64,000 bases of DNA from an uncultured Gemmatimonadota bacterium (lineage in GTDB: Bacteria > JAAXHH01). Both the position numbers and the translations under genes were made by a program. The number at the start of each line of letters is the position of its first letter. The first letter of the stretch is position 1. The notes under the pieces were generated by a model. The model did no database searches. It was not told the origin of the DNA and saw nothing but the letters and a program-made list of their open reading frames with translations. Positions 1-64,000 of this stretch are shown one piece after another. Where the stretch lies: positions 1,056,001 through 1,120,000 of the forward strand of contig OX638340.1 in NCBI GenBank assembly GCA_951812955.1. Direction: 5' to 3'.

Positions 1-252
1 TTCCTCCAGGCTTTCATCGGGCTTTAGTGGCGCGAAGTGGAGGGATTCGCTCCAACCCCACACCATTAACCCGCTGCAAAGATCATAGTACTCTTTCACT
101 GTTTCTGTGTGGTCGTACTCATACGCGCCATCGGCCCCCGGGACCGCCCGGGCTGCCCGGGCGGTCCAGCCTTCAAGGCGCTGCGCGCGACTCTTGACGT
201 CCGATCCCCGGCTCGCATCTTTCAGTTCTCTGGATAGTTTGCCCATCGCCAT
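1..252 (-). CDS. Class I SAM-dependent methyltransferase (sterol C-methyltransferase / cyclopropane-fatty-acid-synthase-like), N-terminal part only; the gene runs off the window
   Basis: Reverse translation from ATG at 250-252 gives MAMGKLSRELKDASRG...EYYDLCSGLMVWGWSESLHFAPLKPDESLEE. The YYDL..GWG/S.HF motif is typical of the SMT/CFA-synthase SAM-MTase family. It lies directly downstream of the P450 gene, in the same orientation. Confidence 0.5.
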   Translation of the reverse strand, partial: MAMGKLSRELKDASRGSDVKSRAQRLEGWTARAARAVPGADGAYEYDHTETVKEYYDLCSGLMVWGWSESLHFAPLKPDESLEE

Positions 253-288
253 TTCGTGGTATTCCCCTGGTTTTTCGTCTACAAGGCT

Positions 289-2316
289 TCAGACTTGCAG
301 TTCGTGTCTTTGCTCGGAGATGACGAACTGCAGCTTCTTGGTCGGTTTCATAGACGGAAACGGATTGAACCGCAGCTTATAGTTTGCAGGCGACACATCG
401 ATCTTGAAGTAGTGCGCCAGCATCAGCACGTTGACAGCCAATTGCAGTTCCATCCAACGGGTGCCGAGACACATGTGCGTGCCCAGCCCGTACGGAGCGT
501 ACCCGGGGCTGCGATGCTCATTGCGCGACGGCAAGTAGCGGTCGATGTCGAAGGAGTGCGGGTCGGGGAAGATGTCACTCATGTAATGCGAGGCGGTCGG
601 CGCGATGTGGATCCGTTCCCTCATGGGCAGTTCGTATCCCTCAAACACACACGTATTCATCACGTGTCGAACAGACATGGGAACGATCGGGTACATGCGC
701 ATACACTCCATGAGGAAGCGGTGCGTGACGTCAATCGCGGATGGAGTGAAGGCCTCGATGTCCGGAACGCCGTTCCCGAATACGTCATCGGCTTCATTTC
801 GGATTTTCTCGTAGAGTGCAGGCTGCGACGCCATGGCATAGACTACCAGACTGAACGTGTCACCAAGGTACACGCTGGCGATCAACGCCGCAGAAAAGGC
901 AAACCGCAGGTTGGCCTCCGGGAGGAATTGCGGGTCGCTCGCGTGCAGGCTAAGGTAATCGTCCACCAGGTCCCGCGGTTTTCCGGCCCGTTGGGCGGGG
1001 GTGTGGCCCTCCTCGACTCTTTTCATCAGTGTATCAAGGGATTTCGCCCGGCGTTTCATGCCCGGGGTGTTCAGCGTGAACTCGGGCAGCATCCTGGCGA
1101 TATGCACGCTGAGCGCCCGTTCCTTGTACTGCATCAGATCGTCCATCAGGTCCTGCGTGTCGATGCCGATAAACAGGGGCGAGAGTTGGGCGTTTATCAT
1201 CTGCCGGCACATGGACGTAGCAGAATAGGAATCGCCGACATTCAAGCTTGCCATGTATTTCCAGGCATGATGGTAGAGCTTGTCCAGCTGCCCCGCAAGT
1301 CTCCCGCGTGAATACGCTGGAGACAAAGACTTGCGCAGGCGGAAATGGTCGGCGCCGTCCAGGGAAGGCAAGAGGCCGGAAGCGCCGTAGACTTTCTCGA
1401 AGTCTCTGAAATAGTCCTTGGCACTCAGGTACATGCGCCCGTGCTTATGCACCCAGCGGTTTGCCTCGGGTCCGACCAGGAAGACCATGGGCCGGGTGAA
1501 AGGAGGGCGGATCTCAAACACCGGACCGTAGTCCTGCGCAAGGTCCGCAAAGAGCGCGTGGAGGTTGCCGTCTCGAACATGCGGTTGCATCATCAGCTTG
1601 CGTAACGGTACCCTCGGAATCTTCTTTGTAAAACCGGGACGTCGAAGCGTCGGGCCGGCGAGTTTGTGGGAGACTGCTTCGGCGATGGACCGGCCGATCA
1701 CGTCCATCTTGCAGATCAACTCGATGCGTTGCTCCGTCTCGTCATCGAGTTGGAACATGAATCGAAACACATCGCACGTATTGACGAGGCAAATTACGAT
1801 AACGTCTCTCGGGTCGGGGATCTCGTTCATGAAGATCGCCCGGCTGATCCGCGTTCTGATGAACTGACTTGCAGTACTCGAATCGACATCGTTGTTCAAT
1901 TCCATCTTCCAGTCAGTACGGGCCAGCGTCCAGAACTCGCCATCGTGGTGTTCCAGGATCTTCATTTCTACCAGGCGATCCAGAACCGAATCTATAATGG
2001 TCTCCGCTCGGGGGGCCAGCCGTTCGATCCAGTACTGTGTATTGTGCTGATTTGGCTCATTTACGATTTCTTCCAGAATGAAATCGATGGTGGAATTGCC
2101 CGTTGGTGTCTGGTCGAGGACGAACAGAGACCCCGGGTCCGTGTCGATGCGAGATCTGATTGAAAGCTCCGCAAGTGCGGCACCGATTACGGCGCAGTTC
2201 AAATCCCAGCCAGGCACCTGGTGGAAGTAGCCAGTCTCCTCATTGAGGAGCATCAGGATGAGTTCCTGGGTCAAAGTAAGTGATTGGGGCTTCACGTCCT
2301 TTGCAGTATCAGCCAT
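289..2316 (-). CDS. GPP34 (GOLPH3-like) domain fused to a cytochrome P450 monooxygenase
   Basis: N-terminal ~230 aa match the GPP34 family (LTLTQELILMLLNEETGYF...GAALAELSIRSRI). The C-terminal ~430 aa have the P450 ExxR motif (ECMRMYP) and heme-thiolate loop (YGLGTHMCLG). The likely start is the ATG at 2314-2316 (MADTAKD), which overlaps the TAA stop of the RND pump (TAATG). The tool's ORF extends further to 2406. Confidence 0.65.
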   Translation of the reverse strand: MADTAKDVKPQSLTLTQELILMLLNEETGYFHQVPGWDLNCAVIGAALAELSIRSRIDTDPGSLFVLDQTPTGNSTIDFILEEIVNEPNQHNTQYWIERLAPRAETIIDSVLDRLVEMKILEHHDGEFWTLARTDWKMELNNDVDSSTASQFIRTRISRAIFMNEIPDPRDVIVICLVNTCDVFRFMFQLDDETEQRIELICKMDVIGRSIAEAVSHKLAGPTLRRPGFTKKIPRVPLRKLMMQPHVRDGNLHALFADLAQDYGPVFEIRPPFTRPMVFLVGPEANRWVHKHGRMYLSAKDYFRDFEKVYGASGLLPSLDGADHFRLRKSLSPAYSRGRLAGQLDKLYHHAWKYMASLNVGDSYSATSMCRQMINAQLSPLFIGIDTQDLMDDLMQYKERALSVHIARMLPEFTLNTPGMKRRAKSLDTLMKRVEEGHTPAQRAGKPRDLVDDYLSLHASDPQFLPEANLRFAFSAALIASVYLGDTFSLVVYAMASQPALYEKIRNEADDVFGNGVPDIEAFTPSAIDVTHRFLMECMRMYPIVPMSVRHVMNTCVFEGYELPMRERIHIAPTASHYMSDIFPDPHSFDIDRYLPSRNEHRSPGYAPYGLGTHMCLGTRWMELQLAVNVLMLAHYFKIDVSPANYKLRFNPFPSMKPTKKLQFVISEQRHELQV

Positions 2317-5300
2317 TAGTGGCCTCCCTTCATCAGACGCAGATGAATGGTAGAAAGAGCGGGAACGACCATCATGAGTATGGCCGTGACGACGAGGATA
2401 CCGCAACCAAGCGATGCGGCAAAGGGAACCAGGAACTGAGCATGAATAGCGCGTTCCAGAATCAAGGGGGTGAAGCCGAGAAACGTAGTCAGAGAAGTAA
2501 GCATAATCGGACGAAAACGTCCCTTTGCGCCCTCTATGATCGCAGTTCGCGCCGGAGCGCCTTCCCTGAGTTTCTGATCGATGAAAACGATCATGACCAG
2601 TGAATCGTTCACAACCACGCCGCTCAGGCCGAATATACCCATGAAGGAGATTGCGCTCAGGGCTACTCCAAGGGCCCAGTGACCAAGGATCACTCCGATG
2701 AACCCGAACGGGATCACCGCCATGATGATGAACGGTTTGGTATAGGATCGTAAGGGGATGGCGAGCAGCACGAAGATCATGATCAGAGCGATCGCAAATC
2801 CGCGATACAGTGCATCCAGGGAATCGAGTTGTTGTTGTTGCTCACCTCCGAACGTGTAGGTCAGGTCCGGGTACACGGCGGTCAATTCCGCGAGGATTGA
2901 ATCCGCCAGGATGCTATTGGCCTGGTCACCGGAGATCACCGCGGCATCCACGTCCGCAGTGACCGTGACGACACGCTGACCATCCTTCCGCCGAATGGCC
3001 GGCGGCGACACGCCCGTGTTCAGCGCGGCCACACTGACGATCGGGACCTCGGCACCGGCCGGCGTACGGATCAGGTACCTTTCGATATCGGTGATGGAAC
3101 TTCGTTCATCGGCGGGCAGGCGCACGTAGACCCGAACCTCTTCACGGCCGCGCTGCACCCGGACGGCATCCGCACCGAAAAACGCGGCGCGCGTCTGTCC
3201 GGCCAACGCTTCCAGCGTGAGACCCAAAGTCCGCGCTTCCGGCCGGAGTTCAAGCTGTATTTCCGGGATACCCGGGGTGTGATCCGAACGGACATCGTAG
3301 ACGCCTGTCACTCCACGGAGACCATCGACCACCGAGTCCGCAATCCGGGCGAGTCGCACCGGATCCGGATGCGACAGCACGGCCTCGACCGGGTTGCCCA
3401 GGTCGAAGACCTCTCCGCTGAAGGTGACACCGCGCACGTAGGGCAGCACACCCACTTCCTCTCGCCATGCCTGCACAACCTCTCCGGTAGTGATCTGCCT
3501 TTGCTCCGCGCTCAGGAGTTTGAACTCGATGGTTGCAATGTTGGCCTGAGGATTAAGGGTGGGGGCTGGATTAAGCCCACCCTCGAGCCTCGAGCCCTGT
3601 CCGACGGTCACCATTACGCCGGTCAGCAGTGGTGGCGCATCCTCGGGGCGGCCGCGCGAAAGCCGATCGACGACCCGGTAACCTGCGGCCTCCAGTTCCT
3701 GTGCCACCTCGTATGTCCTTGGAGCGGTCGTCCCGTCGGGCATCTCCAGGATGACCGTCGCAAAATCCCCCTCCACGTCAGCAGCCAACGTGGTAGGTAC
3801 GATCCCCGCCGGTACCAGCGAGATACTAAGTACGAGTATTCCAACGGCCCCCCCCAGCGTGACCGCGGGCTGATCCGTCGCGAACCGTAACGCTCGGTCC
3901 AGGGGACCCTGCACGAACCGGTTCAGCGACTCGTTCACACGTCCCTGGATCCGCGCGAAGAACCGGTCGAAAGCACTTGTCGGCGTCCATTCCGGACCGT
4001 GCAAACGGGACAGGTGGTTGGGTAGTACCAGCAGTGATTCGATCAGGGAAACAAACAGTATGGCGATAAGGATGATCGGCAGTGCCCGCCATACGTCACC
4101 GACGCCTCCGGGTATGAACAGCAGCGGGACGAAAGCCACCACCGAAGTAAGGACCGCGAAGGTCAACGGCACTTTTATCCGTCGTACTCCGCGTATCGCA
4201 GCCACGACACCGGGCGTTCCCCGACTGCGTTCATATTGAATGTGCTCGGCTACGACGATGGCGTCATCGACGACAATCCCTATGGCGAGGACGAAAGAGA
4301 ACAGGCTGATGGTGTTAATAGCTACGTCGAGTACCATCATGACGGCCAATGTGCCTATACCCGAAACGGCGAGGCCGACGGCGACCCACAATGCAAGCCG
4401 GATTTCCAGAAACAGGCTGAGTGCGATCAACACCAGCAACAGACCCAGGATGCCATTCTTGACGAGAATATCGGCACGTTCCTCATAGGCTTGGGATTCG
4501 TCATTCCACATGGTGATGTGCACACCGTTCGGCAGAGCCGGGATCACCTCGTTTGCCATATGTTCCCGGACAGTCGTGGCGACGTCCATCACTTGTTCGC
4601 CGTTGGCTCGGTACACCTCGACGAATACAGCGGGATGGTTCTGATGCCGAACAATCAGGTCGGATTCCTGAAAACCATCGCGAACCCTGGCGATATCGCC
4701 AAGGCGCAAGGCAGTGCCGTCACTTCTGCTAAGCAGGATGATCTCTTCGAAATCCTGCTGGTCGTAGTTCTGGCCGAGGGTACGAACCCGCACCTGGGAT
4801 TCCCGGGTATCGATACTGCCGGCAGAAAGGTTCAGGGAACTGCGACGAATGGTATTGGCGACATCGGCGAGTGTCAGTCCAAGGGCTCTCAGCCGATGAA
4901 GCGGCACCTCGATGGAGATCTCGTATTTCCGAACACCACTGACCTCGACCTGGGACACGGACGGAAGCGCCGTGAGTCCATCCTCGATCTGATATGCCGT
5001 TTCCTTCAGCGAGCGTTCGGACACGTCGCCGTAGACGATGAACCGTATCATGCTCATACGGTTGTCCATCTCACGGAAACTGGGACGATCGGCACCGGCC
5101 GGGAAAGACTGGATGCGATTGACCGCGGACTCGATATCGTTGAGCGCCTGGACCATGTCCGTACCGAAATCCATTTGAATCCGCACGGATGCTATACCCG
5201 GGGCCGCTACAGACTTGACCGCCTTCACGTCATCCAACCCGCTGACCTGGTCCTCGATCTTGACGACGATCGACTCCTCGACCTCCTCCGGCGTGGCGCC

Positions 5301-5489
5301 GGGATAGGCCATCGACACTTCGATATGGTAGAAGGGAGTAGTGGGCCACGCTTCCCGATCGATGCCGGACAGCGAAATCAGCCCTGCGGCGACGATGGCC
5401 ATCATCAACAGATTGGCGGCCACGCTGTTGCCCGTCATGTAAGCGATCGGACCGGAAGGTTCGTTATGATTTCCGTTGTCCATACTCAT
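2316..5489 (-). CDS. RND efflux pump inner-membrane permease (AcrB/HAE1 family)
   Basis: 1057 aa with 12-TM AcrB-like architecture and large periplasmic loops. Overlaps the adaptor gene by 4 nt. Confidence 0.85.
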   Translation of the reverse strand: MSMDNGNHNEPSGPIAYMTGNSVAANLLMMAIVAAGLISLSGIDREAWPTTPFYHIEVSMAYPGATPEEVEESIVVKIEDQVSGLDDVKAVKSVAAPGIASVRIQMDFGTDMVQALNDIESAVNRIQSFPAGADRPSFREMDNRMSMIRFIVYGDVSERSLKETAYQIEDGLTALPSVSQVEVSGVRKYEISIEVPLHRLRALGLTLADVANTIRRSSLNLSAGSIDTRESQVRVRTLGQNYDQQDFEEIILLSRSDGTALRLGDIARVRDGFQESDLIVRHQNHPAVFVEVYRANGEQVMDVATTVREHMANEVIPALPNGVHITMWNDESQAYEERADILVKNGILGLLLVLIALSLFLEIRLALWVAVGLAVSGIGTLAVMMVLDVAINTISLFSFVLAIGIVVDDAIVVAEHIQYERSRGTPGVVAAIRGVRRIKVPLTFAVLTSVVAFVPLLFIPGGVGDVWRALPIILIAILFVSLIESLLVLPNHLSRLHGPEWTPTSAFDRFFARIQGRVNESLNRFVQGPLDRALRFATDQPAVTLGGAVGILVLSISLVPAGIVPTTLAADVEGDFATVILEMPDGTTAPRTYEVAQELEAAGYRVVDRLSRGRPEDAPPLLTGVMVTVGQGSRLEGGLNPAPTLNPQANIATIEFKLLSAEQRQITTGEVVQAWREEVGVLPYVRGVTFSGEVFDLGNPVEAVLSHPDPVRLARIADSVVDGLRGVTGVYDVRSDHTPGIPEIQLELRPEARTLGLTLEALAGQTRAAFFGADAVRVQRGREEVRVYVRLPADERSSITDIERYLIRTPAGAEVPIVSVAALNTGVSPPAIRRKDGQRVVTVTADVDAAVISGDQANSILADSILAELTAVYPDLTYTFGGEQQQQLDSLDALYRGFAIALIMIFVLLAIPLRSYTKPFIIMAVIPFGFIGVILGHWALGVALSAISFMGIFGLSGVVVNDSLVMIVFIDQKLREGAPARTAIIEGAKGRFRPIMLTSLTTFLGFTPLILERAIHAQFLVPFAASLGCGILVVTAILMMVVPALSTIHLRLMKGGH

Positions 5490-6703
5490 GGGGTCTGGCC
5501 GACTTCCGTCTGGACGCGCATGCCTTCGGTGGTGAACCGGATCCCGCCGGTGACAACGGCCTGACCGCTTTCGAGGTCACCCGTCACATAGGCTACGTCG
5601 CCGGTTCGTTGCAGTACCTGTACCGGAACGATATGCACCACGCCGCCGTCCCGCACGATCCAGACCTCGTTGCCGGACTGCAGCGCCGCTCGCGGAACCA
5701 GGAAGTAATCATCCCGTTCAAGGCCGTCTATTTTCACTTCGACGTATTTGCCTACCAGCAGGGGAGGACTACTGCCGCCGATAGGAATCGTGCCGTCCGT
5801 GGGGCGTCCCGCTCGAAACGGATCCGGTACGCGCACAATGATGTCGATGGTACGCGTTTGCCGGTCAAGGGACGTCTCGCCGCGGTCCACATAACCTCTC
5901 CAGGCATAGGATCCTTCACCGAATCGGGCGACGACCTGCGCAGCGACTCTCCGGTTCCCGTCACCCGCCGAAAGCGACCACAACCCCGGAATCAGCGCTG
6001 CATCGGAATCGGACAGAGGCACCACGATTTCCACCGCATCTGAGGCGAAAACCCTCGCGACGGATTGACCGGCGGCGACGATCCGCCCCACGTCCACGGT
6101 TTCTTCCTGCACGTATCCGTCGAATGGCGCCGTAACTTCGGTTCTCCCCAGGGCGAGATTGGCGTCGGCAAGCCTGGCTTCGTCGCGATCCAGTGCGGCC
6201 TGGGCCGCTTTCAGTTGCGGTTCTCTAAGGGCAAGCGGGTTCGCGCCGTTTGGCGATGATACGTCCTCCTGACGGGAGGAATAAAGCGCGTGCTGCGCGC
6301 GGGCAATCGAAGCCCGTTCCTGCTCTTTGAGGAACGCCACCCGGCTGGCGGCGACGTTGGCCTCCGCTTCACGCACCCGGTGCCGGTAATCGATGTCTTC
6401 CAGCCGGAATAGCGTTTGGCCTGCGGTTATCCGTCCACCGCTCTGGAATCCCTGTTCAACCCAGACGACTTTGCCGCCGACCTGAGGAACGATATCTACT
6501 TCCGCGTCTGGCCGGACGGTACCGGATCCAAATACCGGTACGGGGCCAGACCCGGTGGCGACCGGGCCGGTCTGCACGAACGGAGTCTGGGGAGGCTGTT
6601 CCGTACGTGTCGGTTCGGGGGCCAGTGAAATCAACAGGGCGGCCAATGCCACGGAGACTCCGAGAACGCCTACTGTGACTAGAAGACTGGTAAGACGGGA
6701 CAT
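5486..6703 (-). CDS. RND efflux periplasmic adaptor (membrane fusion protein, HlyD family)
   Basis: 405 aa with an N-terminal TM anchor (LLVTVGVLGVSVALAALLISLA) followed by coiled-coil/beta-barrel adaptor-like sequence. Sits between the OMF and RND genes. Confidence 0.8.
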   Translation of the reverse strand: MSRLTSLLVTVGVLGVSVALAALLISLAPEPTRTEQPPQTPFVQTGPVATGSGPVPVFGSGTVRPDAEVDIVPQVGGKVVWVEQGFQSGGRITAGQTLFRLEDIDYRHRVREAEANVAASRVAFLKEQERASIARAQHALYSSRQEDVSSPNGANPLALREPQLKAAQAALDRDEARLADANLALGRTEVTAPFDGYVQEETVDVGRIVAAGQSVARVFASDAVEIVVPLSDSDAALIPGLWSLSAGDGNRRVAAQVVARFGEGSYAWRGYVDRGETSLDRQTRTIDIIVRVPDPFRAGRPTDGTIPIGGSSPPLLVGKYVEVKIDGLERDDYFLVPRAALQSGNEVWIVRDGGVVHIVPVQVLQRTGDVAYVTGDLESGQAVVTGGIRFTTEGMRVQTEVGQTP

Positions 6704-6709
6704 GCGAAT

Positions 6710-8230
6710 TCACTCCGTTGGAAGGCGAGAGGAAGAGCGCCGACCTTGCTGATGCTGAAGGAGGCCCTCCCGGTCGGCTGCGGTCCAGGTACCGCCCAGC
6801 GCGCGATGGAGTGCCAGACGTGCGTAGCCCAGATCGCGCAATGCTGCCGAGTGTATCGATTGCGTGGCCAACCGGGACTGTTCAGCTGCCAGGAACGCTT
6901 CGTATTCCCCCACACCATACAGGTATTTTCGCTCCAGTAACGCGGATTGAGCCCGAGTTTCTTCGGTGAGGGAAACCAGCAGCGCGTGGCGCCTGCGGCT
7001 GGCTTCCAATGCCGTCAGGGCAATTTCAACCTCGTTAACCGCGGTTACCACGGCACGGCCGTATGCGGCCGCGGCCTCGTTCAACCTGGCCTCTGCCAGC
7101 GCGATGTTGCTTCGAATCCGGGAGCCCTGGAAAACGGGACCGAGCAGATTCGCAGTGAGGTTTCGGAACCATTGATCCGGATCGAACCATTCGCTTGAAT
7201 CCGTGCTCTGAAGTCCGATCGCGCCCTGCAGAGACAGCCTCGGAAGCAGGTCCGCCCGTCGCGCGCCCACCGAGAACCGTGCCGCCTCCACGCGCTGCAT
7301 GGCCGCAAGGACGTCGGGACGTTGGACCATGAGATCGGCAGGAATGCCGGCGGGAACGGGATCGAGTACGGGAGATGGAGCGGGCGCATCGGAGAGCAAG
7401 TGCGCCAGGTCGGCCCGGAAGCCACCCATGAGTATCCACAGCCGACCCTCGGCGTCCGCCCGCAGGGCTTCGATCCGCGGCAATTCCGCCTGGGCCTCAC
7501 GCAGACTTCGACGGGCGGCGTGCAGGCCGACCAGGTCGGCTAACCCGCTTTCATACCGGGACCCGGCCAGTGATTCCTGTTGTTCCAGGATCGCCACGAT
7601 TTCAAAGGCGAACCGCTGCTGCTGGCGCAGATTCACGATTTCCAGGTAGGTCCGTACGGTCTCCGCCAGCACGCCCAGGTTTGCACTCAGATAGTCCGCC
7701 TCCGTAGCCACCAACTCGGCAGCCGCGGCGCGCGTGTCGTTGCGGTTGCGGCCCCAGAAATCCAGCTCGTAGGCGAATTCAACGCTCAGGGCATAGGTCG
7801 TCAGTCCGAGCCTGTCCGGGATATCCACTCCGGCCGCGCCGAGTACGTCAGGATCCAGACCGACCTCTTCCAGTTGCGCTCCTATGCCGGCATTCGTCGG
7901 ACCGTCGGATTCGCTCACGTTCACCGTCGGCCGCAGCAACGGAAACACCGCCGACCCGGCTATGCCTTTCCGCATCCTGGCCTGATGAACTCTGGCGACC
8001 GCTCCGGCCAGGTCGAAATTAGAAGAAAGCACTTCTTCGATTACCCGGTCGAGGACCGGATCTTCGAATGACTTCCACCACTCCAGGGGTCGGTATACGC
8101 CGGAATCCTCGCTGGCAGTAAATGCGCCGGGTGTTTCCGGCACCGATTCGAGCACCGGTAGATTCCGGTTCGGAGCAAGGGAACATGCCGAGAGGAAAAG
8201 GAAAGCAAACAACGGTATTAATCGTCCCAT
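6710..8230 (-). CDS. Outer-membrane efflux factor lipoprotein (TolC/NodT family)
   Basis: 506 aa with signal peptide and lipobox (FLFLSAC). Tandem helical OMF repeats. First gene of the efflux operon. Confidence 0.8.
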   Translation of the reverse strand: MGRLIPLFAFLFLSACSLAPNRNLPVLESVPETPGAFTASEDSGVYRPLEWWKSFEDPVLDRVIEEVLSSNFDLAGAVARVHQARMRKGIAGSAVFPLLRPTVNVSESDGPTNAGIGAQLEEVGLDPDVLGAAGVDIPDRLGLTTYALSVEFAYELDFWGRNRNDTRAAAAELVATEADYLSANLGVLAETVRTYLEIVNLRQQQRFAFEIVAILEQQESLAGSRYESGLADLVGLHAARRSLREAQAELPRIEALRADAEGRLWILMGGFRADLAHLLSDAPAPSPVLDPVPAGIPADLMVQRPDVLAAMQRVEAARFSVGARRADLLPRLSLQGAIGLQSTDSSEWFDPDQWFRNLTANLLGPVFQGSRIRSNIALAEARLNEAAAAYGRAVVTAVNEVEIALTALEASRRRHALLVSLTEETRAQSALLERKYLYGVGEYEAFLAAEQSRLATQSIHSAALRDLGYARLALHRALGGTWTAADREGLLQHQQGRRSSSRLPTE

Positions 8231-8345
8231 GATACAACTCCAGGATCGGTGCCGTATTCACCTGCCCCGTCCCTTTGAATCCCATCATCCGGTGGAGAAC
8301 GGGTCTCGTGGAAATCAGGGAACGTATGTCAGATTCCTATATATT

Positions 8346-8374
8346 ACATTATGTTACATTCTTAAAAGGGTCAA
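8346..8374 (-). promoter_or_regulatory. Candidate sigma70-type promoter for the efflux operon (-35 TTGACC, 17-nt spacer, -10 TAATGT on the minus strand) overlapping an imperfect palindrome
   Basis: Reverse complement of 8346-8374 reads TTGACC-cttttaagaatgtaaca-TAATGT. The only AT-rich stretch in the divergent intergenic region. Confidence 0.3.
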
Positions 8375-8457
8375 GTTTCAAATGGCGTACACCAGGGGCT
8401 TGTATTACCGCCAGCGCCGTCGGAGAAACGGGTCTGAATGACAAGGACAGACGGGTA

Positions 8458-8486
8458 TTGACAAATGCATGCGCAACCGCTAACAT
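8458..8486 (+). promoter_or_regulatory. Candidate sigma70-type promoter for the ECF ATPase gene (TTGACA, 17 nt, TAACAT)
   Basis: TTGACAaatgcatgcgcaaccgcTAACAT. The tool's ATG at 8465 lies inside the spacer, so the real start must be downstream. Confidence 0.35.
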
Positions 8487-8542
8487 CCCCGCGGTCTCCA
8501 TCCACTGCCGGAGAGAGTAAAACCCTCCATGCATCAAGTCCA

Positions 8543-10234
8543 TTGAATCAGCCGATCCTCTCGCTCAGCGACCTCGCGTTCACCTACCGCGGCGCCTCGA
8601 AACCGGCGCTCGACCAGATCAGCTACGTTCATCGACGCGGCGAGTTTTCCGTCATCGTCGGCGAGACCGGCGCGGGCAAATCCACCCTGTGCCGATGCCT
8701 CAACGGACTTATCCCGTCCTTCATAAAAGGCAGGCTAGACGGCAGCCTGCAGGTAGCCGGCGGACCGGAGTCCGGCCATCCCCAGGTCTACGAACTGGCC
8801 CGGATAGTCGGCCTGGTCTTCCAGGACTTCGAGGCGCAGCTGTTCTCCACCAACGTGGAGCTGGAAACGGCTTTCGTCCTCGAGAACTTCGCCGTGAACC
8901 GCGACCGGATGCGGACCCGCGTCGAACAGGCCCTGCGCCGGGTGGGTCTGGCGGGCTTCGAACAACGGGATCCCTCCAGCCTGTCGGGCGGCGAGAAACA
9001 GCGGCTGGCCATCGCGTCGGTTCTCGCGGGCAGCCCAGCGCTGGTCGTTATGGATGAACCGACGACCGACCTGGATCCGGTGGGCAAAAGAGACATCTTC
9101 CGGCTTGCCCAGGTTCTGCGGAATGAAATCGAGGGGATCATACTGGTCGAGCACGAGACCGAGCACGTCCTGAGCGCGGACAGGATCCTGCTGATGCACG
9201 AAGGGCGCGTCGTCCTCGAGGGACCGCCCGGCGAGATCCTGGCTGATCCCCGGCGCGTGGAACGGCATGGCGTCCGTCCGCTCCAGACCACCGTGCTCCT
9301 GTCCATGCTGGGCCTTGAAACCGATGCTTTGACCATCCCGGACGCAGTATCCCGTATCAATACGGCCGGGTGGCGCGTCAAGGACGACGCCCAGGAGAGC
9401 CTGAATCGCGCTCGGCAACGAGTAACGGGCGAGCCGGTCGTTCAAATCGAGAACCTTGTTTTCAAATACGGGGAATCACCGCCGGCCGTGGACGGCGTAT
9501 CATTGGAAATCAGGGCGGGTGAATTCGTTGCGCTGGTCGGACAGAACGGTTGCGGTAAGACGACGCTCGCCAAACATCTCAACGGACTCCACGGTCCTAC
9601 GGCCGGCGAGGTCGTGGTCCTGGGCAAATCCACCACCGATTGGACCTTGCCCGAGCTGGGACGCCGCGTGGGCTACGTATTCCAGAATCCCGATCACCAG
9701 ATTTTCGCCAACACCGTGCGGGATGAAGTCGCCTTTGGCGCTCGTAACTACGGATTTTCGGAAGAGACGGTCAGGGTGAAGGTGGACACGGCCCTGGCAG
9801 AAACCGGCCTGTCCGGCCGCGATCTCGAAGACCCTTTCAACCTGACCCGGGGTGAACGGCAGCAACTTGCCGTGGCTTCGGTGCTGGTCACGGATCCCGA
9901 GATCCTGGTCCTGGATGAACCGACGACCGGGCTGGACTACCACGGGCAGGACGCCATTCTTAACCTGATACGGCGGCTCAATGAATCCGGCAGGACCGTG
10001 GTCATCATCACCCATTCCATGTGGGTCGTCGCCGAGTATGCCGACCGCTGCGTCATCATGTCGGGCGGCCGCGTCGTCCAGGATGGAGACGTCCGGTCGT
10101 GTTTCAGAAATCCCGAACTGCTCGAATCGCTTTACCTGGAAGCGCCCGAGGCCGTGCGCCTCGGGTATGAATTCGGACTCGTGGCACGCTCCGCCAGGGA
10201 GATCGCGGACTGCCTCGAGCGCCCGGATGGTTAA
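8543..10234 (+). CDS. ECF/cobalt-type ABC transporter ATP-binding protein with duplicated ATPase domains (EcfA1-EcfA2 fusion)
   Basis: Two Walker A sites (GETGAGKST, GQNGCGKTT), two LSGGE signatures and two Walker B sites. Start moved to the in-frame TTG at 8543 (M-NQPILSLSDLAFTYRG), because the ATG at 8465 sits inside the promoter. Confidence 0.75.
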   Translation: MNQPILSLSDLAFTYRGASKPALDQISYVHRRGEFSVIVGETGAGKSTLCRCLNGLIPSFIKGRLDGSLQVAGGPESGHPQVYELARIVGLVFQDFEAQLFSTNVELETAFVLENFAVNRDRMRTRVEQALRRVGLAGFEQRDPSSLSGGEKQRLAIASVLAGSPALVVMDEPTTDLDPVGKRDIFRLAQVLRNEIEGIILVEHETEHVLSADRILLMHEGRVVLEGPPGEILADPRRVERHGVRPLQTTVLLSMLGLETDALTIPDAVSRINTAGWRVKDDAQESLNRARQRVTGEPVVQIENLVFKYGESPPAVDGVSLEIRAGEFVALVGQNGCGKTTLAKHLNGLHGPTAGEVVVLGKSTTDWTLPELGRRVGYVFQNPDHQIFANTVRDEVAFGARNYGFSEETVRVKVDTALAETGLSGRDLEDPFNLTRGERQQLAVASVLVTDPEILVLDEPTTGLDYHGQDAILNLIRRLNESGRTVVIITHSMWVVAEYADRCVIMSGGRVVQDGDVRSCFRNPELLESLYLEAPEAVRLGYEFGLVARSAREIADCLERPDG

Positions 10235-10329
10235 GCGCTGACCGAAAAGGACTGCGGCAGGCCAGTCGGAACGGCTGTCGAACCACGGCGGATCGTTCGG
10301 ATCGCCGTTCTGGATCAATCGGACCGCAT

Positions 10330-11085
10330 ATGGTACTGTACATACCTTCGGATACCCTGTTGCACCGGCTCCATCCCTCGACCAAAATCGTGGGCCTGGC
10401 GCTGTTGCTGATCCTCACGGTGGCGTTCCAGTCGCCCTGGTACCAGTTGGCTATCCTGTCCGGTGTGCTGTTTCTGGCATGGGCGTCCGGTGCGTTCAGA
10501 AACCTCCGGCGGATTCTTCCGCTCATGATCACCGTGCTGGTATTCAGCGTCGTCTCCTGGTCGCTGTTCAGACGCGTCGGAGAACCGTTCTGGGCCTTTG
10601 GTCCGTTTACCCTCTCCGTGGAGTCCATCCGGTTCGGGTTCGCCATGGGGCTGCGACTCGAGGCCATGCTCGTCTCCGGCATGATCTTCGTATCCTGCAC
10701 GAAAGTGGAGGAGTTCGCCTACGGCTTAAGGTCCATCGGGCTGCCTTTCGCCGTGAGTTTCGCGCTGTCTCTTGCATTTCGGCTCGTCCCCCTGTTTTTT
10801 ACCCGTATAGGCACGGTCGTCCAGGCCCAGCAGGCAAGGGGACTCGATCTCAAGAGCGGAAACGTACTGCAGCGGGCCCGCAAGTACGTGCCGCTGCTGG
10901 TGCCGATTTTCGTCTATGCGATCCGGGATACCGACCTGCTGTCCATGGCGCTCGAATCAAGGGGCTTCGGGATGCGGGGCAAGAGAACGGAATTCCTTTC
11001 TTTTCCCTTCCTCTGGCGCGATTATGCCATATTGGGCACACTGCTGATCCTGAACCTTGCGGGCTGGCTGATTCAAGTTCCGTGA
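10330..11085 (+). CDS. ecfT: Energy-coupling-factor transporter transmembrane protein (EcfT/CbiQ family)
   Basis: 251 aa, 5-6 TM helices, CbiQ-like. Immediately follows the duplicated EcfA gene. Confidence 0.7.
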   Translation: MVLYIPSDTLLHRLHPSTKIVGLALLLILTVAFQSPWYQLAILSGVLFLAWASGAFRNLRRILPLMITVLVFSVVSWSLFRRVGEPFWAFGPFTLSVESIRFGFAMGLRLEAMLVSGMIFVSCTKVEEFAYGLRSIGLPFAVSFALSLAFRLVPLFFTRIGTVVQAQQARGLDLKSGNVLQRARKYVPLLVPIFVYAIRDTDLLSMALESRGFGMRGKRTEFLSFPFLWRDYAILGTLLILNLAGWLIQVP

Positions 11086-11121
11086 GCGATCCATCGCGAG
11101 AAGCTACCGGAAAGGAAAACG

Positions 11122-12240
11122 ATGGACAGACGATACAGGGCAGGGGTTATCGGGCGCACCGGCAAGGGTAATTACGGCCATGGCCTGGATACGGTCTACC
11201 TCGGCATGGAACACGTAGACATCATCGCCGTGGCCGACGACGATCCGGATGGCCTGCGGGACGCGGGCCGTCGGCTGGGCGTGCAGAACCTGTACACCGA
11301 CTACAGGGAGATGCTGCGAAACGAGTGGTTCGACATCGTCAGCATCTGTCCCCGATGGCTCGACCAACACGCCGCAATGACCCTGGCCGTCGCGGAAGCG
11401 GGCGCGAGCATCTTCCTCGAAAAGCCCATCGCCCGAACGCTGTCCGAAGCTGACGCCATGATAGAAGCCTGCGAGAAGGCGGGTGTGGTGATGGGCATCG
11501 CCCACCAGGGCCGCATGCACGCGGCCGCGTGGCGTGCCCGGCAATTACTCGCCGAAGGCGCAATCGGAGACATTCTCCACGTACGGATGAATGGCAAGGA
11601 GGACCATCGCGGTGGCGGGGAGGACCTCATGGTGCTGGGTACCCACCTTTTCGACATGCTCCGGTTTCTCCTGGGCAGAAACCCCGCCTGGGTGCAGGCG
11701 GCGGTAACCGTGGACGGCGGCCGTTCCGCGACCCTGGAGGACGCCGGGGAGGGTCCGGAAGAACTGGGACTGATCGCGGGAGACGCCATCCACGCGATGT
11801 ACGGTTTCGGGCACGGTGTGACGGCCACTTTCGAAACGCGCCGCAACCAATCGAGCCATCCTCAACGGTACGGCATGTGGGTTTTCGGGTCGGAGGGCAT
11901 CATGACCGTCCACGAGTCCTCCCAGCAGATCCGGATTTATGAATCCCCGGTCTGGCATCCGGATGAAGGCGCGGCCATTCGCGACGTCACCGCGGAAACT
12001 CTCGAACTCGCGCCTTCTGCGCAGCCCTCCATGGGCGCGCTCCAGGCGGCGGCCAATGTCGCCATCGTCCGCGACGTGTTCGAGGCGGTACGGGATGGAC
12101 GCAGGCCGGTAAACAGCGGTTATGACGGGCGCTGGGCACTGGAAATGATACACGGCGTCTACGCCGCCCACCTGACGGGAAGCCGAATCGCCCTGCCGCT
12201 GGAAAACCGGGACCACCCGCTGTTGCCGAACCTCATCTAG
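11122..12240 (+). CDS. Gfo/Idh/MocA family NAD(P)-dependent oxidoreductase
   Basis: N-terminal Rossmann motif AGVIGRTGKGNYGHG, 372 aa. RBS GGAAAGGAAAACG upstream. Confidence 0.8.
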   Translation: MDRRYRAGVIGRTGKGNYGHGLDTVYLGMEHVDIIAVADDDPDGLRDAGRRLGVQNLYTDYREMLRNEWFDIVSICPRWLDQHAAMTLAVAEAGASIFLEKPIARTLSEADAMIEACEKAGVVMGIAHQGRMHAAAWRARQLLAEGAIGDILHVRMNGKEDHRGGGEDLMVLGTHLFDMLRFLLGRNPAWVQAAVTVDGGRSATLEDAGEGPEELGLIAGDAIHAMYGFGHGVTATFETRRNQSSHPQRYGMWVFGSEGIMTVHESSQQIRIYESPVWHPDEGAAIRDVTAETLELAPSAQPSMGALQAAANVAIVRDVFEAVRDGRRPVNSGYDGRWALEMIHGVYAAHLTGSRIALPLENRDHPLLPNLI

Positions 12241-12264
12241 GCAGGCCTCCGTGCAGGATTCACC

Positions 12265-13461
12265 ATGAAGATCACCCGTATCCGAATCACGCCGGTCAAG
12301 ACACCCGGTCCGGAATCACGCCCTTTCGTCATCCATTCCATCAATCCGATCTACCATTACCCCGACCTCAAATACGACGCACCGCCGGAAACCAGGCCGA
12401 AGCAGCCAGACGGCCCCGGATCGCTCGTCATCGAAATCGAAACGGACGAGGGCGTGACCGGCGTCTCGCAGAAGGGCTATGGCCTGCCCGGCGTATATTC
12501 CGTCCTGGAAAATGTCCTCGCTCCCCTGCTGATCGGAGAGGACCCCATGCGCACGGACTGGCTGTGGGAAAAAATGCACCGGTACTGCATATCCCAGGCG
12601 CGGGAAGGGATTACCAGCAGCGCCATCAGCGCCGTCGATACAGCCCTTTGGGACCTGAAGGGGCGGTATCTGAACCAGCCGGTATACAACCTGCTCGGAG
12701 GGAAGACGAAAGACCGCCTGCGCGCTTACGCGAGCCGGCTGTACGTATACGCCAGCGACCGGGGCGACCCGGACCTGGGACTCCTGAGGGAAGAGGCGTC
12801 GATGTACGTTGAACAGGGCTTTACGGCCGTGAAACAACGGTTCGGATTCAATCAGGACGACGGCGTGGAAGGCATGCGCAAGAACCGGCGCGTAGTCGAG
12901 GCACTTCGCGAAACAATCGGGGCGGACGTCGAACAGATGGTGGACTGCTGCCGTTCCTTCACTGCCGATTACGCGATCAGGATGATCCGCATGGTAGAGG
13001 AATTCGACCTCGCCTGGGTGGAAGAACCGGTCCATCCCCACGACTGGCCCGGTTACGTGAAGGTACGGCAGGCCGTGTCCATGCCGATATCGGGAGGAGA
13101 AAACGAGTTCGGCAAGCACGCCTTCGCACGGTGGCTCGAGATGGGTTGCGCCGACATCTGGCAGCCCGACACGGACCGTTGCGCGGGCATAACGGAGGTA
13201 CAGAAAATAGTCCATCTTGCCGCGGCGAACGATATCCCGGTCATCGCGCACGGCGGGTGGATGGCCAACTTCCACCTCGCCATGGCCAACATGAACATGC
13301 CCATGATCGAGTATTTCCCGGACCACAACCTGGATCCGGAAACGCAGATTCTCACCGGACAACCCCGTCCCGAGGACGGATACATCACGCTATCCGATGC
13401 GCCGGGCCTGGGATTGGAACTGAACAGGGACGCGCTGAATCGATTTACCTGGAACGGGTGA
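12265..13461 (+). CDS. Enolase-superfamily dehydratase (mandelate racemase/muconate lactonizing enzyme family, D-mannonate/galactonate dehydratase-like)
   Basis: 398 aa. MKITRIRITPVKTP N-terminus plus MR/MLE capping and barrel domains. Confidence 0.75.
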   Translation: MKITRIRITPVKTPGPESRPFVIHSINPIYHYPDLKYDAPPETRPKQPDGPGSLVIEIETDEGVTGVSQKGYGLPGVYSVLENVLAPLLIGEDPMRTDWLWEKMHRYCISQAREGITSSAISAVDTALWDLKGRYLNQPVYNLLGGKTKDRLRAYASRLYVYASDRGDPDLGLLREEASMYVEQGFTAVKQRFGFNQDDGVEGMRKNRRVVEALRETIGADVEQMVDCCRSFTADYAIRMIRMVEEFDLAWVEEPVHPHDWPGYVKVRQAVSMPISGGENEFGKHAFARWLEMGCADIWQPDTDRCAGITEVQKIVHLAAANDIPVIAHGGWMANFHLAMANMNMPMIEYFPDHNLDPETQILTGQPRPEDGYITLSDAPGLGLELNRDALNRFTWNG

Positions 13462-15128
13462 TGGATGGGATCGGTATCACAGAAGGGATCAGCATGACTG
13501 AGCATCCGAGACAAAGTCCACTCGCTTCGGACGGTCTATCCGGTGCATCCTGCCGCGACGCGCTGGGCCGCATCGGCCTGCCGGAGTCGGTATCGTCGCT
13601 CGCGAATCGCACGTGGGACGTGATCGTGGTGGGCGCCGGTCACAACGGCCTGACCTGCGCGGCCTACCTGGCCCGCGCGGGCAAGCGGGTGCTGGTCCTG
13701 GAAGCGCGCGAACGTGTGGGAGGCGCCTGCACGCTCGAGGAAACCTGGCCGGGATACCGCATGTCACCCTGCGCCTACCTCGCAGGCCTGCTGCACCCGC
13801 TGGTGATCGACGAACTTGAACTCGCCCGGTATGGCTATCGCTGGACGCCGGCGGCGGCGGGCATGTTCGTCCCCTTCGAGGATGGATCGAGCGTCCAATT
13901 GTGGGAGGACGACGAACGCTGCCGGGAAGAGATCCGCCGCCTTTCGCCACGCGACGTGGAAGGCTTCGAAGCCATGTACGCGCCGATGAAACGCATACGC
14001 GAGGCCCTGCGTCCGCCTGGAAAAGACGATATATGGATCGGGCGCGCGCCGACCCGGGAGCAGATCGAAACGCGTCTTCGAGGTGACCGGGAAGCGATCG
14101 ATCTGCTCTTTGAATGGTCCATGGTCGAGTACGTCGAGCGGTACCTCGAAGACGAAAGGCTGCGCATGGCGTTGATCGGCCAGGGTGTGATCGGGACGAA
14201 CGCCAGCCCCTTCGAACCAGGAACCGCATCGGTACACGTTTTTCACTCCACGGGAACCATGGGAGGCATGCCTGGCATGTGGGGGTACGTGGAAGGCGGC
14301 ATGGGCATGGTGTCGTTTATATTGTGCGACATTGCCCGGGACGCGGGGGCCGTGGTTGCCGCGGGCGTGCCCGTCGGCCGCATTCTGCCGGGTGAGGGGG
14401 TGGAATTGGAGGGCGGCGAACGCCTCCGCGCGCCCGCCGTCGTGTCGAACGCCGATCCCAGGGTGACGTCGTGCCTTCTGGGAGACCAGGCCGATGTGAC
14501 CTGGAAGGCCCGTGTGGAATCCATACCCCAGACCGGTGCGACCGTCAAGATCAACTTGGGCCTGAGCGAGTTGCCGGACTTTACCAGCAGGCCTGGCACG
14601 GACGAAGATCATCACCGCGGGCAGGTAAATATCCCCTTGACTGCGCAACAGTGGCATGCGAATCACGCTTTGGCGGGGGAGGGTCGGCTGCCCCCGCGCC
14701 TATGGGAAGAACTGTACTTTCACACCGCCCACGACGGCAGCGTGGCGCCACCCGGCCGTCAAACCATGAGCATATTCGCCCAGTTCGTTCCTTACGAATT
14801 CGCGGTGGGCGACTGGGATACCCGGCGGGACGAAGTGGGCAGGCTGGCGCTGGACTCGCTCGGTCGCTTCTGCAGCAACATTCCCGACGCCGTACTGTAC
14901 ATGGACGTCATGGGTCCGCCGGACATCGAGAAGAAGGTGGGGCTGACCGGAGGCCATATCTTCCAGGGCGAGATACTTCCTGCCTACATGTGGGAAAGAC
15001 GGCTCGAGCCCCGAACCCCTATGCCCGGGGTCTATCTCTGTGGGGCGTGCACCCATCCGGGGGGCAGCGTAATCGCCATCAACGGACGAAACGCCGCGAT
15101 GGAAGTGCTGGGGATGTACGAAGGTTAG
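13461..15128 (+). CDS. FAD/NAD(P)-dependent oxidoreductase, phytoene-desaturase (CrtI)-like family
   Basis: Dinucleotide-binding motif DVIVVGAGHNGLTCAAYLARAG. ATG at 13461 overlaps the upstream stop (TGATG). The tool's ORF start at 13131 overlaps the upstream gene and is rejected. Confidence 0.7.
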   Translation: MDGIGITEGISMTEHPRQSPLASDGLSGASCRDALGRIGLPESVSSLANRTWDVIVVGAGHNGLTCAAYLARAGKRVLVLEARERVGGACTLEETWPGYRMSPCAYLAGLLHPLVIDELELARYGYRWTPAAAGMFVPFEDGSSVQLWEDDERCREEIRRLSPRDVEGFEAMYAPMKRIREALRPPGKDDIWIGRAPTREQIETRLRGDREAIDLLFEWSMVEYVERYLEDERLRMALIGQGVIGTNASPFEPGTASVHVFHSTGTMGGMPGMWGYVEGGMGMVSFILCDIARDAGAVVAAGVPVGRILPGEGVELEGGERLRAPAVVSNADPRVTSCLLGDQADVTWKARVESIPQTGATVKINLGLSELPDFTSRPGTDEDHHRGQVNIPLTAQQWHANHALAGEGRLPPRLWEELYFHTAHDGSVAPPGRQTMSIFAQFVPYEFAVGDWDTRRDEVGRLALDSLGRFCSNIPDAVLYMDVMGPPDIEKKVGLTGGHIFQGEILPAYMWERRLEPRTPMPGVYLCGACTHPGGSVIAINGRNAAMEVLGMYEG

Positions 15129-15156
15129 GTAACGGGATCAGTAGGCCTGGGCGTAA

Positions 15157-16584
15157 TCAGTAGGCCTGGGCGTAGGCGACCATGCGCTCCGAAGGACCAC
15201 CGCAATACGCGCAGGCACCCGTAACGGCATCCCAGTGCATGGGGACGCACCGGATCGTGTTCCGGGTCTCCTCTTTAATCGCGGCTTCGCAAGCCGGATC
15301 GCCGCACCAGTGGGCATGGATGAATCCGCCGTCGCCGTTCGCGGCTGTCACAAATGAATCGCGTTCCTGGATCTCCTGGGAACGTGATTCGCGGAAAGTC
15401 AGGGCGCGCTGGAACATGTCCCGCTGCACCGTCTGCAGCAAGTCTCCGACCCGGCCTCCCAGAGACTCGAGGGGTACAAACTCCTTCTCGCCCGTGTCCC
15501 TGCGTACGACTACGGCCTGGCCGGACGCGATATCACGCGGACCGAGTTCCACGCGCAGCGGAACGCCCTTCGTTTCCCACTCGGTGAACTTCCAGCCCAG
15601 GCCGAACTGCTCGCGGTCGTCGACCTTCACCCGCACGCCTTCCAGCGTTTCGAGCAGCCGGTCGACGGCTTCCCGGACGACGGCCTGCTCCTCGTCGGAT
15701 TTCGCGATGGGAATGACCACGACCTGGTGAGGCGCCAGGCGGGGCGGCAGCACCAGCCCCCTGTCGTCGCCATGGGCCATGATGATCGCGCCGACGGTCC
15801 GGGTGCTCATCCCCCAACTCGTCTGGTACACGTACTCTCGCGAACCGTCCCGCGTCTGAAAATCGATATTGAAGGCGCGGGAGAAGTTCTGCCCCAGGTT
15901 GTGCGACGTGCCCATCTGAAGGGCCTTGCCATCCTTCATCATGCCTTCGATGGCGTAGGTCTGCAGCGCGCCTGGGAATTTCTCGGCGTCTGTTTTCGGA
16001 CCGTATAGCACCGGAATCGCCATGTAGTCTTCGGCGAAGGTGCGGTATATGTCCAGGATGCGCAGGGTTTCCTCTTCTGCCTCTTCCGCCGTGGCGTGTG
16101 CCGTGTGTCCTTCCTGCCAGAGGAATTCCGTCGTGCGCAGGAAGGCCCTGGGACGGAGTTCCCACCGGAAGACGTTGGCCCACTGGTTGATGAGCAGGGG
16201 CAGGTCGCGATAGGACTGGATCCACCTGGCGTACATGTCCGCTATGATGGTCTCTGAAGTCGGGCGGACCATGAGGTTTTCTTCGAGCTTCTTGCCCCCG
16301 CCGTGCGTAACCACGGCGCATTCGGGAGAAAACCCCTCCACGTGTTCGGCTTCTTTCTGGAAGAAACTGTCGGGGATCAACAGAGGGAAATAGGCGTTCA
16401 CGTGACCGGTGTCCTTGAACATCCGGTCCAGTTCCGCCACCATGTTTTCCCAAAGTGCGAATCCGTATGGCCGGATGACCATGCAGCCGCGGGTCGGCGC
16501 GTTGTCGGCCAGTTCGGCTTTCGCGATCACTTCATTGTACCAGGCTGAGAAATCGTCCGCCTGCGCGGTCAACTTTTTTGCCAT
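15157..16584 (-). CDS. proS: Proline--tRNA ligase (archaeal/eukaryotic-type ProRS)
   Basis: 475 aa with class II aaRS motifs. N-terminus MAKKLTAQADDFSAWYNEVIAKAEL is typical of type-3 ProRS. Confidence 0.85.
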   Translation of the reverse strand: MAKKLTAQADDFSAWYNEVIAKAELADNAPTRGCMVIRPYGFALWENMVAELDRMFKDTGHVNAYFPLLIPDSFFQKEAEHVEGFSPECAVVTHGGGKKLEENLMVRPTSETIIADMYARWIQSYRDLPLLINQWANVFRWELRPRAFLRTTEFLWQEGHTAHATAEEAEEETLRILDIYRTFAEDYMAIPVLYGPKTDAEKFPGALQTYAIEGMMKDGKALQMGTSHNLGQNFSRAFNIDFQTRDGSREYVYQTSWGMSTRTVGAIIMAHGDDRGLVLPPRLAPHQVVVIPIAKSDEEQAVVREAVDRLLETLEGVRVKVDDREQFGLGWKFTEWETKGVPLRVELGPRDIASGQAVVVRRDTGEKEFVPLESLGGRVGDLLQTVQRDMFQRALTFRESRSQEIQERDSFVTAANGDGGFIHAHWCGDPACEAAIKEETRNTIRCVPMHWDAVTGACAYCGGPSERMVAYAQAY

Positions 16585-16692
16585 TTTTCCGCTCCGGTAT
16601 CCTTGAGCTGTCTTACGTTACACGCTGTAACCCGCACCGCGCCGCACCACCACCTATAACCCGGTTCGTCACGATCCGCCGGGACGGCAAGT

Positions 16693-17103
16693 CTACCCCG
16701 ATTCCACCTTTTCGTCCGAGGTCATCGCGAGATAGAACCGCCCGATCTCCACTTCGAAATTCCGGCCGTCCGCATCCTGCATTTCATATTCGCCTTCCAT
16801 GGTGCCCCACTCCGTGTCCAGGGGGCAAAGGCTCTGGTATTCGTGGCTTTCCCCCGGTTCGAACTCGGGCTGCAACCCCACAACGCCCGGGCCTCTGATT
16901 TCGCTGCGTTTTCCGTCGGCATTGATGATGACCCAGTGACGGTTGATCAGTTTCACCCACTGCTCGCTGCCATTGGTGATGACGATACGGTACGCGAACA
17001 CATACTGGTCCCGCCCGGGATCGGAATGGTCGGGAAGGTAGCCAGGATAAACCTGGACACGTATACCATGGGTGATCGTGTCGGAATCCAGTGGTGTCGC
17101 CAT
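16693..17103 (-). CDS. apaG: ApaG (DUF525) protein
   Basis: ~136 aa. GIRVQVYPGYLPDHSDP...YVFAYRIVITNGSE matches the ApaG fold. Start trimmed to MATPLDSD. Confidence 0.75.
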   Translation of the reverse strand: MATPLDSDTITHGIRVQVYPGYLPDHSDPGRDQYVFAYRIVITNGSEQWVKLINRHWVIINADGKRSEIRGPGVVGLQPEFEPGESHEYQSLCPLDTEWGTMEGEYEMQDADGRNFEVEIGRFYLAMTSDEKVESG

Positions 17104-17228
17104 CGAACCGCTCCGCGGAAATGACCTTGAAAATCGAAGATGCATAAGATAAATACCGGGGGATGAAACGACAAATAAAATCCGACTCGGAAATCGATCC
17201 CGGCTTCAGAGGCCGTGCCAAAAACACC

Positions 17229-17257
17229 TTGACACTACAGGGTCGTATCTCTATTCT
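17229..17257 (+). promoter_or_regulatory. Candidate sigma70-type promoter for citrate synthase (TTGACA, 17 nt, TATTCT)
   Basis: TTGACActacagggtcgtatctcTATTCT, about 40 nt upstream of the ATG at 17298. Confidence 0.4.
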
Positions 17258-17297
17258 GTCCACGGCATAAAACAGTATCACGCGGGGAAGAATCGGA

Positions 17298-18419
17298 ATG
17301 GTCAATCAAGGCCTGGAAGGCGTCGTAGCCGCACAGTCGGCCATCTGTTTTATCGATGGCCAGCAGGGCAGAATGCTCTACCGGGGCCACGACATTCACG
17401 ACCTGGCCACCCATTCGAGTTTCGAGGAAACCGCCTACCTGCTGTGGCACGGCATCCTGCCCGGTCCAGGCCGGTTGGCGGAACTCGAAGAGCAGCTTCT
17501 AACCGGTAGAACCCTGCCTTTCGAAGTCATGGAACTGCTGCGGGCGATTCCGCGGGACACGGCGCCCATGGACGTGCTCCGTTCCGCGGTCTCGTTCCTT
17601 GCCGCGTACGACCCGGACGTGGCGAACCATTCCCGCGAAGCGAACCTGCGCAAAGCCGTCCGCCTGACCGCCCAACTCGCATCCATAACCACGGCCTGGC
17701 ACCGGATCTCGAACGACGAACCTCCTGTGGATCCGAATCCCGGTCTCGGCCACGCGGCGAATTTCCTTTACATGCTGAGCGGTGCGGAACCGGAACCCGA
17801 GCATGCGAGGGCCTTTGACGTCGCCATGATACTGCACGCCGACCATGAGTTGAACGCGTCCACCTTCTCCGCCCGGGTAACCGCGGCCACGCTTTCGGAC
17901 ATGCATTCTGCGGTCACGTCGGCCATCGGCACGCTCAAGGGCCCACTGCACGGAGGCGCCAACAAGGACGTGATGGATATGCTTTACGAGATCCGGGAGA
18001 TCTCCCGTGCCGAGGATTACGTCAGAGAGAAACTGGCCGCGAGAGAAAAAATCCCCGGTTTCGGTCACCGTGTCTACAAGACGGAAGATCCCCGGGCGAC
18101 GCACCTGCGACGACTTTCCAAGGACCTGGGCAGGAGTGCGGGCGACCTGAAGTGGTTTGAAATGTCCCGTGTGATCGAGAAAACGATGATGGAAGTGAAG
18201 GGCATTGCCTGCAACGTGGACTTCTATTCCGGTTCGGTATACACCACCATGGGCATTCCGGCTCGGTTGTTCACGCCCGTTTTCGCCTGCGGCCGCATCA
18301 CCGGTTGGACCGCCCATCTCCTCGAACAGTACGCCGATAACCGGATCATCCGTCCCGTGGGAGAGTACACGGGGCCGACCGAAGCCCGGTATATACCCAT
18401 GGATGGGCGCCCCGCCTGA
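17298..18419 (+). CDS. Citrate synthase (short ~373-aa type)
   Basis: GLEGVVAAQSAI...MLYRGHDIHDLA and the rest match citrate synthase family motifs. Confidence 0.85.
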   Translation: MVNQGLEGVVAAQSAICFIDGQQGRMLYRGHDIHDLATHSSFEETAYLLWHGILPGPGRLAELEEQLLTGRTLPFEVMELLRAIPRDTAPMDVLRSAVSFLAAYDPDVANHSREANLRKAVRLTAQLASITTAWHRISNDEPPVDPNPGLGHAANFLYMLSGAEPEPEHARAFDVAMILHADHELNASTFSARVTAATLSDMHSAVTSAIGTLKGPLHGGANKDVMDMLYEIREISRAEDYVREKLAAREKIPGFGHRVYKTEDPRATHLRRLSKDLGRSAGDLKWFEMSRVIEKTMMEVKGIACNVDFYSGSVYTTMGIPARLFTPVFACGRITGWTAHLLEQYADNRIIRPVGEYTGPTEARYIPMDGRPA

Positions 18420-18450
18420 GAAGCGGAACGCCCGATCGGTGACATGTCAT

Positions 18451-19038
18451 ATGATACAGGCTTTCCGCGCGCTGGTCTTCGCGACAACCGTCAGTGTATT
18501 TGCATTGCCGGCGTCCGGCCAGTTCAATTTCAACCTGGGCGGCGAAATAGCCCGCCCCACGTCGGGTCTTGCCAAACTGGTCGAAGAAGACTATGGTTAC
18601 GGCGCCCATGCCGCCCTGACTTACTGGTTGAGTTATCGAGTCCAGTTCGTCTGCTCGGGCGGCTACATCACATACGGTAGCGAAGCGTTCGCCTCCCGCA
18701 CCGAAGTGGAGGACCTGGTAGACCGGAATCTGGACGAAATAGTCGACCGGATCGAAGGCAATTACTCCAGCATACCGGTGACCACCGGGCTGCGATTCTA
18801 CCCTCTGGAACGACTCTTCGTGCAGGGCTCTGCCGGCGTGGTGTACAAGAGAACGCGGCAGAAAGGCGACGCAGCCACGAATTCGGAAGAGGGCTTCGTC
18901 ACTGAAAGAGAACTCATCGTGTCGCCGGGGGTCGGGCTGCTGATCGGCCGTTTCAGCCTGCAGGCGCAGTACAACGTGTCCAAGGACGACTGGAAGTGGT
19001 TGAGCCTGGGGGTGTCGATGATCTTCGGGAAGCTGTAA
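18451..19038 (+). CDS. Small outer-membrane beta-barrel protein (OmpW/OmpA-like porin fold)
   Basis: Signal peptide MIQAFRALVFATTVSVFALPASGQ followed by alternating hydrophobic beta-strand pattern and an aromatic-rich C-terminus. The tool's 18205 start overlaps citrate synthase and is rejected. Confidence 0.45.
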   Translation: MIQAFRALVFATTVSVFALPASGQFNFNLGGEIARPTSGLAKLVEEDYGYGAHAALTYWLSYRVQFVCSGGYITYGSEAFASRTEVEDLVDRNLDEIVDRIEGNYSSIPVTTGLRFYPLERLFVQGSAGVVYKRTRQKGDAATNSEEGFVTERELIVSPGVGLLIGRFSLQAQYNVSKDDWKWLSLGVSMIFGKL

Positions 19039-19146
19039 GGCTTCTGCTGTAAAATGCTTTCAGAATGTCGTCCTTGGAAGAAAACTCTAAACTACGCATT
19101 TGCAGACATCCGATTTTAACAGGCCCCTCCATTTACGGTAATTGCT

Positions 19147-21255
19147 ATGCCAGTCAATAGCGAGCCATCCTTCAACGAAGCACTGGCACGTGTCCTCCGG
19201 TCGAAGAATCCTCGCTGGCGGGACACGCTTGCCGCAGAACAACACCAAACGCTAAAGGGTGGCGGTAGACCTGACGTAATACTGCGGAATCCGCGCGGTT
19301 CGGTGGTTGTCGTCGAGACCGAGTACGTTCCAGCCCGTACGGTTGAGACGGAAGCCAATGATCGCATCGGTCGAGAACTCAGTGATTCAGGCGTGGCTAT
19401 TGAGCAGTGTGTCGCCGTCCGAGTACCTGATTACTTAAAAACGGTCCCTCAGCACGATCTCGACACCCGTACGGCGGTGGCGACCTACGAATTCTGCCTC
19501 TTCAGCGAAACGGACAATGCCGAGGATCCTTTGCGCTGGCCTGCGGATGGTTGGATCACAGGCGCGATCAACGATCTCGCGCTCCTGATCGAAACCGCGT
19601 CGATTTCAGAACGGATCGTCGCCCAAAGCCTGGACATTCTGGAAGATGGGATAAGCGAAACTGCCGTCCAGTTGCGCGAAGCCACTAAGGACAGACCAAA
19701 CGTAAGTTCCCGCATTGCGAAAACGCTCCTGCAAGAAGACGGCGTGCAGACTTCCCGAATGGCTATGGCCATCATCGCAAATGCGCTCACTTTTCAGAGC
19801 ATGCTCGCCGGGGTCTTTCACGTAAAGACGATCGACGATCTACGCCGGAACGGAGTCATCCCAAAGTCGGCGGTCCTGCGAGAATGGAAGCGCATCCTTC
19901 GAATAAACTACTGGCCCATATTCCACATTGCGAGCGAGGTCCTCAGTCCGATTCCGGATGGCATCTCCGCTCGTTTGCTGGAAAAGTTGTCGAATGTGTC
20001 GAGCGAGTTAGAAGCACACGGCATCACCCAGTCACACGACATCTATGGGCGAATGTTCCAGCGGATGATCAGCGACAGGAAGTTCCTCGCGACGTTTTAC
20101 ACCTTGCCCACGTCGGCGACGTTGCTCGCGGAGTTGGCAGTTGAGATGATAGACGTTGAGTGGAGCGATCCTGATGAGGTGACGAAGCTTCGCACCGCAG
20201 ACTTTGCATGCGGTACGGGTACGTTGATCACGGCGCTCTATCAGGCAATGCTGGGTCGCCATCGACGTGCTGGCGGCAACGATGAGGCGATTCACAAGAG
20301 CATGATGGAGACTTCTATCTTCGCGGCCGATATCATGCCGGCGGCTACCCATCTGACCACTTCGATGTTGTCCAGTACCCATCCAACAACCCCTTTCGAG
20401 CAGACCCGTGTCCATCTCTTGCCCTACGGCCAGCAGGAGGACGACGTAGGGGCCATTACCTTCGCGCTGGGCGCGCTTGACCTGATACGAGCGCAGCACG
20501 GTACCGGACTATTCGAGAACACGGGGATCATGGTACAAAGCGGTACAGAAAGCACGCAGGACGTCATTAGAGAAGCAGGTAGATTGACGGACACATTCCT
20601 GCTTCAGCACCACTCGATGGACGTGGTTATCATGAATCCGCCCTTTACTCGCCCGACCAACCACGAAGCGACCGATGTCCCTGTACCTTCTTTTGCCGGC
20701 ATGGGAAATAATGAGGCAGAGCAGGCAGCCATGTCCCAACTTCTGAGAGATATCCGGAGGGAAATTGACGATCCCGCCGGTCACGGAAACGCCGGACTCG
20801 CGTCCAATTTCCTTGACCTCGCTGACGCCAAGATCCGTCCCGGCGGCTTGCTTGCGCTCGTGATGCCACTCAGCCTTCTTCAAGGCAACGCGTGGAAGGC
20901 AAGCCGCGACCTACTGCAGGCAAAGTATGAGAGCGCAGTGGTCGTCAGCCTAGCATCCGTAGTTCGAGACAGTGCGGTATCATTCTCGGCCGATACCGGA
21001 ATGGGAGAGGTGTTGTTGATCGCACGACGCAGAACCGTACCAGACAGTCCAGAGCACACGAAAACTGAAGAGACAGTCGATACGGTTACCTATTCGCGCT
21101 GCGAAAGCCGCCGGCATCGGGAACCGAGGCAACAGGGATCGCATCGGCGATTCGTGACGCGATCCAGCAGGGCACCTCGCGAATCGCCATTGGAAACGCC
21201 CGTTACGGTATTCTCACACGAGGTACCTGGGACGAGGGCCACTGCGCGTCAGTGA
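19147..21255 (+). CDS. Orphan gamma-class N6-adenine DNA methyltransferase-like protein with ~270-aa N-terminal extension; C-terminus probably disrupted or fused to the next ORF
   Basis: HsdM/Eco57I-like motifs: FYTLPTSATLLAEL (motif X), DFACGTGTLITA (motif I, FxGxG), VVIMNPPFTRP (motif IV, NPPF), plus a GGLLALVMP segment downstream. The N-terminus has a PD...ETEY segment. The last ~75 codons are R/S/T-rich and look out of frame. Confidence 0.6.
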   Translation: MPVNSEPSFNEALARVLRSKNPRWRDTLAAEQHQTLKGGGRPDVILRNPRGSVVVVETEYVPARTVETEANDRIGRELSDSGVAIEQCVAVRVPDYLKTVPQHDLDTRTAVATYEFCLFSETDNAEDPLRWPADGWITGAINDLALLIETASISERIVAQSLDILEDGISETAVQLREATKDRPNVSSRIAKTLLQEDGVQTSRMAMAIIANALTFQSMLAGVFHVKTIDDLRRNGVIPKSAVLREWKRILRINYWPIFHIASEVLSPIPDGISARLLEKLSNVSSELEAHGITQSHDIYGRMFQRMISDRKFLATFYTLPTSATLLAELAVEMIDVEWSDPDEVTKLRTADFACGTGTLITALYQAMLGRHRRAGGNDEAIHKSMMETSIFAADIMPAATHLTTSMLSSTHPTTPFEQTRVHLLPYGQQEDDVGAITFALGALDLIRAQHGTGLFENTGIMVQSGTESTQDVIREAGRLTDTFLLQHHSMDVVIMNPPFTRPTNHEATDVPVPSFAGMGNNEAEQAAMSQLLRDIRREIDDPAGHGNAGLASNFLDLADAKIRPGGLLALVMPLSLLQGNAWKASRDLLQAKYESAVVVSLASVVRDSAVSFSADTGMGEVLLIARRRTVPDSPEHTKTEETVDTVTYSRCESRRHREPRQQGSHRRFVTRSSRAPRESPLETPVTVFSHEVPGTRATARQ

Positions 21256-22103
21256 TAAATGCTGAACTCGTAGATACCGTGAGAAACCTGCAAGATAGCA
21301 AACTGAAATTGCCTCGAATGGCTCAAGCGTATTCGGTTCCAACAACGATGCTGGGCGAGTTGGGAAAACGGGGCTTGGTTCACCGAGATATCAATGGGAT
21401 TGAAAGAAAATCCGTTCAAGATCAACAGGAATCAAAACGGTATTTTCGCGGTCCGTTCGATATCGTACATACGACAGACGAACCGACCTTTCCGGTTCTC
21501 TGGGGACATGCCACTGACCGCGAACGTTGCATCGTGGTTCAGCCTGACAGTGCAGGAATAATTCGCGAAGACTGTGAAGACGGCGCGCACGATGCCTGGA
21601 GAACGGCGACCAGGCTCCACTTCAGTCTCGACTTTCGCCTCAACTCACAATGCCTCGCCGCGTGCCTTACTCCAACCGAAACACTGGGAGGAAGAGCATG
21701 GCCCAATTTCCAGATGGACAGCCGTAGGAATGAGACTGTTACCGCGCTGTGGGCTAACACAACGCTGGGACTGATACTGTTCTGGTGGGCAGGTACCGTT
21801 CAGCAAGCAGGACGAGCCAACCTTACCATCAGCAGGTTGCCCGAACTGCTCACGCTGGATGCGCGTACGCTGACAGACGCGCAGCACAAGCAGGTAGATC
21901 TGATCTTCAAAGAGTTTGAGAAACGCCCACTGTTGCCAGGAAACGAGGCGTATCGGGACGCGAGCCGACAGGCGCTGGATGAGGCCGTGCTCATTGGCCT
22001 CATTGGACTGCCTGAATCAATTCTCGATCCTCTCGCGGTGCTTCGCCGGCAGTGGTGCAGTGAGCCGACCGTGCATGGTGGGAAAAGTACGCGACCCAAT
22101 TGA
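21252..22103 (+). CDS. Hypothetical protein (283 aa); possibly the displaced C-terminal domain of the upstream methyltransferase
   Basis: GTG start overlaps the MTase stop. Its reading frame is open upstream to 21069, inside the MTase gene. No recognisable motifs. Confidence 0.35.
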   Translation: MINAELVDTVRNLQDSKLKLPRMAQAYSVPTTMLGELGKRGLVHRDINGIERKSVQDQQESKRYFRGPFDIVHTTDEPTFPVLWGHATDRERCIVVQPDSAGIIREDCEDGAHDAWRTATRLHFSLDFRLNSQCLAACLTPTETLGGRAWPNFQMDSRRNETVTALWANTTLGLILFWWAGTVQQAGRANLTISRLPELLTLDARTLTDAQHKQVDLIFKEFEKRPLLPGNEAYRDASRQALDEAVLIGLIGLPESILDPLAVLRRQWCSEPTVHGGKSTRPN

Positions 22104-22167
22104 ATAGTTTTACGATAGTACTCAAACCCCAAAATGCAGTTGGCTTCCATATAGCACCGCATTCTAA

Positions 22168-24870
22168 TTGATCATGAATTGCGATGGTAATATGAGTTCA
22201 TCTAAAATCAGACCTGCTGAAAAACCGCTCGCAATGTTTGTAAGTAGTGTGATGGATGATGACCTTCAACCATATCGAGATACAGCAGAATCCCTGATCA
22301 ATTCCAGGTTCCTCACGTCTTGGGTTTTCGAATACACCCCCGCGAGTTCTGAATCATTAGACGAGTCCTATTTACGACACGTAAGAAATGCGGATTTCGT
22401 AATATGGATAGGTGGTGAAAAAACATCGAATCCTGTGAAGCGGGAGGTAAATGAAGCAATCATTCATCAAAAACGCCTGTTGGTTTTTCTACTACCTGCT
22501 AACACTAGAAATGCTGGTACTGAGGAGATAATTGAGACTATCAGTTCAAACAAAGGTCCAAAGTGGTGTAAACTGGACGATCGAAATATCGAAACATTTG
22601 AGGAAGCACTTGACTATACGATACAGGACGAATTTGCTCGGGCGATTAGAAATGATCATAGTTGGCAACGAATCGGCACATTGGAACGACTAAACCGCGA
22701 CTCTCGAGCAAGGTCTTTGTCCAGATTCATGGCATCCGGCCTTTCACGAAATCAAGCAAATCGTATGTTTAAGAAGGTTTCCGATCTTCCTGTCTTAGCA
22801 TCGCCTGAGTTACCGAAAGAAGGCGAGGTGAGTTTACTTGTTGGGACGCTGGGATCCGGAAAGTCATTCACGGCTGAAAAAGTGTATCAGGAGGTCCTTG
22901 ATCAATCTAGATCTCCGTTGGCTCCTGTACCTTTCTACATAACTGCACGTCATGTTAGAAATGGTTTGGATTCTTACATCAAACAACTCAATCCTGAGTT
23001 AGGTGACGTCACTTCAATTGGCGCCTCCATAGTAATTGATCAAATTGACGATCTTCCCAATTCCGATTCACGCCGACTGTATGAAGAAGCGCTTGCTCTC
23101 ACGTTATCGTGGCCCAAGACGAGGGTTCTACTCGTTAGTCGTCCTCAGCCGTGGAGCCGAGACTGTGTTGCTACTACACATGTAAGGGAGATGTCGTTAG
23201 AGGAAGTTGAAACTGTGGTAGAACTCGTGTCGGATTCAATTCGTTCCCAGCTTCTTTGGATAATGCCTCATGCTTTACGTCGATCCGTTCAACGCCCTCT
23301 TTTCGCGATCCTGCTTGCCAAGTATCTCGAATCTAATGAAGATCAAGTTCCAATTTCTATGGCTAAGTTACTCGACCGGATGGTACGCGAAGCTGTCGAG
23401 AACGCTGGCACTGAAAGCAATCAGTCGATAGAAAAGATGCTGAGGTCTTTGGCTGTAAAACTGACAGACGGCCATGCCGATGTGAAACTGACGGATCTTA
23501 CTATACCAATATCCGATAGAAACAGACTCTTAAATACACATTTGGTATATGAGGAATCTGAACGTCTGGATTTTGCCTTGCCTATCTTGCGGCAATGGTT
23601 CGCATTTGATGCCATATGTCAAAAAGAAGTAGATATCGTAGAATTATCACTTGATGCGGGACGACTCGATAAGTGGGAAGATGTATTAACCACTGCAGTT
23701 GAACTCGCCACTAATCAGATTGATGACATAGTAGAACCCATTGTCGTCAATAACCCATCTGTAGCGTCAGTCATTCTCGACAGTGCATTCGGCCATCTGT
23801 GGTATAGTAGTCCTGATTCTGATCTATCTGCCGACACGTTCGGGAAACATATTCGAAGGGCAATGACGGCATTTGCCAAAGGCATAGGCCCTCTAAGTGG
23901 GCTAATTGCTCCTGTGAATGAACAAGGAGAAGTAAAACCGCTCGGTGTAGCCAAATTGAACGAAGGCTATTACAAGACGAGTTGGTATGAGGGATCATCT
24001 GACATAGAAAACGTAGTCGGGGTTTCTTCGGAAGATGATTTGGCGATTTCTGATTGGCCCCACATTTTCTCGCGAACAAGGATAGACTCACCTGCGTGGG
24101 CTTGGCTGGATGTCAAGCACCAGTTGAGGGAGCGTTTGGAAAAACTACTAAATTGTTACGGTTTTCCTATTCGAAATACCTTCTTCTTGCATGAATCAGC
24201 TTGGGAATTAGCATCCTCGGCATTGAACCGACATTCGCAGTTAGAACCCCAAGTCTCTAGTGATGAAATGAATGACGTGCTCCGATGGATCCAGAAAAGA
24301 CCTTCGACCATGCTTCGACAATTTAGTCCAGAGACCGTAGTGTTAGCAGCAACGTACCTACAAGGACTCATTGACAAAAACAGGCCACTCCGAGCACCGT
24401 GGCCTGGGCCTGATCAGGCTTTGTCTAGTAGTAAGTGGGTGTGGGAACTGTATTCTCCTGAGAGGCTTCGCAAAAGGCTTCAACGCGTCTTAAGTGCATC
24501 TTTAGAAATGTATCAGGAAATCGTATCCAAATGGTTTATCACTATGTCCAACAGATTCGAGTTATTTTCACTAAATCCAGTACGTCTTGTTGGTTACTTA
24601 TACGTGCCTGAAGGAAAAACTTCCGACTTGAGAAGTGAACCATCCGTAACGTTCTATTTTGAACCGATTCGGGGACATGTGTCGTCAAGTGTGGATATCT
24701 TTCTCGGTTCAATTCCGTTAGCAGAATTAGAGTCAACTGTACTTAAAGTCAATCCAAATGCTATCACAATATGTACGTCTATGGTTGTCAGTATTTTCGG
24801 CAGACGTCCAGCAACTGATCAGGCTTACGATTGGCTGAAAGACGGTTTACGTTCCGCCAAGTGGGACTAA
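22168..24870 (+). CDS. DUF4062-domain STAND (NACHT-like) P-loop NTPase, candidate antiphage sensor/effector
   Basis: N-terminus MFVSSVMDDDLQPY...FEYTPASSESLDESYLRHVRNADFVIWIGGEK matches the DUF4062 signature (VFISS...DL...CD.YVLIIGGRYG). Walker A is LLVGTLGSGKSF, Walker B is SIVIDQIDDL, and sensor-1 is TRVLLVSRPQ. A ~550-aa C-terminal region has no assignable repeats. Locally AT-rich. The likely true start is ATG 22234. Confidence 0.7.
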   Translation: MIMNCDGNMSSSKIRPAEKPLAMFVSSVMDDDLQPYRDTAESLINSRFLTSWVFEYTPASSESLDESYLRHVRNADFVIWIGGEKTSNPVKREVNEAIIHQKRLLVFLLPANTRNAGTEEIIETISSNKGPKWCKLDDRNIETFEEALDYTIQDEFARAIRNDHSWQRIGTLERLNRDSRARSLSRFMASGLSRNQANRMFKKVSDLPVLASPELPKEGEVSLLVGTLGSGKSFTAEKVYQEVLDQSRSPLAPVPFYITARHVRNGLDSYIKQLNPELGDVTSIGASIVIDQIDDLPNSDSRRLYEEALALTLSWPKTRVLLVSRPQPWSRDCVATTHVREMSLEEVETVVELVSDSIRSQLLWIMPHALRRSVQRPLFAILLAKYLESNEDQVPISMAKLLDRMVREAVENAGTESNQSIEKMLRSLAVKLTDGHADVKLTDLTIPISDRNRLLNTHLVYEESERLDFALPILRQWFAFDAICQKEVDIVELSLDAGRLDKWEDVLTTAVELATNQIDDIVEPIVVNNPSVASVILDSAFGHLWYSSPDSDLSADTFGKHIRRAMTAFAKGIGPLSGLIAPVNEQGEVKPLGVAKLNEGYYKTSWYEGSSDIENVVGVSSEDDLAISDWPHIFSRTRIDSPAWAWLDVKHQLRERLEKLLNCYGFPIRNTFFLHESAWELASSALNRHSQLEPQVSSDEMNDVLRWIQKRPSTMLRQFSPETVVLAATYLQGLIDKNRPLRAPWPGPDQALSSSKWVWELYSPERLRKRLQRVLSASLEMYQEIVSKWFITMSNRFELFSLNPVRLVGYLYVPEGKTSDLRSEPSVTFYFEPIRGHVSSSVDIFLGSIPLAELESTVLKVNPNAITICTSMVVSIFGRRPATDQAYDWLKDGLRSAKWD

Positions 24871-24898
24871 TTCATTCAGTTTCAGATACCTTTGATTC

Positions 24899-25900
24899 AT
24901 GGCTTACGAATCCCGTATGACCGAATTCAGGAAAGCGAGAGACCGCGGTGCCAAATACCTGCTTCGCCAGGTACACGCGGACGGCAGTTTCGGCAATCCC
25001 GTTCTCGGCGTAACCGAATACTACAAGGCGCCGGCCGCGTTTCTCGTGTGTGGACTGTCCCATGCCGCGAATCGACAGCTAAACTGGATCAGGCACAACG
25101 GCTTCCTGCCGAACGGTGATTTCGGTCCAAGACCCGCCAGCGAACGCAACAGTTACTATTACACCTACCACAATGCCTGGGTGATCAAGGCGGCCCACCG
25201 CATGGGCGCTTTCGACCTCGCCCGGCGCGGCATGGACTTCCTCCTCGGATTCCGCGACCCGGCCAGCGGCGGTTTCTACTCCCACCCGATGGCGCGCGAC
25301 GATACGACCGAGCAGGACCTGTGGGTCGTGAGCGGCATAGGCTGGTGCGCCGTTTACACCGGAAAGCTGGACGTGGCCAGGGGCATCGGCCGCTGGATGC
25401 GTCGCCTGATGGAGGATCAGCCCGATTACCCCAGTGCGTTGTGGACGGTCTACAGCCGCGACCGCGGACTGATCACCGAGGTGCTGGACGGCGACGATTT
25501 CAGGTACGTGCTGACTCGGGACGAGTCGCGCGACCAATCCTTCTACCACCCAGGCATCGCGGCTGGCTTCCTGTGCCGCCTCTACATGGCCACGGGCGAG
25601 GAGGAATGGCTGGATCTCGCGAGGGAGTACATGCGGTTCTGCGAAAACGTGGGGGACTATCACTTCAAGTTGCTGCGCGCGGGCAAGGTCGGTTGGGCTG
25701 GCGCGATGCTCTACACGCTCACGGGGGAAGTAAAGTACCGCGACATGGCGGTCAGGGTAGGAAACAACCTGGTCCAGGCCCAGTTGGCAAACGGCGCATG
25801 GGCCTGGCCGGAGATGGGGCTGACCGGACCGCACAACGACATCACGGCCGAAATGGTCGTATGGCTCGACGAGATCCACCAGGCGGTTGGCGACGGCTAG
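24899..25900 (+). CDS. Alpha/alpha-toroid protein with prenyltransferase/squalene-cyclase-type repeats
   Basis: Repeated Q..DGSFG / ASGGFYSHP / LANGAWAWPE motifs are typical of terpenoid cyclase/protein prenyltransferase repeats. Confidence 0.4.
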   Translation: MAYESRMTEFRKARDRGAKYLLRQVHADGSFGNPVLGVTEYYKAPAAFLVCGLSHAANRQLNWIRHNGFLPNGDFGPRPASERNSYYYTYHNAWVIKAAHRMGAFDLARRGMDFLLGFRDPASGGFYSHPMARDDTTEQDLWVVSGIGWCAVYTGKLDVARGIGRWMRRLMEDQPDYPSALWTVYSRDRGLITEVLDGDDFRYVLTRDESRDQSFYHPGIAAGFLCRLYMATGEEEWLDLAREYMRFCENVGDYHFKLLRAGKVGWAGAMLYTLTGEVKYRDMAVRVGNNLVQAQLANGAWAWPEMGLTGPHNDITAEMVVWLDEIHQAVGDG

Positions 25901-26661
25901 GCCGCGTTACCTGGATGCTCCCGAACGACCACGGCCCTGGCGTGCCGGTCCTCCACCGATAAACGGCGGGCAACGCCCGCCCTGAGCAGCGCGATATCCC
26001 CCGGTTCGAGCGAAAAGTCCCGTCCATCCAGTGCTAGTCGCACGACCCCGTTCAGTACCATCCAGTGCTCTTGCCGGTCCGTTGCGGTATCTCCAAGGTT
26101 ATTCAACTCATCGTATCCCTGCAACCGCCATTCGGAGATGGGACACCTCGGACCGGGATCTGAAATGGGGCCGGTATTCATGTTGCCGGGAACGACGAAT
26201 CCGGGCACGGTTGGCTCGGGCGGGCCATATTCTTCTACGGTCAGGTGAAGCGGTCGCTGTGCTCTTTCCAGCCGCGTCACGATGGCGTTGTTCTCGTAGG
26301 GCGTGAACATCTGGAACTGGTGCACGCACCCCATGGGCGTATAGACCAGGGTATTGGGCGTGATTTCGTATCGGACGCCGTCCAGCCGGACCTCCCCGTA
26401 GCCCGTTGTGAACAGCCAGATTTCGTCGTTGTCGTGGTAGTGGGGCTCGACACCGGTCCCGGCTCCGCCGTCCGGAAAGTGCCGGTAGCAGTTCAGGGCG
26501 GTCCATTCCGGGAACACGCCCTGTTCCCAGTAAGTCTGGTTCGAGTTGAGCGAACGTATCATGTATCGGGGGGCGTCTATGACCATGCTGCCTCGACTTT
26601 CGACGGGTTGAAGCCACCAAACTTCCGAATGTCTGCGATTCATCAGGCGATCAGGCGACAT
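25897..26661 (-). CDS. Bicupin (two cupin domains) protein
   Basis: Two cupin cores: HYHDNDEIWLFTTGYGEVRLDG and HWMVLNGVVRLALDG. Confidence 0.6.
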   Translation of the reverse strand: MSPDRLMNRRHSEVWWLQPVESRGSMVIDAPRYMIRSLNSNQTYWEQGVFPEWTALNCYRHFPDGGAGTGVEPHYHDNDEIWLFTTGYGEVRLDGVRYEITPNTLVYTPMGCVHQFQMFTPYENNAIVTRLERAQRPLHLTVEEYGPPEPTVPGFVVPGNMNTGPISDPGPRCPISEWRLQGYDELNNLGDTATDRQEHWMVLNGVVRLALDGRDFSLEPGDIALLRAGVARRLSVEDRHARAVVVREHPGNAA

Positions 26662-26900
26662 CGCCTGTCTGCTCGAGATCGTAACCAGACTAATGAAGAC
26701 TGCGCCTTGAATTTACCGGTTCAATCTGTGTAAATTACGCCCCATCGTCTGACATATGGCAAGCACAACTTCGCTGATTCAGCGAATGGGTGCTGAAGGG
26801 AATCCGTTTAGCCAGTCCGGACTCACCTTAAAAAAAGTAACTTCAATCACTTGTCTGCCCGCTGCCTTGAATACCGGGCAGCCAACCTGCGAGCGCACCC

Positions 26901-28427
26901 ATGACAGCCGACAATCCAATTGAACGGATGGAAGCGCGAATCCGGGAGGCTGGCGACCTTGCCGCCGCATTCGCCCGCGACCCGCACCGCCCCGCCTACC
27001 ACTTCACGCCACCAGCGGCGTGGATGAACGATATCAACGGAGCCCTGTTCTGGAAGGGGAGGTACCACATCTTCTACCAGTATAATCCGCACGGCGCGTA
27101 CTGGCATCTCATCCAGTGGGGCCATGCCTCCAGCGCCGATCTCGTGCACTGGGTCCACCATCCGGTGGCGTTGACCCCGGATGCGGATGGACCGGACCGG
27201 AAGGGCTGCTACAGCGGGGGCGCACTGGTCAGCCGTGAAGGTGTTCCGGTCCTGATCTACTATGGCAACCCCGATGGCCTCTGCATTGCCCGCAGCAACG
27301 ACGACCTGCTGATCGAGTGGACGAAAGACCCGGACAATCCAGTCATTCCCCAACCCGCCGAAGGGAGTGCCGACTTCGGCCGTTACACCATCCACGACCC
27401 CTGCGGGTGGCTGGCAGACGACCAGTATTACGCCGCCGTCAACAAGAGCGACCCGCAAGACCAGGGGGACGCGGCATACCTTTTCAAGTCACCTGACCTG
27501 CGCACATGGGAGTACGTGGATTTGTTCTATCGGTCGCGGCGGGAGTGGACCGAAGGGGGCGAAGACTGCGCCGTGCCGGATTTCTTCCCGCTCGGTGACC
27601 GTCACATGCTGCTCTTCTGCAGCCATCTGCAGGGAAGCCAGTATTACATCGGCCAGGTCCGGGACGAACGGTTTTATCCCGAGATACACGGGCGCATGAG
27701 CTGGGAGGGGGGTCATCTCGGCGGACCGCGGACCCTGCTCGACGCAACCGGCAGGCGCATCTTCTTCGACTGGGTCCGCGAACTGCGCGGAAACGAGCGT
27801 GAGCGCGCCTCGGGATGGTCAGGCGTAATGACTGTTCCACGGATGTTGTCGCTGGATTCTGGCGGCCGGCTGCAAATCGATCCAGTCCCGGAGCTGGAAG
27901 TGTTGCGGATGGATGCCCACCGGCTTGAATCCATGGACGTGGCCGCCGATTCCGAAACGGCGGTCGAGGGAATCGGCGGCGACTGCCTGGAATTGGCCGT
28001 TGAGATTGATCCGTTGAAAGCGCGGGAAGTAGGGCTGAAAGTGCGGCGCTCCCCTGGGGGCGAGGAGGAAACCGCGGTCTCATTTAACTCAGATGCCGCC
28101 GTGCTTCGGGTCGAAGTCGGCCGGTCGTCGCTCGACCGCGAAATACGTTACACGCGATACCGCCGACACCAGCCGCATCTTTCGGAGCGCGAGCGGTATG
28201 TCACCGCCCAGGAAGGGCCGTTCGAGTTGGCGCCGGGTGAACCACTGACGCTGCGCATCTTCCTCGACCGTTCGATCCTCGAGGTCTTTGCCAACCGAAG
28301 GCAATGCATTACTCAGCGCATCTATCCGACGCGGGCCGACAGCACAGGCATCAGCCTGTTTGCACGCGGTGGCGCGGCCAGATTAAGGTCACTGCAGGCC
28401 TGGACCCTCGCCCCGATACACATATGA
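26901..28427 (+). CDS. Glycoside hydrolase family 32 (beta-fructofuranosidase/levanase-type)
   Basis: WMNDINGALFWKGRYHIFYQYNP (the GH32 WMNDPNG block), an RDP-like HDP motif and an EC motif (EDCAVPDFFPL). Confidence 0.85.
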   Translation: MTADNPIERMEARIREAGDLAAAFARDPHRPAYHFTPPAAWMNDINGALFWKGRYHIFYQYNPHGAYWHLIQWGHASSADLVHWVHHPVALTPDADGPDRKGCYSGGALVSREGVPVLIYYGNPDGLCIARSNDDLLIEWTKDPDNPVIPQPAEGSADFGRYTIHDPCGWLADDQYYAAVNKSDPQDQGDAAYLFKSPDLRTWEYVDLFYRSRREWTEGGEDCAVPDFFPLGDRHMLLFCSHLQGSQYYIGQVRDERFYPEIHGRMSWEGGHLGGPRTLLDATGRRIFFDWVRELRGNERERASGWSGVMTVPRMLSLDSGGRLQIDPVPELEVLRMDAHRLESMDVAADSETAVEGIGGDCLELAVEIDPLKAREVGLKVRRSPGGEEETAVSFNSDAAVLRVEVGRSSLDREIRYTRYRRHQPHLSERERYVTAQEGPFELAPGEPLTLRIFLDRSILEVFANRRQCITQRIYPTRADSTGISLFARGGAARLRSLQAWTLAPIHI

Positions 28428-28614
28428 CCTCTGCCGCCCCCAGCACACCCAGGCACCGCCCACAGGGCATGAAATCTCAATTGACAAAAACTCCTGCGAA
28501 CGACTACTTGTTCAGGCTTAAATCCACTTGTTTATTGACCCTTTGGGCGTGTCGAAACCCGTCGGCCCACTGGACGTGTAGTTTGGCACCGGATCCTCGT
28601 TCAAGGAAACACCT

Positions 28615-29385
28615 ATGTCCATATCGGATGCATTCAGACTGGATGGCAGAACCGCTCTCGTAACCGGCTGTCGCAGAGGGATCGGAAGGGGACTTGCAGA
28701 GGGGCTGGCCGAAGCCGGCGCGGATATCGTGGGCGTGAGCGCGTCGATGGAGCCGTCCGGAAGCGAAATAGAAGGAGCGGTCACGGCCCTTGGCCGGAAG
28801 TTTACCGGGTATAGCGCGGACCTCAACGACCGGGACGCGCTGTATGATTTCATTCGCAAGGTCAAGCGCGATTTTCCGGCCATCGACATCCTCGTCAACA
28901 ACGCCGGCCTCACGCTGAGGGCGCCGGCCGCGGAGCATTCCGACGAGTACTGGGACACGGTCATGAATGTGAACCTGCATGCGCCGTTCATTCTCAGCCG
29001 GGAAATCGGCCGGGACATGGTAGCCCGCGGCAAAGGCAAGATCGTGTTTACCGCTTCCGTGCTTTCCTTCCAGGGCGGCATCACCGTGCCCAGTTACGCG
29101 GCCTCCAAGGGGGCGATCGGCCAACTGGCCATGGCATTGTCCAACGAATGGGCCTCGAAGGGTGTCAACGTCAACGCCATCGCGCCCGGTTATATCGCAA
29201 CGGACCTCACGTCGGCCCTGCAGACCGACCCGGAGCGGTCCCGGTCCATTTCCGAACGGATCCCTGCGGGCCGCTGGGGCACGCCGGAAGACCTGAAGGG
29301 CGCCGTGGTATACCTGTGCTCGGACGCGTCCAACTACGTCAATGGGACGATCCTGACTGTAGACGGCGGCTGGATGGGCCGCTGA
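28615..29385 (+). CDS. SDR-family oxidoreductase, 2-dehydro-3-deoxy-D-gluconate 5-dehydrogenase (KduD)-like
   Basis: TALVTGCRRGIG Rossmann motif, YAASKGAIGQL catalytic YxxxK, 256 aa. RBS AAGGAAACACC upstream. Confidence 0.8.
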   Translation: MSISDAFRLDGRTALVTGCRRGIGRGLAEGLAEAGADIVGVSASMEPSGSEIEGAVTALGRKFTGYSADLNDRDALYDFIRKVKRDFPAIDILVNNAGLTLRAPAAEHSDEYWDTVMNVNLHAPFILSREIGRDMVARGKGKIVFTASVLSFQGGITVPSYAASKGAIGQLAMALSNEWASKGVNVNAIAPGYIATDLTSALQTDPERSRSISERIPAGRWGTPEDLKGAVVYLCSDASNYVNGTILTVDGGWMGR

Positions 29386-29506
29386 CCTCCCGTCAAAGCC
29401 GATGAATCGGCCGGCGTTTATGATGCCCGCCGGGTCGACGCCCCGGATGCTTCGAAACTACGCCACGTCCAACGACGACAGGACGACAGAAGGACGATAG
29501 GTTCAG

Positions 29507-30337
29507 ATGGGCCAATGCGTATTCTGTAACCAGCCAGCCGGATTTCTCAGGAAACAGCACAGCGCGTGCAGGGATCGCCACGAATCCGGCAAAAGAGAAA
29601 TCGTCGCGCTGGTCAGCGAAATCGGCACACCGGAACGTGATCTGGCCCGGCTGGAGACGCAGGTCGGAGAAATCGCCGCGGGGTGTTTCGTGGACAACTT
29701 CATGCTGCGCGATCTCGTGGTCAGAGGTTGGGAAAGCGCCGTGGATGTCGCCTTCGAAGACCACGTGATATCGGAGGAAGAAGAACGGCTGCTCGCGGAG
29801 TTGAAGCGCCACTTCGGGCTCTCCGACGAGGTGGTGGACCGGAATGGCGCCCTGAGCAGAATGAGGAAAGGAAAGGTAATCCGGGAACTGCTGGAGGGCA
29901 ACTTCCCGGACCAGTTCGCCACCTCTGGTCCCCTGCCCTTCAATCTGCAAAAGACGGAACAACTCGCCTGGGTGTTCGAGGGCGTCAAATACCACGAGCA
30001 CAAGAAACGCACCGAATATGTCGGCGGTTCCAGCGGGGTGAGCTTCCGCGTCGCGAAAGGCGTCTATTACCGTACGGGAGCGTTCAAGGGGCGCCGGGTC
30101 GAGACCATGGAGCAGGTCCACGTGGATTCCGGCCTCCTCGGCATGACCAGCAAGCATCTCTACTTCGTCGGCGAGCATAAGCGATTCAGGATCCGGTTCG
30201 ACAAGATCATCTCGTTCGAACCGCTGGAAGACGGGATCAGCGTGCAGCGTGACGCCATGACCGCGACGCCGCAGACTTTCATAACCGGTGATGGCTGGTT
30301 TACGTACAACCTCGTCGCGAACCTGGCGCAGATGTAA
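29507..30337 (+). CDS. Hypothetical protein with N-terminal Cys cluster (CVFC...C)
   Basis: 276-aa ORF with no recognised family. Codon usage is consistent with its neighbours. Confidence 0.35.
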   Translation: MGQCVFCNQPAGFLRKQHSACRDRHESGKREIVALVSEIGTPERDLARLETQVGEIAAGCFVDNFMLRDLVVRGWESAVDVAFEDHVISEEEERLLAELKRHFGLSDEVVDRNGALSRMRKGKVIRELLEGNFPDQFATSGPLPFNLQKTEQLAWVFEGVKYHEHKKRTEYVGGSSGVSFRVAKGVYYRTGAFKGRRVETMEQVHVDSGLLGMTSKHLYFVGEHKRFRIRFDKIISFEPLEDGISVQRDAMTATPQTFITGDGWFTYNLVANLAQM

Positions 30338-30369
30338 CCTGCGCCGGCAAATTTCTGAGAAGACCGTTT

Positions 30370-31218
30370 ATGGCGTCGCCTTACGCACATCTGTTGACCG
30401 ATAACGAAAAGTGGCATTTCGACCTTCAGGGATACCTTCACCTGCGCGGCGTGATCGCGCCGGAGCGCCTGGGCCGTATCCTGGAGGTGGTCGATCACTG
30501 GCTGTCCGCCGACGAATACGAGATCCCCGCGCCGGTTTTAAGGCATCGACAGGAGCCCTACAAGACACACCTGGACCACATCCAGTACGGGCACAGGCTG
30601 TTCCAGGAACTGAACGCCGATCCGGAGATCATCCGCGTGGTCGCGGGACTGACCATGGGCATGCCACGGCTGTTTCACTGCAACTTCACGAAAATGGACC
30701 GCGCCGCGCCGGGCGACGCGGACGTTCAGGCCTATCACAGGGATGACAGCGGCTTCAAGTTCCCCCCGGGCTTCAGGAATCCCCACAACGATTACCAGGC
30801 GGCGGGCGGGGAGATCTACTGCAGCCACCTGGCCACGTGGATCGCGCTGGCGGATGTACCGGCGGGCACCGGGTTCAGCCTGGTGCCGGGCAGCCACAAG
30901 TCGGCCTTCGGCACGCCGGACGCACTGAAAGTCGGCGACTATCTGCCCGTATCGATCACCGTGCCCATGGACGCGGGCGACGTCCTCATTTTCTCGACCC
31001 ACTTGTTGCACGATGCCGCGGCCTGGACCCAGGACTATCCCAGGATGAACATCTTCCAGCGCTATCAGTTCAGCGCCTATTTCAACGAAAGCGGCAAAGG
31101 CGGACTGCCCATCGACGAATACCGGGATCAGATCACCGAAGAGGAGTACGAACTGGAATCGCTCAGCAAAGACGAAAAGGCCGCCGTAACCCGGATGCGG
31201 CGTCACTTCGGACTGTAG
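30370..31218 (+). CDS. Phytanoyl-CoA dioxygenase (PhyH) family Fe(II)/2-oxoglutarate-dependent oxygenase
   Basis: PhyH-like N-terminus (WHFDLQGYLHLRGVI) and HxD...H iron triad region (YHRDDSG...H). 282 aa. Confidence 0.7.
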   Translation: MASPYAHLLTDNEKWHFDLQGYLHLRGVIAPERLGRILEVVDHWLSADEYEIPAPVLRHRQEPYKTHLDHIQYGHRLFQELNADPEIIRVVAGLTMGMPRLFHCNFTKMDRAAPGDADVQAYHRDDSGFKFPPGFRNPHNDYQAAGGEIYCSHLATWIALADVPAGTGFSLVPGSHKSAFGTPDALKVGDYLPVSITVPMDAGDVLIFSTHLLHDAAAWTQDYPRMNIFQRYQFSAYFNESGKGGLPIDEYRDQITEEEYELESLSKDEKAAVTRMRRHFGL

Positions 31219-31238
31219 TCAACCCACAGGAGACGGCC

Positions 31239-31802
31239 ATGGCGTGGATACGCACCATTGACGAATCGGAAGCGGAAGGTCAACTGGAAAGAATATACCA
31301 AGGATCGATGCGATCCTGGGGAGGCGTGGACAACATCATCAAGGTCCACAGCCTGAACGTGCAGGCGCTGAGAGCGCTTATGACCTTCTACAAGGGCCTC
31401 ATGCACGGGGACTGCGACCTCACGCTGGGGCAGCGGGAGATGATCGCGACGACCGTCTCGGTTCTGAACGAGTGCGAGTACTGAATCCGCCATCATGGGG
31501 AGGGGCTCCTCAGAGAGATCGACGACAGGGAACTGGTGGATGCGATCAAGAGAGACTACCGCGAAGCGAACCTGGACGACGGCGACCGCGCCATGCTGGA
31601 CTACGTCCGGAAACTCACCCTGGCGCCCGCTTCCACTTCCGAATCGGATATCGAGCAGTTGAGGCAGGCGGGTTTCGGAGACAAGGCGATCCTGGAGATC
31701 AACCAGATCACGGGTTTCTTCGCCTGGTGCAACCGGACGGTGGACGGCCTGGGCGTGGAACTTGAGGCATTCTGGGACGAACCGAACGCGACGAATGTTT
31801 GA
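31239..31802 (+). CDS. Carboxymuconolactone decarboxylase/AhpD-like 'peroxidase-related' protein with an in-frame TGA, putative selenocysteine (CxxU) selenoprotein
   Basis: MAWIRTIDESEAEGQLERIYQ...SVLNECEY-TGA-IRHHGEGLL...GVELEAFWDEP. The TGA at 31482-31484 falls exactly at the second Cys of the family's conserved NxCxYCxxHH redox motif. The two halves (31239-31484 and 31485-31802) are in frame and together give the canonical ~187-aa length. The RBS AGGAGACGG precedes the ATG. Confidence 0.6.
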
Positions 31803-31883
31803 CGGATGTGTAGCTGCGTGGAAACCTGGAAAGTCACGCAGCCGCAATCGATTTTGAATGTAGATCAGCGATTTCGGGGAATA

Positions 31884-32687
31884 ATGAGTACTTTCGAAGT
31901 CATACCGACCGGACGCGCGCTAGGCGCGGAAGTTATAGGCTTGGATCTGCGCCGCGAATTGGACGAGTATACCGTTGGCAGGCTTCGTGCGGCATTCCTC
32001 GATCACTGCGTGCTGTTCTTTCGAGGCCAGGAGATCAGTCAGGCGGATTTGGTCCGGTTCACCCGGTATTTCGGCAACCCGGTTCCCCATGTAAGGCCGC
32101 AGCCGGATCGGCCGATCGAGGAGATCTTCGTCATCTCAAACGTGACCGAGGACGGCAAGCCCATCGGTGCGCTCGGCAGTGAAGGGATTCCTTTCCATTC
32201 CGATTTGTCCTACCTGCCTGAGCCGGGGACTGTTTCGCTGCTGTACGCGCTGGAGATCCCCGACGAAGGGGGCGAAACGATGTGGGCCAACGGATACGCG
32301 GCCTACGAGGCGCTGGACCCCGACATGCAGACCCGTATCAACGGTCTGAGCGCAGTCCATCGCCATCCTATCGACGCGCTGAATACGCCCGAACCTACCA
32401 CGCATCCGGTCGTCCGAACCCATCCGGAAACGGGCCGCGAAGTGATCTACGTCAGCCCTCACCTGACCTATCGTATCACCGGTATGGAACGGGAGGTCGG
32501 CCAGGCCCTGCTGGACGAATTGATCGCCCACGCTACTCACTCGCGATTCGTTTGGAAGCACATTTGGCAAGTAGGCGACCTGGTCATGTGGGACAACCGT
32601 TGCACCATGCACCGCCGCACGCCGTTCGACGACCGACAGCGCCGGGTCATGTGGCGCACGCAGGTGTTCGGGGCGGGTACGGTATAG
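31884..32687 (+). CDS. TauD/TfdA-family Fe(II)/alpha-ketoglutarate-dependent dioxygenase
   Basis: Typical TauD N-terminus (MSTFEVIPTGRALGAEVIGLDL) and HxD...H triad (HSDLSY...H). Start trimmed from the tool's 31806. Confidence 0.8.
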   Translation: MSTFEVIPTGRALGAEVIGLDLRRELDEYTVGRLRAAFLDHCVLFFRGQEISQADLVRFTRYFGNPVPHVRPQPDRPIEEIFVISNVTEDGKPIGALGSEGIPFHSDLSYLPEPGTVSLLYALEIPDEGGETMWANGYAAYEALDPDMQTRINGLSAVHRHPIDALNTPEPTTHPVVRTHPETGREVIYVSPHLTYRITGMEREVGQALLDELIAHATHSRFVWKHIWQVGDLVMWDNRCTMHRRTPFDDRQRRVMWRTQVFGAGTV

Positions 32688-32740
32688 ATGGCGAGGCATT
32701 GCGCACAGGCCATATACGGCCTGCTGTCAGGCGGCCTGGA

Positions 32741-32824
32741 TCGGCCGGGACTCGGCAGGTCGGCCGGGACGCGGCCCCGCCGGCCAGGCGGAACTTAGCC
32801 GGCCCGGATCAGCCGGGACTCGGC
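32741..32824. repeat. Three copies of a GC-rich ~15-nt motif (YMGGCCGGGACKCGGC) in a convergent intergenic region; likely bidirectional terminator hairpins or a REP-like element
   Basis: tcggccgggactcggc (32741-32756), tcggccgggacgcggc (32760-32775), cagccgggactcggc (32810-32824). GGCCGG...CCGGCC palindromes are present. Confidence 0.4.
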
Positions 32825-32850
32825 CCGCAGAACGAACCGCATCACGTCCA

Positions 32851-33702
32851 CTAATGACTGAACGCCACCGGTTCGAACCCAAACCGGTCCTCTCCCTCGC
32901 ACGAAATCCTGCCCGATGAGACGCTGGCATCATGATCCAGGACGATAATCCAGCCCTCGTCGGCCGCCTGCCGGAGGAGGCGCATCTTGGCTGTCATGGT
33001 GTCGTATGGGAACAGGTCGTAGGCCATGTTGTACGGGGCACGCAGGTGGGTCGTCATGGGCAGGATGTCACCTGAATATACCGCCCTGGTGTCGCCGGAT
33101 TCCACCTTCACCAGTTGATGGTACCGGGTATGGCCGCCGGTCACCTCCACCCGGATCCCCTCCTCGATCTCCGCATCGCCTTCCACCAGGGTCAGCACGC
33201 CAGCTTCCATGAGGGGCTGGTAGTTCTCGGTGCGATAGGTAGTCTTCATGGTACCGTAATCGTTCAGCGCGTCCTCCCATTCGCCCCTCTGAACTACGTA
33301 CTGCGCGTTGGGAAACGCAGGAACGACCCGGCCCTCCTCGTCCGTTCGAGTCGCGCCGCCCGCATGGTCGAAATGGAGGTGGCTCAGGATGACGAGATCG
33401 ATGTCTTCCGGGCATACGCCCCAGGCCGACAAAGACCCCAAGACGGTCGTACCCGACATCCCGTAGATGCCCCGGTCACGGTCGGTCATCTTGTCGCCGT
33501 AGCCCGTGTCTACCAGGATAAGCCGGCCGTCCTTCCTGATGAGGAGGCAGTTGGTGTCGTTGGTGATCCGGTTTTTCTCGTCGGGGGGACAGATCTTCTC
33601 CCAGAGCGGTTTCGGAACGATCCCGAACATGCTCCCGCCGTCCAGTTTGAACACGCCGCCGCTGACGACAGATAACTCCACTTCATGCTCCTTTTCTGAC
33701 AC
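32851..33702 (-). CDS. MBL-fold metallo-hydrolase (lactonase-like)
   Basis: HLHFDHAGG metal-binding motif, 283 aa. Confidence 0.75.
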   Translation of the reverse strand: MSEKEHEVELSVVSGGVFKLDGGSMFGIVPKPLWEKICPPDEKNRITNDTNCLLIRKDGRLILVDTGYGDKMTDRDRGIYGMSGTTVLGSLSAWGVCPEDIDLVILSHLHFDHAGGATRTDEEGRVVPAFPNAQYVVQRGEWEDALNDYGTMKTTYRTENYQPLMEAGVLTLVEGDAEIEEGIRVEVTGGHTRYHQLVKVESGDTRAVYSGDILPMTTHLRAPYNMAYDLFPYDTMTAKMRLLRQAADEGWIIVLDHDASVSSGRISCEGEDRFGFEPVAFSH

Positions 33703-33848
33703 GCTCGATTTTCAGGTTTTCTGACCCCACATTATAGCGACGGGCGGGAAGATTGTCATGGCAAATGTGCATTGAGGTTGTCCCCCGGTCAGGTTTTCCC
33801 TTTCTTTGAACCAGGGTGTGTAACGAAGACCAATAACCGGTACCTGTC

Positions 33849-34910
33849 ATGTCCCTCTACGAATACATTGCCGCGGCGCCCAAGGCGGAGCTGCATGTGC
33901 ACCTGGAAGGTTCCATCCAGCCTTCCACCTTCCTGATGCTGGCGAGACGCCACCGGGTCGACCTGCCGGCAGATACCGAGGAAGGATTGCGTAACTGGTA
34001 CCGGTTCAGGGACTTCCATCATTTCATCGAGGTGTATGTCGCGATAACACGCTGCCTGCGAACCGTCGAGGACTTCGAGCTGATCGTGTACGAATTCGGC
34101 GCCGACATGGCGCGGCAGAACATCCGGTACGCGGAGGTCACCTTTTCGCCGAGCACCCACCTATGGATCAATGGGGTCGACCAGGATGTGTGGTTCACGG
34201 GACTAACGGAAGGTCGCCGCCGGGTGAAAGCCTCTTTCGGCGTCGAGATCAACTGGGTGTTCGACCTGGTGCGCAACGACTATCCCGAGCGGGGGCGATT
34301 CGATTACACGACCGATGTCGCCATCGAGGGGATGGATGACGGGGTGATCGCCCTGGGCCTGGGCGGCATGGAGGAAGGCTACCCTCCCGGACCGTTCGAG
34401 CCGTGGTTCGACCGGGCCAGGACAGCCGGCCTGCGCAGCGCGCCTCACGCGGGAGAGCACGTTGGCCCCGAGAGCATCTGGAGCGCGATTGAAGACCTGG
34501 GCGCCGAACGCATCGGCCACGGCGTCCGGGCCATCGAGGATCCAAAGCTGGTTTCCTACCTGGCGGAACATCGCATTCCGCTCGAAATAAGCCCCACGAG
34601 CAACATTTGCCTTGGTCTCTATCCCGATGCAGCTTCCCATCCCATGAAAGCACTCCACGAAGCGGGGGTAATCGTCACCGCCAATTCGGACGATCCTCCG
34701 CTGTTCAATACCACACTGACCGAGGAACTGGCGCTACTGGCCGACCCCTGGGGATTTTCCAGGGAAACCATCGACGAGATCCTGCTGAACGGGGTGCGCT
34801 ACAGCTTTCTGCCGGAGGACAGGAAACGGTCCATGGAAGCATATTTCCAGGAAGAGATGGGGGTGCTGCGTGAAGAGATGCGCGATCCGCGGGACCAGCC
34901 TGGCACCTGA
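33849..34910 (+). CDS. Adenosine/adenine deaminase family protein
   Basis: PKAELHVHLEGSI (the family's HxHxxG metal-binding motif). 353 aa. Confidence 0.8.
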   Translation: MSLYEYIAAAPKAELHVHLEGSIQPSTFLMLARRHRVDLPADTEEGLRNWYRFRDFHHFIEVYVAITRCLRTVEDFELIVYEFGADMARQNIRYAEVTFSPSTHLWINGVDQDVWFTGLTEGRRRVKASFGVEINWVFDLVRNDYPERGRFDYTTDVAIEGMDDGVIALGLGGMEEGYPPGPFEPWFDRARTAGLRSAPHAGEHVGPESIWSAIEDLGAERIGHGVRAIEDPKLVSYLAEHRIPLEISPTSNICLGLYPDAASHPMKALHEAGVIVTANSDDPPLFNTTLTEELALLADPWGFSRETIDEILLNGVRYSFLPEDRKRSMEAYFQEEMGVLREEMRDPRDQPGT

Positions 34911-34971
34911 CCAACCTGGCGCGTGACCAATCTGGCACCTGACCAGACGACCAGACCATCAAATCAGATCG

Positions 34972-35982
34972 TCAGACCAGGTGGCACGCCGCCCTGTGGC
35001 CATTACCCTTGTCTTCCAGCGCGGGGACTTCGGTCTTGCATCGGGCTTCCGCCAGGGGGCACCGGGGATGGAAGGGACACCCCGGGGGAAGGTCGGCCGG
35101 GTTGGGCACGTCGCCCTTGAGGATGGTCCGGTCGCGTTCCAGCGTAGGGTCGGGCAGGGGCACGGCCGAGAGCAGGGCCGTGGTGTAAGGGTGAAGCGGC
35201 TTCGCGTAGAGCTGATCTCTTGTGGCCGTTTCCACGATTTTGCCGAGATACATGACGGCCACCCGGTCGCTGATATGCCGCACCACGCGAAGGTCGTGGG
35301 AAATGAAAAGATAGCTCAGTCGGAACCGTTCCTGCAGCACCTTGAGCAGGTTGATGATCTGTGCCTGGATCGATACGTCCAGCGCCGAGACCGGCTCGTC
35401 GGCAATGATCAGTTCAGGCTGGACGGCCAGGGCACGGGCAATGCCGATGCGTTGTCGCTGGCCGCCGCTGAACTCATGGGGATACCGGCGTACGTGCGCG
35501 GGATTCAGGCCCACCGTTTCGAGCAGGTCGGCCACGCGGTCTCCCGCTTCTCCCCGCGTACTCAATCCATGAACGGTAAGCGGTTCCCGGAGCAGGGAAC
35601 CCACGGTCATGCGGGGGTTGAGGGAGCCGTAGGGATCCTGGAATACGATCTGCATCTGGCGGCGGAGCCGCCGGAGATCGCCCTTCTTCATGGAGAAAAC
35701 TTCGTGCGGCCTTCGTTCCTGACCGTCCTCGAGTGCGGTATGGAAGGTGGCGGTTCCCGCGGACGGATCGATCAGGCGCATGATTGCCCGCCCTATCGTG
35801 GTCTTGCCGCACCCGCTTTCACCCACCAGGCCCAGCGTTTCGCCTCGCTGAAGCGAAAGATCTACGCCGTCTACGGCCTTGATCACCGTCCGGCGACGCC
35901 GCAGCAGTCCGCCTCCTACGGGGAAGTGTTTCTTCAGACCCTGTACCTCTAACAACAATTCAGTCGATTCCGTCATTTCCAC
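34972..35982 (-). CDS. Peptide/nickel ABC transporter ATP-binding protein (OppF/DppF-like)
   Basis: Walker [18 protein letters not shown], Walker B, and the C-terminal oligopeptide-ABC extension. Confidence 0.85.
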
Positions 35983-36022
35983 ACTCCGTCATTTTCCCCA
36001 CTCGGTCACTTTTCCCACTCGG

Positions 36023-37012
36023 TCAGGCCATATCCTTCTGCGAAACCCGCTGCCATTCGCCGCAGCGGACCACGTGGTGGCCTTCCACATCCAGCAACGC
36101 CTGCGGCCGATCGCAGACTTCCGCCGCGAAATCGCAGCGCGGCGCGAATCGGCATCCGGCAGGAAAGCGCACGGGGTCGGGTACCGTGCCCTCGATGGTC
36201 AAAAGTTCCTCGGTACTCGAACTCATGGTCGGCACGGACGCGAGCAACCCGCGGGTGTAGGGATGGCGGGGACTGCCGAATAACGTTTTGACGTCGGCCT
36301 GTTCCACGACCTGGCCCGCGTACATGACCAGTACCTCGTGCGCCATCTCGGCCACGATGCCCAGGTCATGGGTAATCAGCATCAGTCCCATGCCCAGTTC
36401 TTCCTGCAGACGGCGCAGCACATCGAGAATCTGTGCCTGAATCGTTACGTCCAATGCCGTCGTCGGTTCGTCGGCGATCAACAGCTTGGGATCGCAGGAG
36501 ATGGCCATGGCGATCATCGCGCGCTGGCGCATGCCACCGCTGAGTTCATGGGGATAGCTTCCGGCCCGTTCTTCCGGCAGTGGGATGTCGACCAGGTCCA
36601 ACAGCTCTACCGCCCGCCGCCAGGCCTCCTTCCGGTCCGCGCCCCGGTGAAGGCGGATAGCTTCGGCGATCTGTTCGCCGACAGTGAATACCGGGTTGAG
36701 GGAGGTCATCGGTTCCTGGAAGATCATGGCGATGTCGTTGCCCCGAATGTCCCGGATCTGGCGTGACGTGAGTTGCAGCAGGTCCCTGTCCTCGAAAAAC
36801 ACCTCGCCACCGGCGATGCGGCCGGGAGGTTGCGGGATCAAGCCCAGGATTGAATAAGCGGTCATGCTTTTGCCACATCCGGACTCTCCCACGATACCCA
36901 GCGTCTTGCCGGTCTCAACCTCGAAACTGACGCCGTCGACGGCCCGTACCACGCCGCTCTCGGTGTCGAAGTAAGTCTTCAGGTCGCAGACGCGCAGGAT
37001 TGTATTCGGCAT
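36023..37012 (-). CDS. Peptide/nickel ABC transporter ATP-binding protein (OppD/DppD-like)
   Basis: Walker [20 protein letters not shown]. Confidence 0.85.
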
Positions 37013-37019
37013 GCTACTC

Positions 37020-38102
37020 CTATGCGGCTTCGCGCTGCCTCGGGTCGAGGGCGTCGCGCAGTCCGTCTCCCAACAGGTTGTACAGGGTTACCGTGATGAA
37101 AATGGCGAATCCGGGCACGATCACCAGCCACCAGGCCGCGACATTGCTTCTTGCGCCGGCCAGCAGCGAGCCCCATGTGATGGCCTCGGCGGGTACGCCG
37201 ATGCCCAGGAAGCTCAATCCCGATTCGGCCAGGATGGCGCCGGCCACGCCGAACGCCGCGGGAATCAGCACGGGCGCGATGGCGTTGGGCAGGACGTGTA
37301 CCGCCATGATGCGCATGTTCGAACAGCCCAGGGCCCGTGCGGCCGCGATGTAGTCGAAGGCCCGGATCTGGAGGAACTGGGACCGGGTCAGCCGGGCGAT
37401 ACCCACCCATCCCGTGAATCCGATGATGATCATGATCCAGAAGAGACTCGGCGGGAAGAAGGCCGCCGCGGTGATAATCAGGAAGAAGGGAGGTATCGCC
37501 GCCCAGAGTTCGAACACCCGGGACAGAAACAGATCCGTCCATCCGCCGAGGAATCCCGCCAGCGCGCCGAGTCCCACGCCGATGAGCAGGGAAATGCCCA
37601 CCGAAACCAGCCCGATGGTCAGCGAGTACCGCGTGCCGTGAATAAGTCCGGACAGCACGTCACGGCCAAGACGGTCCGTGCCAAAGAGATGGGCGCCTCC
37701 CGGCCGTTCGTAGCGTTCGCCGAGCTGGATCTCGTCCGGCGCGTAGGGGATGATGGGAAACACCGCGTCGCTGTAGGCGTACCGCTTGAAGTTCTTCCGC
37801 GTCCGCAACTCCTCCGGCCAGTCCATCAGCCCGGTATACACCGCGTACTGGCGAAACGCAGGGAAGTAGGTTTCTCCCTCGTACACCATATAATACGGCT
37901 TGTTGCCGGCGACCAGGTCGGCAGAAAGCGCGACTATGGCCATGACAGCAAGGACATAGAGACTGTACAGCGCCGGACGGTTCTTGCGGAACTCCTTGCG
38001 CGTCAACCGCCAGAAGCTCTCGCCGCCTTCATTCATCACCGCATCGAAGGGCATGCCGTTCTCCGCCGTTTTTTCATTTCTGGTGTCCGGATTCGATCCC
38101 AC
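37020..38102 (-). CDS. ABC transporter permease (DppC/OppC-like)
   Basis: Polytopic membrane protein carrying the BPD-transport EAA-type loop. Confidence 0.8.
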
Positions 38103-38112
38103 TGCCTATCTC

Positions 38113-39414
38113 CTAACCCTGCAACTGGTCGAAAGTGATTCTTGGATCGACTACTTTGAGCAGTATGTCCGCCACCAGGATGCCCAGGAGCGAAAGCAGG
38201 GAGCCGATGGTGAAAATCGCCATGACCATGGGATAGTCCCTGTTCAGCACCGACTCGAATCCGAGCAGTCCCATACCGGGTATGGTGAATATCGTTTCGA
38301 TGAACACGGACCCCGCGATCAAGGCCGGTAGCAACCCGGCGGACGTGGTCACGATCGGTATCAGGGAATTGCGGTACACGTGGCGCAGGATGACGACTTT
38401 TTCCGAAAGTCCCTTTGCCCGGGCGGTCCGCACGTAGTCCTGACGCAGGTTCTCCAGCATGCTTGTCCGCATGAATCGCGAAATCGTCGCGAAACTGATA
38501 TAGGCAGAGGCCAGCACGGGCAGAAACATGTGGTACATGTGATCCGTGAGGATTCGCCAGGTACTCCAGTCGCCGGAGGCTTCGAGCGACTGTATGCCCG
38601 ATGCCGGAAACCAGTAGAAGAACTCCCGGTTGCATAGGAATATGATCAGCAGCATGCCCACCCAGAAAGAGGGCATGGACCAGAGGACGAAAGTACCGGT
38701 CGTCAGTGCCCTGTCCGTGAGGGTATTTTGCTTGACCGCGAGCCAGACACCGAGGGGCAGGCCGACCAGGTAAGCGATGATGATGGCAATGATGTTGATC
38801 TCGAGGGTGACGGGCAGCCGCTCCATGATCCGGCCGATGACGGGCTGGTTGTCCTTGAAGGAACGGCCGAAATCCAGCGTGACGAAACGGTATCCAGCGA
38901 GTTTTGCGAGTTCGATACCCGCGCCCCTGTAGGTGTAGTTGCCCTCGGCGCTGAAGGTCCTACCTTCCCAGAAAGAAGATTGCTCCAACTCGCTTGACTC
39001 CGCTGGCGCCAAATCCCGCACAAGAACAAGGAACCGTTCTTTCTGGTCCGCTCTGTCCAGTCCAGCCAGCGCCCGGCGTTCCGACGCCTCGAGCCGTTCC
39101 AGCAACCCGTCCGCCCGCATTGCGCTTCGGTCGAAGGCGCTGATGGATTCGACTTTCAGGAAAAGCGAAGTGACCCAGTTGAAGTACTGTACGTGGACAG
39201 GCTGGTCCAGGCCCAGTTGCCTGCGCAGTTCCTGCCGTGTCTTCTCGATATCCTGCTGGCGGTCGGAAGCGAGTCCCTCGCCGCCGGCCACGCCGCCGAG
39301 GAACAGGTCCACGGGATCGCCAGGGGCGAGGTGCATAATGAAGAAGGATATCACCGTGATCCCGACTAGCGTGGGGACCATGAGCAGTGAGCGTTGAAGG
39401 ATGTAACCGAGCAT
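38113..39414 (-). CDS. ABC transporter permease (DppB/OppB-like) with an enlarged periplasmic loop
   Basis: 433 aa, about 100 aa longer than typical, with a charged insertion after TM1. Confidence 0.8.
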   Translation of the reverse strand: MLGYILQRSLLMVPTLVGITVISFFIMHLAPGDPVDLFLGGVAGGEGLASDRQQDIEKTRQELRRQLGLDQPVHVQYFNWVTSLFLKVESISAFDRSAMRADGLLERLEASERRALAGLDRADQKERFLVLVRDLAPAESSELEQSSFWEGRTFSAEGNYTYRGAGIELAKLAGYRFVTLDFGRSFKDNQPVIGRIMERLPVTLEINIIAIIIAYLVGLPLGVWLAVKQNTLTDRALTTGTFVLWSMPSFWVGMLLIIFLCNREFFYWFPASGIQSLEASGDWSTWRILTDHMYHMFLPVLASAYISFATISRFMRTSMLENLRQDYVRTARAKGLSEKVVILRHVYRNSLIPIVTTSAGLLPALIAGSVFIETIFTIPGMGLLGFESVLNRDYPMVMAIFTIGSLLSLLGILVADILLKVVDPRITFDQLQG

Positions 39415-39490
39415 AGGTGCCTATGATCCTGGTCTGGATCATGGTCGGTTGCGCGTCATCACGGGTGCGGACAGGTGCTGGAACGTGCGA

Positions 39491-41350
39491 TTACTGATAC
39501 ATCCGGTCGGTGGGCTCTACCCACCATTCCTGGTTCACGGCGCCGGCCGGATACCAGTTTACGCCATGAAAGCGCCGGCTGTACGCACTGACGACGCGCG
39601 ATTTCCATAGAAAGGTATAGGGTTGTTCCTCGTGGAGGATCTCCTGGAAACGCCGATATAATTCAATCCGCCGGTCCATGTCGAAATCCGTCCGGTAGAC
39701 TTCGAGGATCCCATCGGATTCCTCGTTCCTGAAACTGACGAAGTTCGATCCATTCCCTTCGATCTGCGACGAATGCCAGATCTGGTAGGCATCCGGCGGG
39801 AAACGCAGACCCGTTCCGCCGCTCCAACCGAGCGTCACGGCAGCGAAATCCTTGTCCTTCACCCTTTCAAGGAATATGGACCAGTCCAATTCGCGGACCT
39901 GGCAATCGATGCCGAGGTCTTCCAGGGCGCTCTGAAGCGTCAGCGCGATGTCCTTCCTGAGCTGGTTTCCCGAATTGACGAGGAACTCGAAACGGAAGGG
40001 AATCCTTTCGCCGTCGATCTCCTTGTCGAGAATCCCGTCTTTGTCCGAATCCGACCATCCTGCCTCGTTCAGGAGAGACAGGGCCAGGTCCGGGTCGAAA
40101 GCGTAGGCTTGCAGGTCGTGATTGTATTCGGGCCGGAACTTGTGAATAGGACTTTCGACCGGCTCCGCGAGTCCAAAAAGCAGGTTGCGCACCATGGATT
40201 CGCGATCTGTAAGATGGGTCATCGCCTGTCTGACCCGCCGGTCCCGGAATATGGGATGGTCGTTGTTCCACCCGATATACGTGTAGCCGCCCGCGTACTG
40301 AATGCCCTTCATGAATCGGTCTGTGAAGCCGGGGGACCAGCTCTTCTCCTTGAACTCGAGGGGCTTCATCCCGTGGAGATCGAGGTTGCCGTTGGTCAGT
40401 TCGATGAAGGCGGCGTCCTGGTTGTTTATAATCTTGAAGACTACCTTGTCCACGTTTCCGGCGGGGGGGAGCCCGTCCACTTCCCGGCCCCAGTAGTTCT
40501 CGTTACGACTGAGTACCACCCGCTGTCCGGTGAGCACGTCATTCTCCCAGTCCGCCACGCCGTAGGGCCCCGAACCAAGCATGCGCCGGTTGAAGTCCTG
40601 GTTGAACCGTTCGCCGAATTGCCGTACCCGGTCCGCGTGTTCACCCGCTTCCCAGCTTCCGTCGATGAGGGTCCCGATCGGCACCGGATCCAGCAGGCCG
40701 TCCGGATCATAGAAGTGACGCGGAAGGATATCGAAGCTGCCGAGGAAGAGATCGTTCAGGATGTAGGGTTCCCTGCATTCGAAACTGATCTCGTAATCGC
40801 CCAGCTTCCTGACGTTGACGATCGACGCATAATAGTTACGGAGGTGAGGCGCCCGCACGGTCGGGGTCAGGATGGTCTTGATGCTGAAGAGCACGTCATC
40901 CGCCGTCAGGTGAACGCCGTCCGCAAAATGGACGTTCTCGCGCAGACGGAAGGTATAGGTGAGCTTGTCTTCCGATACGGTCGGATAGTCGACCGCGATA
41001 TATCCACGCTGGGTGTAGGGCGGATCGTAGTCCGGCTCCAGCAGGGATTCGAAGACGTAGGTGTGAACCTGCGTGGCGCCCTGGTCGCTCGACGTGTAAG
41101 GATTGAAGTTTTCGGGATCGGACAGTGCGTGGCGTACCATCCAGTCGCCGAACTCCGGTTCGTCCGTCCCTGCGTATTTCAGCTCCGCCTTCTCCGTTCC
41201 GTCCAGCACGACGATATCCCTCGATTCAGACAGGATCGCCTGAACCTTGTTCCAGGGATCTTCCGTCGTTTCGCCGCCGCCGCAGGCGAACTGCATGGCG
41301 AATAAACAAACCGCAACGGCCTTTGCCGCTGTACCCATAATCTTACGCAT
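39491..41350 (-). CDS. ABC transporter substrate-binding protein, family 5 (peptide/nickel), lipoprotein
   Basis: Signal peptide with lipobox (LFAMQFACGGG) and SBP_bac_5-like length. Start trimmed to MRKIMGT. Confidence 0.8.
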   Translation of the reverse strand: MRKIMGTAAKAVAVCLFAMQFACGGGETTEDPWNKVQAILSESRDIVVLDGTEKAELKYAGTDEPEFGDWMVRHALSDPENFNPYTSSDQGATQVHTYVFESLLEPDYDPPYTQRGYIAVDYPTVSEDKLTYTFRLRENVHFADGVHLTADDVLFSIKTILTPTVRAPHLRNYYASIVNVRKLGDYEISFECREPYILNDLFLGSFDILPRHFYDPDGLLDPVPIGTLIDGSWEAGEHADRVRQFGERFNQDFNRRMLGSGPYGVADWENDVLTGQRVVLSRNENYWGREVDGLPPAGNVDKVVFKIINNQDAAFIELTNGNLDLHGMKPLEFKEKSWSPGFTDRFMKGIQYAGGYTYIGWNNDHPIFRDRRVRQAMTHLTDRESMVRNLLFGLAEPVESPIHKFRPEYNHDLQAYAFDPDLALSLLNEAGWSDSDKDGILDKEIDGERIPFRFEFLVNSGNQLRKDIALTLQSALEDLGIDCQVRELDWSIFLERVKDKDFAAVTLGWSGGTGLRFPPDAYQIWHSSQIEGNGSNFVSFRNEESDGILEVYRTDFDMDRRIELYRRFQEILHEEQPYTFLWKSRVVSAYSRRFHGVNWYPAGAVNQEWWVEPTDRMYQ

Positions 41351-41421
41351 TTCGTCGTACCTCCAAGCGCTTCCAGTGCGCCATGAATTGTCCACTCACA
41401 GTCCGGTGAACTTCCGCTGGA

Positions 41422-42411
41422 CTACCTTCCCAGGCCCTTTTCCTCGAAATCCACCACGATCTTGATACATTCTCCCTTGCGTTTCGTGGCCATTTCGAAG
41501 CCTTCCTGGACCCTGGCGAAGGGCAGTTTATGAGAGATCATTGGCGAAACGTCGACGCGGCCCTCGCCAATCATGCGCATGGCGCTGGCAAAGTCGATAT
41601 GTATATCCGGTCCCACGGAAGTCGTCAGTTGCAGGTTCTTTCGAAAAAGTTCCATCATATCGACCGTGTACCGCGATGTCTTGGGCACGCCGAAGTTGAT
41701 GAACCGGGCATCCTGCCTGGCCAGTTGGACGCACAGGTTGAAGGTCTCCTCTATGCCCACGACTTCGATCACCGCGTCTGCCATACGCCCATCGGTGATC
41801 TCGTTCACGGCCTCCACCGGATCGGTACTCGCCGTGTTCACGGTGTGGGTCGCCCCCATCTCCTTCGCGGCGGCAAGCCGGTTGTCGTGCTGGTCTATAC
41901 CGATGATCAGTGCCGCGCCGAGGTTCCGCATCATGGCCGTGAAGAGCAGACCCATGGGACCCTGGCCGACTATTGCGACCTCCGCGTTGAACCAGTGGCC
42001 CAGTTTACGCAGGCAATATATCACGGTACCCAGGGGCTGGGCCATAAGCGACTGCTCCTGGGCCACACCTTCCGGCAGGGGGGTCACGGACGCGCCGAAT
42101 CCAAGGAAATACTCGGCCATGGCGCTCGAGCCGGAAGGCAGGGCCAGGACGAGGTCGCCTTCCCGGCATCCACGCGCCCACGATTTCTCGATGACGCCTA
42201 TACTCTCATGCAGGGATACGCCCGGGGTCGCGGGATAGTTTGCCGGGCCCGTAAACAACGGATGGTCGCTACCGCAAATGGCGGCGTTTACGGTTCGCAC
42301 GAGCACCATGTCCTTGAGCGCGTCCGGATTGGTGCGTTCCAGCGCGAGGTCCGGCCGTTCCGCTTCCACGATTTCGATGCGTTCCTGAGCGACCACCTGT
42401 CCCGCTTTCAT
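41422..42411 (-). CDS. Zinc-dependent medium-chain alcohol dehydrogenase (threonine/sorbitol dehydrogenase-like)
   Basis: AAICGSDHPLF zinc motif and Rossmann motif GQGPMGLL. Confidence 0.8.
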   Translation of the reverse strand: MKAGQVVAQERIEIVEAERPDLALERTNPDALKDMVLVRTVNAAICGSDHPLFTGPANYPATPGVSLHESIGVIEKSWARGCREGDLVLALPSGSSAMAEYFLGFGASVTPLPEGVAQEQSLMAQPLGTVIYCLRKLGHWFNAEVAIVGQGPMGLLFTAMMRNLGAALIIGIDQHDNRLAAAKEMGATHTVNTASTDPVEAVNEITDGRMADAVIEVVGIEETFNLCVQLARQDARFINFGVPKTSRYTVDMMELFRKNLQLTTSVGPDIHIDFASAMRMIGEGRVDVSPMISHKLPFARVQEGFEMATKRKGECIKIVVDFEEKGLGR

Positions 42412-42663
42412 CGAATGTCCTTTCTGTCAACCGATTTGGCAAATCTCTGTCAACTGGTACGATAAATCCGGGCGGCAGACGGGTGTGACCGCGTATGGTG
42501 CTTCCCGAACGATACCGAATTTCGTGATGGTGACGAAGAATCGGACCGGGCCGGGTGCGACCCGTCCACCCCCTGGATCCCTGGACCCGACGCATCTCCC
42601 TGAATGTACCCACACCTCGGGTATTGTCAAACCGAAATGGTCTCGGCGGCAGGGCCTGTGCCA

Positions 42664-44355
42664 CTACCGCCCGCCGTCTCCGATATAGATATCGAAATAG
42701 CCCGTGTTGTTGCCCCAGAAGGGGTATTCGCCGTCACGGTCCCGCTTGATGCCCTTGAGCCAGGGTTTACGCAGTGAAGCCTTCTTGCCGTAATACAGAA
42801 ATACGGCGCCAGCATCCTCGGAAAGGATCCGCTGTGCCTCGTCGTAGAGTTGAAATCGCCTGACCTCGTCCATCTCCGAAGCCGCTTCGTCCACGAGGCG
42901 GTCGAATGCAGCGTTTATCCAAGGGTGGCGGCTGTATCCGGCCGGCTGGGACCGCCAGACCATGGCGAGCATGTTGTTGGGATCCGGGTAGTCGTAGTGA
43001 TACTGAATCAGGCTGAAGGGGATCTTTCGCTGGTACTGGGCGGTCCGGTAGGAGATGTTCTCGACGACACGTATAGACATGTCGATGCCCAGGTGGGTCT
43101 TGAGCATCTCCTGAATGGCCTGGCCGACCTGCTGCCTGGCCATGTTGTTGATCCACATCTCGATCCGGGGGAACCCGCGTCCTTCCGGGTAACCCGCCTC
43201 CCGCAGGCGCAGTCTGGCCAGGTCCGGATCGAATCGCTGGATGTCCCTGTACTTGCCGCCGGCGTAGCCGGGAAATCCAGGCGGAAGCATGGAATAGGCG
43301 GGCTCGCCCAGGTCCTGAAGAAGCACCCTGCAGATAACCTGCCGGTCGATCGCGTGACTGATCGCCTGGCGCACCTTCAGATTGCCAAAAGGTGCATAGT
43401 CCGCGTTGAAGAAGAGGAAATGGGTCATGAAATCCTTGCTGACGTCCAGTTCCCCCGAAAGCCTCGGATGACTCTTGACGCGGGGAAGATCGATGGGGGT
43501 TACGTCCTGCATGTCGATCTCGTCGTTTTCGTAGGACAGCGTGCCGCCGGCCATCATTCGGGTATCCAGGAACTTGCCGACGATCCGTTCCACGTACCCT
43601 TTATGTGGACCGTTGTAGTTGGGATCCAGCACGAATTCGAATCGGGATCCGTGATCCCACGAATCCAGCTTGAAGGTGGAGTTGGTCACGAACCGGCCGG
43701 CCTCGGACCAACCCTGCCCGTATTTCTCCACCTGCCAGCGGGGCACCGGTACGGAGGTGGGAAAAGAGGCGATATAGGGGAGATAGGGACAGGGCAGCGT
43801 GGTACGAATTACCAGCGTGTGGTCATCGATGGCCTTCACGCCGACGGAATCCGCGTTCCGGGTCAATCCCTGGTTGAAGGCTTTAGCCCCTTCTATCTCG
43901 TAGTAAAAGGACGCGTTTCTGTTCGCGCTGGCCGGATCGACCATCCGCTTGAAGGCATATTCGAAATCGTGCGCGGTGACGGGTCTGCCGTCGCTCCACT
44001 TCGCGCCCCTGCGCAGATGGAAAGTCCAGCGCGTTCCGTCGGGAGATGGCTCCCATCGATCGGCCGCAGCCGGCAGCAACTCGTTATTGTGGTCAAGCCG
44101 GGTAAGGCCTTCGAAGGAAAACACCGCACCGGTGGCCTCGTAGACGGCGATCCCGATATCGAGCGTGGTGGGCTCGGGCAGGTGAAAGGAGAAAACCTGC
44201 CGCGCGAGGGGCGCCGCATCCAAAGGCATGGTCTTGCCGACCGCATTGACAGGCTGCGTGGCAGGTCCTGGATGGGCGGAATCGTCTTGTGCGAATTGAA
44301 GGACCGGAATAATGAGCAGGAGAATGCACAGAAGGAGGCCTGGATTCACACGCAC
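42664..44355 (-). CDS. Second ABC substrate-binding protein, family 5 (peptide-binding)
   Basis: Signal peptide MRVNPGLLLCILLLIIPVLQFAQ. 563 aa, SBP_bac_5-like. Confidence 0.8.
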   Translation of the reverse strand: MRVNPGLLLCILLLIIPVLQFAQDDSAHPGPATQPVNAVGKTMPLDAAPLARQVFSFHLPEPTTLDIGIAVYEATGAVFSFEGLTRLDHNNELLPAAADRWEPSPDGTRWTFHLRRGAKWSDGRPVTAHDFEYAFKRMVDPASANRNASFYYEIEGAKAFNQGLTRNADSVGVKAIDDHTLVIRTTLPCPYLPYIASFPTSVPVPRWQVEKYGQGWSEAGRFVTNSTFKLDSWDHGSRFEFVLDPNYNGPHKGYVERIVGKFLDTRMMAGGTLSYENDEIDMQDVTPIDLPRVKSHPRLSGELDVSKDFMTHFLFFNADYAPFGNLKVRQAISHAIDRQVICRVLLQDLGEPAYSMLPPGFPGYAGGKYRDIQRFDPDLARLRLREAGYPEGRGFPRIEMWINNMARQQVGQAIQEMLKTHLGIDMSIRVVENISYRTAQYQRKIPFSLIQYHYDYPDPNNMLAMVWRSQPAGYSRHPWINAAFDRLVDEAASEMDEVRRFQLYDEAQRILSEDAGAVFLYYGKKASLRKPWLKGIKRDRDGEYPFWGNNTGYFDIYIGDGGR

Positions 44356-44409
44356 CTCGCAGGTATTGACCGGGGCTGTGCCGCTGTCCCGAACCTGTCC
44401 ATTTCCTCG

Positions 44410-45606
44410 TTATCCGGCGAAAATGGCACGGTTCGAAATGCCTGACCGGTAGTTCGCCTGTTGAACGCCGCCGATGAACTGGGCGGTGCGGCCCGCGGGC
44501 GCCGTGCCTTCGTACCACGCGCTGAACGACGCGTTGAAATCCTGTATCCAGGCTCTGTTCGCTTCGGAATCGTCGCCGGCGACCACGTAGGCGTTGTTGA
44601 ATATGCCGTCCTCTTTAAGCCCGTTTCCGCCCGCCTCCCTGATGCGCGCATCCAGCGTGGATAGCTGACGGGCCGCATCGTCGCCGCCCACGGCGCTGGA
44701 CATGACTTCGGATACGCCGCCGTACCGGATCGAGTTCCACGTGCTAAAACCATCCTCCAGTACCCCGGAGCGCGTGATGTTCACGTCGCCTGAGACCACG
44801 CGGGGCTGGGGTTCGACGATGCCGTCCAGGTTCGGGATCCGGGAGACCGGGTAGATCAGCCCGGCCGGCCGGTCGTCGCCGTAGTATTCCTCGAAGACCC
44901 GCCTTACCGTCTCTATTCTCTCCCAGGTTTTTTCGGGCGCATCATCAACAGCCACAAGGATTTCCATCCAGACCGTCTGCTTCCTGAAATCGACGCCGGC
45001 CTCGGCAAGGGGCTTCTCGTAGTGCTCGTCCAGCACGAAGGCCGTTTCCTCCGCCAGGTCGGACCCCAGGGATGCAACGACCTCGCCGTTGCGGGTGTGC
45101 ATGACCGACGCCCCGCTCGGCTGATGGTCCCGCCAGTATCCATAGTCGATCACGCCGTCTCCAATGGTTACGTTCTCGCCGCGGACGGCCTTGATCTGGA
45201 CCTCGAACAGCGCTACGGGATCCGGGAAGCCCTCCGGGTGGGTGAAACGCGCCATGCGGTTGGACCGGAGCGGACCGCCGGTCACAGCGTCTATCATCGG
45301 TGCGTAAATGGCGTTGTAGTCGTCCTTCATCCGGTCACAGGCGTCCCGGTCGCTCGAGGGCGTGGTCCACAGAACGTCTGTCTTGTAGACGTCCGACCAG
45401 CTCACGCCGCAGGTCACCAGGTTCTTGTTCAGGTTCTCTATGGTGCCGAACCACTCGGAACCGATGTCATTCGGATACTGCGTGCCCACGTTGCCACTCG
45501 GCTCGATCAGGCGGAAGACCTGGTTGTGGTCGTCCTTGACGAGTACTTCTGTGGGATTGGAAAAAATGGCGATGGGATTGTGTCTGACGATGCTGACCTG
45601 TGCCAT
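44410..45606 (-). CDS. Hypothetical protein, possibly three tandem RidA/YjgF-like domains
   Basis: Three ~130-aa segments, each ending in a RidA-like C-terminal pattern (ARFTHPEGFPDPVALFEVQIKAV; ...RIPNLDGIVEPQPRVV; ...AQFIGGVQQANYRSGISNRAIFAG). Confidence 0.35.
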   Translation of the reverse strand: MAQVSIVRHNPIAIFSNPTEVLVKDDHNQVFRLIEPSGNVGTQYPNDIGSEWFGTIENLNKNLVTCGVSWSDVYKTDVLWTTPSSDRDACDRMKDDYNAIYAPMIDAVTGGPLRSNRMARFTHPEGFPDPVALFEVQIKAVRGENVTIGDGVIDYGYWRDHQPSGASVMHTRNGEVVASLGSDLAEETAFVLDEHYEKPLAEAGVDFRKQTVWMEILVAVDDAPEKTWERIETVRRVFEEYYGDDRPAGLIYPVSRIPNLDGIVEPQPRVVSGDVNITRSGVLEDGFSTWNSIRYGGVSEVMSSAVGGDDAARQLSTLDARIREAGGNGLKEDGIFNNAYVVAGDDSEANRAWIQDFNASFSAWYEGTAPAGRTAQFIGGVQQANYRSGISNRAIFAG

Positions 45607-45741
45607 GCAAGGATGTCCTTTCTGATCGGATGCTGCTGAAACCGGGGCTTGCGGGTGAGCGGGTTCTGTCGATTGTACAGATCGTAGAAATTACATCCTC
45701 AAGCGGTTTGATTCAAGATTAATCGGGGAAAAGGCAATGGA

Positions 45742-46980
45742 CTATCCCCGGCAGTACCTGGCGAAAACCGCAACATGCTCCCGGGCGACATCCCCGTCAT
45801 CCGGAAGGCCGGTGATGTTGAGGCGGCAGCGTCCCGGCGTAAACACCGGATAGAGGTGGGCGCCGTAGATCGCCTCCTGGGCCTCCTCTCCGACGCGTGG
45901 ATTGCGGAACAGGCCGGCATAGCGGTCCGTAAACAACTCGGCGAGCATTGTTCCGGCGGATCTTTCCTTCCACGTGTGCTCCGCCGAGGCAACGCGCCGC
46001 AGAATGTCGGCGTGTTCAAGTTCCAGGGCTTCCAGGTCATGGACCAATGCCGATACAAAGGCCCGCGTAACGGGATGTTCGAATGACGAACCCCGGGCGC
46101 GCGTCACCGTATTGGCGAGGGCGTCCACTTCCTCCGGCCGGTACTCGTCGGGCATGTGCGCCAGTAGCATCCCGCACGGGCGGAGCGCGAAGGTGCCGAA
46201 GGCTTTGGTTGGGCTAACGGACACCCAGAAGGGCACGTCGTGCTCGATGAAGGGCCGGATCTGGTCGTTGTAACTCATGGTCATGATCGCGTCGTAGCCG
46301 CGGGTATCGAGCACACGGGCATATTCGAAACCCGAGTAGGCCCGGTCCAGCAGGACGGGGTGTCCTTTAGCGGCAGCGGCCCGCCCTTCCATGATCTCCC
46401 GGGACTGAACGCGGCCGGTGGTGTTCATCGGACCCGCCTGATAGACCCGCAGCAGGTCCGGTCCATCCATTACCTCGCCGATGGGAAACTCGCGGCACGA
46501 GATCCTGCTCATCCGGGCGATGGCCTTGTACGCGGGCCAGGACAGTTCTTCCACGCCGATCGCCCGAAGTTCCGGGAACAGTTGCAAGGCCATCTCGACG
46601 GCCGTTTTCACCGCACCGGTGCCCGCGTCCGAGGGGATCAACAGCGAGAAGCGATCCCAGTATACCTGGGGGATGCGTTGCCATCGCAACACGGCCTCCT
46701 TCAACGGAGCGGCGAGGGAAGCCGTGCTCATGTATTCTCCGAGCAGGCTGTTGCCGATTTCAACCCTGGCATGTTTCAACAGCGTTTCGGAGGTCGGCCA
46801 GGCCCGGCCCTGCCCGTCCACTACGATGCCGATACCGTAGTTGTATCCATCGGGGTCCCGGTCGCACACGATCTTAGCGATCTGGTTGGCGTCCTTGCCC
46901 TGGGCGCTCAGCGCTTCCGCCGTGCGCCGGACTGCGGAACCGTAAGAGGAGGTCATGATTGCACCGTTTTCCGTGAACAT
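45742..46980 (-). CDS. Aspartate-aminotransferase-like PLP-dependent enzyme (fold type I)
   Basis: SPTKAFGTFALRPCG resembles the AAT PLP-lysine block (SFSKNFGLYGERVG). 412 aa. Confidence 0.5.
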   Translation of the reverse strand: MFTENGAIMTSSYGSAVRRTAEALSAQGKDANQIAKIVCDRDPDGYNYGIGIVVDGQGRAWPTSETLLKHARVEIGNSLLGEYMSTASLAAPLKEAVLRWQRIPQVYWDRFSLLIPSDAGTGAVKTAVEMALQLFPELRAIGVEELSWPAYKAIARMSRISCREFPIGEVMDGPDLLRVYQAGPMNTTGRVQSREIMEGRAAAAKGHPVLLDRAYSGFEYARVLDTRGYDAIMTMSYNDQIRPFIEHDVPFWVSVSPTKAFGTFALRPCGMLLAHMPDEYRPEEVDALANTVTRARGSSFEHPVTRAFVSALVHDLEALELEHADILRRVASAEHTWKERSAGTMLAELFTDRYAGLFRNPRVGEEAQEAIYGAHLYPVFTPGRCRLNITGLPDDGDVAREHVAVFARYCRG

Positions 46981-47110
46981 CTATGGTCGGTGGCGTATAC
47001 CTGGCCCGACAAAGGGATGATCGTTGCTGAACAGGAATGACCTGGCGTGTTCATTTCGACTTGAAACCCATCGGCGAATCGGCTGTTTAGTCCCCGCGTA
47101 AGGGTCAGGA

Positions 47111-47854
47111 TCACAACAAGTAGACGAATACGAAAATACCCGGCCAGACGAGCACGACGAAGCCCCAGAACATGCCGCCCATGACCAGGCCGTCATGATC
47201 TTCCCGGGTGTACGCTCCCCGGCTGAATCCACGCACCAGGTAGAGCAGCCCGAGAACGGCGATGAACGCGTGCAAAGCGTGGGTGCCGATCAAAACGTAA
47301 AAGACGGCGCCGTACAGGTTTTCCGTGACGGTCAGGCCGAATTCGATCAATCGTACCCATTCCACCCCCTGTACCACGAGGAACAGGATGCCAAGCAATG
47401 TGGCCGCGGTCAACATACGGCCGGTCGACCGCACTCGCCCGCGTCGTATGAATCGCAACGCGCCGGCCATGGCGGCGCCGCTGCCCAGCAGGACCAGGGT
47501 ATTGATGACAGACACTGTCAAAGGGAGCCTGGGCTGGTCCGCCGGGGGCCACTCAGGGTAGGATGCCCGCGCCAAGGCGAATGTTACGGTCAGGGTCAGG
47601 AAGAGAACGGCTTCGCTGGCGATAAACACCAGCATGCCCAGCACGTCGGCTCCAATGCCGGTCGGTTCGATGGAGGGTGAGCCGGTTGGTCCGTCACCAC
47701 CGCCTCCCTCCCCGTCACCGCCGCCGTTTCCGGTGTTGCGGCCATTGTTACCCGTCCGCCCGCCGCTGAAGCCGGGGACGCGAACCCACTCCCGTTCCCT
47801 GACTTTTGGTTGCAGCAGTTCGGTTCCGGTACCAGGCTCCGTCACCACAGACAT
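47111..47854 (-). CDS. Cytochrome c oxidase subunit III-family membrane protein (NorE-like) with Gly-rich N-terminal extension
   Basis: Five-TM CoxIII-like core (SEAVLFLTLTVTFALA...HALHAFIAVLGLLYLV), preceded by GNNGRNTGNGGGDGEGGGGDGPTG. Confidence 0.6.
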   Translation of the reverse strand: MSVVTEPGTGTELLQPKVREREWVRVPGFSGGRTGNNGRNTGNGGGDGEGGGGDGPTGSPSIEPTGIGADVLGMLVFIASEAVLFLTLTVTFALARASYPEWPPADQPRLPLTVSVINTLVLLGSGAAMAGALRFIRRGRVRSTGRMLTAATLLGILFLVVQGVEWVRLIEFGLTVTENLYGAVFYVLIGTHALHAFIAVLGLLYLVRGFSRGAYTREDHDGLVMGGMFWGFVVLVWPGIFVFVYLL

Positions 47855-47886
47855 TCCGCAAGGCTCCTGTCATCCACCGTCTAGAT

Positions 47887-48729
47887 TCACCCCAAGCGGT
47901 AAAAGGCTTTGGCGTTGTCGTGAAACAACTTGCTTCGTTCTTCGTCGGTAATGCCCTTCACCGCGTCCACGAGCGTGTCGAACCACGCCCGGTACGATGC
48001 CGCGAGCGTGCAGACCGGCCAGTCGCTGCCGTACATCACCCGGTCGAAACCGAAGATTTCGATCAGGTGATCGATGTAGGGCCTCAGGTCGTCGCCAGTC
48101 CAGTTTTCCTTCGCTCGTGTGACCAGCCCCGAGATCTTGCAGACCGTATTGGGAAACTCCGCCAATTGGTCCATGAAGGCTGCCCAGGGCGCGAATCCAT
48201 CCCCCGCGATATCCGGGCCCCCGCAGTGATTGATGGCGTGGGTGACATCGGGTGTCGCTCGAACCAGGGTCACCGCGGCGTCGAGTTGCGTGACGTTGGC
48301 ACACAGTTCGAAGGTGTATCCGTACCCTGGCAGTGTCCTGACGCCTTCGATCAGGGACGGCCAGGTGTAAAATTCGGGATCTTCGTGGTGCCACGCCATA
48401 CGCCGGACACCGACCACCATGGGATATTCCGCAGCAAGCCGCTCCAGGGTCTTCTCGCGGTCCTCAGATTCCAAAGGCGCCGTGGCGACTATAGCGCCGA
48501 TCATGCCGTCCCCGGCGGCTATACGCACGAGCCGATCGACCTCGGCCACTTCCGCGCCAGGCGCGGGATCCGCTTCAATATGGACGGATCTGATGATGTC
48601 GATGCCCTCGAATGCGGCCCGATAGTCTTCCGGTCCGTATCGCTGACGCAGGGCGTCGAATCCTTCAAGCCAGGGATAACTCAGTTCGGCCGTATCCCAG
48701 AGATGCTGATGCGCATCGATGATTTGCAT
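47887..48729 (-). CDS. Amidohydrolase-2 family (TIM-barrel metal-dependent hydrolase)
   Basis: MQIIDAHQHLWD N-terminal HxH motif. 280 aa. Confidence 0.8.
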   Translation of the reverse strand: MQIIDAHQHLWDTAELSYPWLEGFDALRQRYGPEDYRAAFEGIDIIRSVHIEADPAPGAEVAEVDRLVRIAAGDGMIGAIVATAPLESEDREKTLERLAAEYPMVVGVRRMAWHHEDPEFYTWPSLIEGVRTLPGYGYTFELCANVTQLDAAVTLVRATPDVTHAINHCGGPDIAGDGFAPWAAFMDQLAEFPNTVCKISGLVTRAKENWTGDDLRPYIDHLIEIFGFDRVMYGSDWPVCTLAASYRAWFDTLVDAVKGITDEERSKLFHDNAKAFYRLG

Positions 48730-48858
48730 GGAACACTTCCCTTGATACCCTTCTTCTCCACCGTGTCCAACGAGCGCGGCCGGTCGACAGGGTCCGGACC
48801 GGCCGGTGTATCGCCCGTAAATCCTTCGCAGGATCCGGGCCGGCCGGTGTGTCGTGCG

Positions 48859-49755
48859 TTATTCCATCGTACTGTAACTGTTATAGATCGTCTCGATCCA
48901 ACGTGCCTCCGGGACGAAATCACTTGCGTATCCGGTCCATTCATCCGGCAGACCCGCCGCCTTGATCTCGTCGAGCGTCTTTCCCTCCGCCATCATTGCA
49001 CGGACGGCATCCGTGGTCGCGACGAGCATATCGTGGTAGGACTGCAGGGCCGCCCGGTCTCCCAGGTCGCCGTGTCCCGGGATGACGTGGGTGTCCGGTC
49101 CGATCACCGACAGCACGTGGGCGATGTTTTCGATCAGTCCGCCTACCGTACCGCCACTACCCAGGTCAACATAAGGGAAGCGCCCGTTGAAGAAAGTATC
49201 TCCCATGTGCACCACGTCCGAACCCGTGAAATAAACGTAACTGTCGGTATCCGTGTGCCCTTCGGGAATGTGCACCAGCTTGATCTCTTCCCCGTTGAAA
49301 TGGACCGACACCTCTTCGTCGAAGGTGATGACGGGCCAGCCGTCCTCCACCATCGCAGGTATAGTCTGGTCACCCCGTTGCACTGGCATGGAGACCCTTT
49401 TTCGGACGTTGGTATGAGCGATTATGGTCGCCTCCAGGCCGAAGATCGGATTGCCACCAACGTGATCGCCGTGAAAATGGGTGTTCAGGACGAACTTGAG
49501 GGGCCCCGCGTGCAGACCCTGAAGGGCCGACTTGATCTTATCGGCCAGCGGCGCATACTGGTCGTCGACGATCAGTATGCCGTCGTCACCGACCGACACA
49601 CCGATGTTGCCTCCGCTGCCCGTCAGCATGTAGATGTTGCCGACAACGGGATGGGCTTCGACGACGACCTCGTCCCAGTTCCGTTGTGCCTCCGCCGCGC
49701 CATATGCCAGGAAAGTGGCTGCAGCCGCGACCGCAAAATTAAAGATCCGCTTCAT
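48859..49755 (-). CDS. Secreted MBL-fold metallo-hydrolase (metallo-beta-lactamase superfamily)
   Basis: Signal peptide MKRIFNFAVAAAATFLAYGAAEA, motif HFHGDHVGG, and a strong RBS (GGGAGGG) before the trimmed start. Confidence 0.8.
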   Translation of the reverse strand: MKRIFNFAVAAAATFLAYGAAEAQRNWDEVVVEAHPVVGNIYMLTGSGGNIGVSVGDDGILIVDDQYAPLADKIKSALQGLHAGPLKFVLNTHFHGDHVGGNPIFGLEATIIAHTNVRKRVSMPVQRGDQTIPAMVEDGWPVITFDEEVSVHFNGEEIKLVHIPEGHTDTDSYVYFTGSDVVHMGDTFFNGRFPYVDLGSGGTVGGLIENIAHVLSVIGPDTHVIPGHGDLGDRAALQSYHDMLVATTDAVRAMMAEGKTLDEIKAAGLPDEWTGYASDFVPEARWIETIYNSYSTME

Positions 49756-49931
49756 GGAAATCCCTCCCGTTTTAATCAACACTCATCTTCCAGATCATAC
49801 TGTTCCTTCGTGCCGATTCTTCGTGCCGATTCATCGTGGCTGATTCTTCGTGGCCGACTTCCTTACTGATTGCTAGACCGAACGAGTATACGAATCCTTC
49901 GCGGGGCTGTCATGCCTATTCTGTACCTTCG

Positions 49932-50237
49932 TCAACCATGCCGTCCATAGAACGCTTCCGCCGTCTTGCAGGTGACGAACAGGTTTCCCAGGAACAGCGC
50001 AATGAAGAGGTACATGGGCCAACCAGGGGCGTACCACCAGGCCAGACCGCAGAAGAACGTACCCAGCAGCGTGCCGGGAAGCACCATCTTGTTGTAAGCG
50101 ACCTTGAGCAGTACGAGGACGCACAACCCGGCGAAACCCTTCAGAATCAAACCCGTCGTCGTACCGGGCGATTGGAGCGCCAGAACGACAAAAACGCAGA
50201 TGAAGCCCTGCAGTACAATGGGAAGCGTTCGGTTCAT
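49932..50237 (-). CDS. Small hypothetical membrane protein (3 TM helices)
   Basis: Hydrophobic ~100-aa ORF. Start trimmed to MNRTLPIV. Confidence 0.35.
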   Translation of the reverse strand: MNRTLPIVLQGFICVFVVLALQSPGTTTGLILKGFAGLCVLVLLKVAYNKMVLPGTLLGTFFCGLAWWYAPGWPMYLFIALFLGNLFVTCKTAEAFYGRHG

Positions 50238-50577
50238 CGGGTATAACAATAATCCGGTCTTGAAGGGAGAACGTTCATCCCGGGAAGACAAGGTCAGGCA
50301 CCACGAACGGCCAGGCACCCGGCCCGACCCGGTTACGTTAAGGGTCAGGGTATGACTGTCTCACCGTTCCAATCGAAGGGAAAGGACTGGTATAATCCAT
50401 CAGGTGCCAGTTGTAACCCGGAATTCCCGCCGTACCAGGTTGATCTGCTTTCCGCCTGCTCGCCTTAGGCACCTGTTTCACCCCATTCTCCCTGGCATGC
50501 AACCGCAAGTAACGCCTCCGTCAGCACAGCCGCTCTTAGCGACACCCAAAGACCTCAATTCATCCCTGTATACCGGA

Positions 50578-51744
50578 TTATGGAAGCGAAATTTCACCGT
50601 TCCAGTTCTTCGGGAAGGCCTGGTATTCAGCATGTGGATAAGACTGCGCGTCAACTCCTGTGCTTTCGGTGTCGTTCAGTCCATCGACAGAAACGGTAGC
50701 ATCCAAGCTGGCCAGATAGTCCAGCAATTCCCAAGCCGCCGATATGTTTACGCCGAAATTGTCGAGTGTATCTATGGACGCCAGGAACTCTTCTTCTTCC
50801 TCTTCCTCTTCTTCTTCGCCTTCACCTTCACCTTCTCCCTCACCTTCGCCTTCTCCCTCACCCTCTTCCTCCTCGTCGTCGGGAAAAGGGATGATCTGAT
50901 TGATCCCCGCGTGGTTTATCGCGATGATGTTACCCGCGTGATCGAAGACCGGGCTCCCGCTCGTTCCACCACGGGTGGCGAGGTTATAGTGGACCAGGTC
51001 CCCGGTGTTTATTGGGAAATCCAGAAAGGACGGATTATAGAACGGCCGAAGCGCACTGATCGTACCATCCTTGAAACTGGCGACCGGAAGAATAGCGTCG
51101 AAGATCCGAGGCAATCTCGGAAAGCCGAGGGTTCCAACGGGTTGCCCTGCACGCAGGTCATCGGTGTATTCTCTCGGCAGAAACGAAGGGGTAGCGTGGG
51201 AGATTTCGCCATTGATCCTGATCAAAGCGATATCCGCAGACATGACGGAACCATCGTATTCGGGGTGAAATACGTAAGGCGCCCACAAGTACGTTTCATC
51301 GCCGCCAATCAGGGTGCCCGTACGGGTGACGAACGGGATCGGGTTCAGTTCCACGATTTCCGGATCATTGATGAATTCCAAGACACCCTCGACCACGTGG
51401 GCATTGGTCCAGAGCTTGTCGGTGAAATACGCGCTGAAAGCGGTCCCGCCCGAAAAGGCTCCTTCGTCGGTCAACACACCGACAATGTAGATGGCATCCT
51501 GCAGATTGCCGCTCTCGATGACATCCGCCCAGTTGAGCGTCTCGCCGGGGACGCCCTGATCGCCCTTATCTCCCTGGGCTCCCTGGACGCCCTGGACGCC
51601 TTGGACGCCTTGAACACCCTGGGTTCCCTGGACGCCCTGGGCTCCCTGGACGCCCTGATCGCCCCGTGGACCCAGGGGACCCTGATCGCCCTTGCAGGCT
51701 ACCAGGACGAATGCAAATGCAAGTATCGTCGTTAACCTCGCCAT
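50578..51744 (-). CDS. Lipoprotein with collagen-like (Gly-X-Y)16 repeat, trypsin-like (S1) serine protease domain and acidic poly(Glu-Gly)/poly-Glu tract
   Basis: Lipobox LVAC after MARLTTILAFAF. GDQGPLGPRGDQGVQGAQGVQG... repeat. Protease triad context WTNAHVV (His), DIALIRI (Asp), GTSGSPVF (Ser). DDEEEEGEGEGEGEGEGEGEGEEEEEEEEEEE tract. Strong RBS AAGGGGTG. Confidence 0.7.
   Translation of the reverse strand: MARLTTILAFAFVLVACKGDQGPLGPRGDQGVQGAQGVQGTQGVQGVQGVQGVQGAQGDKGDQGVPGETLNWADVIESGNLQDAIYIVGVLTDEGAFSGGTAFSAYFTDKLWTNAHVVEGVLEFINDPEIVELNPIPFVTRTGTLIGGDETYLWAPYVFHPEYDGSVMSADIALIRINGEISHATPSFLPREYTDDLRAGQPVGTLGFPRLPRIFDAILPVASFKDGTISALRPFYNPSFLDFPINTGDLVHYNLATRGGTSGSPVFDHAGNIIAINHAGINQIIPFPDDEEEEGEGEGEGEGEGEGEGEEEEEEEEEEFLASIDTLDNFGVNISAAWELLDYLASLDATVSVDGLNDTESTGVDAQSYPHAEYQAFPKNWNGEISLP
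50788..50880 (-). repeat. Simple-sequence repeat (ttc/ctc and 6-bp ttcacc/ttcgcc units) encoding the poly-E/poly-EG tract
   Basis: Plus strand reads ttcttcttcctcttcctcttcttcttcgccttcaccttcaccttctccctcaccttcgccttctccctcaccctcttcctcctcgtcgtc. Confidence 0.7.
51544..51690 (-). repeat. 9-bp periodic repeat encoding the collagen-like Gly-X-Y tract
   Basis: ggacgccctgggctccctggacgccctggacgccttggacgccttgaacaccctgggttccctggacgccctggg on the plus strand. Confidence 0.7.
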
Positions 51745-52006
51745 GTTCACCCCTTCTACAGAAGTTCCGCCACTCCGGCCGACTGTTCGGCATTTCATAT
51801 AAACTCCAAAGAATGAAGGATATTACATCAATACCCGGCTATTGCAAGGAATTACCACTTGTGTAACATAATCTGTTAGACACATGTCGGGTTCAGGGGA
51901 TAGATTGTCCTGAACCCATTTGCGATCAGGATTACGGCATACCTACTCGCCAGACGGCGGAACGCGGCTATGCCGGTCTAACCGGGACCTTTGCGAGGAA
52001 CTCACC

Positions 52007-53113
52007 ATGCCTGTCCAGGATTACCCGACTTACGCCGGGGTTGGCGTTCGGCCCCTCATCAACTGCAAGGGTACGCTGACCATGTACAGCGGATCGGTCA
52101 TGCTGCCTGAAGTCAGGCGGGCCATGGCCGATGCTTCCGGGAAGTACGTGCATATCGAAGAATTGATGGCCGGCGTGGGCCGGCGTATCGGCGAAATTAT
52201 GAAAACGGAGTTCGGGCTCGTGACCAACGGATGTGCCGCCGCGCTTTGTCAGGTGACCGCCGCGTGCGTGGCGGGAACCGACCTGGACCGAATCGCCAGG
52301 CTGCCGGACACCACGGGAATGAAGAACGAAGTCGTCACGCTCAAGACCCACCGTCACGTATACGATCACGCCATTCGCATGGTAGGGATCTCTCTCGTGG
52401 AGACCGAAGACGATCCAGAGAAATTCAGGTCCGCCTTCAACGAGCAGACGGCCATGGTCGCTATATTCGGCGACCGGGCGGGCGACGGCGCCATGACCGT
52501 GGCCGATATCGTCCATATCGCCCATGATCACGGTGTTCCCGTTCTTGTGGACGCGGCCGCCGAACGCCCGGATGTACCTAATCCATACCTGGCGGACGGC
52601 GTGGACGCCGTTGCATACAGCGGCGGCAAGTGCCTCAGGGGCCCGCAGGCCTCGGGGTTGGTGCTGGGACGGCGCGAACTGCTGTGGGCCGCGTTCGCAA
52701 ACGGCGCGCCGCACCACTCCATCGCGCGCCCGATGAAGGCTGGCAAGGAGGAGATCATGGGACTCCTCGCGGCCGTGGAACAGTGGGTGGCGAGAGATCA
52801 CGAAGCGGAATGGAAGGCATGGGAAGGATATCTTCAGACCATTATTGATGCGGTTGCCCCGCTTCCATCCATACGAACGACGATCAGGCAACCGGGCCGG
52901 TCCAACGTGGCTCCGGTTTTGCATTTGGACTGGGATACATCGAAAATAGGCATCGAACCGGACGAAGTCGCCCGCATGTTGTCTGAAGGAGACCCCCGGA
53001 TCGAAATGGGCGGGGGACGCGGCCTGTCCGTCATGCCCTATATGATGGAATCCGGCGAGGATGCCCTGGTGGCCGCACGGCTCGCAGAGATCCTGGGACC
53101 GCGGGTGCGGTGA
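52007..53113 (+). CDS. SelA-family PLP-dependent enzyme (DgaE/L-seryl-tRNA selenium transferase-related). The ~370-aa length fits DgaE rather than canonical SelA
   Basis: YSGGKCLRGPQASGLVLGRREL matches the SelA/DgaE PLP-lysine block (SGDKLLGGPQAG). RBS GAGGAA precedes ATG 52007. Confidence 0.55.
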   Translation: MPVQDYPTYAGVGVRPLINCKGTLTMYSGSVMLPEVRRAMADASGKYVHIEELMAGVGRRIGEIMKTEFGLVTNGCAAALCQVTAACVAGTDLDRIARLPDTTGMKNEVVTLKTHRHVYDHAIRMVGISLVETEDDPEKFRSAFNEQTAMVAIFGDRAGDGAMTVADIVHIAHDHGVPVLVDAAAERPDVPNPYLADGVDAVAYSGGKCLRGPQASGLVLGRRELLWAAFANGAPHHSIARPMKAGKEEIMGLLAAVEQWVARDHEAEWKAWEGYLQTIIDAVAPLPSIRTTIRQPGRSNVAPVLHLDWDTSKIGIEPDEVARMLSEGDPRIEMGGGRGLSVMPYMMESGEDALVAARLAEILGPRVR

Positions 53114-53130
53114 AAACAGGGAGGCACACC

Positions 53131-53445
53131 ATGAAGGTAATCGTTGATCTGTGCGTGGTGCCCATTGGGGTCGGTGTATCGGTCTCAGCGTACGTTACGG
53201 CCTGTGAAAGGGTGCTGAGAAAGGCGGGGCTCAAGACCTTCATGCATGCTTACGGGACCAATATCGAAGGCGAGTGGGATGCGGTTTTCGAGGCCGTGAA
53301 GCAATGCCATGCGACCGTGCACGAAATGGGCGTGCCGAGGATTTCCACGACCATCCGCCTGGGTACGCGAACCGACCGTGCGCAGACCATGGTAGAGAAG
53401 ATGGAAAGCGTCGAACGAAAGCTGAAAGACGAAACATCCTCCTGA
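53131..53445 (+). CDS. MTH1187/YkoF-family small protein (thiamine/ligand-binding ferredoxin-like fold)
   Basis: MKVIVDLCVVPIG...YGTNIEGEWDAVFEAVKQCHATVHEMG pattern. RBS GGGAGG. Overlaps the upstream stop. Confidence 0.65.
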   Translation: MKVIVDLCVVPIGVGVSVSAYVTACERVLRKAGLKTFMHAYGTNIEGEWDAVFEAVKQCHATVHEMGVPRISTTIRLGTRTDRAQTMVEKMESVERKLKDETSS

Positions 53446-53617
53446 TGCGGCCATGAAAATCACGGATGTCCGCACGTTACTCATGAACGCCTCGGAATAC
53501 GACTATCAATACATCGCCGCCCACAGGAACAGGGCGCGCTGGCTGGAAGGAAGCGGGAAGGGCTGGCGTTAGTCAGCGGCCGCTGCCGACCTGGACCCCT
53601 GCCAGACGGCGTTGGAT

Positions 53618-54583
53618 TTAGTTCCCGACGGCTTCGCTGATGTGTCCGAACAGTTGTCGAATGCGTTTCAAGTGCATCTCGGGGAGAGCCCCCCTGGCGA
53701 TGCTGTGGATGTTCTGCTCGATCTTGTCCAGGGTAACCGCGCTGCACACGGCGGTCGTGACGCCCTCCGTATATACGACAAATCGATAGGCCGCTTCGAC
53801 CAGCGTATCGATTTCCGGATCCTCGAGCAGGAAGTCGTACGGCGCACTGGGATCGATGGATTCATCCAAAAACTCCTGGCGCTGCAGTTCTTCAATCGTC
53901 TCCTTGAGACGCGACGGATCTTTGAAGATGTTACGCACCGAGAAGATGTTCATTACGCCCACGTCGTGCTCCCTGCAGTAGGGGAAGACCGTATGACGCG
54001 CGGACTGGTTGAGCATGCTGTAGGCGATCATGATGACGTCCAGTTTCCCGGTTGGCAACGCCGCCCGCAACCAGGCATGGGCGCCGTCGGACAACGCGGT
54101 CTCGCTGGATCCGAGGAAACGGATTTTACCTTGCTGGCACAAACGTTCCAGAACGGGGAACTGCTCGTTGATCATATAGTCGAAATCGGCGTTCTCGGTC
54201 GCGGCGATCAACGCCACGTCGATCGCGTCTACTCCCAGACGGCGCAGACTGGTCTCGATGGAATCCGTAATATGCTCCGGGGTCATCAGGACCGGCCCCC
54301 GTTCTTCGTCGAACTGCGAGAGTACGACCCTGGTGGCAATGTAGTATCGGTCGCGCGGAATGCCTTGAAAGGCCCGCCCGAGTATTGCCTCGGCTTCAAG
54401 GTAGCCCGGAGACGTATCGAAAAGGTTAATGCCCAGGTCCAGGACCCCGTGAACGAGCCGGTGCATCTCTGATTCGGTGAGCGGAGGATCGCTGGTCTGA
54501 CCCAGCCGATTGTACCCGCCGGATCCCATGCTGAGCGTCGATACGTTCAATCCTGTACGGCCCAGGGGACGGTAAGAAACCAT
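53618..54583 (-). CDS. Aldo/keto reductase
   Basis: MVSYRPLGRTGLNVSTLSMGSG... AKR N-terminus. RBS CAGGAG. The tool's longer start is rejected. Confidence 0.8.
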   Translation of the reverse strand: MVSYRPLGRTGLNVSTLSMGSGGYNRLGQTSDPPLTESEMHRLVHGVLDLGINLFDTSPGYLEAEAILGRAFQGIPRDRYYIATRVVLSQFDEERGPVLMTPEHITDSIETSLRRLGVDAIDVALIAATENADFDYMINEQFPVLERLCQQGKIRFLGSSETALSDGAHAWLRAALPTGKLDVIMIAYSMLNQSARHTVFPYCREHDVGVMNIFSVRNIFKDPSRLKETIEELQRQEFLDESIDPSAPYDFLLEDPEIDTLVEAAYRFVVYTEGVTTAVCSAVTLDKIEQNIHSIARGALPEMHLKRIRQLFGHISEAVGN

Positions 54584-54727
54584 ATCAACTCCTGAAGGGG
54601 TCGACTGAAGGTGCCGGCCTCGGTGAGATTGGCCTTTACAAAGACGTGGGTTTTGACTATCGATCCTGCATCGTACTCCAACTTCTGAAACCACGCTCTG
54701 GATTCACGTTAAGCGGAAGGAACGGGC

Positions 54728-55558
54728 ATGTCAACCGTCGAAGATCTCGTCAAGCGGATCAGGATCGAGGGGTGGTGCGTTGTGGACGGCGTAATACCTC
54801 CTGACGAAGTGGTAAAGGTCCGCGACAGTTTGATCGCCACGGCGGACGGACGGCCCGATGACCTGGCGAATGGCCGCCACTGCGTTCGAGGAATCATCGC
54901 ATACGACCAGGCGATCGCCCCCTACCTGTCCGACGACCGGATCATGGGCATCAACGAAGCGTTTTTCGGCAAGCACGTGCGCATTTCCATGACGACGGGC
55001 GTAATACTCCACCCCGGTTATCCCCGGACAGACGACCCAGGCGGAGGCCTTCACTCCGACTGGCCCTTCGGACAGGGCTACGACTATCGCATCCCGGCGC
55101 CGTATCCGGACTCCCCGCTGCTGCTGACCAGCCTATGGATGCTCACGCCCTTCACCAGGGAGAACGGCGGTACCGTACTGGTGCCTGGAAGCCACAAGGC
55201 GGGCAACAATCCGACGGGAGACAGCAGCCTGGTGCCGGGAACGACCCATCCATCGGAAATCCAGGCCGTAGGCGAACCGGGAAGCGTGTTGCTCTTCGAC
55301 AGCCGGACCTGGCATATAAACGGACACAACAACAGCGAAGAGACCCGCATGGCCATCATCGCCCGTTACGCGGCGTGGTGGTTCAACCTCAACCCGCTTA
55401 TTCCCGGTCTATCGGACTTCGAACGCGATGCGGCCGACCGGGGCTTCAGGCCTGATGATGTCGTGCCGCTGACTCCGGAGCAGTATGACGCGCTGCCTGA
55501 ACGCACCAGGCCCCTGTTCCACCACATCGTCCTGGGACAGAGAGTCCTTCCGTCCTAG
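54728..55558 (+). CDS. Phytanoyl-CoA dioxygenase (PhyH) family oxygenase (second copy)
   Basis: PhyH-like fold motifs (HSDWP...H). 276 aa. Confidence 0.7.
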   Translation: MSTVEDLVKRIRIEGWCVVDGVIPPDEVVKVRDSLIATADGRPDDLANGRHCVRGIIAYDQAIAPYLSDDRIMGINEAFFGKHVRISMTTGVILHPGYPRTDDPGGGLHSDWPFGQGYDYRIPAPYPDSPLLLTSLWMLTPFTRENGGTVLVPGSHKAGNNPTGDSSLVPGTTHPSEIQAVGEPGSVLLFDSRTWHINGHNNSEETRMAIIARYAAWWFNLNPLIPGLSDFERDAADRGFRPDDVVPLTPEQYDALPERTRPLFHHIVLGQRVLPS

Positions 55559-55695
55559 GCGCCGTCCGCCTGAATGCTCCACAGTCCTGGCGACGGAGCC
55601 TTTACCGGTCAGGCGATGGGACCGGAGGTATCACGTCCGGCTAAAACAGGGAATGTTAAACGCGAAAACAGGGAATGTAAGACGGTAAGGAATGC

Positions 55696-57159
55696 ATGAA
55701 ACGTAACGCCCGACCTAACGTCGTCCTCATCTGCGCCGACCAGCTTCGCGGCGACTCCCTGGGCATTGCGGGCCACCCCGTGGTCCACACGCCCGGGATC
55801 GACGCCCTCGCCCATACCGGACATTACTTCCCCCGCGCGGTCTCCGAGGTTCCCTCCTGCGTGGGCGCCCGCCGGACGCTCTTCAGCGGGCAGTGGCCGG
55901 TCACCCATGGCATGGTCGGTTTCAACGACATGGAGGCGTGGGACGAACCGGACACGCTCTGCCGGGTATTCCAGCGAAACGGCTACAAAACCTACTGCAT
56001 CGGGAAAAGGCATGTCTATCCGCAGGACGCACCCTACGGCTTCGACCGCATCGTCGCCCACGAGGAAGGCCGGTACCTTTCACCCGGATACCGCGACGAT
56101 TACCTGGACTGGCTTGCTGAACAGGGCTGGGACGACTTCGGCCTGTTCAACGCGGGCGTGACCAACAATGGGTACACGGCCCGTCCCTGCGTATTTCCCG
56201 AGGAATTTCACGTGACGACCTGGACGGCCACCCAGGCCATACGCGTGATGGACGAGCACGTCCGGGACCACGGCCGGGACACGCCCTTCTTCCTGTTCGT
56301 GTCCTTCAGCAAGCCCCATCCGCCCTGGGATCCGCCGGCTTTCTTCTACGAGCGATATGCCGGCGACCCCGACCTGCCCGATCCGGTCATTGGCGATCCG
56401 TCCCGCTACGTGAGCGGACGCACACCCTTCGTCAAGGCCCACGGCCCCTTCCCGGAAGCCGAGTATCTCCCACGCTCAACTAAAGACGTCCGGCGGGCCC
56501 GGGCGGGATACTACGGTTGCATCGATCACGTAGACACACAGATCACGCGGTTCACGTATCACATGTGGCGCATGCTCCAGCTGCGCAATCTCGTCTTCGC
56601 CTTCGTCGGTGACCATGGCGACATGCTGGGCGATCACCATTACTGGGCCAAGTCCTACGGTTACGAGGGTTCGATCCGCGTGCCCTTCGTCCTGAATTTC
56701 CCCGCGCAGCTGGATTTCCCAGCCGGCGTCCAATATCCCGAAACGACCGTGGGACTGGCCGACCTGATGCCCACGCTGCTGGACGTGTGCGGCCTGCCCG
56801 CGCCCGGCTGCATGGACGGCCGTTCGCTCATGCCGCTCGTGCGGGGCGATACGCACCGACTGGACCGGGAGCATCAGCACGCGGAACATCTCGAGTTCGG
56901 ACACTATCTAGTCGACCACCGGGAGAAGTTCATCTGGCACTACCGGACGGGGCAGTTCGAGTACTACGATCTCCAGGACGATCCGCTCGAGTGCCGGAAC
57001 CTCTATGGCGATGATCATCCCAGAGCACGGGTCCTTCGGGACCGGTTACAGCACCTGATTGTGGCGCAGGGCCGGGAGAAGGACTTCATGCGCGACGGGA
57101 AACTGAGCAACGAAGTCGCGCAAAGCCACACCCACGAGTTTCCGCCCTATGCCGTGTAG
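55696..57159 (+). CDS. Sulfatase-like hydrolase (alkaline-phosphatase superfamily) with non-canonical CxGxR in place of the CxPxR formylglycine motif
   Basis: VVLICADQLRGD N-terminus. PSCVGARRTLFSGQ aligns to the CSPSRAALLTG block with Pro replaced by Gly. Confidence 0.7.
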   Translation: MKRNARPNVVLICADQLRGDSLGIAGHPVVHTPGIDALAHTGHYFPRAVSEVPSCVGARRTLFSGQWPVTHGMVGFNDMEAWDEPDTLCRVFQRNGYKTYCIGKRHVYPQDAPYGFDRIVAHEEGRYLSPGYRDDYLDWLAEQGWDDFGLFNAGVTNNGYTARPCVFPEEFHVTTWTATQAIRVMDEHVRDHGRDTPFFLFVSFSKPHPPWDPPAFFYERYAGDPDLPDPVIGDPSRYVSGRTPFVKAHGPFPEAEYLPRSTKDVRRARAGYYGCIDHVDTQITRFTYHMWRMLQLRNLVFAFVGDHGDMLGDHHYWAKSYGYEGSIRVPFVLNFPAQLDFPAGVQYPETTVGLADLMPTLLDVCGLPAPGCMDGRSLMPLVRGDTHRLDREHQHAEHLEFGHYLVDHREKFIWHYRTGQFEYYDLQDDPLECRNLYGDDHPRARVLRDRLQHLIVAQGREKDFMRDGKLSNEVAQSHTHEFPPYAV

Positions 57160-57196
57160 GGTAAGCCGCCCTTTTGCCCGGCCGGTGAGGTAAAAA

Positions 57197-58201
57197 ATGG
57201 AAAAGCCGTTCGAGACCAGTTATAACCGCAAGGGGCTACGTCCCCGGTATCCCGAATTGATCCCGCCCGAAAAGATCCGCGAAAAGCTGCTGGAACTCTT
57301 CGGCATGGCAGAGATCCCCGTGCAGGTCGATTGCACCTTGGGTGATTCCCGGGTGGAAGACGATATCCGTCTCACGAATCTGTCATACGCCAATTCCCAC
57401 GGGGAGACGGTACCGGCCATACTGATCGAGCCCCTGGACAACCCGGCGAAACACCTCCCGGGCGTCGTCTGCGTCCCGGGTACGGGCGGATCGGCGGAGC
57501 GCATGGCCCTCGAACGGTACTACAAGGACGATCCGAATGATCCGCCGCTATATGGCTGGGCACGGGAACTGGCGCGAAGGGGATACGTCACCCTGGCCAT
57601 CTCGCCCAAGGGTTGCCACGGCCGGGACACGAACGAGGTCTCCTGGTACATCGAACTCAAACACCTGCTGGCCTACGGCATTTCGCAGATGGGTCTCCTG
57701 GTGGAGGAAGCGCTCAGGGGCGTCCGGGTGCTCGAAGTCCAGGACCGGATAGGAAAAAACAAGGTGGGGATGACCGGCATGTCCCTGGGGGGCAACGCAA
57801 CGTGGTACGCCATGGCCTGCGCCCCGTGGCTGGCGACGGGCGTGCCCATCTGCGGCGGCGTGGGCCAAATGGAGAGCGTCATACGGGGCGGCGACCTGTA
57901 CCGGCACAGCGCCTACTTCTACGTGCCCCACATGCTTCGCTACTTCGACCATCCCGAAATCGTAGCGAACTGCATCGCGCCGCGTCCCTTCATGATGGTG
58001 GCGCCCACATCGGACGAGGACATGCCGAAGTGCGGTGTCGACGAACTCATAAGCATAGTGGCGCCGGCATACCAAGAGGCCGGCGCAGACGATCGTTTCC
58101 GCGTGTACCAGCCCGACGGCAACCACGTCTTCAGGTTTGAGTACTTCGAATGGATGGTGGAATGGTTCGACCACTTTCTCAAGGGAGAACCGGGGACGTA
58201 G
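57197..58201 (+). CDS. Alpha/beta-hydrolase (dienelactone hydrolase / acetyl-esterase-like)
   Basis: Nucleophile elbow GMSLGG. 334 aa. Confidence 0.7.
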   Translation: MEKPFETSYNRKGLRPRYPELIPPEKIREKLLELFGMAEIPVQVDCTLGDSRVEDDIRLTNLSYANSHGETVPAILIEPLDNPAKHLPGVVCVPGTGGSAERMALERYYKDDPNDPPLYGWARELARRGYVTLAISPKGCHGRDTNEVSWYIELKHLLAYGISQMGLLVEEALRGVRVLEVQDRIGKNKVGMTGMSLGGNATWYAMACAPWLATGVPICGGVGQMESVIRGGDLYRHSAYFYVPHMLRYFDHPEIVANCIAPRPFMMVAPTSDEDMPKCGVDELISIVAPAYQEAGADDRFRVYQPDGNHVFRFEYFEWMVEWFDHFLKGEPGT

Positions 58202-58338
58202 GCGATCCGGCGGAGCTGTTCGACCAATTTCTGAAGCGCGTTTGCCCTTGACGGTCTTTGGAGATCCACCTTACTTTATTCGTGTTCCCATCGACTTTAC
58301 CTGTGTTCCCAACGACATCATCCAGGCAGGATGGAATC

Positions 58339-59478
58339 GTGAGCAATTCTGCTAAAGAAGCAAGCGGATCGGGTGATTCCCACGAAATCGTAGGTCCGGA
58401 CCACACCGCGTTGTCCGACGAGGAAGTACTGACCGAGGGGCCCGAGTACAACGCACCGCTCCCGAAGAACCGGGTAAAGTGGTACCGCTGCCGCGTGACC
58501 CGGGAGCAGCTGGCCAGTCTCAACAAACGAAGCGATTTCCTCGGATTCGTCCAGACCCTGGGCTATCTCGCCGTCCTCGCCGCGGGGGCGGGTGTCGCCA
58601 TCTACTCTTCTTTGAACTGGCCGTGGTACATCACCCTCCTGCTGGTGTTCATCAACGGACACTTCTGGCATTTCCTGGTCAACGGCTTCCATGAACTGGT
58701 CCATGATTCCGTCTTCCGGACGCGGTGGCTAAACCGCTTCTTCCTTCGCGTCTATTCTTTCCTGGGCTGGCACAACCACCATCACTTCTGGGCGAGCCAC
58801 ACCGAGCACCACAAGTACACGCTTCACCATCCCGACGACCAGGAAGTGATCCTGCCCCAGAAGTTCGACATGCGGAACATGTGGAAATGGTCGATCATCA
58901 ACTACCGGTATCCCTACGACCTGGTTAAAGGCAAGCTCGCGGCCTTCGCCGGGAAAATCCCGGACGACCGCTGGTCCCGGGAACTCTTTCCCGAAAGCGA
59001 TCCGGAGCGGCGCAGGGCCTTTACCAATTGGGAACGTTTCATGTTCACGGGTCACGTTCTTGTTGCGGGCGGAGCGCTGGTCTCGGGCCTGTGGGTGGTC
59101 CCGCTGGTCATCACCTTTCCGCGGATGTTCGGTGCGTGGTTGCAGTTCCTTTGCAACGCCACGCAGCACGTTGGGCTGCAGGACGAAGTGCCCGATTACC
59201 GCCTTTGCTGCAGGACGTTCTATATCAACCCCATCCTGCAGTTCCTGTACTGGCACATGAACTACCATACCGAGCACCACATGTACGCCGCGGTGCCCTG
59301 CTACAGGCTTGGACGCCTGCACAGACTCATCAAGCACGAGATGCCTCTCTGCACCCGTGGACTCTACGCGACCTGGAAACAGATTATCGAGATCATGGAC
59401 CGCCAGGAAGTCGAACCCGATTACCAGTTCGTCGTCGAACTTCCGACGGCCTCTCCCACACCCCGGGAATCTACGTGA
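58339..59478 (+). CDS. Membrane fatty-acid desaturase family protein
   Basis: His boxes HELVHD, HNHHHF/HTEHHKY and HTEHHMY. Start (GTG at 58339) is uncertain. Confidence 0.65.
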   Translation: MSNSAKEASGSGDSHEIVGPDHTALSDEEVLTEGPEYNAPLPKNRVKWYRCRVTREQLASLNKRSDFLGFVQTLGYLAVLAAGAGVAIYSSLNWPWYITLLLVFINGHFWHFLVNGFHELVHDSVFRTRWLNRFFLRVYSFLGWHNHHHFWASHTEHHKYTLHHPDDQEVILPQKFDMRNMWKWSIINYRYPYDLVKGKLAAFAGKIPDDRWSRELFPESDPERRRAFTNWERFMFTGHVLVAGGALVSGLWVVPLVITFPRMFGAWLQFLCNATQHVGLQDEVPDYRLCCRTFYINPILQFLYWHMNYHTEHHMYAAVPCYRLGRLHRLIKHEMPLCTRGLYATWKQIIEIMDRQEVEPDYQFVVELPTASPTPREST

Positions 59479-60602
59479 AAATCACCGGCATAATACTGTT
59501 TGTGCTGGAAGATCCGGACCAGCCGCAGTACTACCATGTGTTGAAGCAGGTCCCGGGCCTGAGGCGCACGCAGTATACCCATGGCAGCGAATCCCATCCC
59601 AAAGGCGGAAACCTGCGTCAGCACTTCATCCGGGTCGAGACCGACGAAGGTATATCCGGTGTGTGCACGACCACGATGGGCCGTGAGCAGGTGGAGATCC
59701 TGAAGACACAGGTACTGGGCAAGAATCCCCTGCACCGGGAAGCGCTGTTCCAGTTGCTCCACAAGGGAACGCGCTGGCTGTACCAGAAACCAGGGTGGTT
59801 CGGTGACTTCGACAACTGTCTCTGGGACATCGCCGGCAAGAAGGCCGGCCTGCCGGTCTACGACCTGATCGGCCGGGTACGCGACCGGTTCCCGGTTTAC
59901 CTGACCGGGGGAGATTCCGACATCGAGACCTACCTGCGGATGATTCAGCAAGGCAAGGAATACGGGGTCAACGCCTACAAGTTTCACACCTACAAGGGCG
60001 GAAAGGCGGATATCCCGATATTCAGGGAAGTCCGCCGGATCGTCGGACCCGATTATCTGCTGTTAAACGACCCGGTCTGTTCGTATACGCTGAAGGAAGC
60101 GATCGAGGTGGGCAGGGTCTTGGAGGAATTGGATTTCATCTGGCTGGAAGAACCGATGCACGAACACAAAGAGCACCAGTATCAGGAACTGTGTAGGGAA
60201 TTGACCATACCGGTGATGGGGAACGAAACGCTGATGGGCGACCTGGGGATTTCCACGCAGCGGCTGATTTCGGGGGCGACCGACCTGTTGCGCGCCAATG
60301 CCCGTTTCGGGACCACCCAGGTGCTCAAGATGGCCCATTTTGCGGAGATGTACGACACGAATATCGAGCTGAACGCCGAAGGGGGACTCTTCGGAATCGT
60401 CCACGCACATCTCGGATGTTGCATCGACAACACAGGGTTCTACGAGACCGGCGCCAATGGCTTCGTAGACACGGCCAGCATCTGGGGCATGGTTAACAAA
60501 CCGCTCATCGCGGACGGCCACATCGTCCCGCCCGACGGGCCGGGCTGGGGCGCCGAGTGGGACATGGATCGCTTCGAAGCCATGACCGTGGCCGCGTACT
60601 GA
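59474..60602 (+). CDS. Enolase-superfamily (MR/MLE) protein, second paralog
   Basis: VKITGIILFVLEDP... N-terminus plus barrel-domain motifs. GTG start overlaps the desaturase stop. The tool's 59028 start is rejected. Confidence 0.7.
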
Positions 60603-60745
60603 GACACGGAATCGATCCCCTTCGACCCGGCGTTTTCCTTGCCTGCCCAGCCCCAGCCACCTCACCTGTACTTCCGTAGCTACGACTCCTGAACTACCGC
60701 AGCCACGATCTCCTGTACTTCCGCAGCCACGGTCTCTCTCCCGCA

Positions 60746-61219
60746 CTACACTTCCAGGTACTTGATCTCACCGCGTATATACTTTGTAGATACTTGCAAG
60801 CGGGCAACCGAGACGGGCAGGCTGAATCGGCGGGGCCCCGCGCTGCCTGGATTGAGATACCAGACCCCGTCTCCGCGCTGTTCCCACTCCGGACGGTGGG
60901 AATGGCCGTAGACGACCACGCCTATGCCCGCGGCCGCGGGGTCGAGGTTCAGATCTTCGATATCGTGGACGACGTAGATCGATCGCCCTTCGACTTCCAC
61001 CAGTTCGGTCACCGGCAACCGCGCTGCCCAGGGCTGATAGTCCGTATTACCCCGGACGACCGTTACCGGGGCGATCTCCGCCATGGCGTCCAGTATATCC
61101 TCGCTACCCACGTCCCCGCCGTGTATGATCCGTTCGACGCCATCCAGCGCGGCCACGGCCGCTGGCCGCAACAGGCCGTGGGTATCCGAAATCACACCGA
61201 TCTCAACAGGATGGCTCAT
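60746..61219 (-). CDS. YfcE-like metallophosphoesterase
   Basis: GVISDTHG and GGDVGS motifs. ~157 aa. Confidence 0.75.
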   Translation of the reverse strand: MSHPVEIGVISDTHGLLRPAAVAALDGVERIIHGGDVGSEDILDAMAEIAPVTVVRGNTDYQPWAARLPVTELVEVEGRSIYVVHDIEDLNLDPAAAGIGVVVYGHSHRPEWEQRGDGVWYLNPGSAGPRRFSLPVSVARLQVSTKYIRGEIKYLEV

Positions 61220-61255
61220 AGATTCCCGTGTCAACGTACGATTCCGCAAAGACGG

Positions 61256-61708
61256 CTAGGCCCGATCTTTCATTGTCCCCGGCATCAGGCTGTACTTGCC
61301 CGGACCGGTAAACCAAAGGGCGATGTATATGGCGCAAAGTTCCATCGCGTGCGACGCGCCGTTGAGACCTGAACCTGGATCGTCGGCAGGCAGCGACAGG
61401 TGACGCAGCATGGCCAGAAGCATGGTCAGCGTGAGCAGCGTCGTCGCGGGCCGGAAGAATACACCGAATATCACGAGTATCGAGCAGACGAATTCCGCGA
61501 ATCCGGCCATGAAGCCCCAGAATGCCGGAAGAAAGCTGATGCCGACCAGTTCCATGTTGCCGCCGATGGCGGCCCAGCGCTCGGGATTGGATATCTTTCC
61601 CCAACCGTGAAACGCCGCCATGCTGAAACCGATCACAATGCGGATGATGAGCAGACCGAGGTCGGTCATACCGAGGTTTTTCGTAAGAAAGCACACGATT
61701 CTATTCAT
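61256..61708 (-). CDS. DoxX-family membrane protein
   Basis: Four-TM DoxX pattern (LLIIRIVIGFSMAAFHGWGKI). Confidence 0.7.
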   Translation of the reverse strand: MNRIVCFLTKNLGMTDLGLLIIRIVIGFSMAAFHGWGKISNPERWAAIGGNMELVGISFLPAFWGFMAGFAEFVCSILVIFGVFFRPATTLLTLTMLLAMLRHLSLPADDPGSGLNGASHAMELCAIYIALWFTGPGKYSLMPGTMKDRA

Positions 61709-61803
61709 GGTGAGTTCCTTTTGTATGGGGTGAATACGTGCTCTACCGGCCGTGAACGTCTTTAGAATACACGCAATGTTTCACGTGGCCGGTTGCCGGG
61801 CCG

Positions 61804-62802
61804 TCACGTCCAGACAACCTCCCGTGCCTCGCCCGCGGGACCGGCCTGCAGGATGGTGTCCGCCACGGCAATGGCCTTGATCGCCTCCGTGCCCGGCGAA
61901 AGGCACGTGACATCGCCACGCACGCACGATAGGAAATGCGCCGCCTGGCAGGCGTACATGTCGGGCTCCGCTTTCGACTTGATCAGCGTCTGCTCGCCTT
62001 CGCGGTTCGTGAAACAGCAGTACTGGTGAGGCTCATCGTCTTCCGGATCTGGCAGGTCACCTGTACCGAACTGAACAAAACCTTTCGGTCCGATAATGTC
62101 GTGCAATCCATTGCCCCGGGCCGCCCAGCTCCATGACATGAGCAACTGGTTTCCGTTCTTGTAGCGGACGATGGCGGAACAGGTGTCCTGGGCGGATGAT
62201 TCGGGGTCCATATCTATCGAACTGGAAAGGACGCTCTCGGGATCTCCGAAAAGGAAATTTGCGAAATCGTAGTTGTGGACGGCGCCGTCCATGAGCGGAC
62301 CGCCTCCGAGGTCGTGGTCCATGTACCAGCTTCCGGGACCGAATCCGGCCATGGCGTTACGCCAGAGGATGGGCGACCCCAGGTCCCCTGATGCGACGCA
62401 GGCGCCCCAGGACTTCCAGTAGGAGTCGAATCGCCGGCAATGGGCGACCATTAGCACGGTGTCCTTCCGTTCCGCAGTCTCGATCATACGCTGGCACTCG
62501 TCCACCGTTCTGGCCATGGGTTTTTCCACCAGTACCGGTATGCCTGCGTTGAGCGCGATCAAGGCCGCGGCACAGTGAAGGCCGGTGGGTACCGCAACGA
62601 CAACCGCGTCGACCTTACCGCTGTTGACGAGCGCTTCGGCCGAATCGAATCCCTCGGTGCCTGGAAAGTTGTCTTCAAATCGCGCACGCATTTCAGGGGA
62701 CGGATCTGCGCAGGCGACCAGGTGGCAACCATCGACCTGATCGAATGTCCGGGCCTGGTGCGTGCCCATGCCGCCGACGCCAATTGAACCCACTCTTATC
62801 AT
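61804..62802 (-). CDS. Gfo/Idh/MocA family oxidoreductase (second copy)
   Basis: MIRVGSIGVGGMGTHQ Rossmann N-terminus. 332 aa. Confidence 0.8.
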   Translation of the reverse strand: MIRVGSIGVGGMGTHQARTFDQVDGCHLVACADPSPEMRARFEDNFPGTEGFDSAEALVNSGKVDAVVVAVPTGLHCAAALIALNAGIPVLVEKPMARTVDECQRMIETAERKDTVLMVAHCRRFDSYWKSWGACVASGDLGSPILWRNAMAGFGPGSWYMDHDLGGGPLMDGAVHNYDFANFLFGDPESVLSSSIDMDPESSAQDTCSAIVRYKNGNQLLMSWSWAARGNGLHDIIGPKGFVQFGTGDLPDPEDDEPHQYCCFTNREGEQTLIKSKAEPDMYACQAAHFLSCVRGDVTCLSPGTEAIKAIAVADTILQAGPAGEAREVVWT

Positions 62803-63063
62803 AGTCTGTCCTTTCGTGGAGTGCCGTGAGAACTACCTGCAAGATCGCGGATTCTGCTGAATCAGGTTCTGCAATTTCCGGCAGAATCTGCATGAGAGGA
62901 TCGGCCTATGTGCACGTGATTTTTTGCCGGTCATACCTGTCCAATACAGGAGAAGCAAAAACTTGACTTATTTAAGGTCCACTTACACCTTGAGCATTCC
63001 ATCTATCGGATATGTATTCCGCTATGTCGCGAACATGGGGATAAAACCACGGGAGATCATGAA

Positions 63064-63387
63064 ATGTCCAACGCAATGGAGATCCAGGAAGCGAATCTGG
63101 CGAAAAAGGAACTGTCAAACGATGAACGACTGCAATTCGATGTGCAGTACGGGACCCGTCGAAAAGACCCTAATGTTGCCCTCGTTCTCAGCATTATGGG
63201 TGGTACGATCGGTTTAGACCGTTTCTACATAGGTGACATAGGCCTGGGCATCGCAAAACTACTGACACTCGGCGGGTTGTTCATCTGGACTATAATCGAC
63301 TTGTTCCTGATCATGGATGCGGCCCGGGCAAAAAACGGCGAACTCATGCGCCAGGTCCGGGACAGCATCGTTCAGTCGAGATCTTGA
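63064..63387 (+). CDS. TM2-domain membrane protein
   Basis: ALVLSIMGGTIGLDRFYIGDIGLGIAKLLTLGGLFIWTIIDL matches the TM2 domain. Confidence 0.6.
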   Translation: MSNAMEIQEANLAKKELSNDERLQFDVQYGTRRKDPNVALVLSIMGGTIGLDRFYIGDIGLGIAKLLTLGGLFIWTIIDLFLIMDAARAKNGELMRQVRDSIVQSRS

Positions 63388-63432
63388 CTCGAACAACGGA
63401 ACAGGTCCACCTCCACTGGTTTCGCCGGCCTC

Positions 63433-63816
63433 TTACCACCGGGCCGTAGCCGTCTTGGGGTCCGGTCCGAACCGGTTTTCACCCTTGGTTCCATCCAGGA
63501 TCAAAAACACCAGGAGTATTATGACACCGACAATCGGAATAAATGCGATCAGAAACCACCATCCGCTGCGGTCGGTGTCGTGCAGGCGTCTAAAGATCAC
63601 AGCGAGATAGGGAATGATGACGGCGATATAATAAAGGGTACTGAGGAATCCTAGGTTGTCTCCGCTCAATTCGAATTTCCACCCCATAAACTCGTCGATC
63701 ACGGCGAGGAATATGGTAATGAGTGCGGAGAAAAGAAAAAACATCCAGAATTCCTTCCTTCGCGCCCTTCCGCTGAAAACCGTGTACTTCCTCAATACAT
63801 CGATATACCAGTGCAT
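63433..63816 (-). CDS. DUF805 (YhaH-like) inner-membrane protein
   Basis: RRLHDTDRSGWW motif and 3-4 TM helices. Confidence 0.6.
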   Translation of the reverse strand: MHWYIDVLRKYTVFSGRARRKEFWMFFLFSALITIFLAVIDEFMGWKFELSGDNLGFLSTLYYIAVIIPYLAVIFRRLHDTDRSGWWFLIAFIPIVGVIILLVFLILDGTKGENRFGPDPKTATARW

Positions 63817-63885
63817 GTTGCCTCCTCACCATGAGTGGCTATTGCCGTCCTGACACAGTAGTCTCGAATAACCAGGCAGTTGGCT

Positions 63886-64000
63886 CACTGCCACAAAATA
63901 TCCCCATCATCCATCTGCGAAGCAAGAAACTCCTCGTTCAATTCAACGCCCAGACCCGGTGCTTCCGTCATCACCACGTGTCCGTCCTGGATCACCGACT
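63886..64000 (-). CDS. C-terminal end of a third enolase-superfamily (MR/MLE) gene, partial at the window edge
   Basis: Reverse translation gives ...SVIQDGHVVMTEAPGLGVELNEEFLASQMDDGDILWQ*, an MR/MLE C-terminal pattern. Confidence 0.4.

Follow-up and report, generated by a model that had tools for sequence, protein, structure and literature searches.

A GPP34-cytochrome P450 fusion between a tripartite RND pump and a sterol methyltransferase: a candidate sterol-tailoring and export cassette of sponge symbionts

A five-gene operon of an uncultured Gemmatimonadota bacterium joins a tripartite RND efflux system to a GPP34-cytochrome P450 fusion and a sterol methyltransferase (SMT). It lies at the left edge of the window, the 64,000-nucleotide stretch of DNA that was analyzed. 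The best reading of the cassette is a horizontally spread unit for sterol tailoring and export, rather than the carrier of a secreted host-manipulating protein, as hypothesized in print for the fusion family. On a modest balance of probability, the five gene products tailor sterols at the cytoplasmic membrane and export the product. An earlier note on this DNA had proposed membrane-associated modification of a lipid or terpenoid, which the pump then expels. Its operon anatomy and its idea are retained and sharpened to sterols. Its claim of an undescribed architecture is dropped, as the fusion has already been named GPP34_L (Ferreira et al., PMC11706023).

Operon architecture and the RND system

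The features of the operon, listed from its 5′ end with the domains of the fusion below the fusion gene, are:

8231..8464, no strand assigned: divergent intergenic region 5′ of the operon, presumed promoter region (ORF layout)
6710..8230, minus strand: 506-aa lipoprotein, an outer-membrane factor (OMF, NodT/OEP-type) encoded first in the operon (PF02321 OEP, E 3.3e-37)
5486..6703, minus strand: membrane-fusion (adaptor) protein (MFP), 405 aa, with an N-terminal TM anchor (PF13437 HlyD_3, E 1.8e-12)
2316..5489, minus strand: AcrB-type (HAE1-like) RND inner-membrane pump, 1057 aa (PF00873 ACR_tran, E 1.4e-159, 533 bits)
289..2316, minus strand: GPP34-cytochrome P450 fusion (GPP34_L family), 675 aa (Pfam GPP34 and p450)
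1672..2274, minus strand: GPP34 (GOLPH3/Vps74-like) domain, aa 15-215 (PF05719, E 1.7e-28)
1597..1671, minus strand: basic linker and proline hinge (…LRRPGFTKKIPRVPLRK…) leading from GPP34 to the P450, read from the sequence
292..1596, minus strand: cytochrome P450 domain (PF00067, E 5.5e-37) with the ExxR motif ECMR, the Cys-ligand loop YGLGTHMCLG and the I-helix …YLGDTFS…
1..252, minus strand: sterol C-methyltransferase (Erg6-family) gene, first 84 codons, cut at the window edge (ortholog similarity)

According to the ORF calls, OMF–MFP–RND–(GPP34-P450)–SMT are five coupled genes of one operon. The MFP gene starts 6 nt past the OMF stop. The pump ATG overlaps the MFP stop (ATGA), and the fusion ATG, preceded by AAGGGAGG, shares its A with the pump TAA (cacTAATGgct). 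A spacer of 36 nt separates the fusion from the SMT gene, which starts at position 252 and contains …EYYDLCSGLMVWGWSESLHF… within the window. The gene order and the overlapping junctions (ATGA, TAATG) reported in the earlier note agree with these coordinates, and each part of the RND system it described (OMF lipoprotein, adaptor, AcrB-like pump) has a Pfam match. A separate P450 promoter, named there as a ground for refutation, is not indicated: promoter-like and terminator-like sites inside the operon do not exceed chance expectation. An ECF-type ABC transporter, encoded on the plus strand, would share this presumed promoter region with the operon. A sigma-70-like match was not found on its minus strand.

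The OMF carries the N-terminus MGRLIPLFAFLFLSAC with the lipobox LSAC (within LFLSAC), and its ortholog is present in 18 related loci. An MFP ortholog shows a BSH_RND domain. ACR_tran pump, periplasmic adaptor and OMF channel, the parts of a tripartite HAE1-type RND system, are thus encoded in one operon. Three components, gene-order logic, ACR_tran fold, a lipoprotein OMF and overlapping start and stop codons are shared with AcrAB-TolC and MexAB-OprM. Unlike these, the window system is coupled to two biosynthetic-type enzymes and travels between lineages with both as one cassette. The pump remains far below every NCBIfam equivalog cutoff (412 vs 1250 bits). AcrB-type pumps are typically promiscuous, a point against the proposed sterol export.

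Methylococcus capsulatus possesses the sterol transport system BstABC, and HpnN is a hopanoid transporter (Zhai et al., eLife 2024, PMC10942540). What they have in common with the present operon is an inner-membrane transporter of the RND superfamily with a genetic link to the metabolism of cyclic triterpenoids. The window pump differs from BstABC: it is AcrB-type, comes with a dedicated adaptor and OMF channel, and has no match to BstA (NCBIfam NF045600). BstB/BstC-like genes are not present.

The GPP34-P450 fusion

The GPP34_L family comprises 656 proteins, found only in sponge symbionts, from a survey of a 20-phylum sponge-symbiont set (Ferreira et al., Microbiome 2025, PMC11706023). The window protein belongs to this family: an unbroken ORF encodes an N-terminal PF05719 domain (100 bits, cutoff 29) and a C-terminal PF00067 domain in about 675 aa, within the ~650-700 aa of the family. 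GPP34 and a genuine P450 in one protein had been predicted beforehand, and the quoted motifs ECMRMYP and YGLGTHMCLG are present. Co-occurrence of both Pfam domains in one polypeptide, a check then recommended, holds for more than 120 clusters at 90% identity with lengths of 654-697 aa (nearly all 672-682). Many originate from single-contig MAG chromosomes of several Mb each, and an assembly artefact is thereby ruled out. About 40 further clusters at 50% identity show the architecture at identities as low as 26%, one form with two GPP34 domains; GPP34 therefore appears to serve a radiation of P450s as a generic accessory module. Among close homologs, the mean column identity of the fusion is 81%; together with the conservation across phyla, this argues for a single defined substrate. 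Neither a signal peptide nor a TM segment was found in the fusion.

The closest relatives (94% and 93%) are the Aplysina aerophoba bin APA_bin_41 and a syntenic 3.9-Mb MAG. Sponge or coral bin names occur on 24 of 77 related loci. The source bacterium is probably a sponge inhabitant. TauD, a sulfatase and a collagen-repeat peptidase are further products of the window, and genes of this kind are typical of sponge symbionts.

A profile of 24 orthologs matches human GOLPH3 (3kn1, E 5.8e-6). Across phyla, the GPP34 domain shows 72% mean column identity. In its beta-hairpin (aa 121-131), the tip H124-D125-G126 and F128 are invariant, and W129 is conserved to at least 90%. An AlphaFold model presents the domain as helical with a hairpin (pLDDT ~80), while the model of the entire fusion is poor (pLDDT 62) and uninformative on domain packing. 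Pfam family, overall helical fold, beta-hairpin and an equivalent of W81 are common to the fusion and eukaryotic GOLPH3/Vps74. The fusion differs in being bacterial, cytoplasmic and enzyme-linked, and three PI4P-contacting arginines appear to be replaced. The PI4P pocket of human GOLPH3 is reported to consist of W81, R90, R171 and R174 (Wood et al.; Dippold et al. 2009). The invariant W37 of the fusion aligns with W81. R90 corresponds to V/I44 with moderate alignment support, and R171 and R174 to E105 and I108 with low support. An 'LVE' anchor backs the register near GOLPH3 171-174, and the invariant R99 is located close by. By this alignment, three of four PI4P-binding residues appear not to be conserved. 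PI4P is generally absent from bacteria.

K231, I233 and P234 are conserved in the linker. Eukaryotic microsomal P450s carry a polybasic/proline hinge after their membrane anchor, and the hinge of the fusion lies at the matching position. By analogy, the GPP34 domain may occupy the place of the membrane anchor of eukaryotic P450s.

ECMR, YGLGTHMCLG and LGDT are invariant in 48 homologs and represent the P450 signatures ExxR, FxxGxxxCxG and the I-helix acid-alcohol pair. The best solved-structure relatives are CYP725A4, CYP184A1, CYP51s and CYP120, all at about E 1e-16, and identity to any solved structure is about 20%. A Herpetosiphon 'CYP120' is the nearest named free-standing relative (34%). 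No characterized CYP family fits among the solved structures and named relatives compared, so the reaction is not readable from homology. A CYP51 sterol 14-demethylase identity was rejected: the best CYP51 match (about E 6e-16) is no better than that of taxadiene hydroxylase or CYP184. A ferredoxin or reductase partner was not found among the scanned subset of window ORFs. Microsomal P450s and the CYP51-ferredoxin fusion of M. capsulatus likewise combine a P450 with an extra module easing sterol oxidation, by membrane access or electron supply. Microsomal P450s share the basic/proline hinge at the junction, and the CYP51 structures 6mcw and 7snm are among the closest to the fusion P450. In contrast, the module of the present fusion is a peripheral lipid-binding domain, neither a TM helix nor a redox partner. 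Unlike the M. capsulatus protein, its P450 is not a CYP51; a Nitrospirales cluster that includes a fusion homolog holds a separate CYP51-like gene, about 23% identical to the P450 domain.

The sterol methyltransferase and the genomic neighborhood

The window holds only 84 codons of the methyltransferase gene, and the assignment was therefore based on the full-length ortholog at 12065-13090 of locus L001, from a 93%-identical relative. The fragment is about 80% identical to the SMT N-terminus of locus L004, with the L001 ortholog aligning alongside. The ortholog matches Methyltransf_11 (PF08241, 67 bits) and Sterol_MT_C (PF08498, 54.6 bits, cutoff 21.7). Over its full length it can be aligned with yeast Erg6 (33% identity, 338 residues, E 6e-63), including YAIE(A/S)TCHAP and the C-terminal FTP…(A/V)RKP. 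The N-terminal 'WGxxLHF', initially taken as a hallmark of SMT/cyclopropane-synthase-type methyltransferases, is not diagnostic of SMTs and also occurs in RebM and MitM. The sterol-type assignment itself holds through the domains and the Erg6 alignment of the ortholog. Judged by sequence, the operon methyltransferase is a genuine Erg6-family SMT.

SMTs and sterol gene clusters of sponge symbionts have been described, with capable SMTs shown for a few symbionts that possess complete sterol pathways (Brown et al., Nat Commun 2023, PMC10070321). The two domains used there to define SMTs, a class I SAM-MTase and Sterol_MT_C, are both present in the L001 ortholog; Erg6-family membership and the pair Methyltransf_11 and Sterol_MT_C are common to both sets. 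The published clusters encode de novo synthesis (OSC, ERG11, ERG24, SdmAB), whereas the cassette lacks a biosynthetic core and is coupled to an exporter. Between its SMT and those of the Nitrospira cluster, identity reaches only 35-46%. The text of that study does not mention a P450 fusion or a transporter (Brown et al., PMC10070321).

Synteny analysis of homologs, another check proposed at the outset, covered 10 kb around the fusion in those 66 related loci whose flanks extend 5 kb or more in each direction. An RND-superfamily transporter, either AcrB-type or MMPL with a sterol-sensing domain, was present in 61 loci and directly adjacent in 42. A KshA-like Rieske oxygenase (PF19298 and PF00355; best PDB match KshA 4qdc, E 6e-25) was found in 53 of the 66. 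SMT genes occurred in 42 loci, 34 of them adjacent, and were not found in 24. An amine-oxidase-like FAD oxidase accompanied 26 of the 66. One locus, L053, had none of the partner genes, and the closest complete relative (L005, 93%) had neither KshA-like nor FAD genes within 10 kb. In each of the 26 full-flank loci with the RND pump, the pump gene immediately precedes that of the fusion. The pump is 82-95% identical in related pump-carrying loci and more conserved than the fusion. In monoderm phyla, an MMPL/HAE3 transporter with a sterol-sensing-domain match (PF12349, 43 bits) replaces the AcrB-type pump. These MMPL partners give weak HpnN/BstA-like matches (20-36 bits vs the BstA cutoff of 1400). 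The transporter type varies with the envelope, and the partnership with the fusion is kept.

Many symbiont phyla carry the gene set of the cassette. MFP, ACR_tran, OEP and a KshA-like gene again accompany the fusion in a divergent subfamily (40% identity). At the nucleotide level, similarity to loci whose flanks are unrelated is confined to the operon, from window position 1 to about 8196 (ends ~8190-8200), which indicates that the operon moves as a cassette.

In two Nitrospirales loci, L045 and L042, the fusion adjoins a canonical de novo sterol cluster, in which a squalene epoxidase-oxidosqualene cyclase (SE-OSC) fusion gene is joined by ERG4/ERG24, an SdmA-like Rieske protein and a second, CYP51-like P450. 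The 'Nitrospira MAG' cluster of Brown et al. 2023 (PMC10070321) has a matching layout. In L044, two SMTs follow the fusion. An Arenicellales locus (L062) combines the fusion with MMPL, FAD oxidase, SMT and SE-OSC. A cyclase within 10 kb is restricted to L042, L045 and L062 among 80 related loci. Homologs of OSC, CYP51, ERG24 and SdmA/B were found neither in the 64-kb window, apart from the P450 domain of the fusion and the SMT fragment, nor in the 22-kb locus of the 93% relative.

The literature searched contains no paper tying GPP34_L to sterols, and its sterol and transport context appears to be new. The main text on the family mentions neither sterol, methyltransferase nor efflux, and its flanking-gene analysis covers the short form only, in two actinobacterial groups (Ferreira et al., PMC11706023). 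That paper gives no long-form neighborhood; here, the long form is the fourth gene of an efflux operon, is followed by an SMT and has sterol-type neighbors. Secretion systems are not among the conserved neighbors of the fusion in the related loci.

Proposed function and competing explanations

A sterol is suggested as substrate by the Erg6-like SMT, the conserved KshA-like and RND/MMPL neighbors, and the oxidosqualene-cyclase genes beside Nitrospirales and Arenicellales fusions. The sterol would reside in the inner membrane and would probably derive from the host sponge, as neither a cyclase nor a sterol uptake system was seen within the 64 kb. The P450 domain would oxidize the sterol, hydroxylating or desaturating either its side chain or its nucleus. 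The GPP34 domain may keep the otherwise soluble P450 on the membrane surface or on the transporter. The Erg6-type methyltransferase would alkylate the side chain using SAM, and the product would cross the envelope through the tripartite RND pump. In many relatives, a downstream-encoded KshA-like Rieske oxygenase and an FAD amine-oxidase-like enzyme may supply extra steps. Their genes, if present here, would lie beyond the left window edge.

Delivery of lipids to the outer membrane has precedents in HpnN for hopanoids and BstABC for Methylococcus sterols. The enzymes could likewise act on a de novo sterol or cyclic triterpenoid of the bacterium itself, with the RND system delivering it to the outer membrane. 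The SE-OSC clusters in or beside the fusions of L042, L045 and L062, the HpnN/BstA-like matches of the MMPL partners, and the de novo clusters known from sponge symbionts (Brown et al., PMC10070321) fit this explanation. It is nevertheless considered rather unlikely, given the rarity of cyclases among the 80 loci, the missing biosynthetic genes in the window and in the 22-kb locus, and an AcrB-type pump with an OMF channel that is suited to expulsion and has no BstA match.

General xenobiotic defense, in which the pump expels toxic metabolites of the sponge or of microbes, such as terpenoids or brominated alkaloids, and P450 and methyltransferase detoxify the same compounds, is improbable. Tripartite AcrB-type pumps, like P450s, belong to the classic means of detoxification, the substrate class of the P450 is not assignable, and a very divergent subfamily has an MFS transporter and an APH/EcKL-type kinase as neighbors, as is typical of small-molecule resistance. 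However, the methyltransferase is an end-to-end Erg6 homolog with a sterol-specific C-terminal domain, and the fusion is strongly conserved across phyla. Detoxification of the pump substrate, the alternative first raised for this DNA, fits poorly with specialized partners such as KshA-like enzymes, SSD-type transporters and, in three loci, cyclase clusters.

GPP34 proteins including GPP34_L have been proposed as secreted effectors that bind host PI4P and block phagosome maturation (Ferreira et al., PMC11706023); this is very improbable for the fusion. In favor of it, the family is confined to sponge symbionts, is expressed in situ and has the fold of the eukaryotic PI4P sensor GOLPH3 with an invariant W81 equivalent, and secretion as a type III/IV/VI effector does not require a classical signal peptide. 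Against it, a signal peptide was not found in the fusion, its heme P450 depends on electron donors of the cytoplasm, its translation is coupled to that of an inner-membrane pump, the next gene encodes a SAM-dependent enzyme, its neighbors are sterol enzymes and lipid transporters instead of secretion systems, the three GOLPH3 arginines align with other residues at moderate to low confidence, and the published flanking genes concern the short form.

A broader extension of the favored sterol tailoring and export is tentative. GPP34 might dock a P450 radiation onto membranes or RND/MMPL transporters, as part of a sterol metabolon spread through most sponge-symbiont phyla, by which bacteria that do not make sterols would oxidize, methylate and re-export those of the host.

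GPP34_L, the most conspicuous sponge-symbiosis-specific family, gains a testable biochemical context at odds with the only published hypothesis. The exporter-coupled Erg6-type SMT occurs in many more symbiont lineages than the set of Brown et al., and host sterol would suffice as a start. The cassette thereby bears on the dispute whether steranes with alkylated side chains (24-isopropylcholestane, 26-methylstigmastane) record early animals. If the broader, tentative extension is true, bacteria would produce part of the unusual sponge sterol repertoire from host precursors, including the precursors, alkylated in the side chain, of 'sponge biomarkers' of the 24-isopropylcholestane and 26-methyl type. 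A peripheral lipid-binding domain replacing the P450 anchor beside RND transporters would be a new bacterial route to membrane-embedded sterols, and the GPP34 module may be a useful part for engineering sterol-modifying P450s in bacteria.

Operon anatomy and the GPP34-P450 family

The left end of the window carries five genes on the minus strand, here listed in the order of transcription.

Genes of the operon (window coordinates)
6710-8230, minus strand: outer-membrane factor (OMF), 506 aa; lipoprotein signal with the lipobox LSAC at its end; Pfam OEP
5486-6703, minus strand: membrane-fusion (adaptor) protein (MFP), 405 aa; start 6 nt past the OMF stop; Pfam HlyD_3
2316-5489, minus strand: AcrB-type RND pump, 1057 aa; ATG overlapping the MFP TGA (ATGA); Pfam ACR_tran
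289-2316, minus strand: GPP34-P450 fusion, 675 aa; ATG and pump TAA sharing one A (TAATG)
252 to beyond the window edge, minus strand: sterol methyltransferase (SMT) gene, partial; 36 nt after the fusion

The sequence AAGGGAGG lies immediately upstream of the fusion ATG. Pfam assigns a GPP34 domain to residues 15-215 (PF05719-type match, E 1.7e-28), together with a p450 domain (E 5.5e-37). The ExxR and heme-loop strings quoted in the earlier note are both present in the protein. Since open reading frames, junctions, Pfam domains and motifs all match, that note's observation of a five-gene operon with coupled junctions and an N-terminal GPP34 domain is confirmed in every detail. Promoter- and terminator-like matches inside the operon did not exceed the frequency in shuffled sequence, and these scans were uninformative on transcription.

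Among 5.8 billion proteins searched, more than 120 clusters contain both Pfam domains, with 70-93% identity to the fusion and nearly always 672-682 aa in length. Scanning a single genome for each species yielded 77 distinct fusion loci. The window's fusion has no exact match in the assembly index, and a 93% identical relative was used in its place. Many of these loci are part of MAG chromosomes assembled as a single contig (2-6.6 Mb), and the assembly artefact that the earlier note had named as a refutation is thereby excluded. Divergent relatives were sought by all-against-all HMMER with the P450 domain alone, adding about 40 further 50%-identity clusters (630-710 aa, P450 at residues ~240-670, identity down to 26%). 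GPP34 plus P450 was found in 7 of 7 divergent clusters scanned, and two GPP34 domains in an eighth. Other fusions among these related P450 sequences are P0199 (872 aa), with two GPP34 domains followed by the P450, and P0239 (739 aa), in which the P450 precedes two cyclic-nucleotide-binding domains. Two loci, L081 (10001-15141) and L082 (9354-14494), encode a very divergent GPP34-P450 (29% identity). Next come the genes of a kinase of the EcKL/APH type (ecdysteroid-kinase-like) and of an MFS transporter; toxin-antitoxin genes and the gene of a phage-type integrase are located a few kb away.

The architecture, regarded as undescribed in the earlier note, has already been published as GPP34_L (Ferreira et al., Microbiome 2025, PMC11706023). 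Among the 663 long GPP34 proteins counted there, 656 combine GPP34 with a P450. GPP34_L was detected exclusively in sponge symbionts, in most GPP34-encoding phyla of a 20-phylum data set, and is expressed in Aplysina aerophoba (PMC11706023). The window's fusion is a new member of this family published in 2025. Its closest relatives are in APA_bin_41 (94%) and OY762445.1 (93%), the latter also sharing flanking genes. Record titles of the fusion loci name Gemmatimonadota/Palauibacter, Latescibacterota, Dehalococcoidia and other Chloroflexota, Acidimicrobiales, Nitrospirales, Rhodothermales, Poriferihabitaceae, and Alpha- and Gammaproteobacteria. Of the 77 loci, 24 have a record title with a bin name that points to a sponge or coral (APA, SB06xx, IRC, RHO, COS, Plut).

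Elsewhere in the window, a protein that contains both collagen triple-helix repeats and a trypsin-like peptidase domain (50578-51798, minus strand) is eukaryote-like in this feature. Together with a TauD (31806-32687) and a sulfatase (55696-57159), it is in keeping with a host-associated lifestyle. Four consecutive open reading frames of 702, 283, 900 and 333 aa (19147-25900, plus strand) have no Pfam match. In PADLOC, the first shows a weak resemblance to DNA methyltransferases (MTase_II, 2.5e-8), and the GC content at 22-24 kb is 45%, compared with ~60% around it. This stretch has the appearance of an acquired island of the restriction or defence type.

Comparison of the window with loci in unrelated flanks revealed 73-86% nucleotide similarity from position 1 to ~8196. 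This range corresponds exactly to the cassette from the SMT up to the OMF gene's 5′ end (start codon at 8230); in close relatives the similarity extends into the flanks. These alignments argue for a movement of the operon as one cassette. Fusions with 55-70% identity in Chloroflexota, Actinobacteriota, Nitrospirota and Proteobacteria imply horizontal spread, as also concluded by Ferreira et al. (PMC11706023). The case for transfer is based on the unrelated flanks and these clearly distinct phyla. Record titles do not support a claim of transfer between Gemmatimonadetes and Latescibacterota. Syntenic MAGs differ in label: L007 and L011, as well as L017 and L019/L066, share their gene order and are ~84% identical in nucleotide sequence across the flanks, with Latescibacterota versus Gemmatimonadetes in the titles. 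The phylum labels of these sponge MAGs are inconsistent and unreliable for the Gemmatimonadota/Latescibacterota pair.

Transporters and sterol enzymes beside the fusion

Open reading frames were called in all loci and clustered by all-against-all BLASTP, and presence was re-checked by TBLASTN. Partners within 10 kb were counted in those 66 loci in which the fusion has 5 kb or more of sequence on either side.

Neighbours of the fusion in 66 loci
RND-superfamily transporter: within 10 kb in 61, directly adjacent in 42
KshA-like Rieske oxygenase: within 10 kb in 53, directly adjacent in 7
SMT: within 10 kb in 42, directly adjacent in 34
FAD amine-oxidase-like protein (LkcE-like): within 10 kb in 26, directly adjacent in 4

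The transporter type tracks the envelope type. Genomes of the Gemmatimonadota/Latescibacterota/Rhodothermales type encode an AcrB-type pump with adaptor and OMF. This pump is directly upstream of the fusion in 26 of 26 cases and, at 82-95% identity, more conserved than the P450. Chloroflexota, Actinobacteriota and others have an MMPL/HAE3 transporter with a sterol-sensing-domain match and weak HpnN/BstA similarity. Even a subfamily with only 40% identity has MFP, ACR_tran, OEP and the KshA-like gene again as neighbours. Crude ORF calls in L040, L043, L055 and L060 gave two GPP34-P450 paralogs per 22-kb locus, each adjoining an RND/MMPL gene, which suggests local duplication of enzyme-transporter pairs. 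In L083, a 111-aa ACR_tran fragment (7207-7542) just upstream of the GPP34-P450 gene, with a full-length ACR_tran on the opposite side, may be the remnant of an older pump-fusion junction.

The Rieske oxygenase (PF00355 and PF19298) has 3-ketosteroid 9α-hydroxylase as best solved relative (E 6e-25); an identity as SdmA was rejected (31 bits against a 600-bit cutoff). LkcE is the best PDB match of the FAD protein, which is unrelated to the sterol 8,14-reductase (PMC13277303).

The N-terminal motif, taken in the earlier note as a hallmark of sterol methyltransferases and cyclopropane synthases, is not diagnostic. RebM/MitM-type methyltransferases carry it as well, and the motif is therefore weak proof of SMT identity. 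The assignment as sterol-type methyltransferase holds on the full-length ortholog in a 93% relative (L001, 12065-13090, 341 aa), which contains Methyltransf_11 and Sterol_MT_C (54.6 bits, cutoff 21.7). It aligns with yeast Erg6 over 338 residues (33% identity, E 6e-63). Both proteins share the motifs VLDVGCG(I/V)GGP, YAIE(S/A)TCHAP and a C-terminal FTP…(V/A)RKP. Brown et al. used the same domain criterion and reported a similar identity level to Erg6; bacterial SMTs, several of them from sponge symbionts, methylate desmosterol, and three build the 24-isopropyl side chain (Nat Commun 2023, PMC10070321). NCBIfam yielded no equivalog for fusion, SMT, pump or Rieske protein. A TPR/RMD1-3-like protein of ~270-290 aa is encoded ~1.1 kb downstream of the fusion in L004-L013, L067 and L071. 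In the 10 most closely related loci it is encoded directly 3′ of the SMT, and it would be expected just past the window's left edge.

The strongest single piece of evidence is the context in Nitrospirales symbionts, where an orthologous fusion (62-64% identical) adjoins a textbook de novo sterol cluster. In L045, the fusion is followed by the FAD oxidase, a 244-aa protein, a squalene-epoxidase/oxidosqualene-cyclase (SE-OSC) fusion of 1135 aa, a second, CYP51-like P450, ERG4/ERG24 and an SdmA-like Rieske protein. L042 is arranged likewise, and in L044 two SMTs directly follow the fusion. The Arenicellales locus L062 combines the fusion with MMPL, FAD oxidase, SMT and SE-OSC.

SE-OSC genes of Nitrospirales and Arenicellales symbionts, each for one polypeptide of ~1135 aa
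L045: 14613-18020, minus strand
L042: 14442-17849
L062: 17908-21309

The make-up agrees with that of the 'Nitrospira MAG' cluster in Brown et al., and their single gene ID for both ERG1 and ERG7 agrees with an SE-OSC fusion (PMC10070321). The 244-aa protein, conserved and without Pfam match, accompanies the SE-OSC clusters. No homologs of OSC, CYP51, ERG24 or SdmA were found in the 64-kb window. The fusion thus represents one enzyme family in two settings, as it occurs with SE-OSC clusters in some loci and without a cyclase elsewhere. Three loci, two from Nitrospirales and one from Arenicellales, place it inside complete sterol pathways. Most other lineages, including the window, have a 'tailoring plus transport' cassette without a cyclase.

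The nearest solved relatives of the P450 domain are taxadiene 5α-hydroxylase, CYP184A1, several CYP51s and CYP120, all at ~E 1e-16. A CYP51 identity was rejected, as CYP51s are no closer than taxadiene 5α-hydroxylase or CYP184A1. Among named free-standing homologs, a Herpetosiphon 'CYP120' comes closest (34%). No ferredoxin or reductase gene was found in the subset of window ORFs scanned. AlphaFold2 modelling of the fusion was poor (pLDDT 62, pTM 0.43) because no homologs below 70% identity entered the 48-sequence alignment. Neither the P450 half of the model nor its packing of the domains is reliable; a Foldseek search with it gave generic P450s (rmsd 9-10 Å), and this result was set aside.

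The GPP34 domain and the proposed role of the cassette

The GPP34 domain has a mean column identity of 72% across phyla, and its profile matches human GOLPH3 (E 5.8e-6). The PI4P pocket of GOLPH3 comprises W81, R90, R171 and R174. W81 aligns with the invariant W37 of the fusion. R90, R171 and R174 align with V/I44, E105 and I108, with moderate posterior support at R90 and low support around 171-174. The canonical PI4P pocket is thus probably not retained in the fusion. The β-hairpin at residues 121-131 is kept, with the invariant tip residues H124, D125, G126 and F128 and a near-invariant W129. The linker to the P450 is basic and contains proline (…LRRPGFTKKIPRVPLRK…). In microsomal P450s, a polybasic, proline-containing hinge follows the membrane anchor; by analogy, the linker would occupy the corresponding position. 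Neither a signal peptide nor a convincing transmembrane segment is present in the fusion.

Ferreira et al. proposed GPP34 proteins as secreted effectors, which bind host PI4P and block phagosome maturation (PMC11706023). Flanking genes were described there for the short form only, in two actinobacterial groups, with P450 genes noted nearby; the terms 'sterol', 'methyltransferase', 'efflux' and 'RND' are absent from the main text (PMC11706023). A search across 8 million full-text papers turned up nothing that connects GPP34_L with sterols, SMTs or RND/MMPL transporters. The conserved sterol-type gene context argues against the effector proposal for the long form, GPP34_L, and for the operon as a sterol-tailoring and export cassette. 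The suggestion in the earlier note of a lipid modified and expelled by the pump was a good intuition, which the conserved context of sterol enzymes and transporters supports. Substrate, reaction and transport direction, together with sterol origin and the role of GPP34, are what we infer beyond gene content and co-localisation.

Within a sterol-tailoring and export cassette, GPP34 most likely tethers the P450 either to the membrane's inner face or to the transporter, given the dozens of fusion subfamilies, the nearly constant lipid-transporter neighbour and the predicted cytoplasmic location. Such a tether would provide the P450 with access to a membrane-embedded sterol.

Follow-up and report, generated by a model that had tools for sequence, protein, structure and literature searches.

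A TGA codon interrupts, in frame, a gene of the AhpD/CMD family at 31239-31802 of the window (the term is used here for the whole 64-kb stretch of DNA that was analysed), and the question is whether this codon ends translation or is decoded as selenocysteine (Sec). The initial annotation had described two open reading frames, 31239-31484 and 31485-31802, in the same frame and separated solely by the TGA at 31482-31484, and had proposed that together they encode a candidate CxxU selenoprotein. Re-reading of the sequence confirmed this layout. Between the ATG at 31239 and the stop TGA at 31800-31802, a single in-frame TGA is found, at 31482-31484, and the local reading is AAC GAG TGC GAG TAC TGA ATC CGC CAT CAT, that is N-E-C-E-Y-[TGA]-I-R-H-H, exactly the motif that had been noticed at this position. 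In our opinion, the locus is best explained as one AhpD-like (TIGR01926 / COG2128) selenoprotein gene, in which UGA 31482-31484 is read as Sec by means of a hairpin at 31496-31512; a probability of about nine in ten may be given to this reading. The features on which the argument relies are the following.

31228-31233, plus strand: Shine-Dalgarno-like AGGAGA, 5 nt 5′ of the ATG, as read from the sequence
31239-31802, plus strand: whole AhpD-like selenoprotein gene of 187 codons (Sec82 counted), ended by the TGA at 31800-31802
31437-31439, plus strand: codon of Glu67, proton-relay residue (equivalent by spacing to Glu118 of M. tuberculosis AhpD), invariant in a 63-sequence alignment; relay roles from PMC3141380
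31473-31475, plus strand: TGC codon of Cys79, which opens the CxxU redox motif, invariant
31482-31484, plus strand: in-frame TGA, the proposed selenocysteine codon (Sec82); all 80 genome loci and 50 of the 80 metagenome loci have TGA here
31491-31496, plus strand: codons of His85-His86, invariant; the second of these, His86, serves in the relay (His137 in M. tuberculosis AhpD)
31496-31512, plus strand: putative bacterial SECIS hairpin, stem UGGGGAG/CUCCUCA, loop GGG at 31503-31505, from folding and comparative tests

The final base of the His86 codon is thus shared with the hairpin, of which it forms the first stem base.

Membership of the family was assessed on the joined 187-aa protein, with U modelled as Cys. 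The NCBIfam profile TIGR01926 ('peroxidase-related enzyme') matches it with 138.4 bits for a cut-off of 81.8, over profile positions 1-173 of 178, and the Pfam CMD profile PF02627 gives 41.3 bits for a gathering cut-off of 23. With both scores above their cut-offs, the earlier assignment of the joined product to the 'peroxidase-related' members of the AhpD/CMD family holds. Two other profiles, NF041238 (AhpD_rel_CFYUT) and NF053654 (YciW-related (seleno)proteins), also describe CxxU selenoproteins of the CMD superfamily. Membership in either was rejected because the scores are far under the cut-offs (44.6 vs 175 bits and 31.3 vs 310, respectively), and these are sister families.

In the 63 aligned sequences, E67, C79, Y81, C82 (Sec in the window protein), H85 and H86 are invariant. 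The nearest solved structures are the COG2128 AhpD-like proteins 2pfx, 6k40, 3c1l, 2oyo and 2prr (phmmer E 1e-29 to 1e-21), among which D. radiodurans DR1765 (6k40) is the nearest characterised homolog. They belong to the same subfamily, with the same fold and the same N-x-C-x-Y-C motif, at about 30-36% identity, but they carry Cys where the window protein has Sec, and Cys is indeed the residue aligned with Sec82 in all the closest PDB chains. An AlphaFold model was made for a Sec-type relative (P0001) that is 72% identical to the window protein. This model is all-helical, with a pLDDT of 94.7, and Foldseek superposes it on 6k40, 2oyo, 3c1l and 2pfx with TM values of 0.83-0.90, the value for the D. 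radiodurans protein 6k40 being 0.90. Query-normalised TM values of 0.65-0.76 are obtained with the AhpD proteins of S. pneumoniae and P. aeruginosa, and more distant superpositions also include Bmp8 and sestrin. The window protein is therefore predicted, from the model of its relative, to have the AhpD fold of the CMD superfamily.

The comparison can be extended to M. tuberculosis AhpD, which acts as a disulfide reductase through its CxxC, returns the peroxiredoxin AhpC to its reduced form and uses a proton relay made of Glu118, His132 and His137 (PMC3141380, PMC6626918). Using phmmer, the window protein does not match this enzyme at E<=1. Both nevertheless belong to the same CMD/AhpD helical fold family and share an identical E-x11-C-x2-C/U-x3-H spacing, E67-x11-C79-x2-U82-x3-H86 corresponding to Glu118-Cys130-Cys133-His137. 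Two differences are to be mentioned: a Tyr replaces His132 in the window protein, and no ahpC gene is found beside the window gene.

How general is the TGA at this codon? In a genome scan using one genome per species, 80 loci were fetched, covering 40-98% protein identity, and all 80 have TGA at the Sec82 codon. They carry the labels Latescibacterota/Gemmatimonadota, Chloroflexota, Acidimicrobiia, Myxococcota, Calditrichota, Acidobacteriota, Armatimonadota and Planctomycetota. When metagenomes were scanned with Cys-type proteins as seeds, another 80 loci were obtained, of which 50 have TGA, 29 have TGC/TGT and one has AGC, so that 130 TGA loci are available from the two scans. This distribution, with TGA at every genome locus and cysteine codons taking its place at 29 metagenome loci, makes the position of the TGA more than a matter of chance. 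Closer to the window, 15 species-level genomes are syntenic with it (two at ~93% DNA identity, thirteen at 80-84%) and the TGA is kept in 15/15. Where the genomes are only 80-84% identical in DNA, amino-acid identity over the 105 codons past the TGA is 86-98%.

Protein databases give a concordant image. Full-length relatives with Cys at the Sec82 position number 62, and it is the second Cys of C-x-Y-C-x-x-H-H that aligns with the TGA, as had been anticipated from the motif. The concern that the family might normally end at this position is answered by the same homologs, since they continue past it. A further 34 relatives are ~105-aa fragments, 32 of which start exactly one residue past the TGA, and one N-terminal fragment ends in ...CEY. 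Finally, 20 full-length translations show Trp (17) or Gly (3) at the Sec82 position. These residues are artefacts of gene callers choosing code 4 or 25 contig by contig. Arg or Leu was seen in three homologs (P0002, P0003 and P0116). The idea of a third residue class was rejected, P0002 and P0003 being single-base variants of TGA in which the hairpin is still present.

Is the region past the TGA translated? With 30 relatives, substitutions at codon positions 1/2/3 amount to 333/252/877 before the internal TGA and to 500/377/1254 between the internal TGA and the real stop, and they become flat past the real stop (860/857/852). The excess at third positions on both sides of the TGA means that in-frame purifying selection acts on the 105 codons downstream of it just as it does on the 81 codons upstream.

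The second element of the argument is the hairpin. The initial annotation had pointed to GGGGAG-GGG-CUCCUC at 31497-31511. Folding recovers this hairpin, and one additional U-A pair extends it to 31496-31512. The resulting structure has a 7-bp stem and a GGG loop, with 18 nt from the UGA to the loop and a calculated energy of -8.4 to -9.1 kcal/mol. The published model of the bacterial SECIS (bSECIS) is defined by a loop of 3-9 nt, a stem of 4-16 bp, a spacing of 16-37 nt, a G in the first two loop positions and an MFE <= -7.5 kcal/mol (PMC13188914), and the window hairpin fits this model on every point.

Comparison with other loci brings the main support, because the fold of the single sequence is no better than that of dinucleotide shuffles (z -0.22 and +0.72 for the window). 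Along the gene, the mean MFE of 24-nt segments over 81 unique loci is about -3.5 kcal/mol, and the minimum of the gene, -8.3 kcal/mol, is reached by segments starting 9-12 nt past the UGA. In the interval +9 to +36 (27 nt), the TGA forms have a mean energy of -9.0 kcal/mol (n=125 unique) whereas the Cys/Ser forms have -3.9 (n=28; Mann-Whitney p = 1.4e-13). The geometry in the family is as follows: the stem, mostly of 6-7 bp, begins 13-14 nt from the U of the UGA, the apical loop is 16-19 nt from the UGA, and 121/125 sequences have a G in the first two loop positions. Covariation was examined in 93 TGA forms, picked by their peptide motif and not by their fold, and aligned without gaps in the coding frame so that the columns are fixed. 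In the fixed register, 85.7% of the cells are paired; sliding the partner by 1-3 columns lowers this value to 32-56%. The score for covariation is 0.188 (0.138 after shuffling) and double-sided changes number 16 (6.1 after shuffling), both values being above those of 500/500 shuffles. One stem pair occurs as GC, CG, UA and GU.

Synonymous sites tell a similar story. In the clade having the HHGEGLL peptide, just two main codon sets are used, GGG GAG GGN CTC CTC and GGA GAA GGT CTT CTC (the latter in 6 sequences). The swap from one to the other is entirely synonymous and a perfect hairpin re-forms one register over; in the lone variant (CTC CTT), one pair becomes G-U and nothing else changes. 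Within the window's own clade (15 genomes), the third positions of the five hairpin codons never differ from those of the window (0/75), as compared to 597/2700 (22%) elsewhere in the gene, with p about 1e-8 in a calculation that ignores shared ancestry. When synonymous codons are resampled with the peptide held fixed, the signal is moderate (z = -1.96 for the window, mean -1.1 over 81 loci), since the HHGEGLL peptide is itself hairpin-prone. Such a property is expected if peptide and SECIS co-evolved. Taken with the comparison of TGA and Cys/Ser forms, these sequence data indicate that the hairpin is under selection and specific to the UGA-containing members.

The suggestion that a bacterial SECIS lies just past the TGA is therefore upheld as regards the published model and the comparison across loci, which also answers the doubt whether any SECIS-like fold would be supported; a search against Rfam did not add to it. 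At the gathering threshold, Rfam gives no match in the whole 64-kb window, and a permissive search of 31400-31620 gives nothing relevant. A second stem, GAUCG...CGAUC at about +36, had also been put forward. It is present in the window sequence but its stability is not conserved, and it is broken in a relative as close as 93% identity (L001).

Several other explanations of the interrupted frame have to be considered. An AhpD-like gene of the ordinary Cys type may have been cut by a nonsense mutation past residue 81, leaving a pseudogene. Such a view would agree with public gene callers, which split the gene into 81-aa and 88-aa products, as well as with the non-significant fold of the single sequence. 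It is highly improbable, since the TGA occupies the same codon in 125 unique sequences from many phyla, 80/80 species-level loci included, the third-position excess persists over the 105 codons past it, these codons keep 86-98% amino-acid identity at a DNA identity of only 80-84% between genomes, and the catalytic His-His, located past the TGA, is invariant. Copies of one contaminating sequence are excluded by the divergence of the loci. If the TGA were instead a true stop, the two halves might be separate polypeptides of 81 aa and ~88-105 aa assembling non-covalently. An ATG or GTG does follow the TGA directly in 37/128 unique TGA forms, and gene callers start the 105-aa product there. In the other 91/128, the next codon is unable to initiate. 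The window, with ATC, is one of these; its earliest in-frame start past the TGA is GTG 31536, the use of which would delete the invariant HHGEGLL segment. The scarcity of initiators and the loss of this segment rule out a split gene for all practical purposes; moreover, the C-x-x-[TGA]-x-x-H-H motif would be cut mid-way with loss of the second redox residue, and the hairpin would be left unexplained.

The remaining explanations accept translation through the UGA and differ in the residue inserted. A genome-wide reassignment of TGA to Trp or Gly (codes 4 or 25) could be imagined from the 17 database homologs with W and the 3 with G at the Sec82 position, but these residues are the per-contig genetic-code artefacts mentioned above. 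Among 49 crude genes of the window, TGA is the stop of 21, TAG of 16 and TAA of 12. With TGA being the commonest ordinary stop and also ending the selenoprotein gene itself, a reassigned code is ruled out with near certainty. In addition, no further credible in-frame TGA gene is found in the 64-kb window: ten candidates were considered and rejected, being adjacent genes, a non-coding stretch lying upstream, or noise in antisense frames. A more local possibility would be that UGA 31482 is read through with a standard residue, either Cys or, by near-cognate decoding, Trp, through a SelB-like/allo-tRNA route or under selenium scarcity. The comparative data indeed demonstrate translation through the UGA and conservation of the hairpin, not the identity of the residue, and the Sec machinery is not found in the window and flanks. 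Yet the geometry and the G-rich loop of the hairpin match those of SelB-dependent bacterial SECIS elements, the protein belongs to a catalogued selenoprotein family (PMC1088965, PMC13188914), and the Cys forms use TGC/TGT without the hairpin, so that there is no evident reason to insert Cys through a costly UGA. Read-through with a standard residue is thus very unlikely. The proposal of a CxxU selenoprotein is supported by the TGA/Cys correspondence, by the selection acting in one frame on both halves, and by the TGA-specific hairpin.

The initial annotation had reported no selA, selB, selD or tRNA-Sec in the window, and the searches agree with it. ARAGORN detects no tRNA of any kind in the 64-kb window, and no tRNA-Sec in 60 related loci. 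Motif scans for SelD, SelA and SelB returned nothing in the window and in all the loci, which is a weak negative. In total, selA, selB, selD and tRNA-Sec are found neither in the window nor in ~1.3 Mb of flanks of the related loci. The gene at 52007-53113 had been regarded as DgaE-like and distinct from SelA. Profile scores bear this out: it reaches only 26.3 bits with the SelA profile TIGR00474 (cut-off 267.9) and is not SelA, and its best match is the DgaE family TIGR01437, with 167.5 bits, also under the cut-off (385). Because the UGA, the hairpin and an intact downstream half persist throughout the clade, in 15 diverged genomes, as well as in many other phyla, the genome would be expected to have Sec-decoding capacity, with selA/B/C/D presumably encoded in it.

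Under the Sec reading, the following mechanism may be envisaged. The hairpin 31496-31512, located in the mRNA within the coding sequence, would act as a bacterial SECIS element and, by analogy with E. coli, would recruit SelB and Sec-tRNA(Sec) to a ribosome halted at the UGA, which precedes the G-rich loop by 18 nt. In the protein, C79-E-Y-U82 would form a redox centre where a helix begins, assisted by a proton relay comprising Glu67, Tyr81 and His86. We infer both the incorporation of selenium at residue 82 and the nature of the physiological substrate: Sec82 would be the nucleophile acting either on peroxide directly or on an oxidised partner of the peroxiredoxin type (sulfenate or disulfide), and Cys79 would then resolve the selenenylsulfide. 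In redox enzymes, the attacking position is the usual place for Sec. The first description of the locus had Sec replacing the 'resolving Cys', a label that is probably wrong. As the spacing puts Sec82 at Cys133 of M. tuberculosis AhpD, Sec82 would be in the attacking position; in that enzyme, the exposed Cys133 attacks Cys61 of AhpC and Cys130 is partly buried (PMC6626918, PMC3141380). The assignment of attacking and resolving residues is not universal, since the first Cys was reported to be more important in B. thailandensis AhpD (PMC6626918).

The selenoprotein described here is of a known kind, and the earlier statement that AhpD-like selenoproteins had been reported is correct. In 2005, the AhpD-like protein (COG2128, CxxU) was introduced as a new selenoprotein family on the basis of 27 Sargasso Sea sequences, for which a SECIS was predicted (PMC1088965). 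In 2008, the family was the fourth most abundant in the GOS data, with 299 sequences (PMC2398784), and in marine metagenomes the AhpD-like CxxU proteins rank with the most abundant selenoprotein families of bacteria. A 2026 review lists 'AhpD-like protein, TIGR01926, CxxU' in a table (PMC13188914) and BSepDB devotes a page of its own to the AhpD-like selenoprotein (PMC13326102). Cys homologs are widespread. Because the window protein passes the cut-off of the same family HMM and has the same Sec position and the same small G-loop SECIS directly downstream as the catalogued family (AhpD-like 1; PMC1088965, PMC2398784, PMC13188914), the window gene is a true positive of this family and its biology is not new. 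No substantive difference is apparent; the window copy comes from a sponge-/coral-associated MAG lineage (Latescibacterota/Gemmatimonadetes label) and is called as two fragments in public records.

The practical value of the result therefore lies in corrected annotation of the split gene calls, at the window locus and in its relatives. In the public records of ~3.9-Mb MAG chromosomes, the gene appears as the 81-aa and 88-aa products; among the close homologs stored in protein databases, roughly one in three is a C-terminal fragment, and others have been translated wrongly, with Trp or Gly in place of Sec. One selenoprotein gene would also imply a selenium requirement and the Sec-decoding trait (selA/B/C/D) in the sponge-/coral-associated lineage. 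Finally, the set of 125 unique Sec-type and 28 Cys-type sequences offers a clean illustration of how a SECIS located in a coding region constrains synonymous sites.

Considering its homologs, the protein would most likely function as a selenol/thiol oxidoreductase in peroxide defence. In D. radiodurans, deletion of DR1765 causes H2O2 sensitivity and complementation requires the CxxC (PMC8945050). The genes neighbouring the window gene encode PhyH-like and TauD-like dioxygenases, an MBL hydrolase, an adenosine deaminase and an SDR protein, and the PhyH-like and TauD-like Fe(II)/2-oxoglutarate dioxygenase genes flank the selenoprotein gene throughout the clade. Another function may be imagined for this sponge-associated lineage from the gene order and from a distant fold match. 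The protein would then be a Sec-dependent reductive dehalogenase, or another small-molecule reductase, perhaps acting with the PhyH-like/TauD-like dioxygenases, rather than a peroxide-defence enzyme. This idea is modelled on the CMD-fold debrominase Bmp8 and on the Sec-dependent deiodinases. The tetrabromopyrrole debrominase Bmp8 (6ohi / 6ohj) does have the same CMD fold, with TM 0.74-0.79, at 15-17% identity and a phmmer E of 0.31. Such a function is, in our view, very unlikely. The Sec-type protein also occurs, without conserved neighbours, in bacteria from soil, groundwater and sediment. With regard to a canonical AhpC-AhpD peroxidase system of the M. tuberculosis type, which was assessed by gene adjacency, no ahpC or peroxiredoxin gene lies beside the window gene or recurs beside Sec-type loci, and more generally no conserved neighbour or redox-partner gene recurs across independent Sec-type loci. 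In one relative (L161), an AhpC-TSA gene is adjacent to the selenoprotein gene.

The two nearest neighbours of the AhpD-like selenoprotein gene (window 31239-31802, + strand, Sec82) are dioxygenase-family genes, which enclose it with short gaps, and a further ORF lies upstream of them.

29507-30337, + strand: 276-aa ORF, between the SDR and PhyH genes
30370-31218, on the selenoprotein gene's strand: PhyH-like Fe(II)/2-oxoglutarate dioxygenase-family gene
31884-32687, on the selenoprotein gene's strand: TauD-like Fe(II)/2-oxoglutarate dioxygenase-family gene

The order dioxygenase-selenoprotein-dioxygenase is constant across the whole sponge-associated clade and is absent elsewhere. The 276-aa ORF, for which no Pfam match was obtained, has a counterpart in some clade loci (L165) and is missing from others (L164 and L166); it is therefore a small presence/absence polymorphism within the clade. 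Outside the clade, loci L015-L032, from Chloroflexota, Acidimicrobiales, Cellvibrionaceae and Myxococcales MAGs, align to the window over the gene itself only (66-77% DNA identity), and none of them shows flanking synteny with it. Because only the gene aligns beyond the clade, these comparisons suggest that the Sec-type gene would have spread horizontally among marine bacteria. Among the 80 best metagenome loci (L081-L160), 50 carry TGA despite the use of a Cys-type alignment as seed. In environmental data on this AhpD-like subfamily, Sec forms may be more numerous than Cys forms, with a possible bias from hit ranking.

Two relatives depart from both forms. At the Sec position, L161 has TTA (Leu, at about 1741) and L163 has AGA (Arg), each one base away from TGA, and the SECIS-type hairpin is intact in both loci. 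Each of the two codons arose by a recent inactivating mutation or is a sequencing error. A third homolog, the database protein P0116, has Arg at the Sec position.

Folding places the SECIS-type hairpin inside a possible lower stem, in which AUCCGCCAUC, directly after the UGA, can pair with GGUGGAU about 50 nt downstream.

31485-31494 with about 31534-31541: possible lower stem enclosing the SECIS-type hairpin

This pairing is possible in the window and in several close relatives. One relative has an A-U to G-C change, the pairing is lost in others, and beyond the window's clade the stem is not conserved.

Three other features deserve mention.

L161 2218-2766: AhpC-TSA/Redoxin-family gene, in the distant relative GCA_001629575.1
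Window 52007-53113, + strand: SelA-superfamily PLP enzyme, DgaE type (TIGR01437)
Window 31203-31847, - strand: 214-aa antisense ORF spanning the entire selenoprotein gene

The first follows the AhpD-like gene on its downstream side at a distance of about 170 nt, and may act as a redox partner in the GCA_001629575.1 lineage; no such gene adjoins the window gene, nor does the arrangement recur across loci. The DgaE-type gene scores 167 bits against TIGR01437, under the cut-off of 385, and just 26 bits with the true SelA model; it has no relation to Sec synthesis. The recurrence of the antisense ORF in relatives is a mere shadow of the sense frame, which is conserved.

In the public records of several MAG chromosomes of about 3.9 Mb, the selenoprotein gene is called as two products, of 81 aa and 88 aa, the latter starting at an internal GTG.

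3001-3246 plus 3298-3564 in L164-L167: split selenoprotein gene call, corresponding to window 31239-31802

C-terminal fragments account for 34 of the 120 database homologs listed, and 20 of these 120 show Trp or Gly, as a result of translation with code 4 or code 25.
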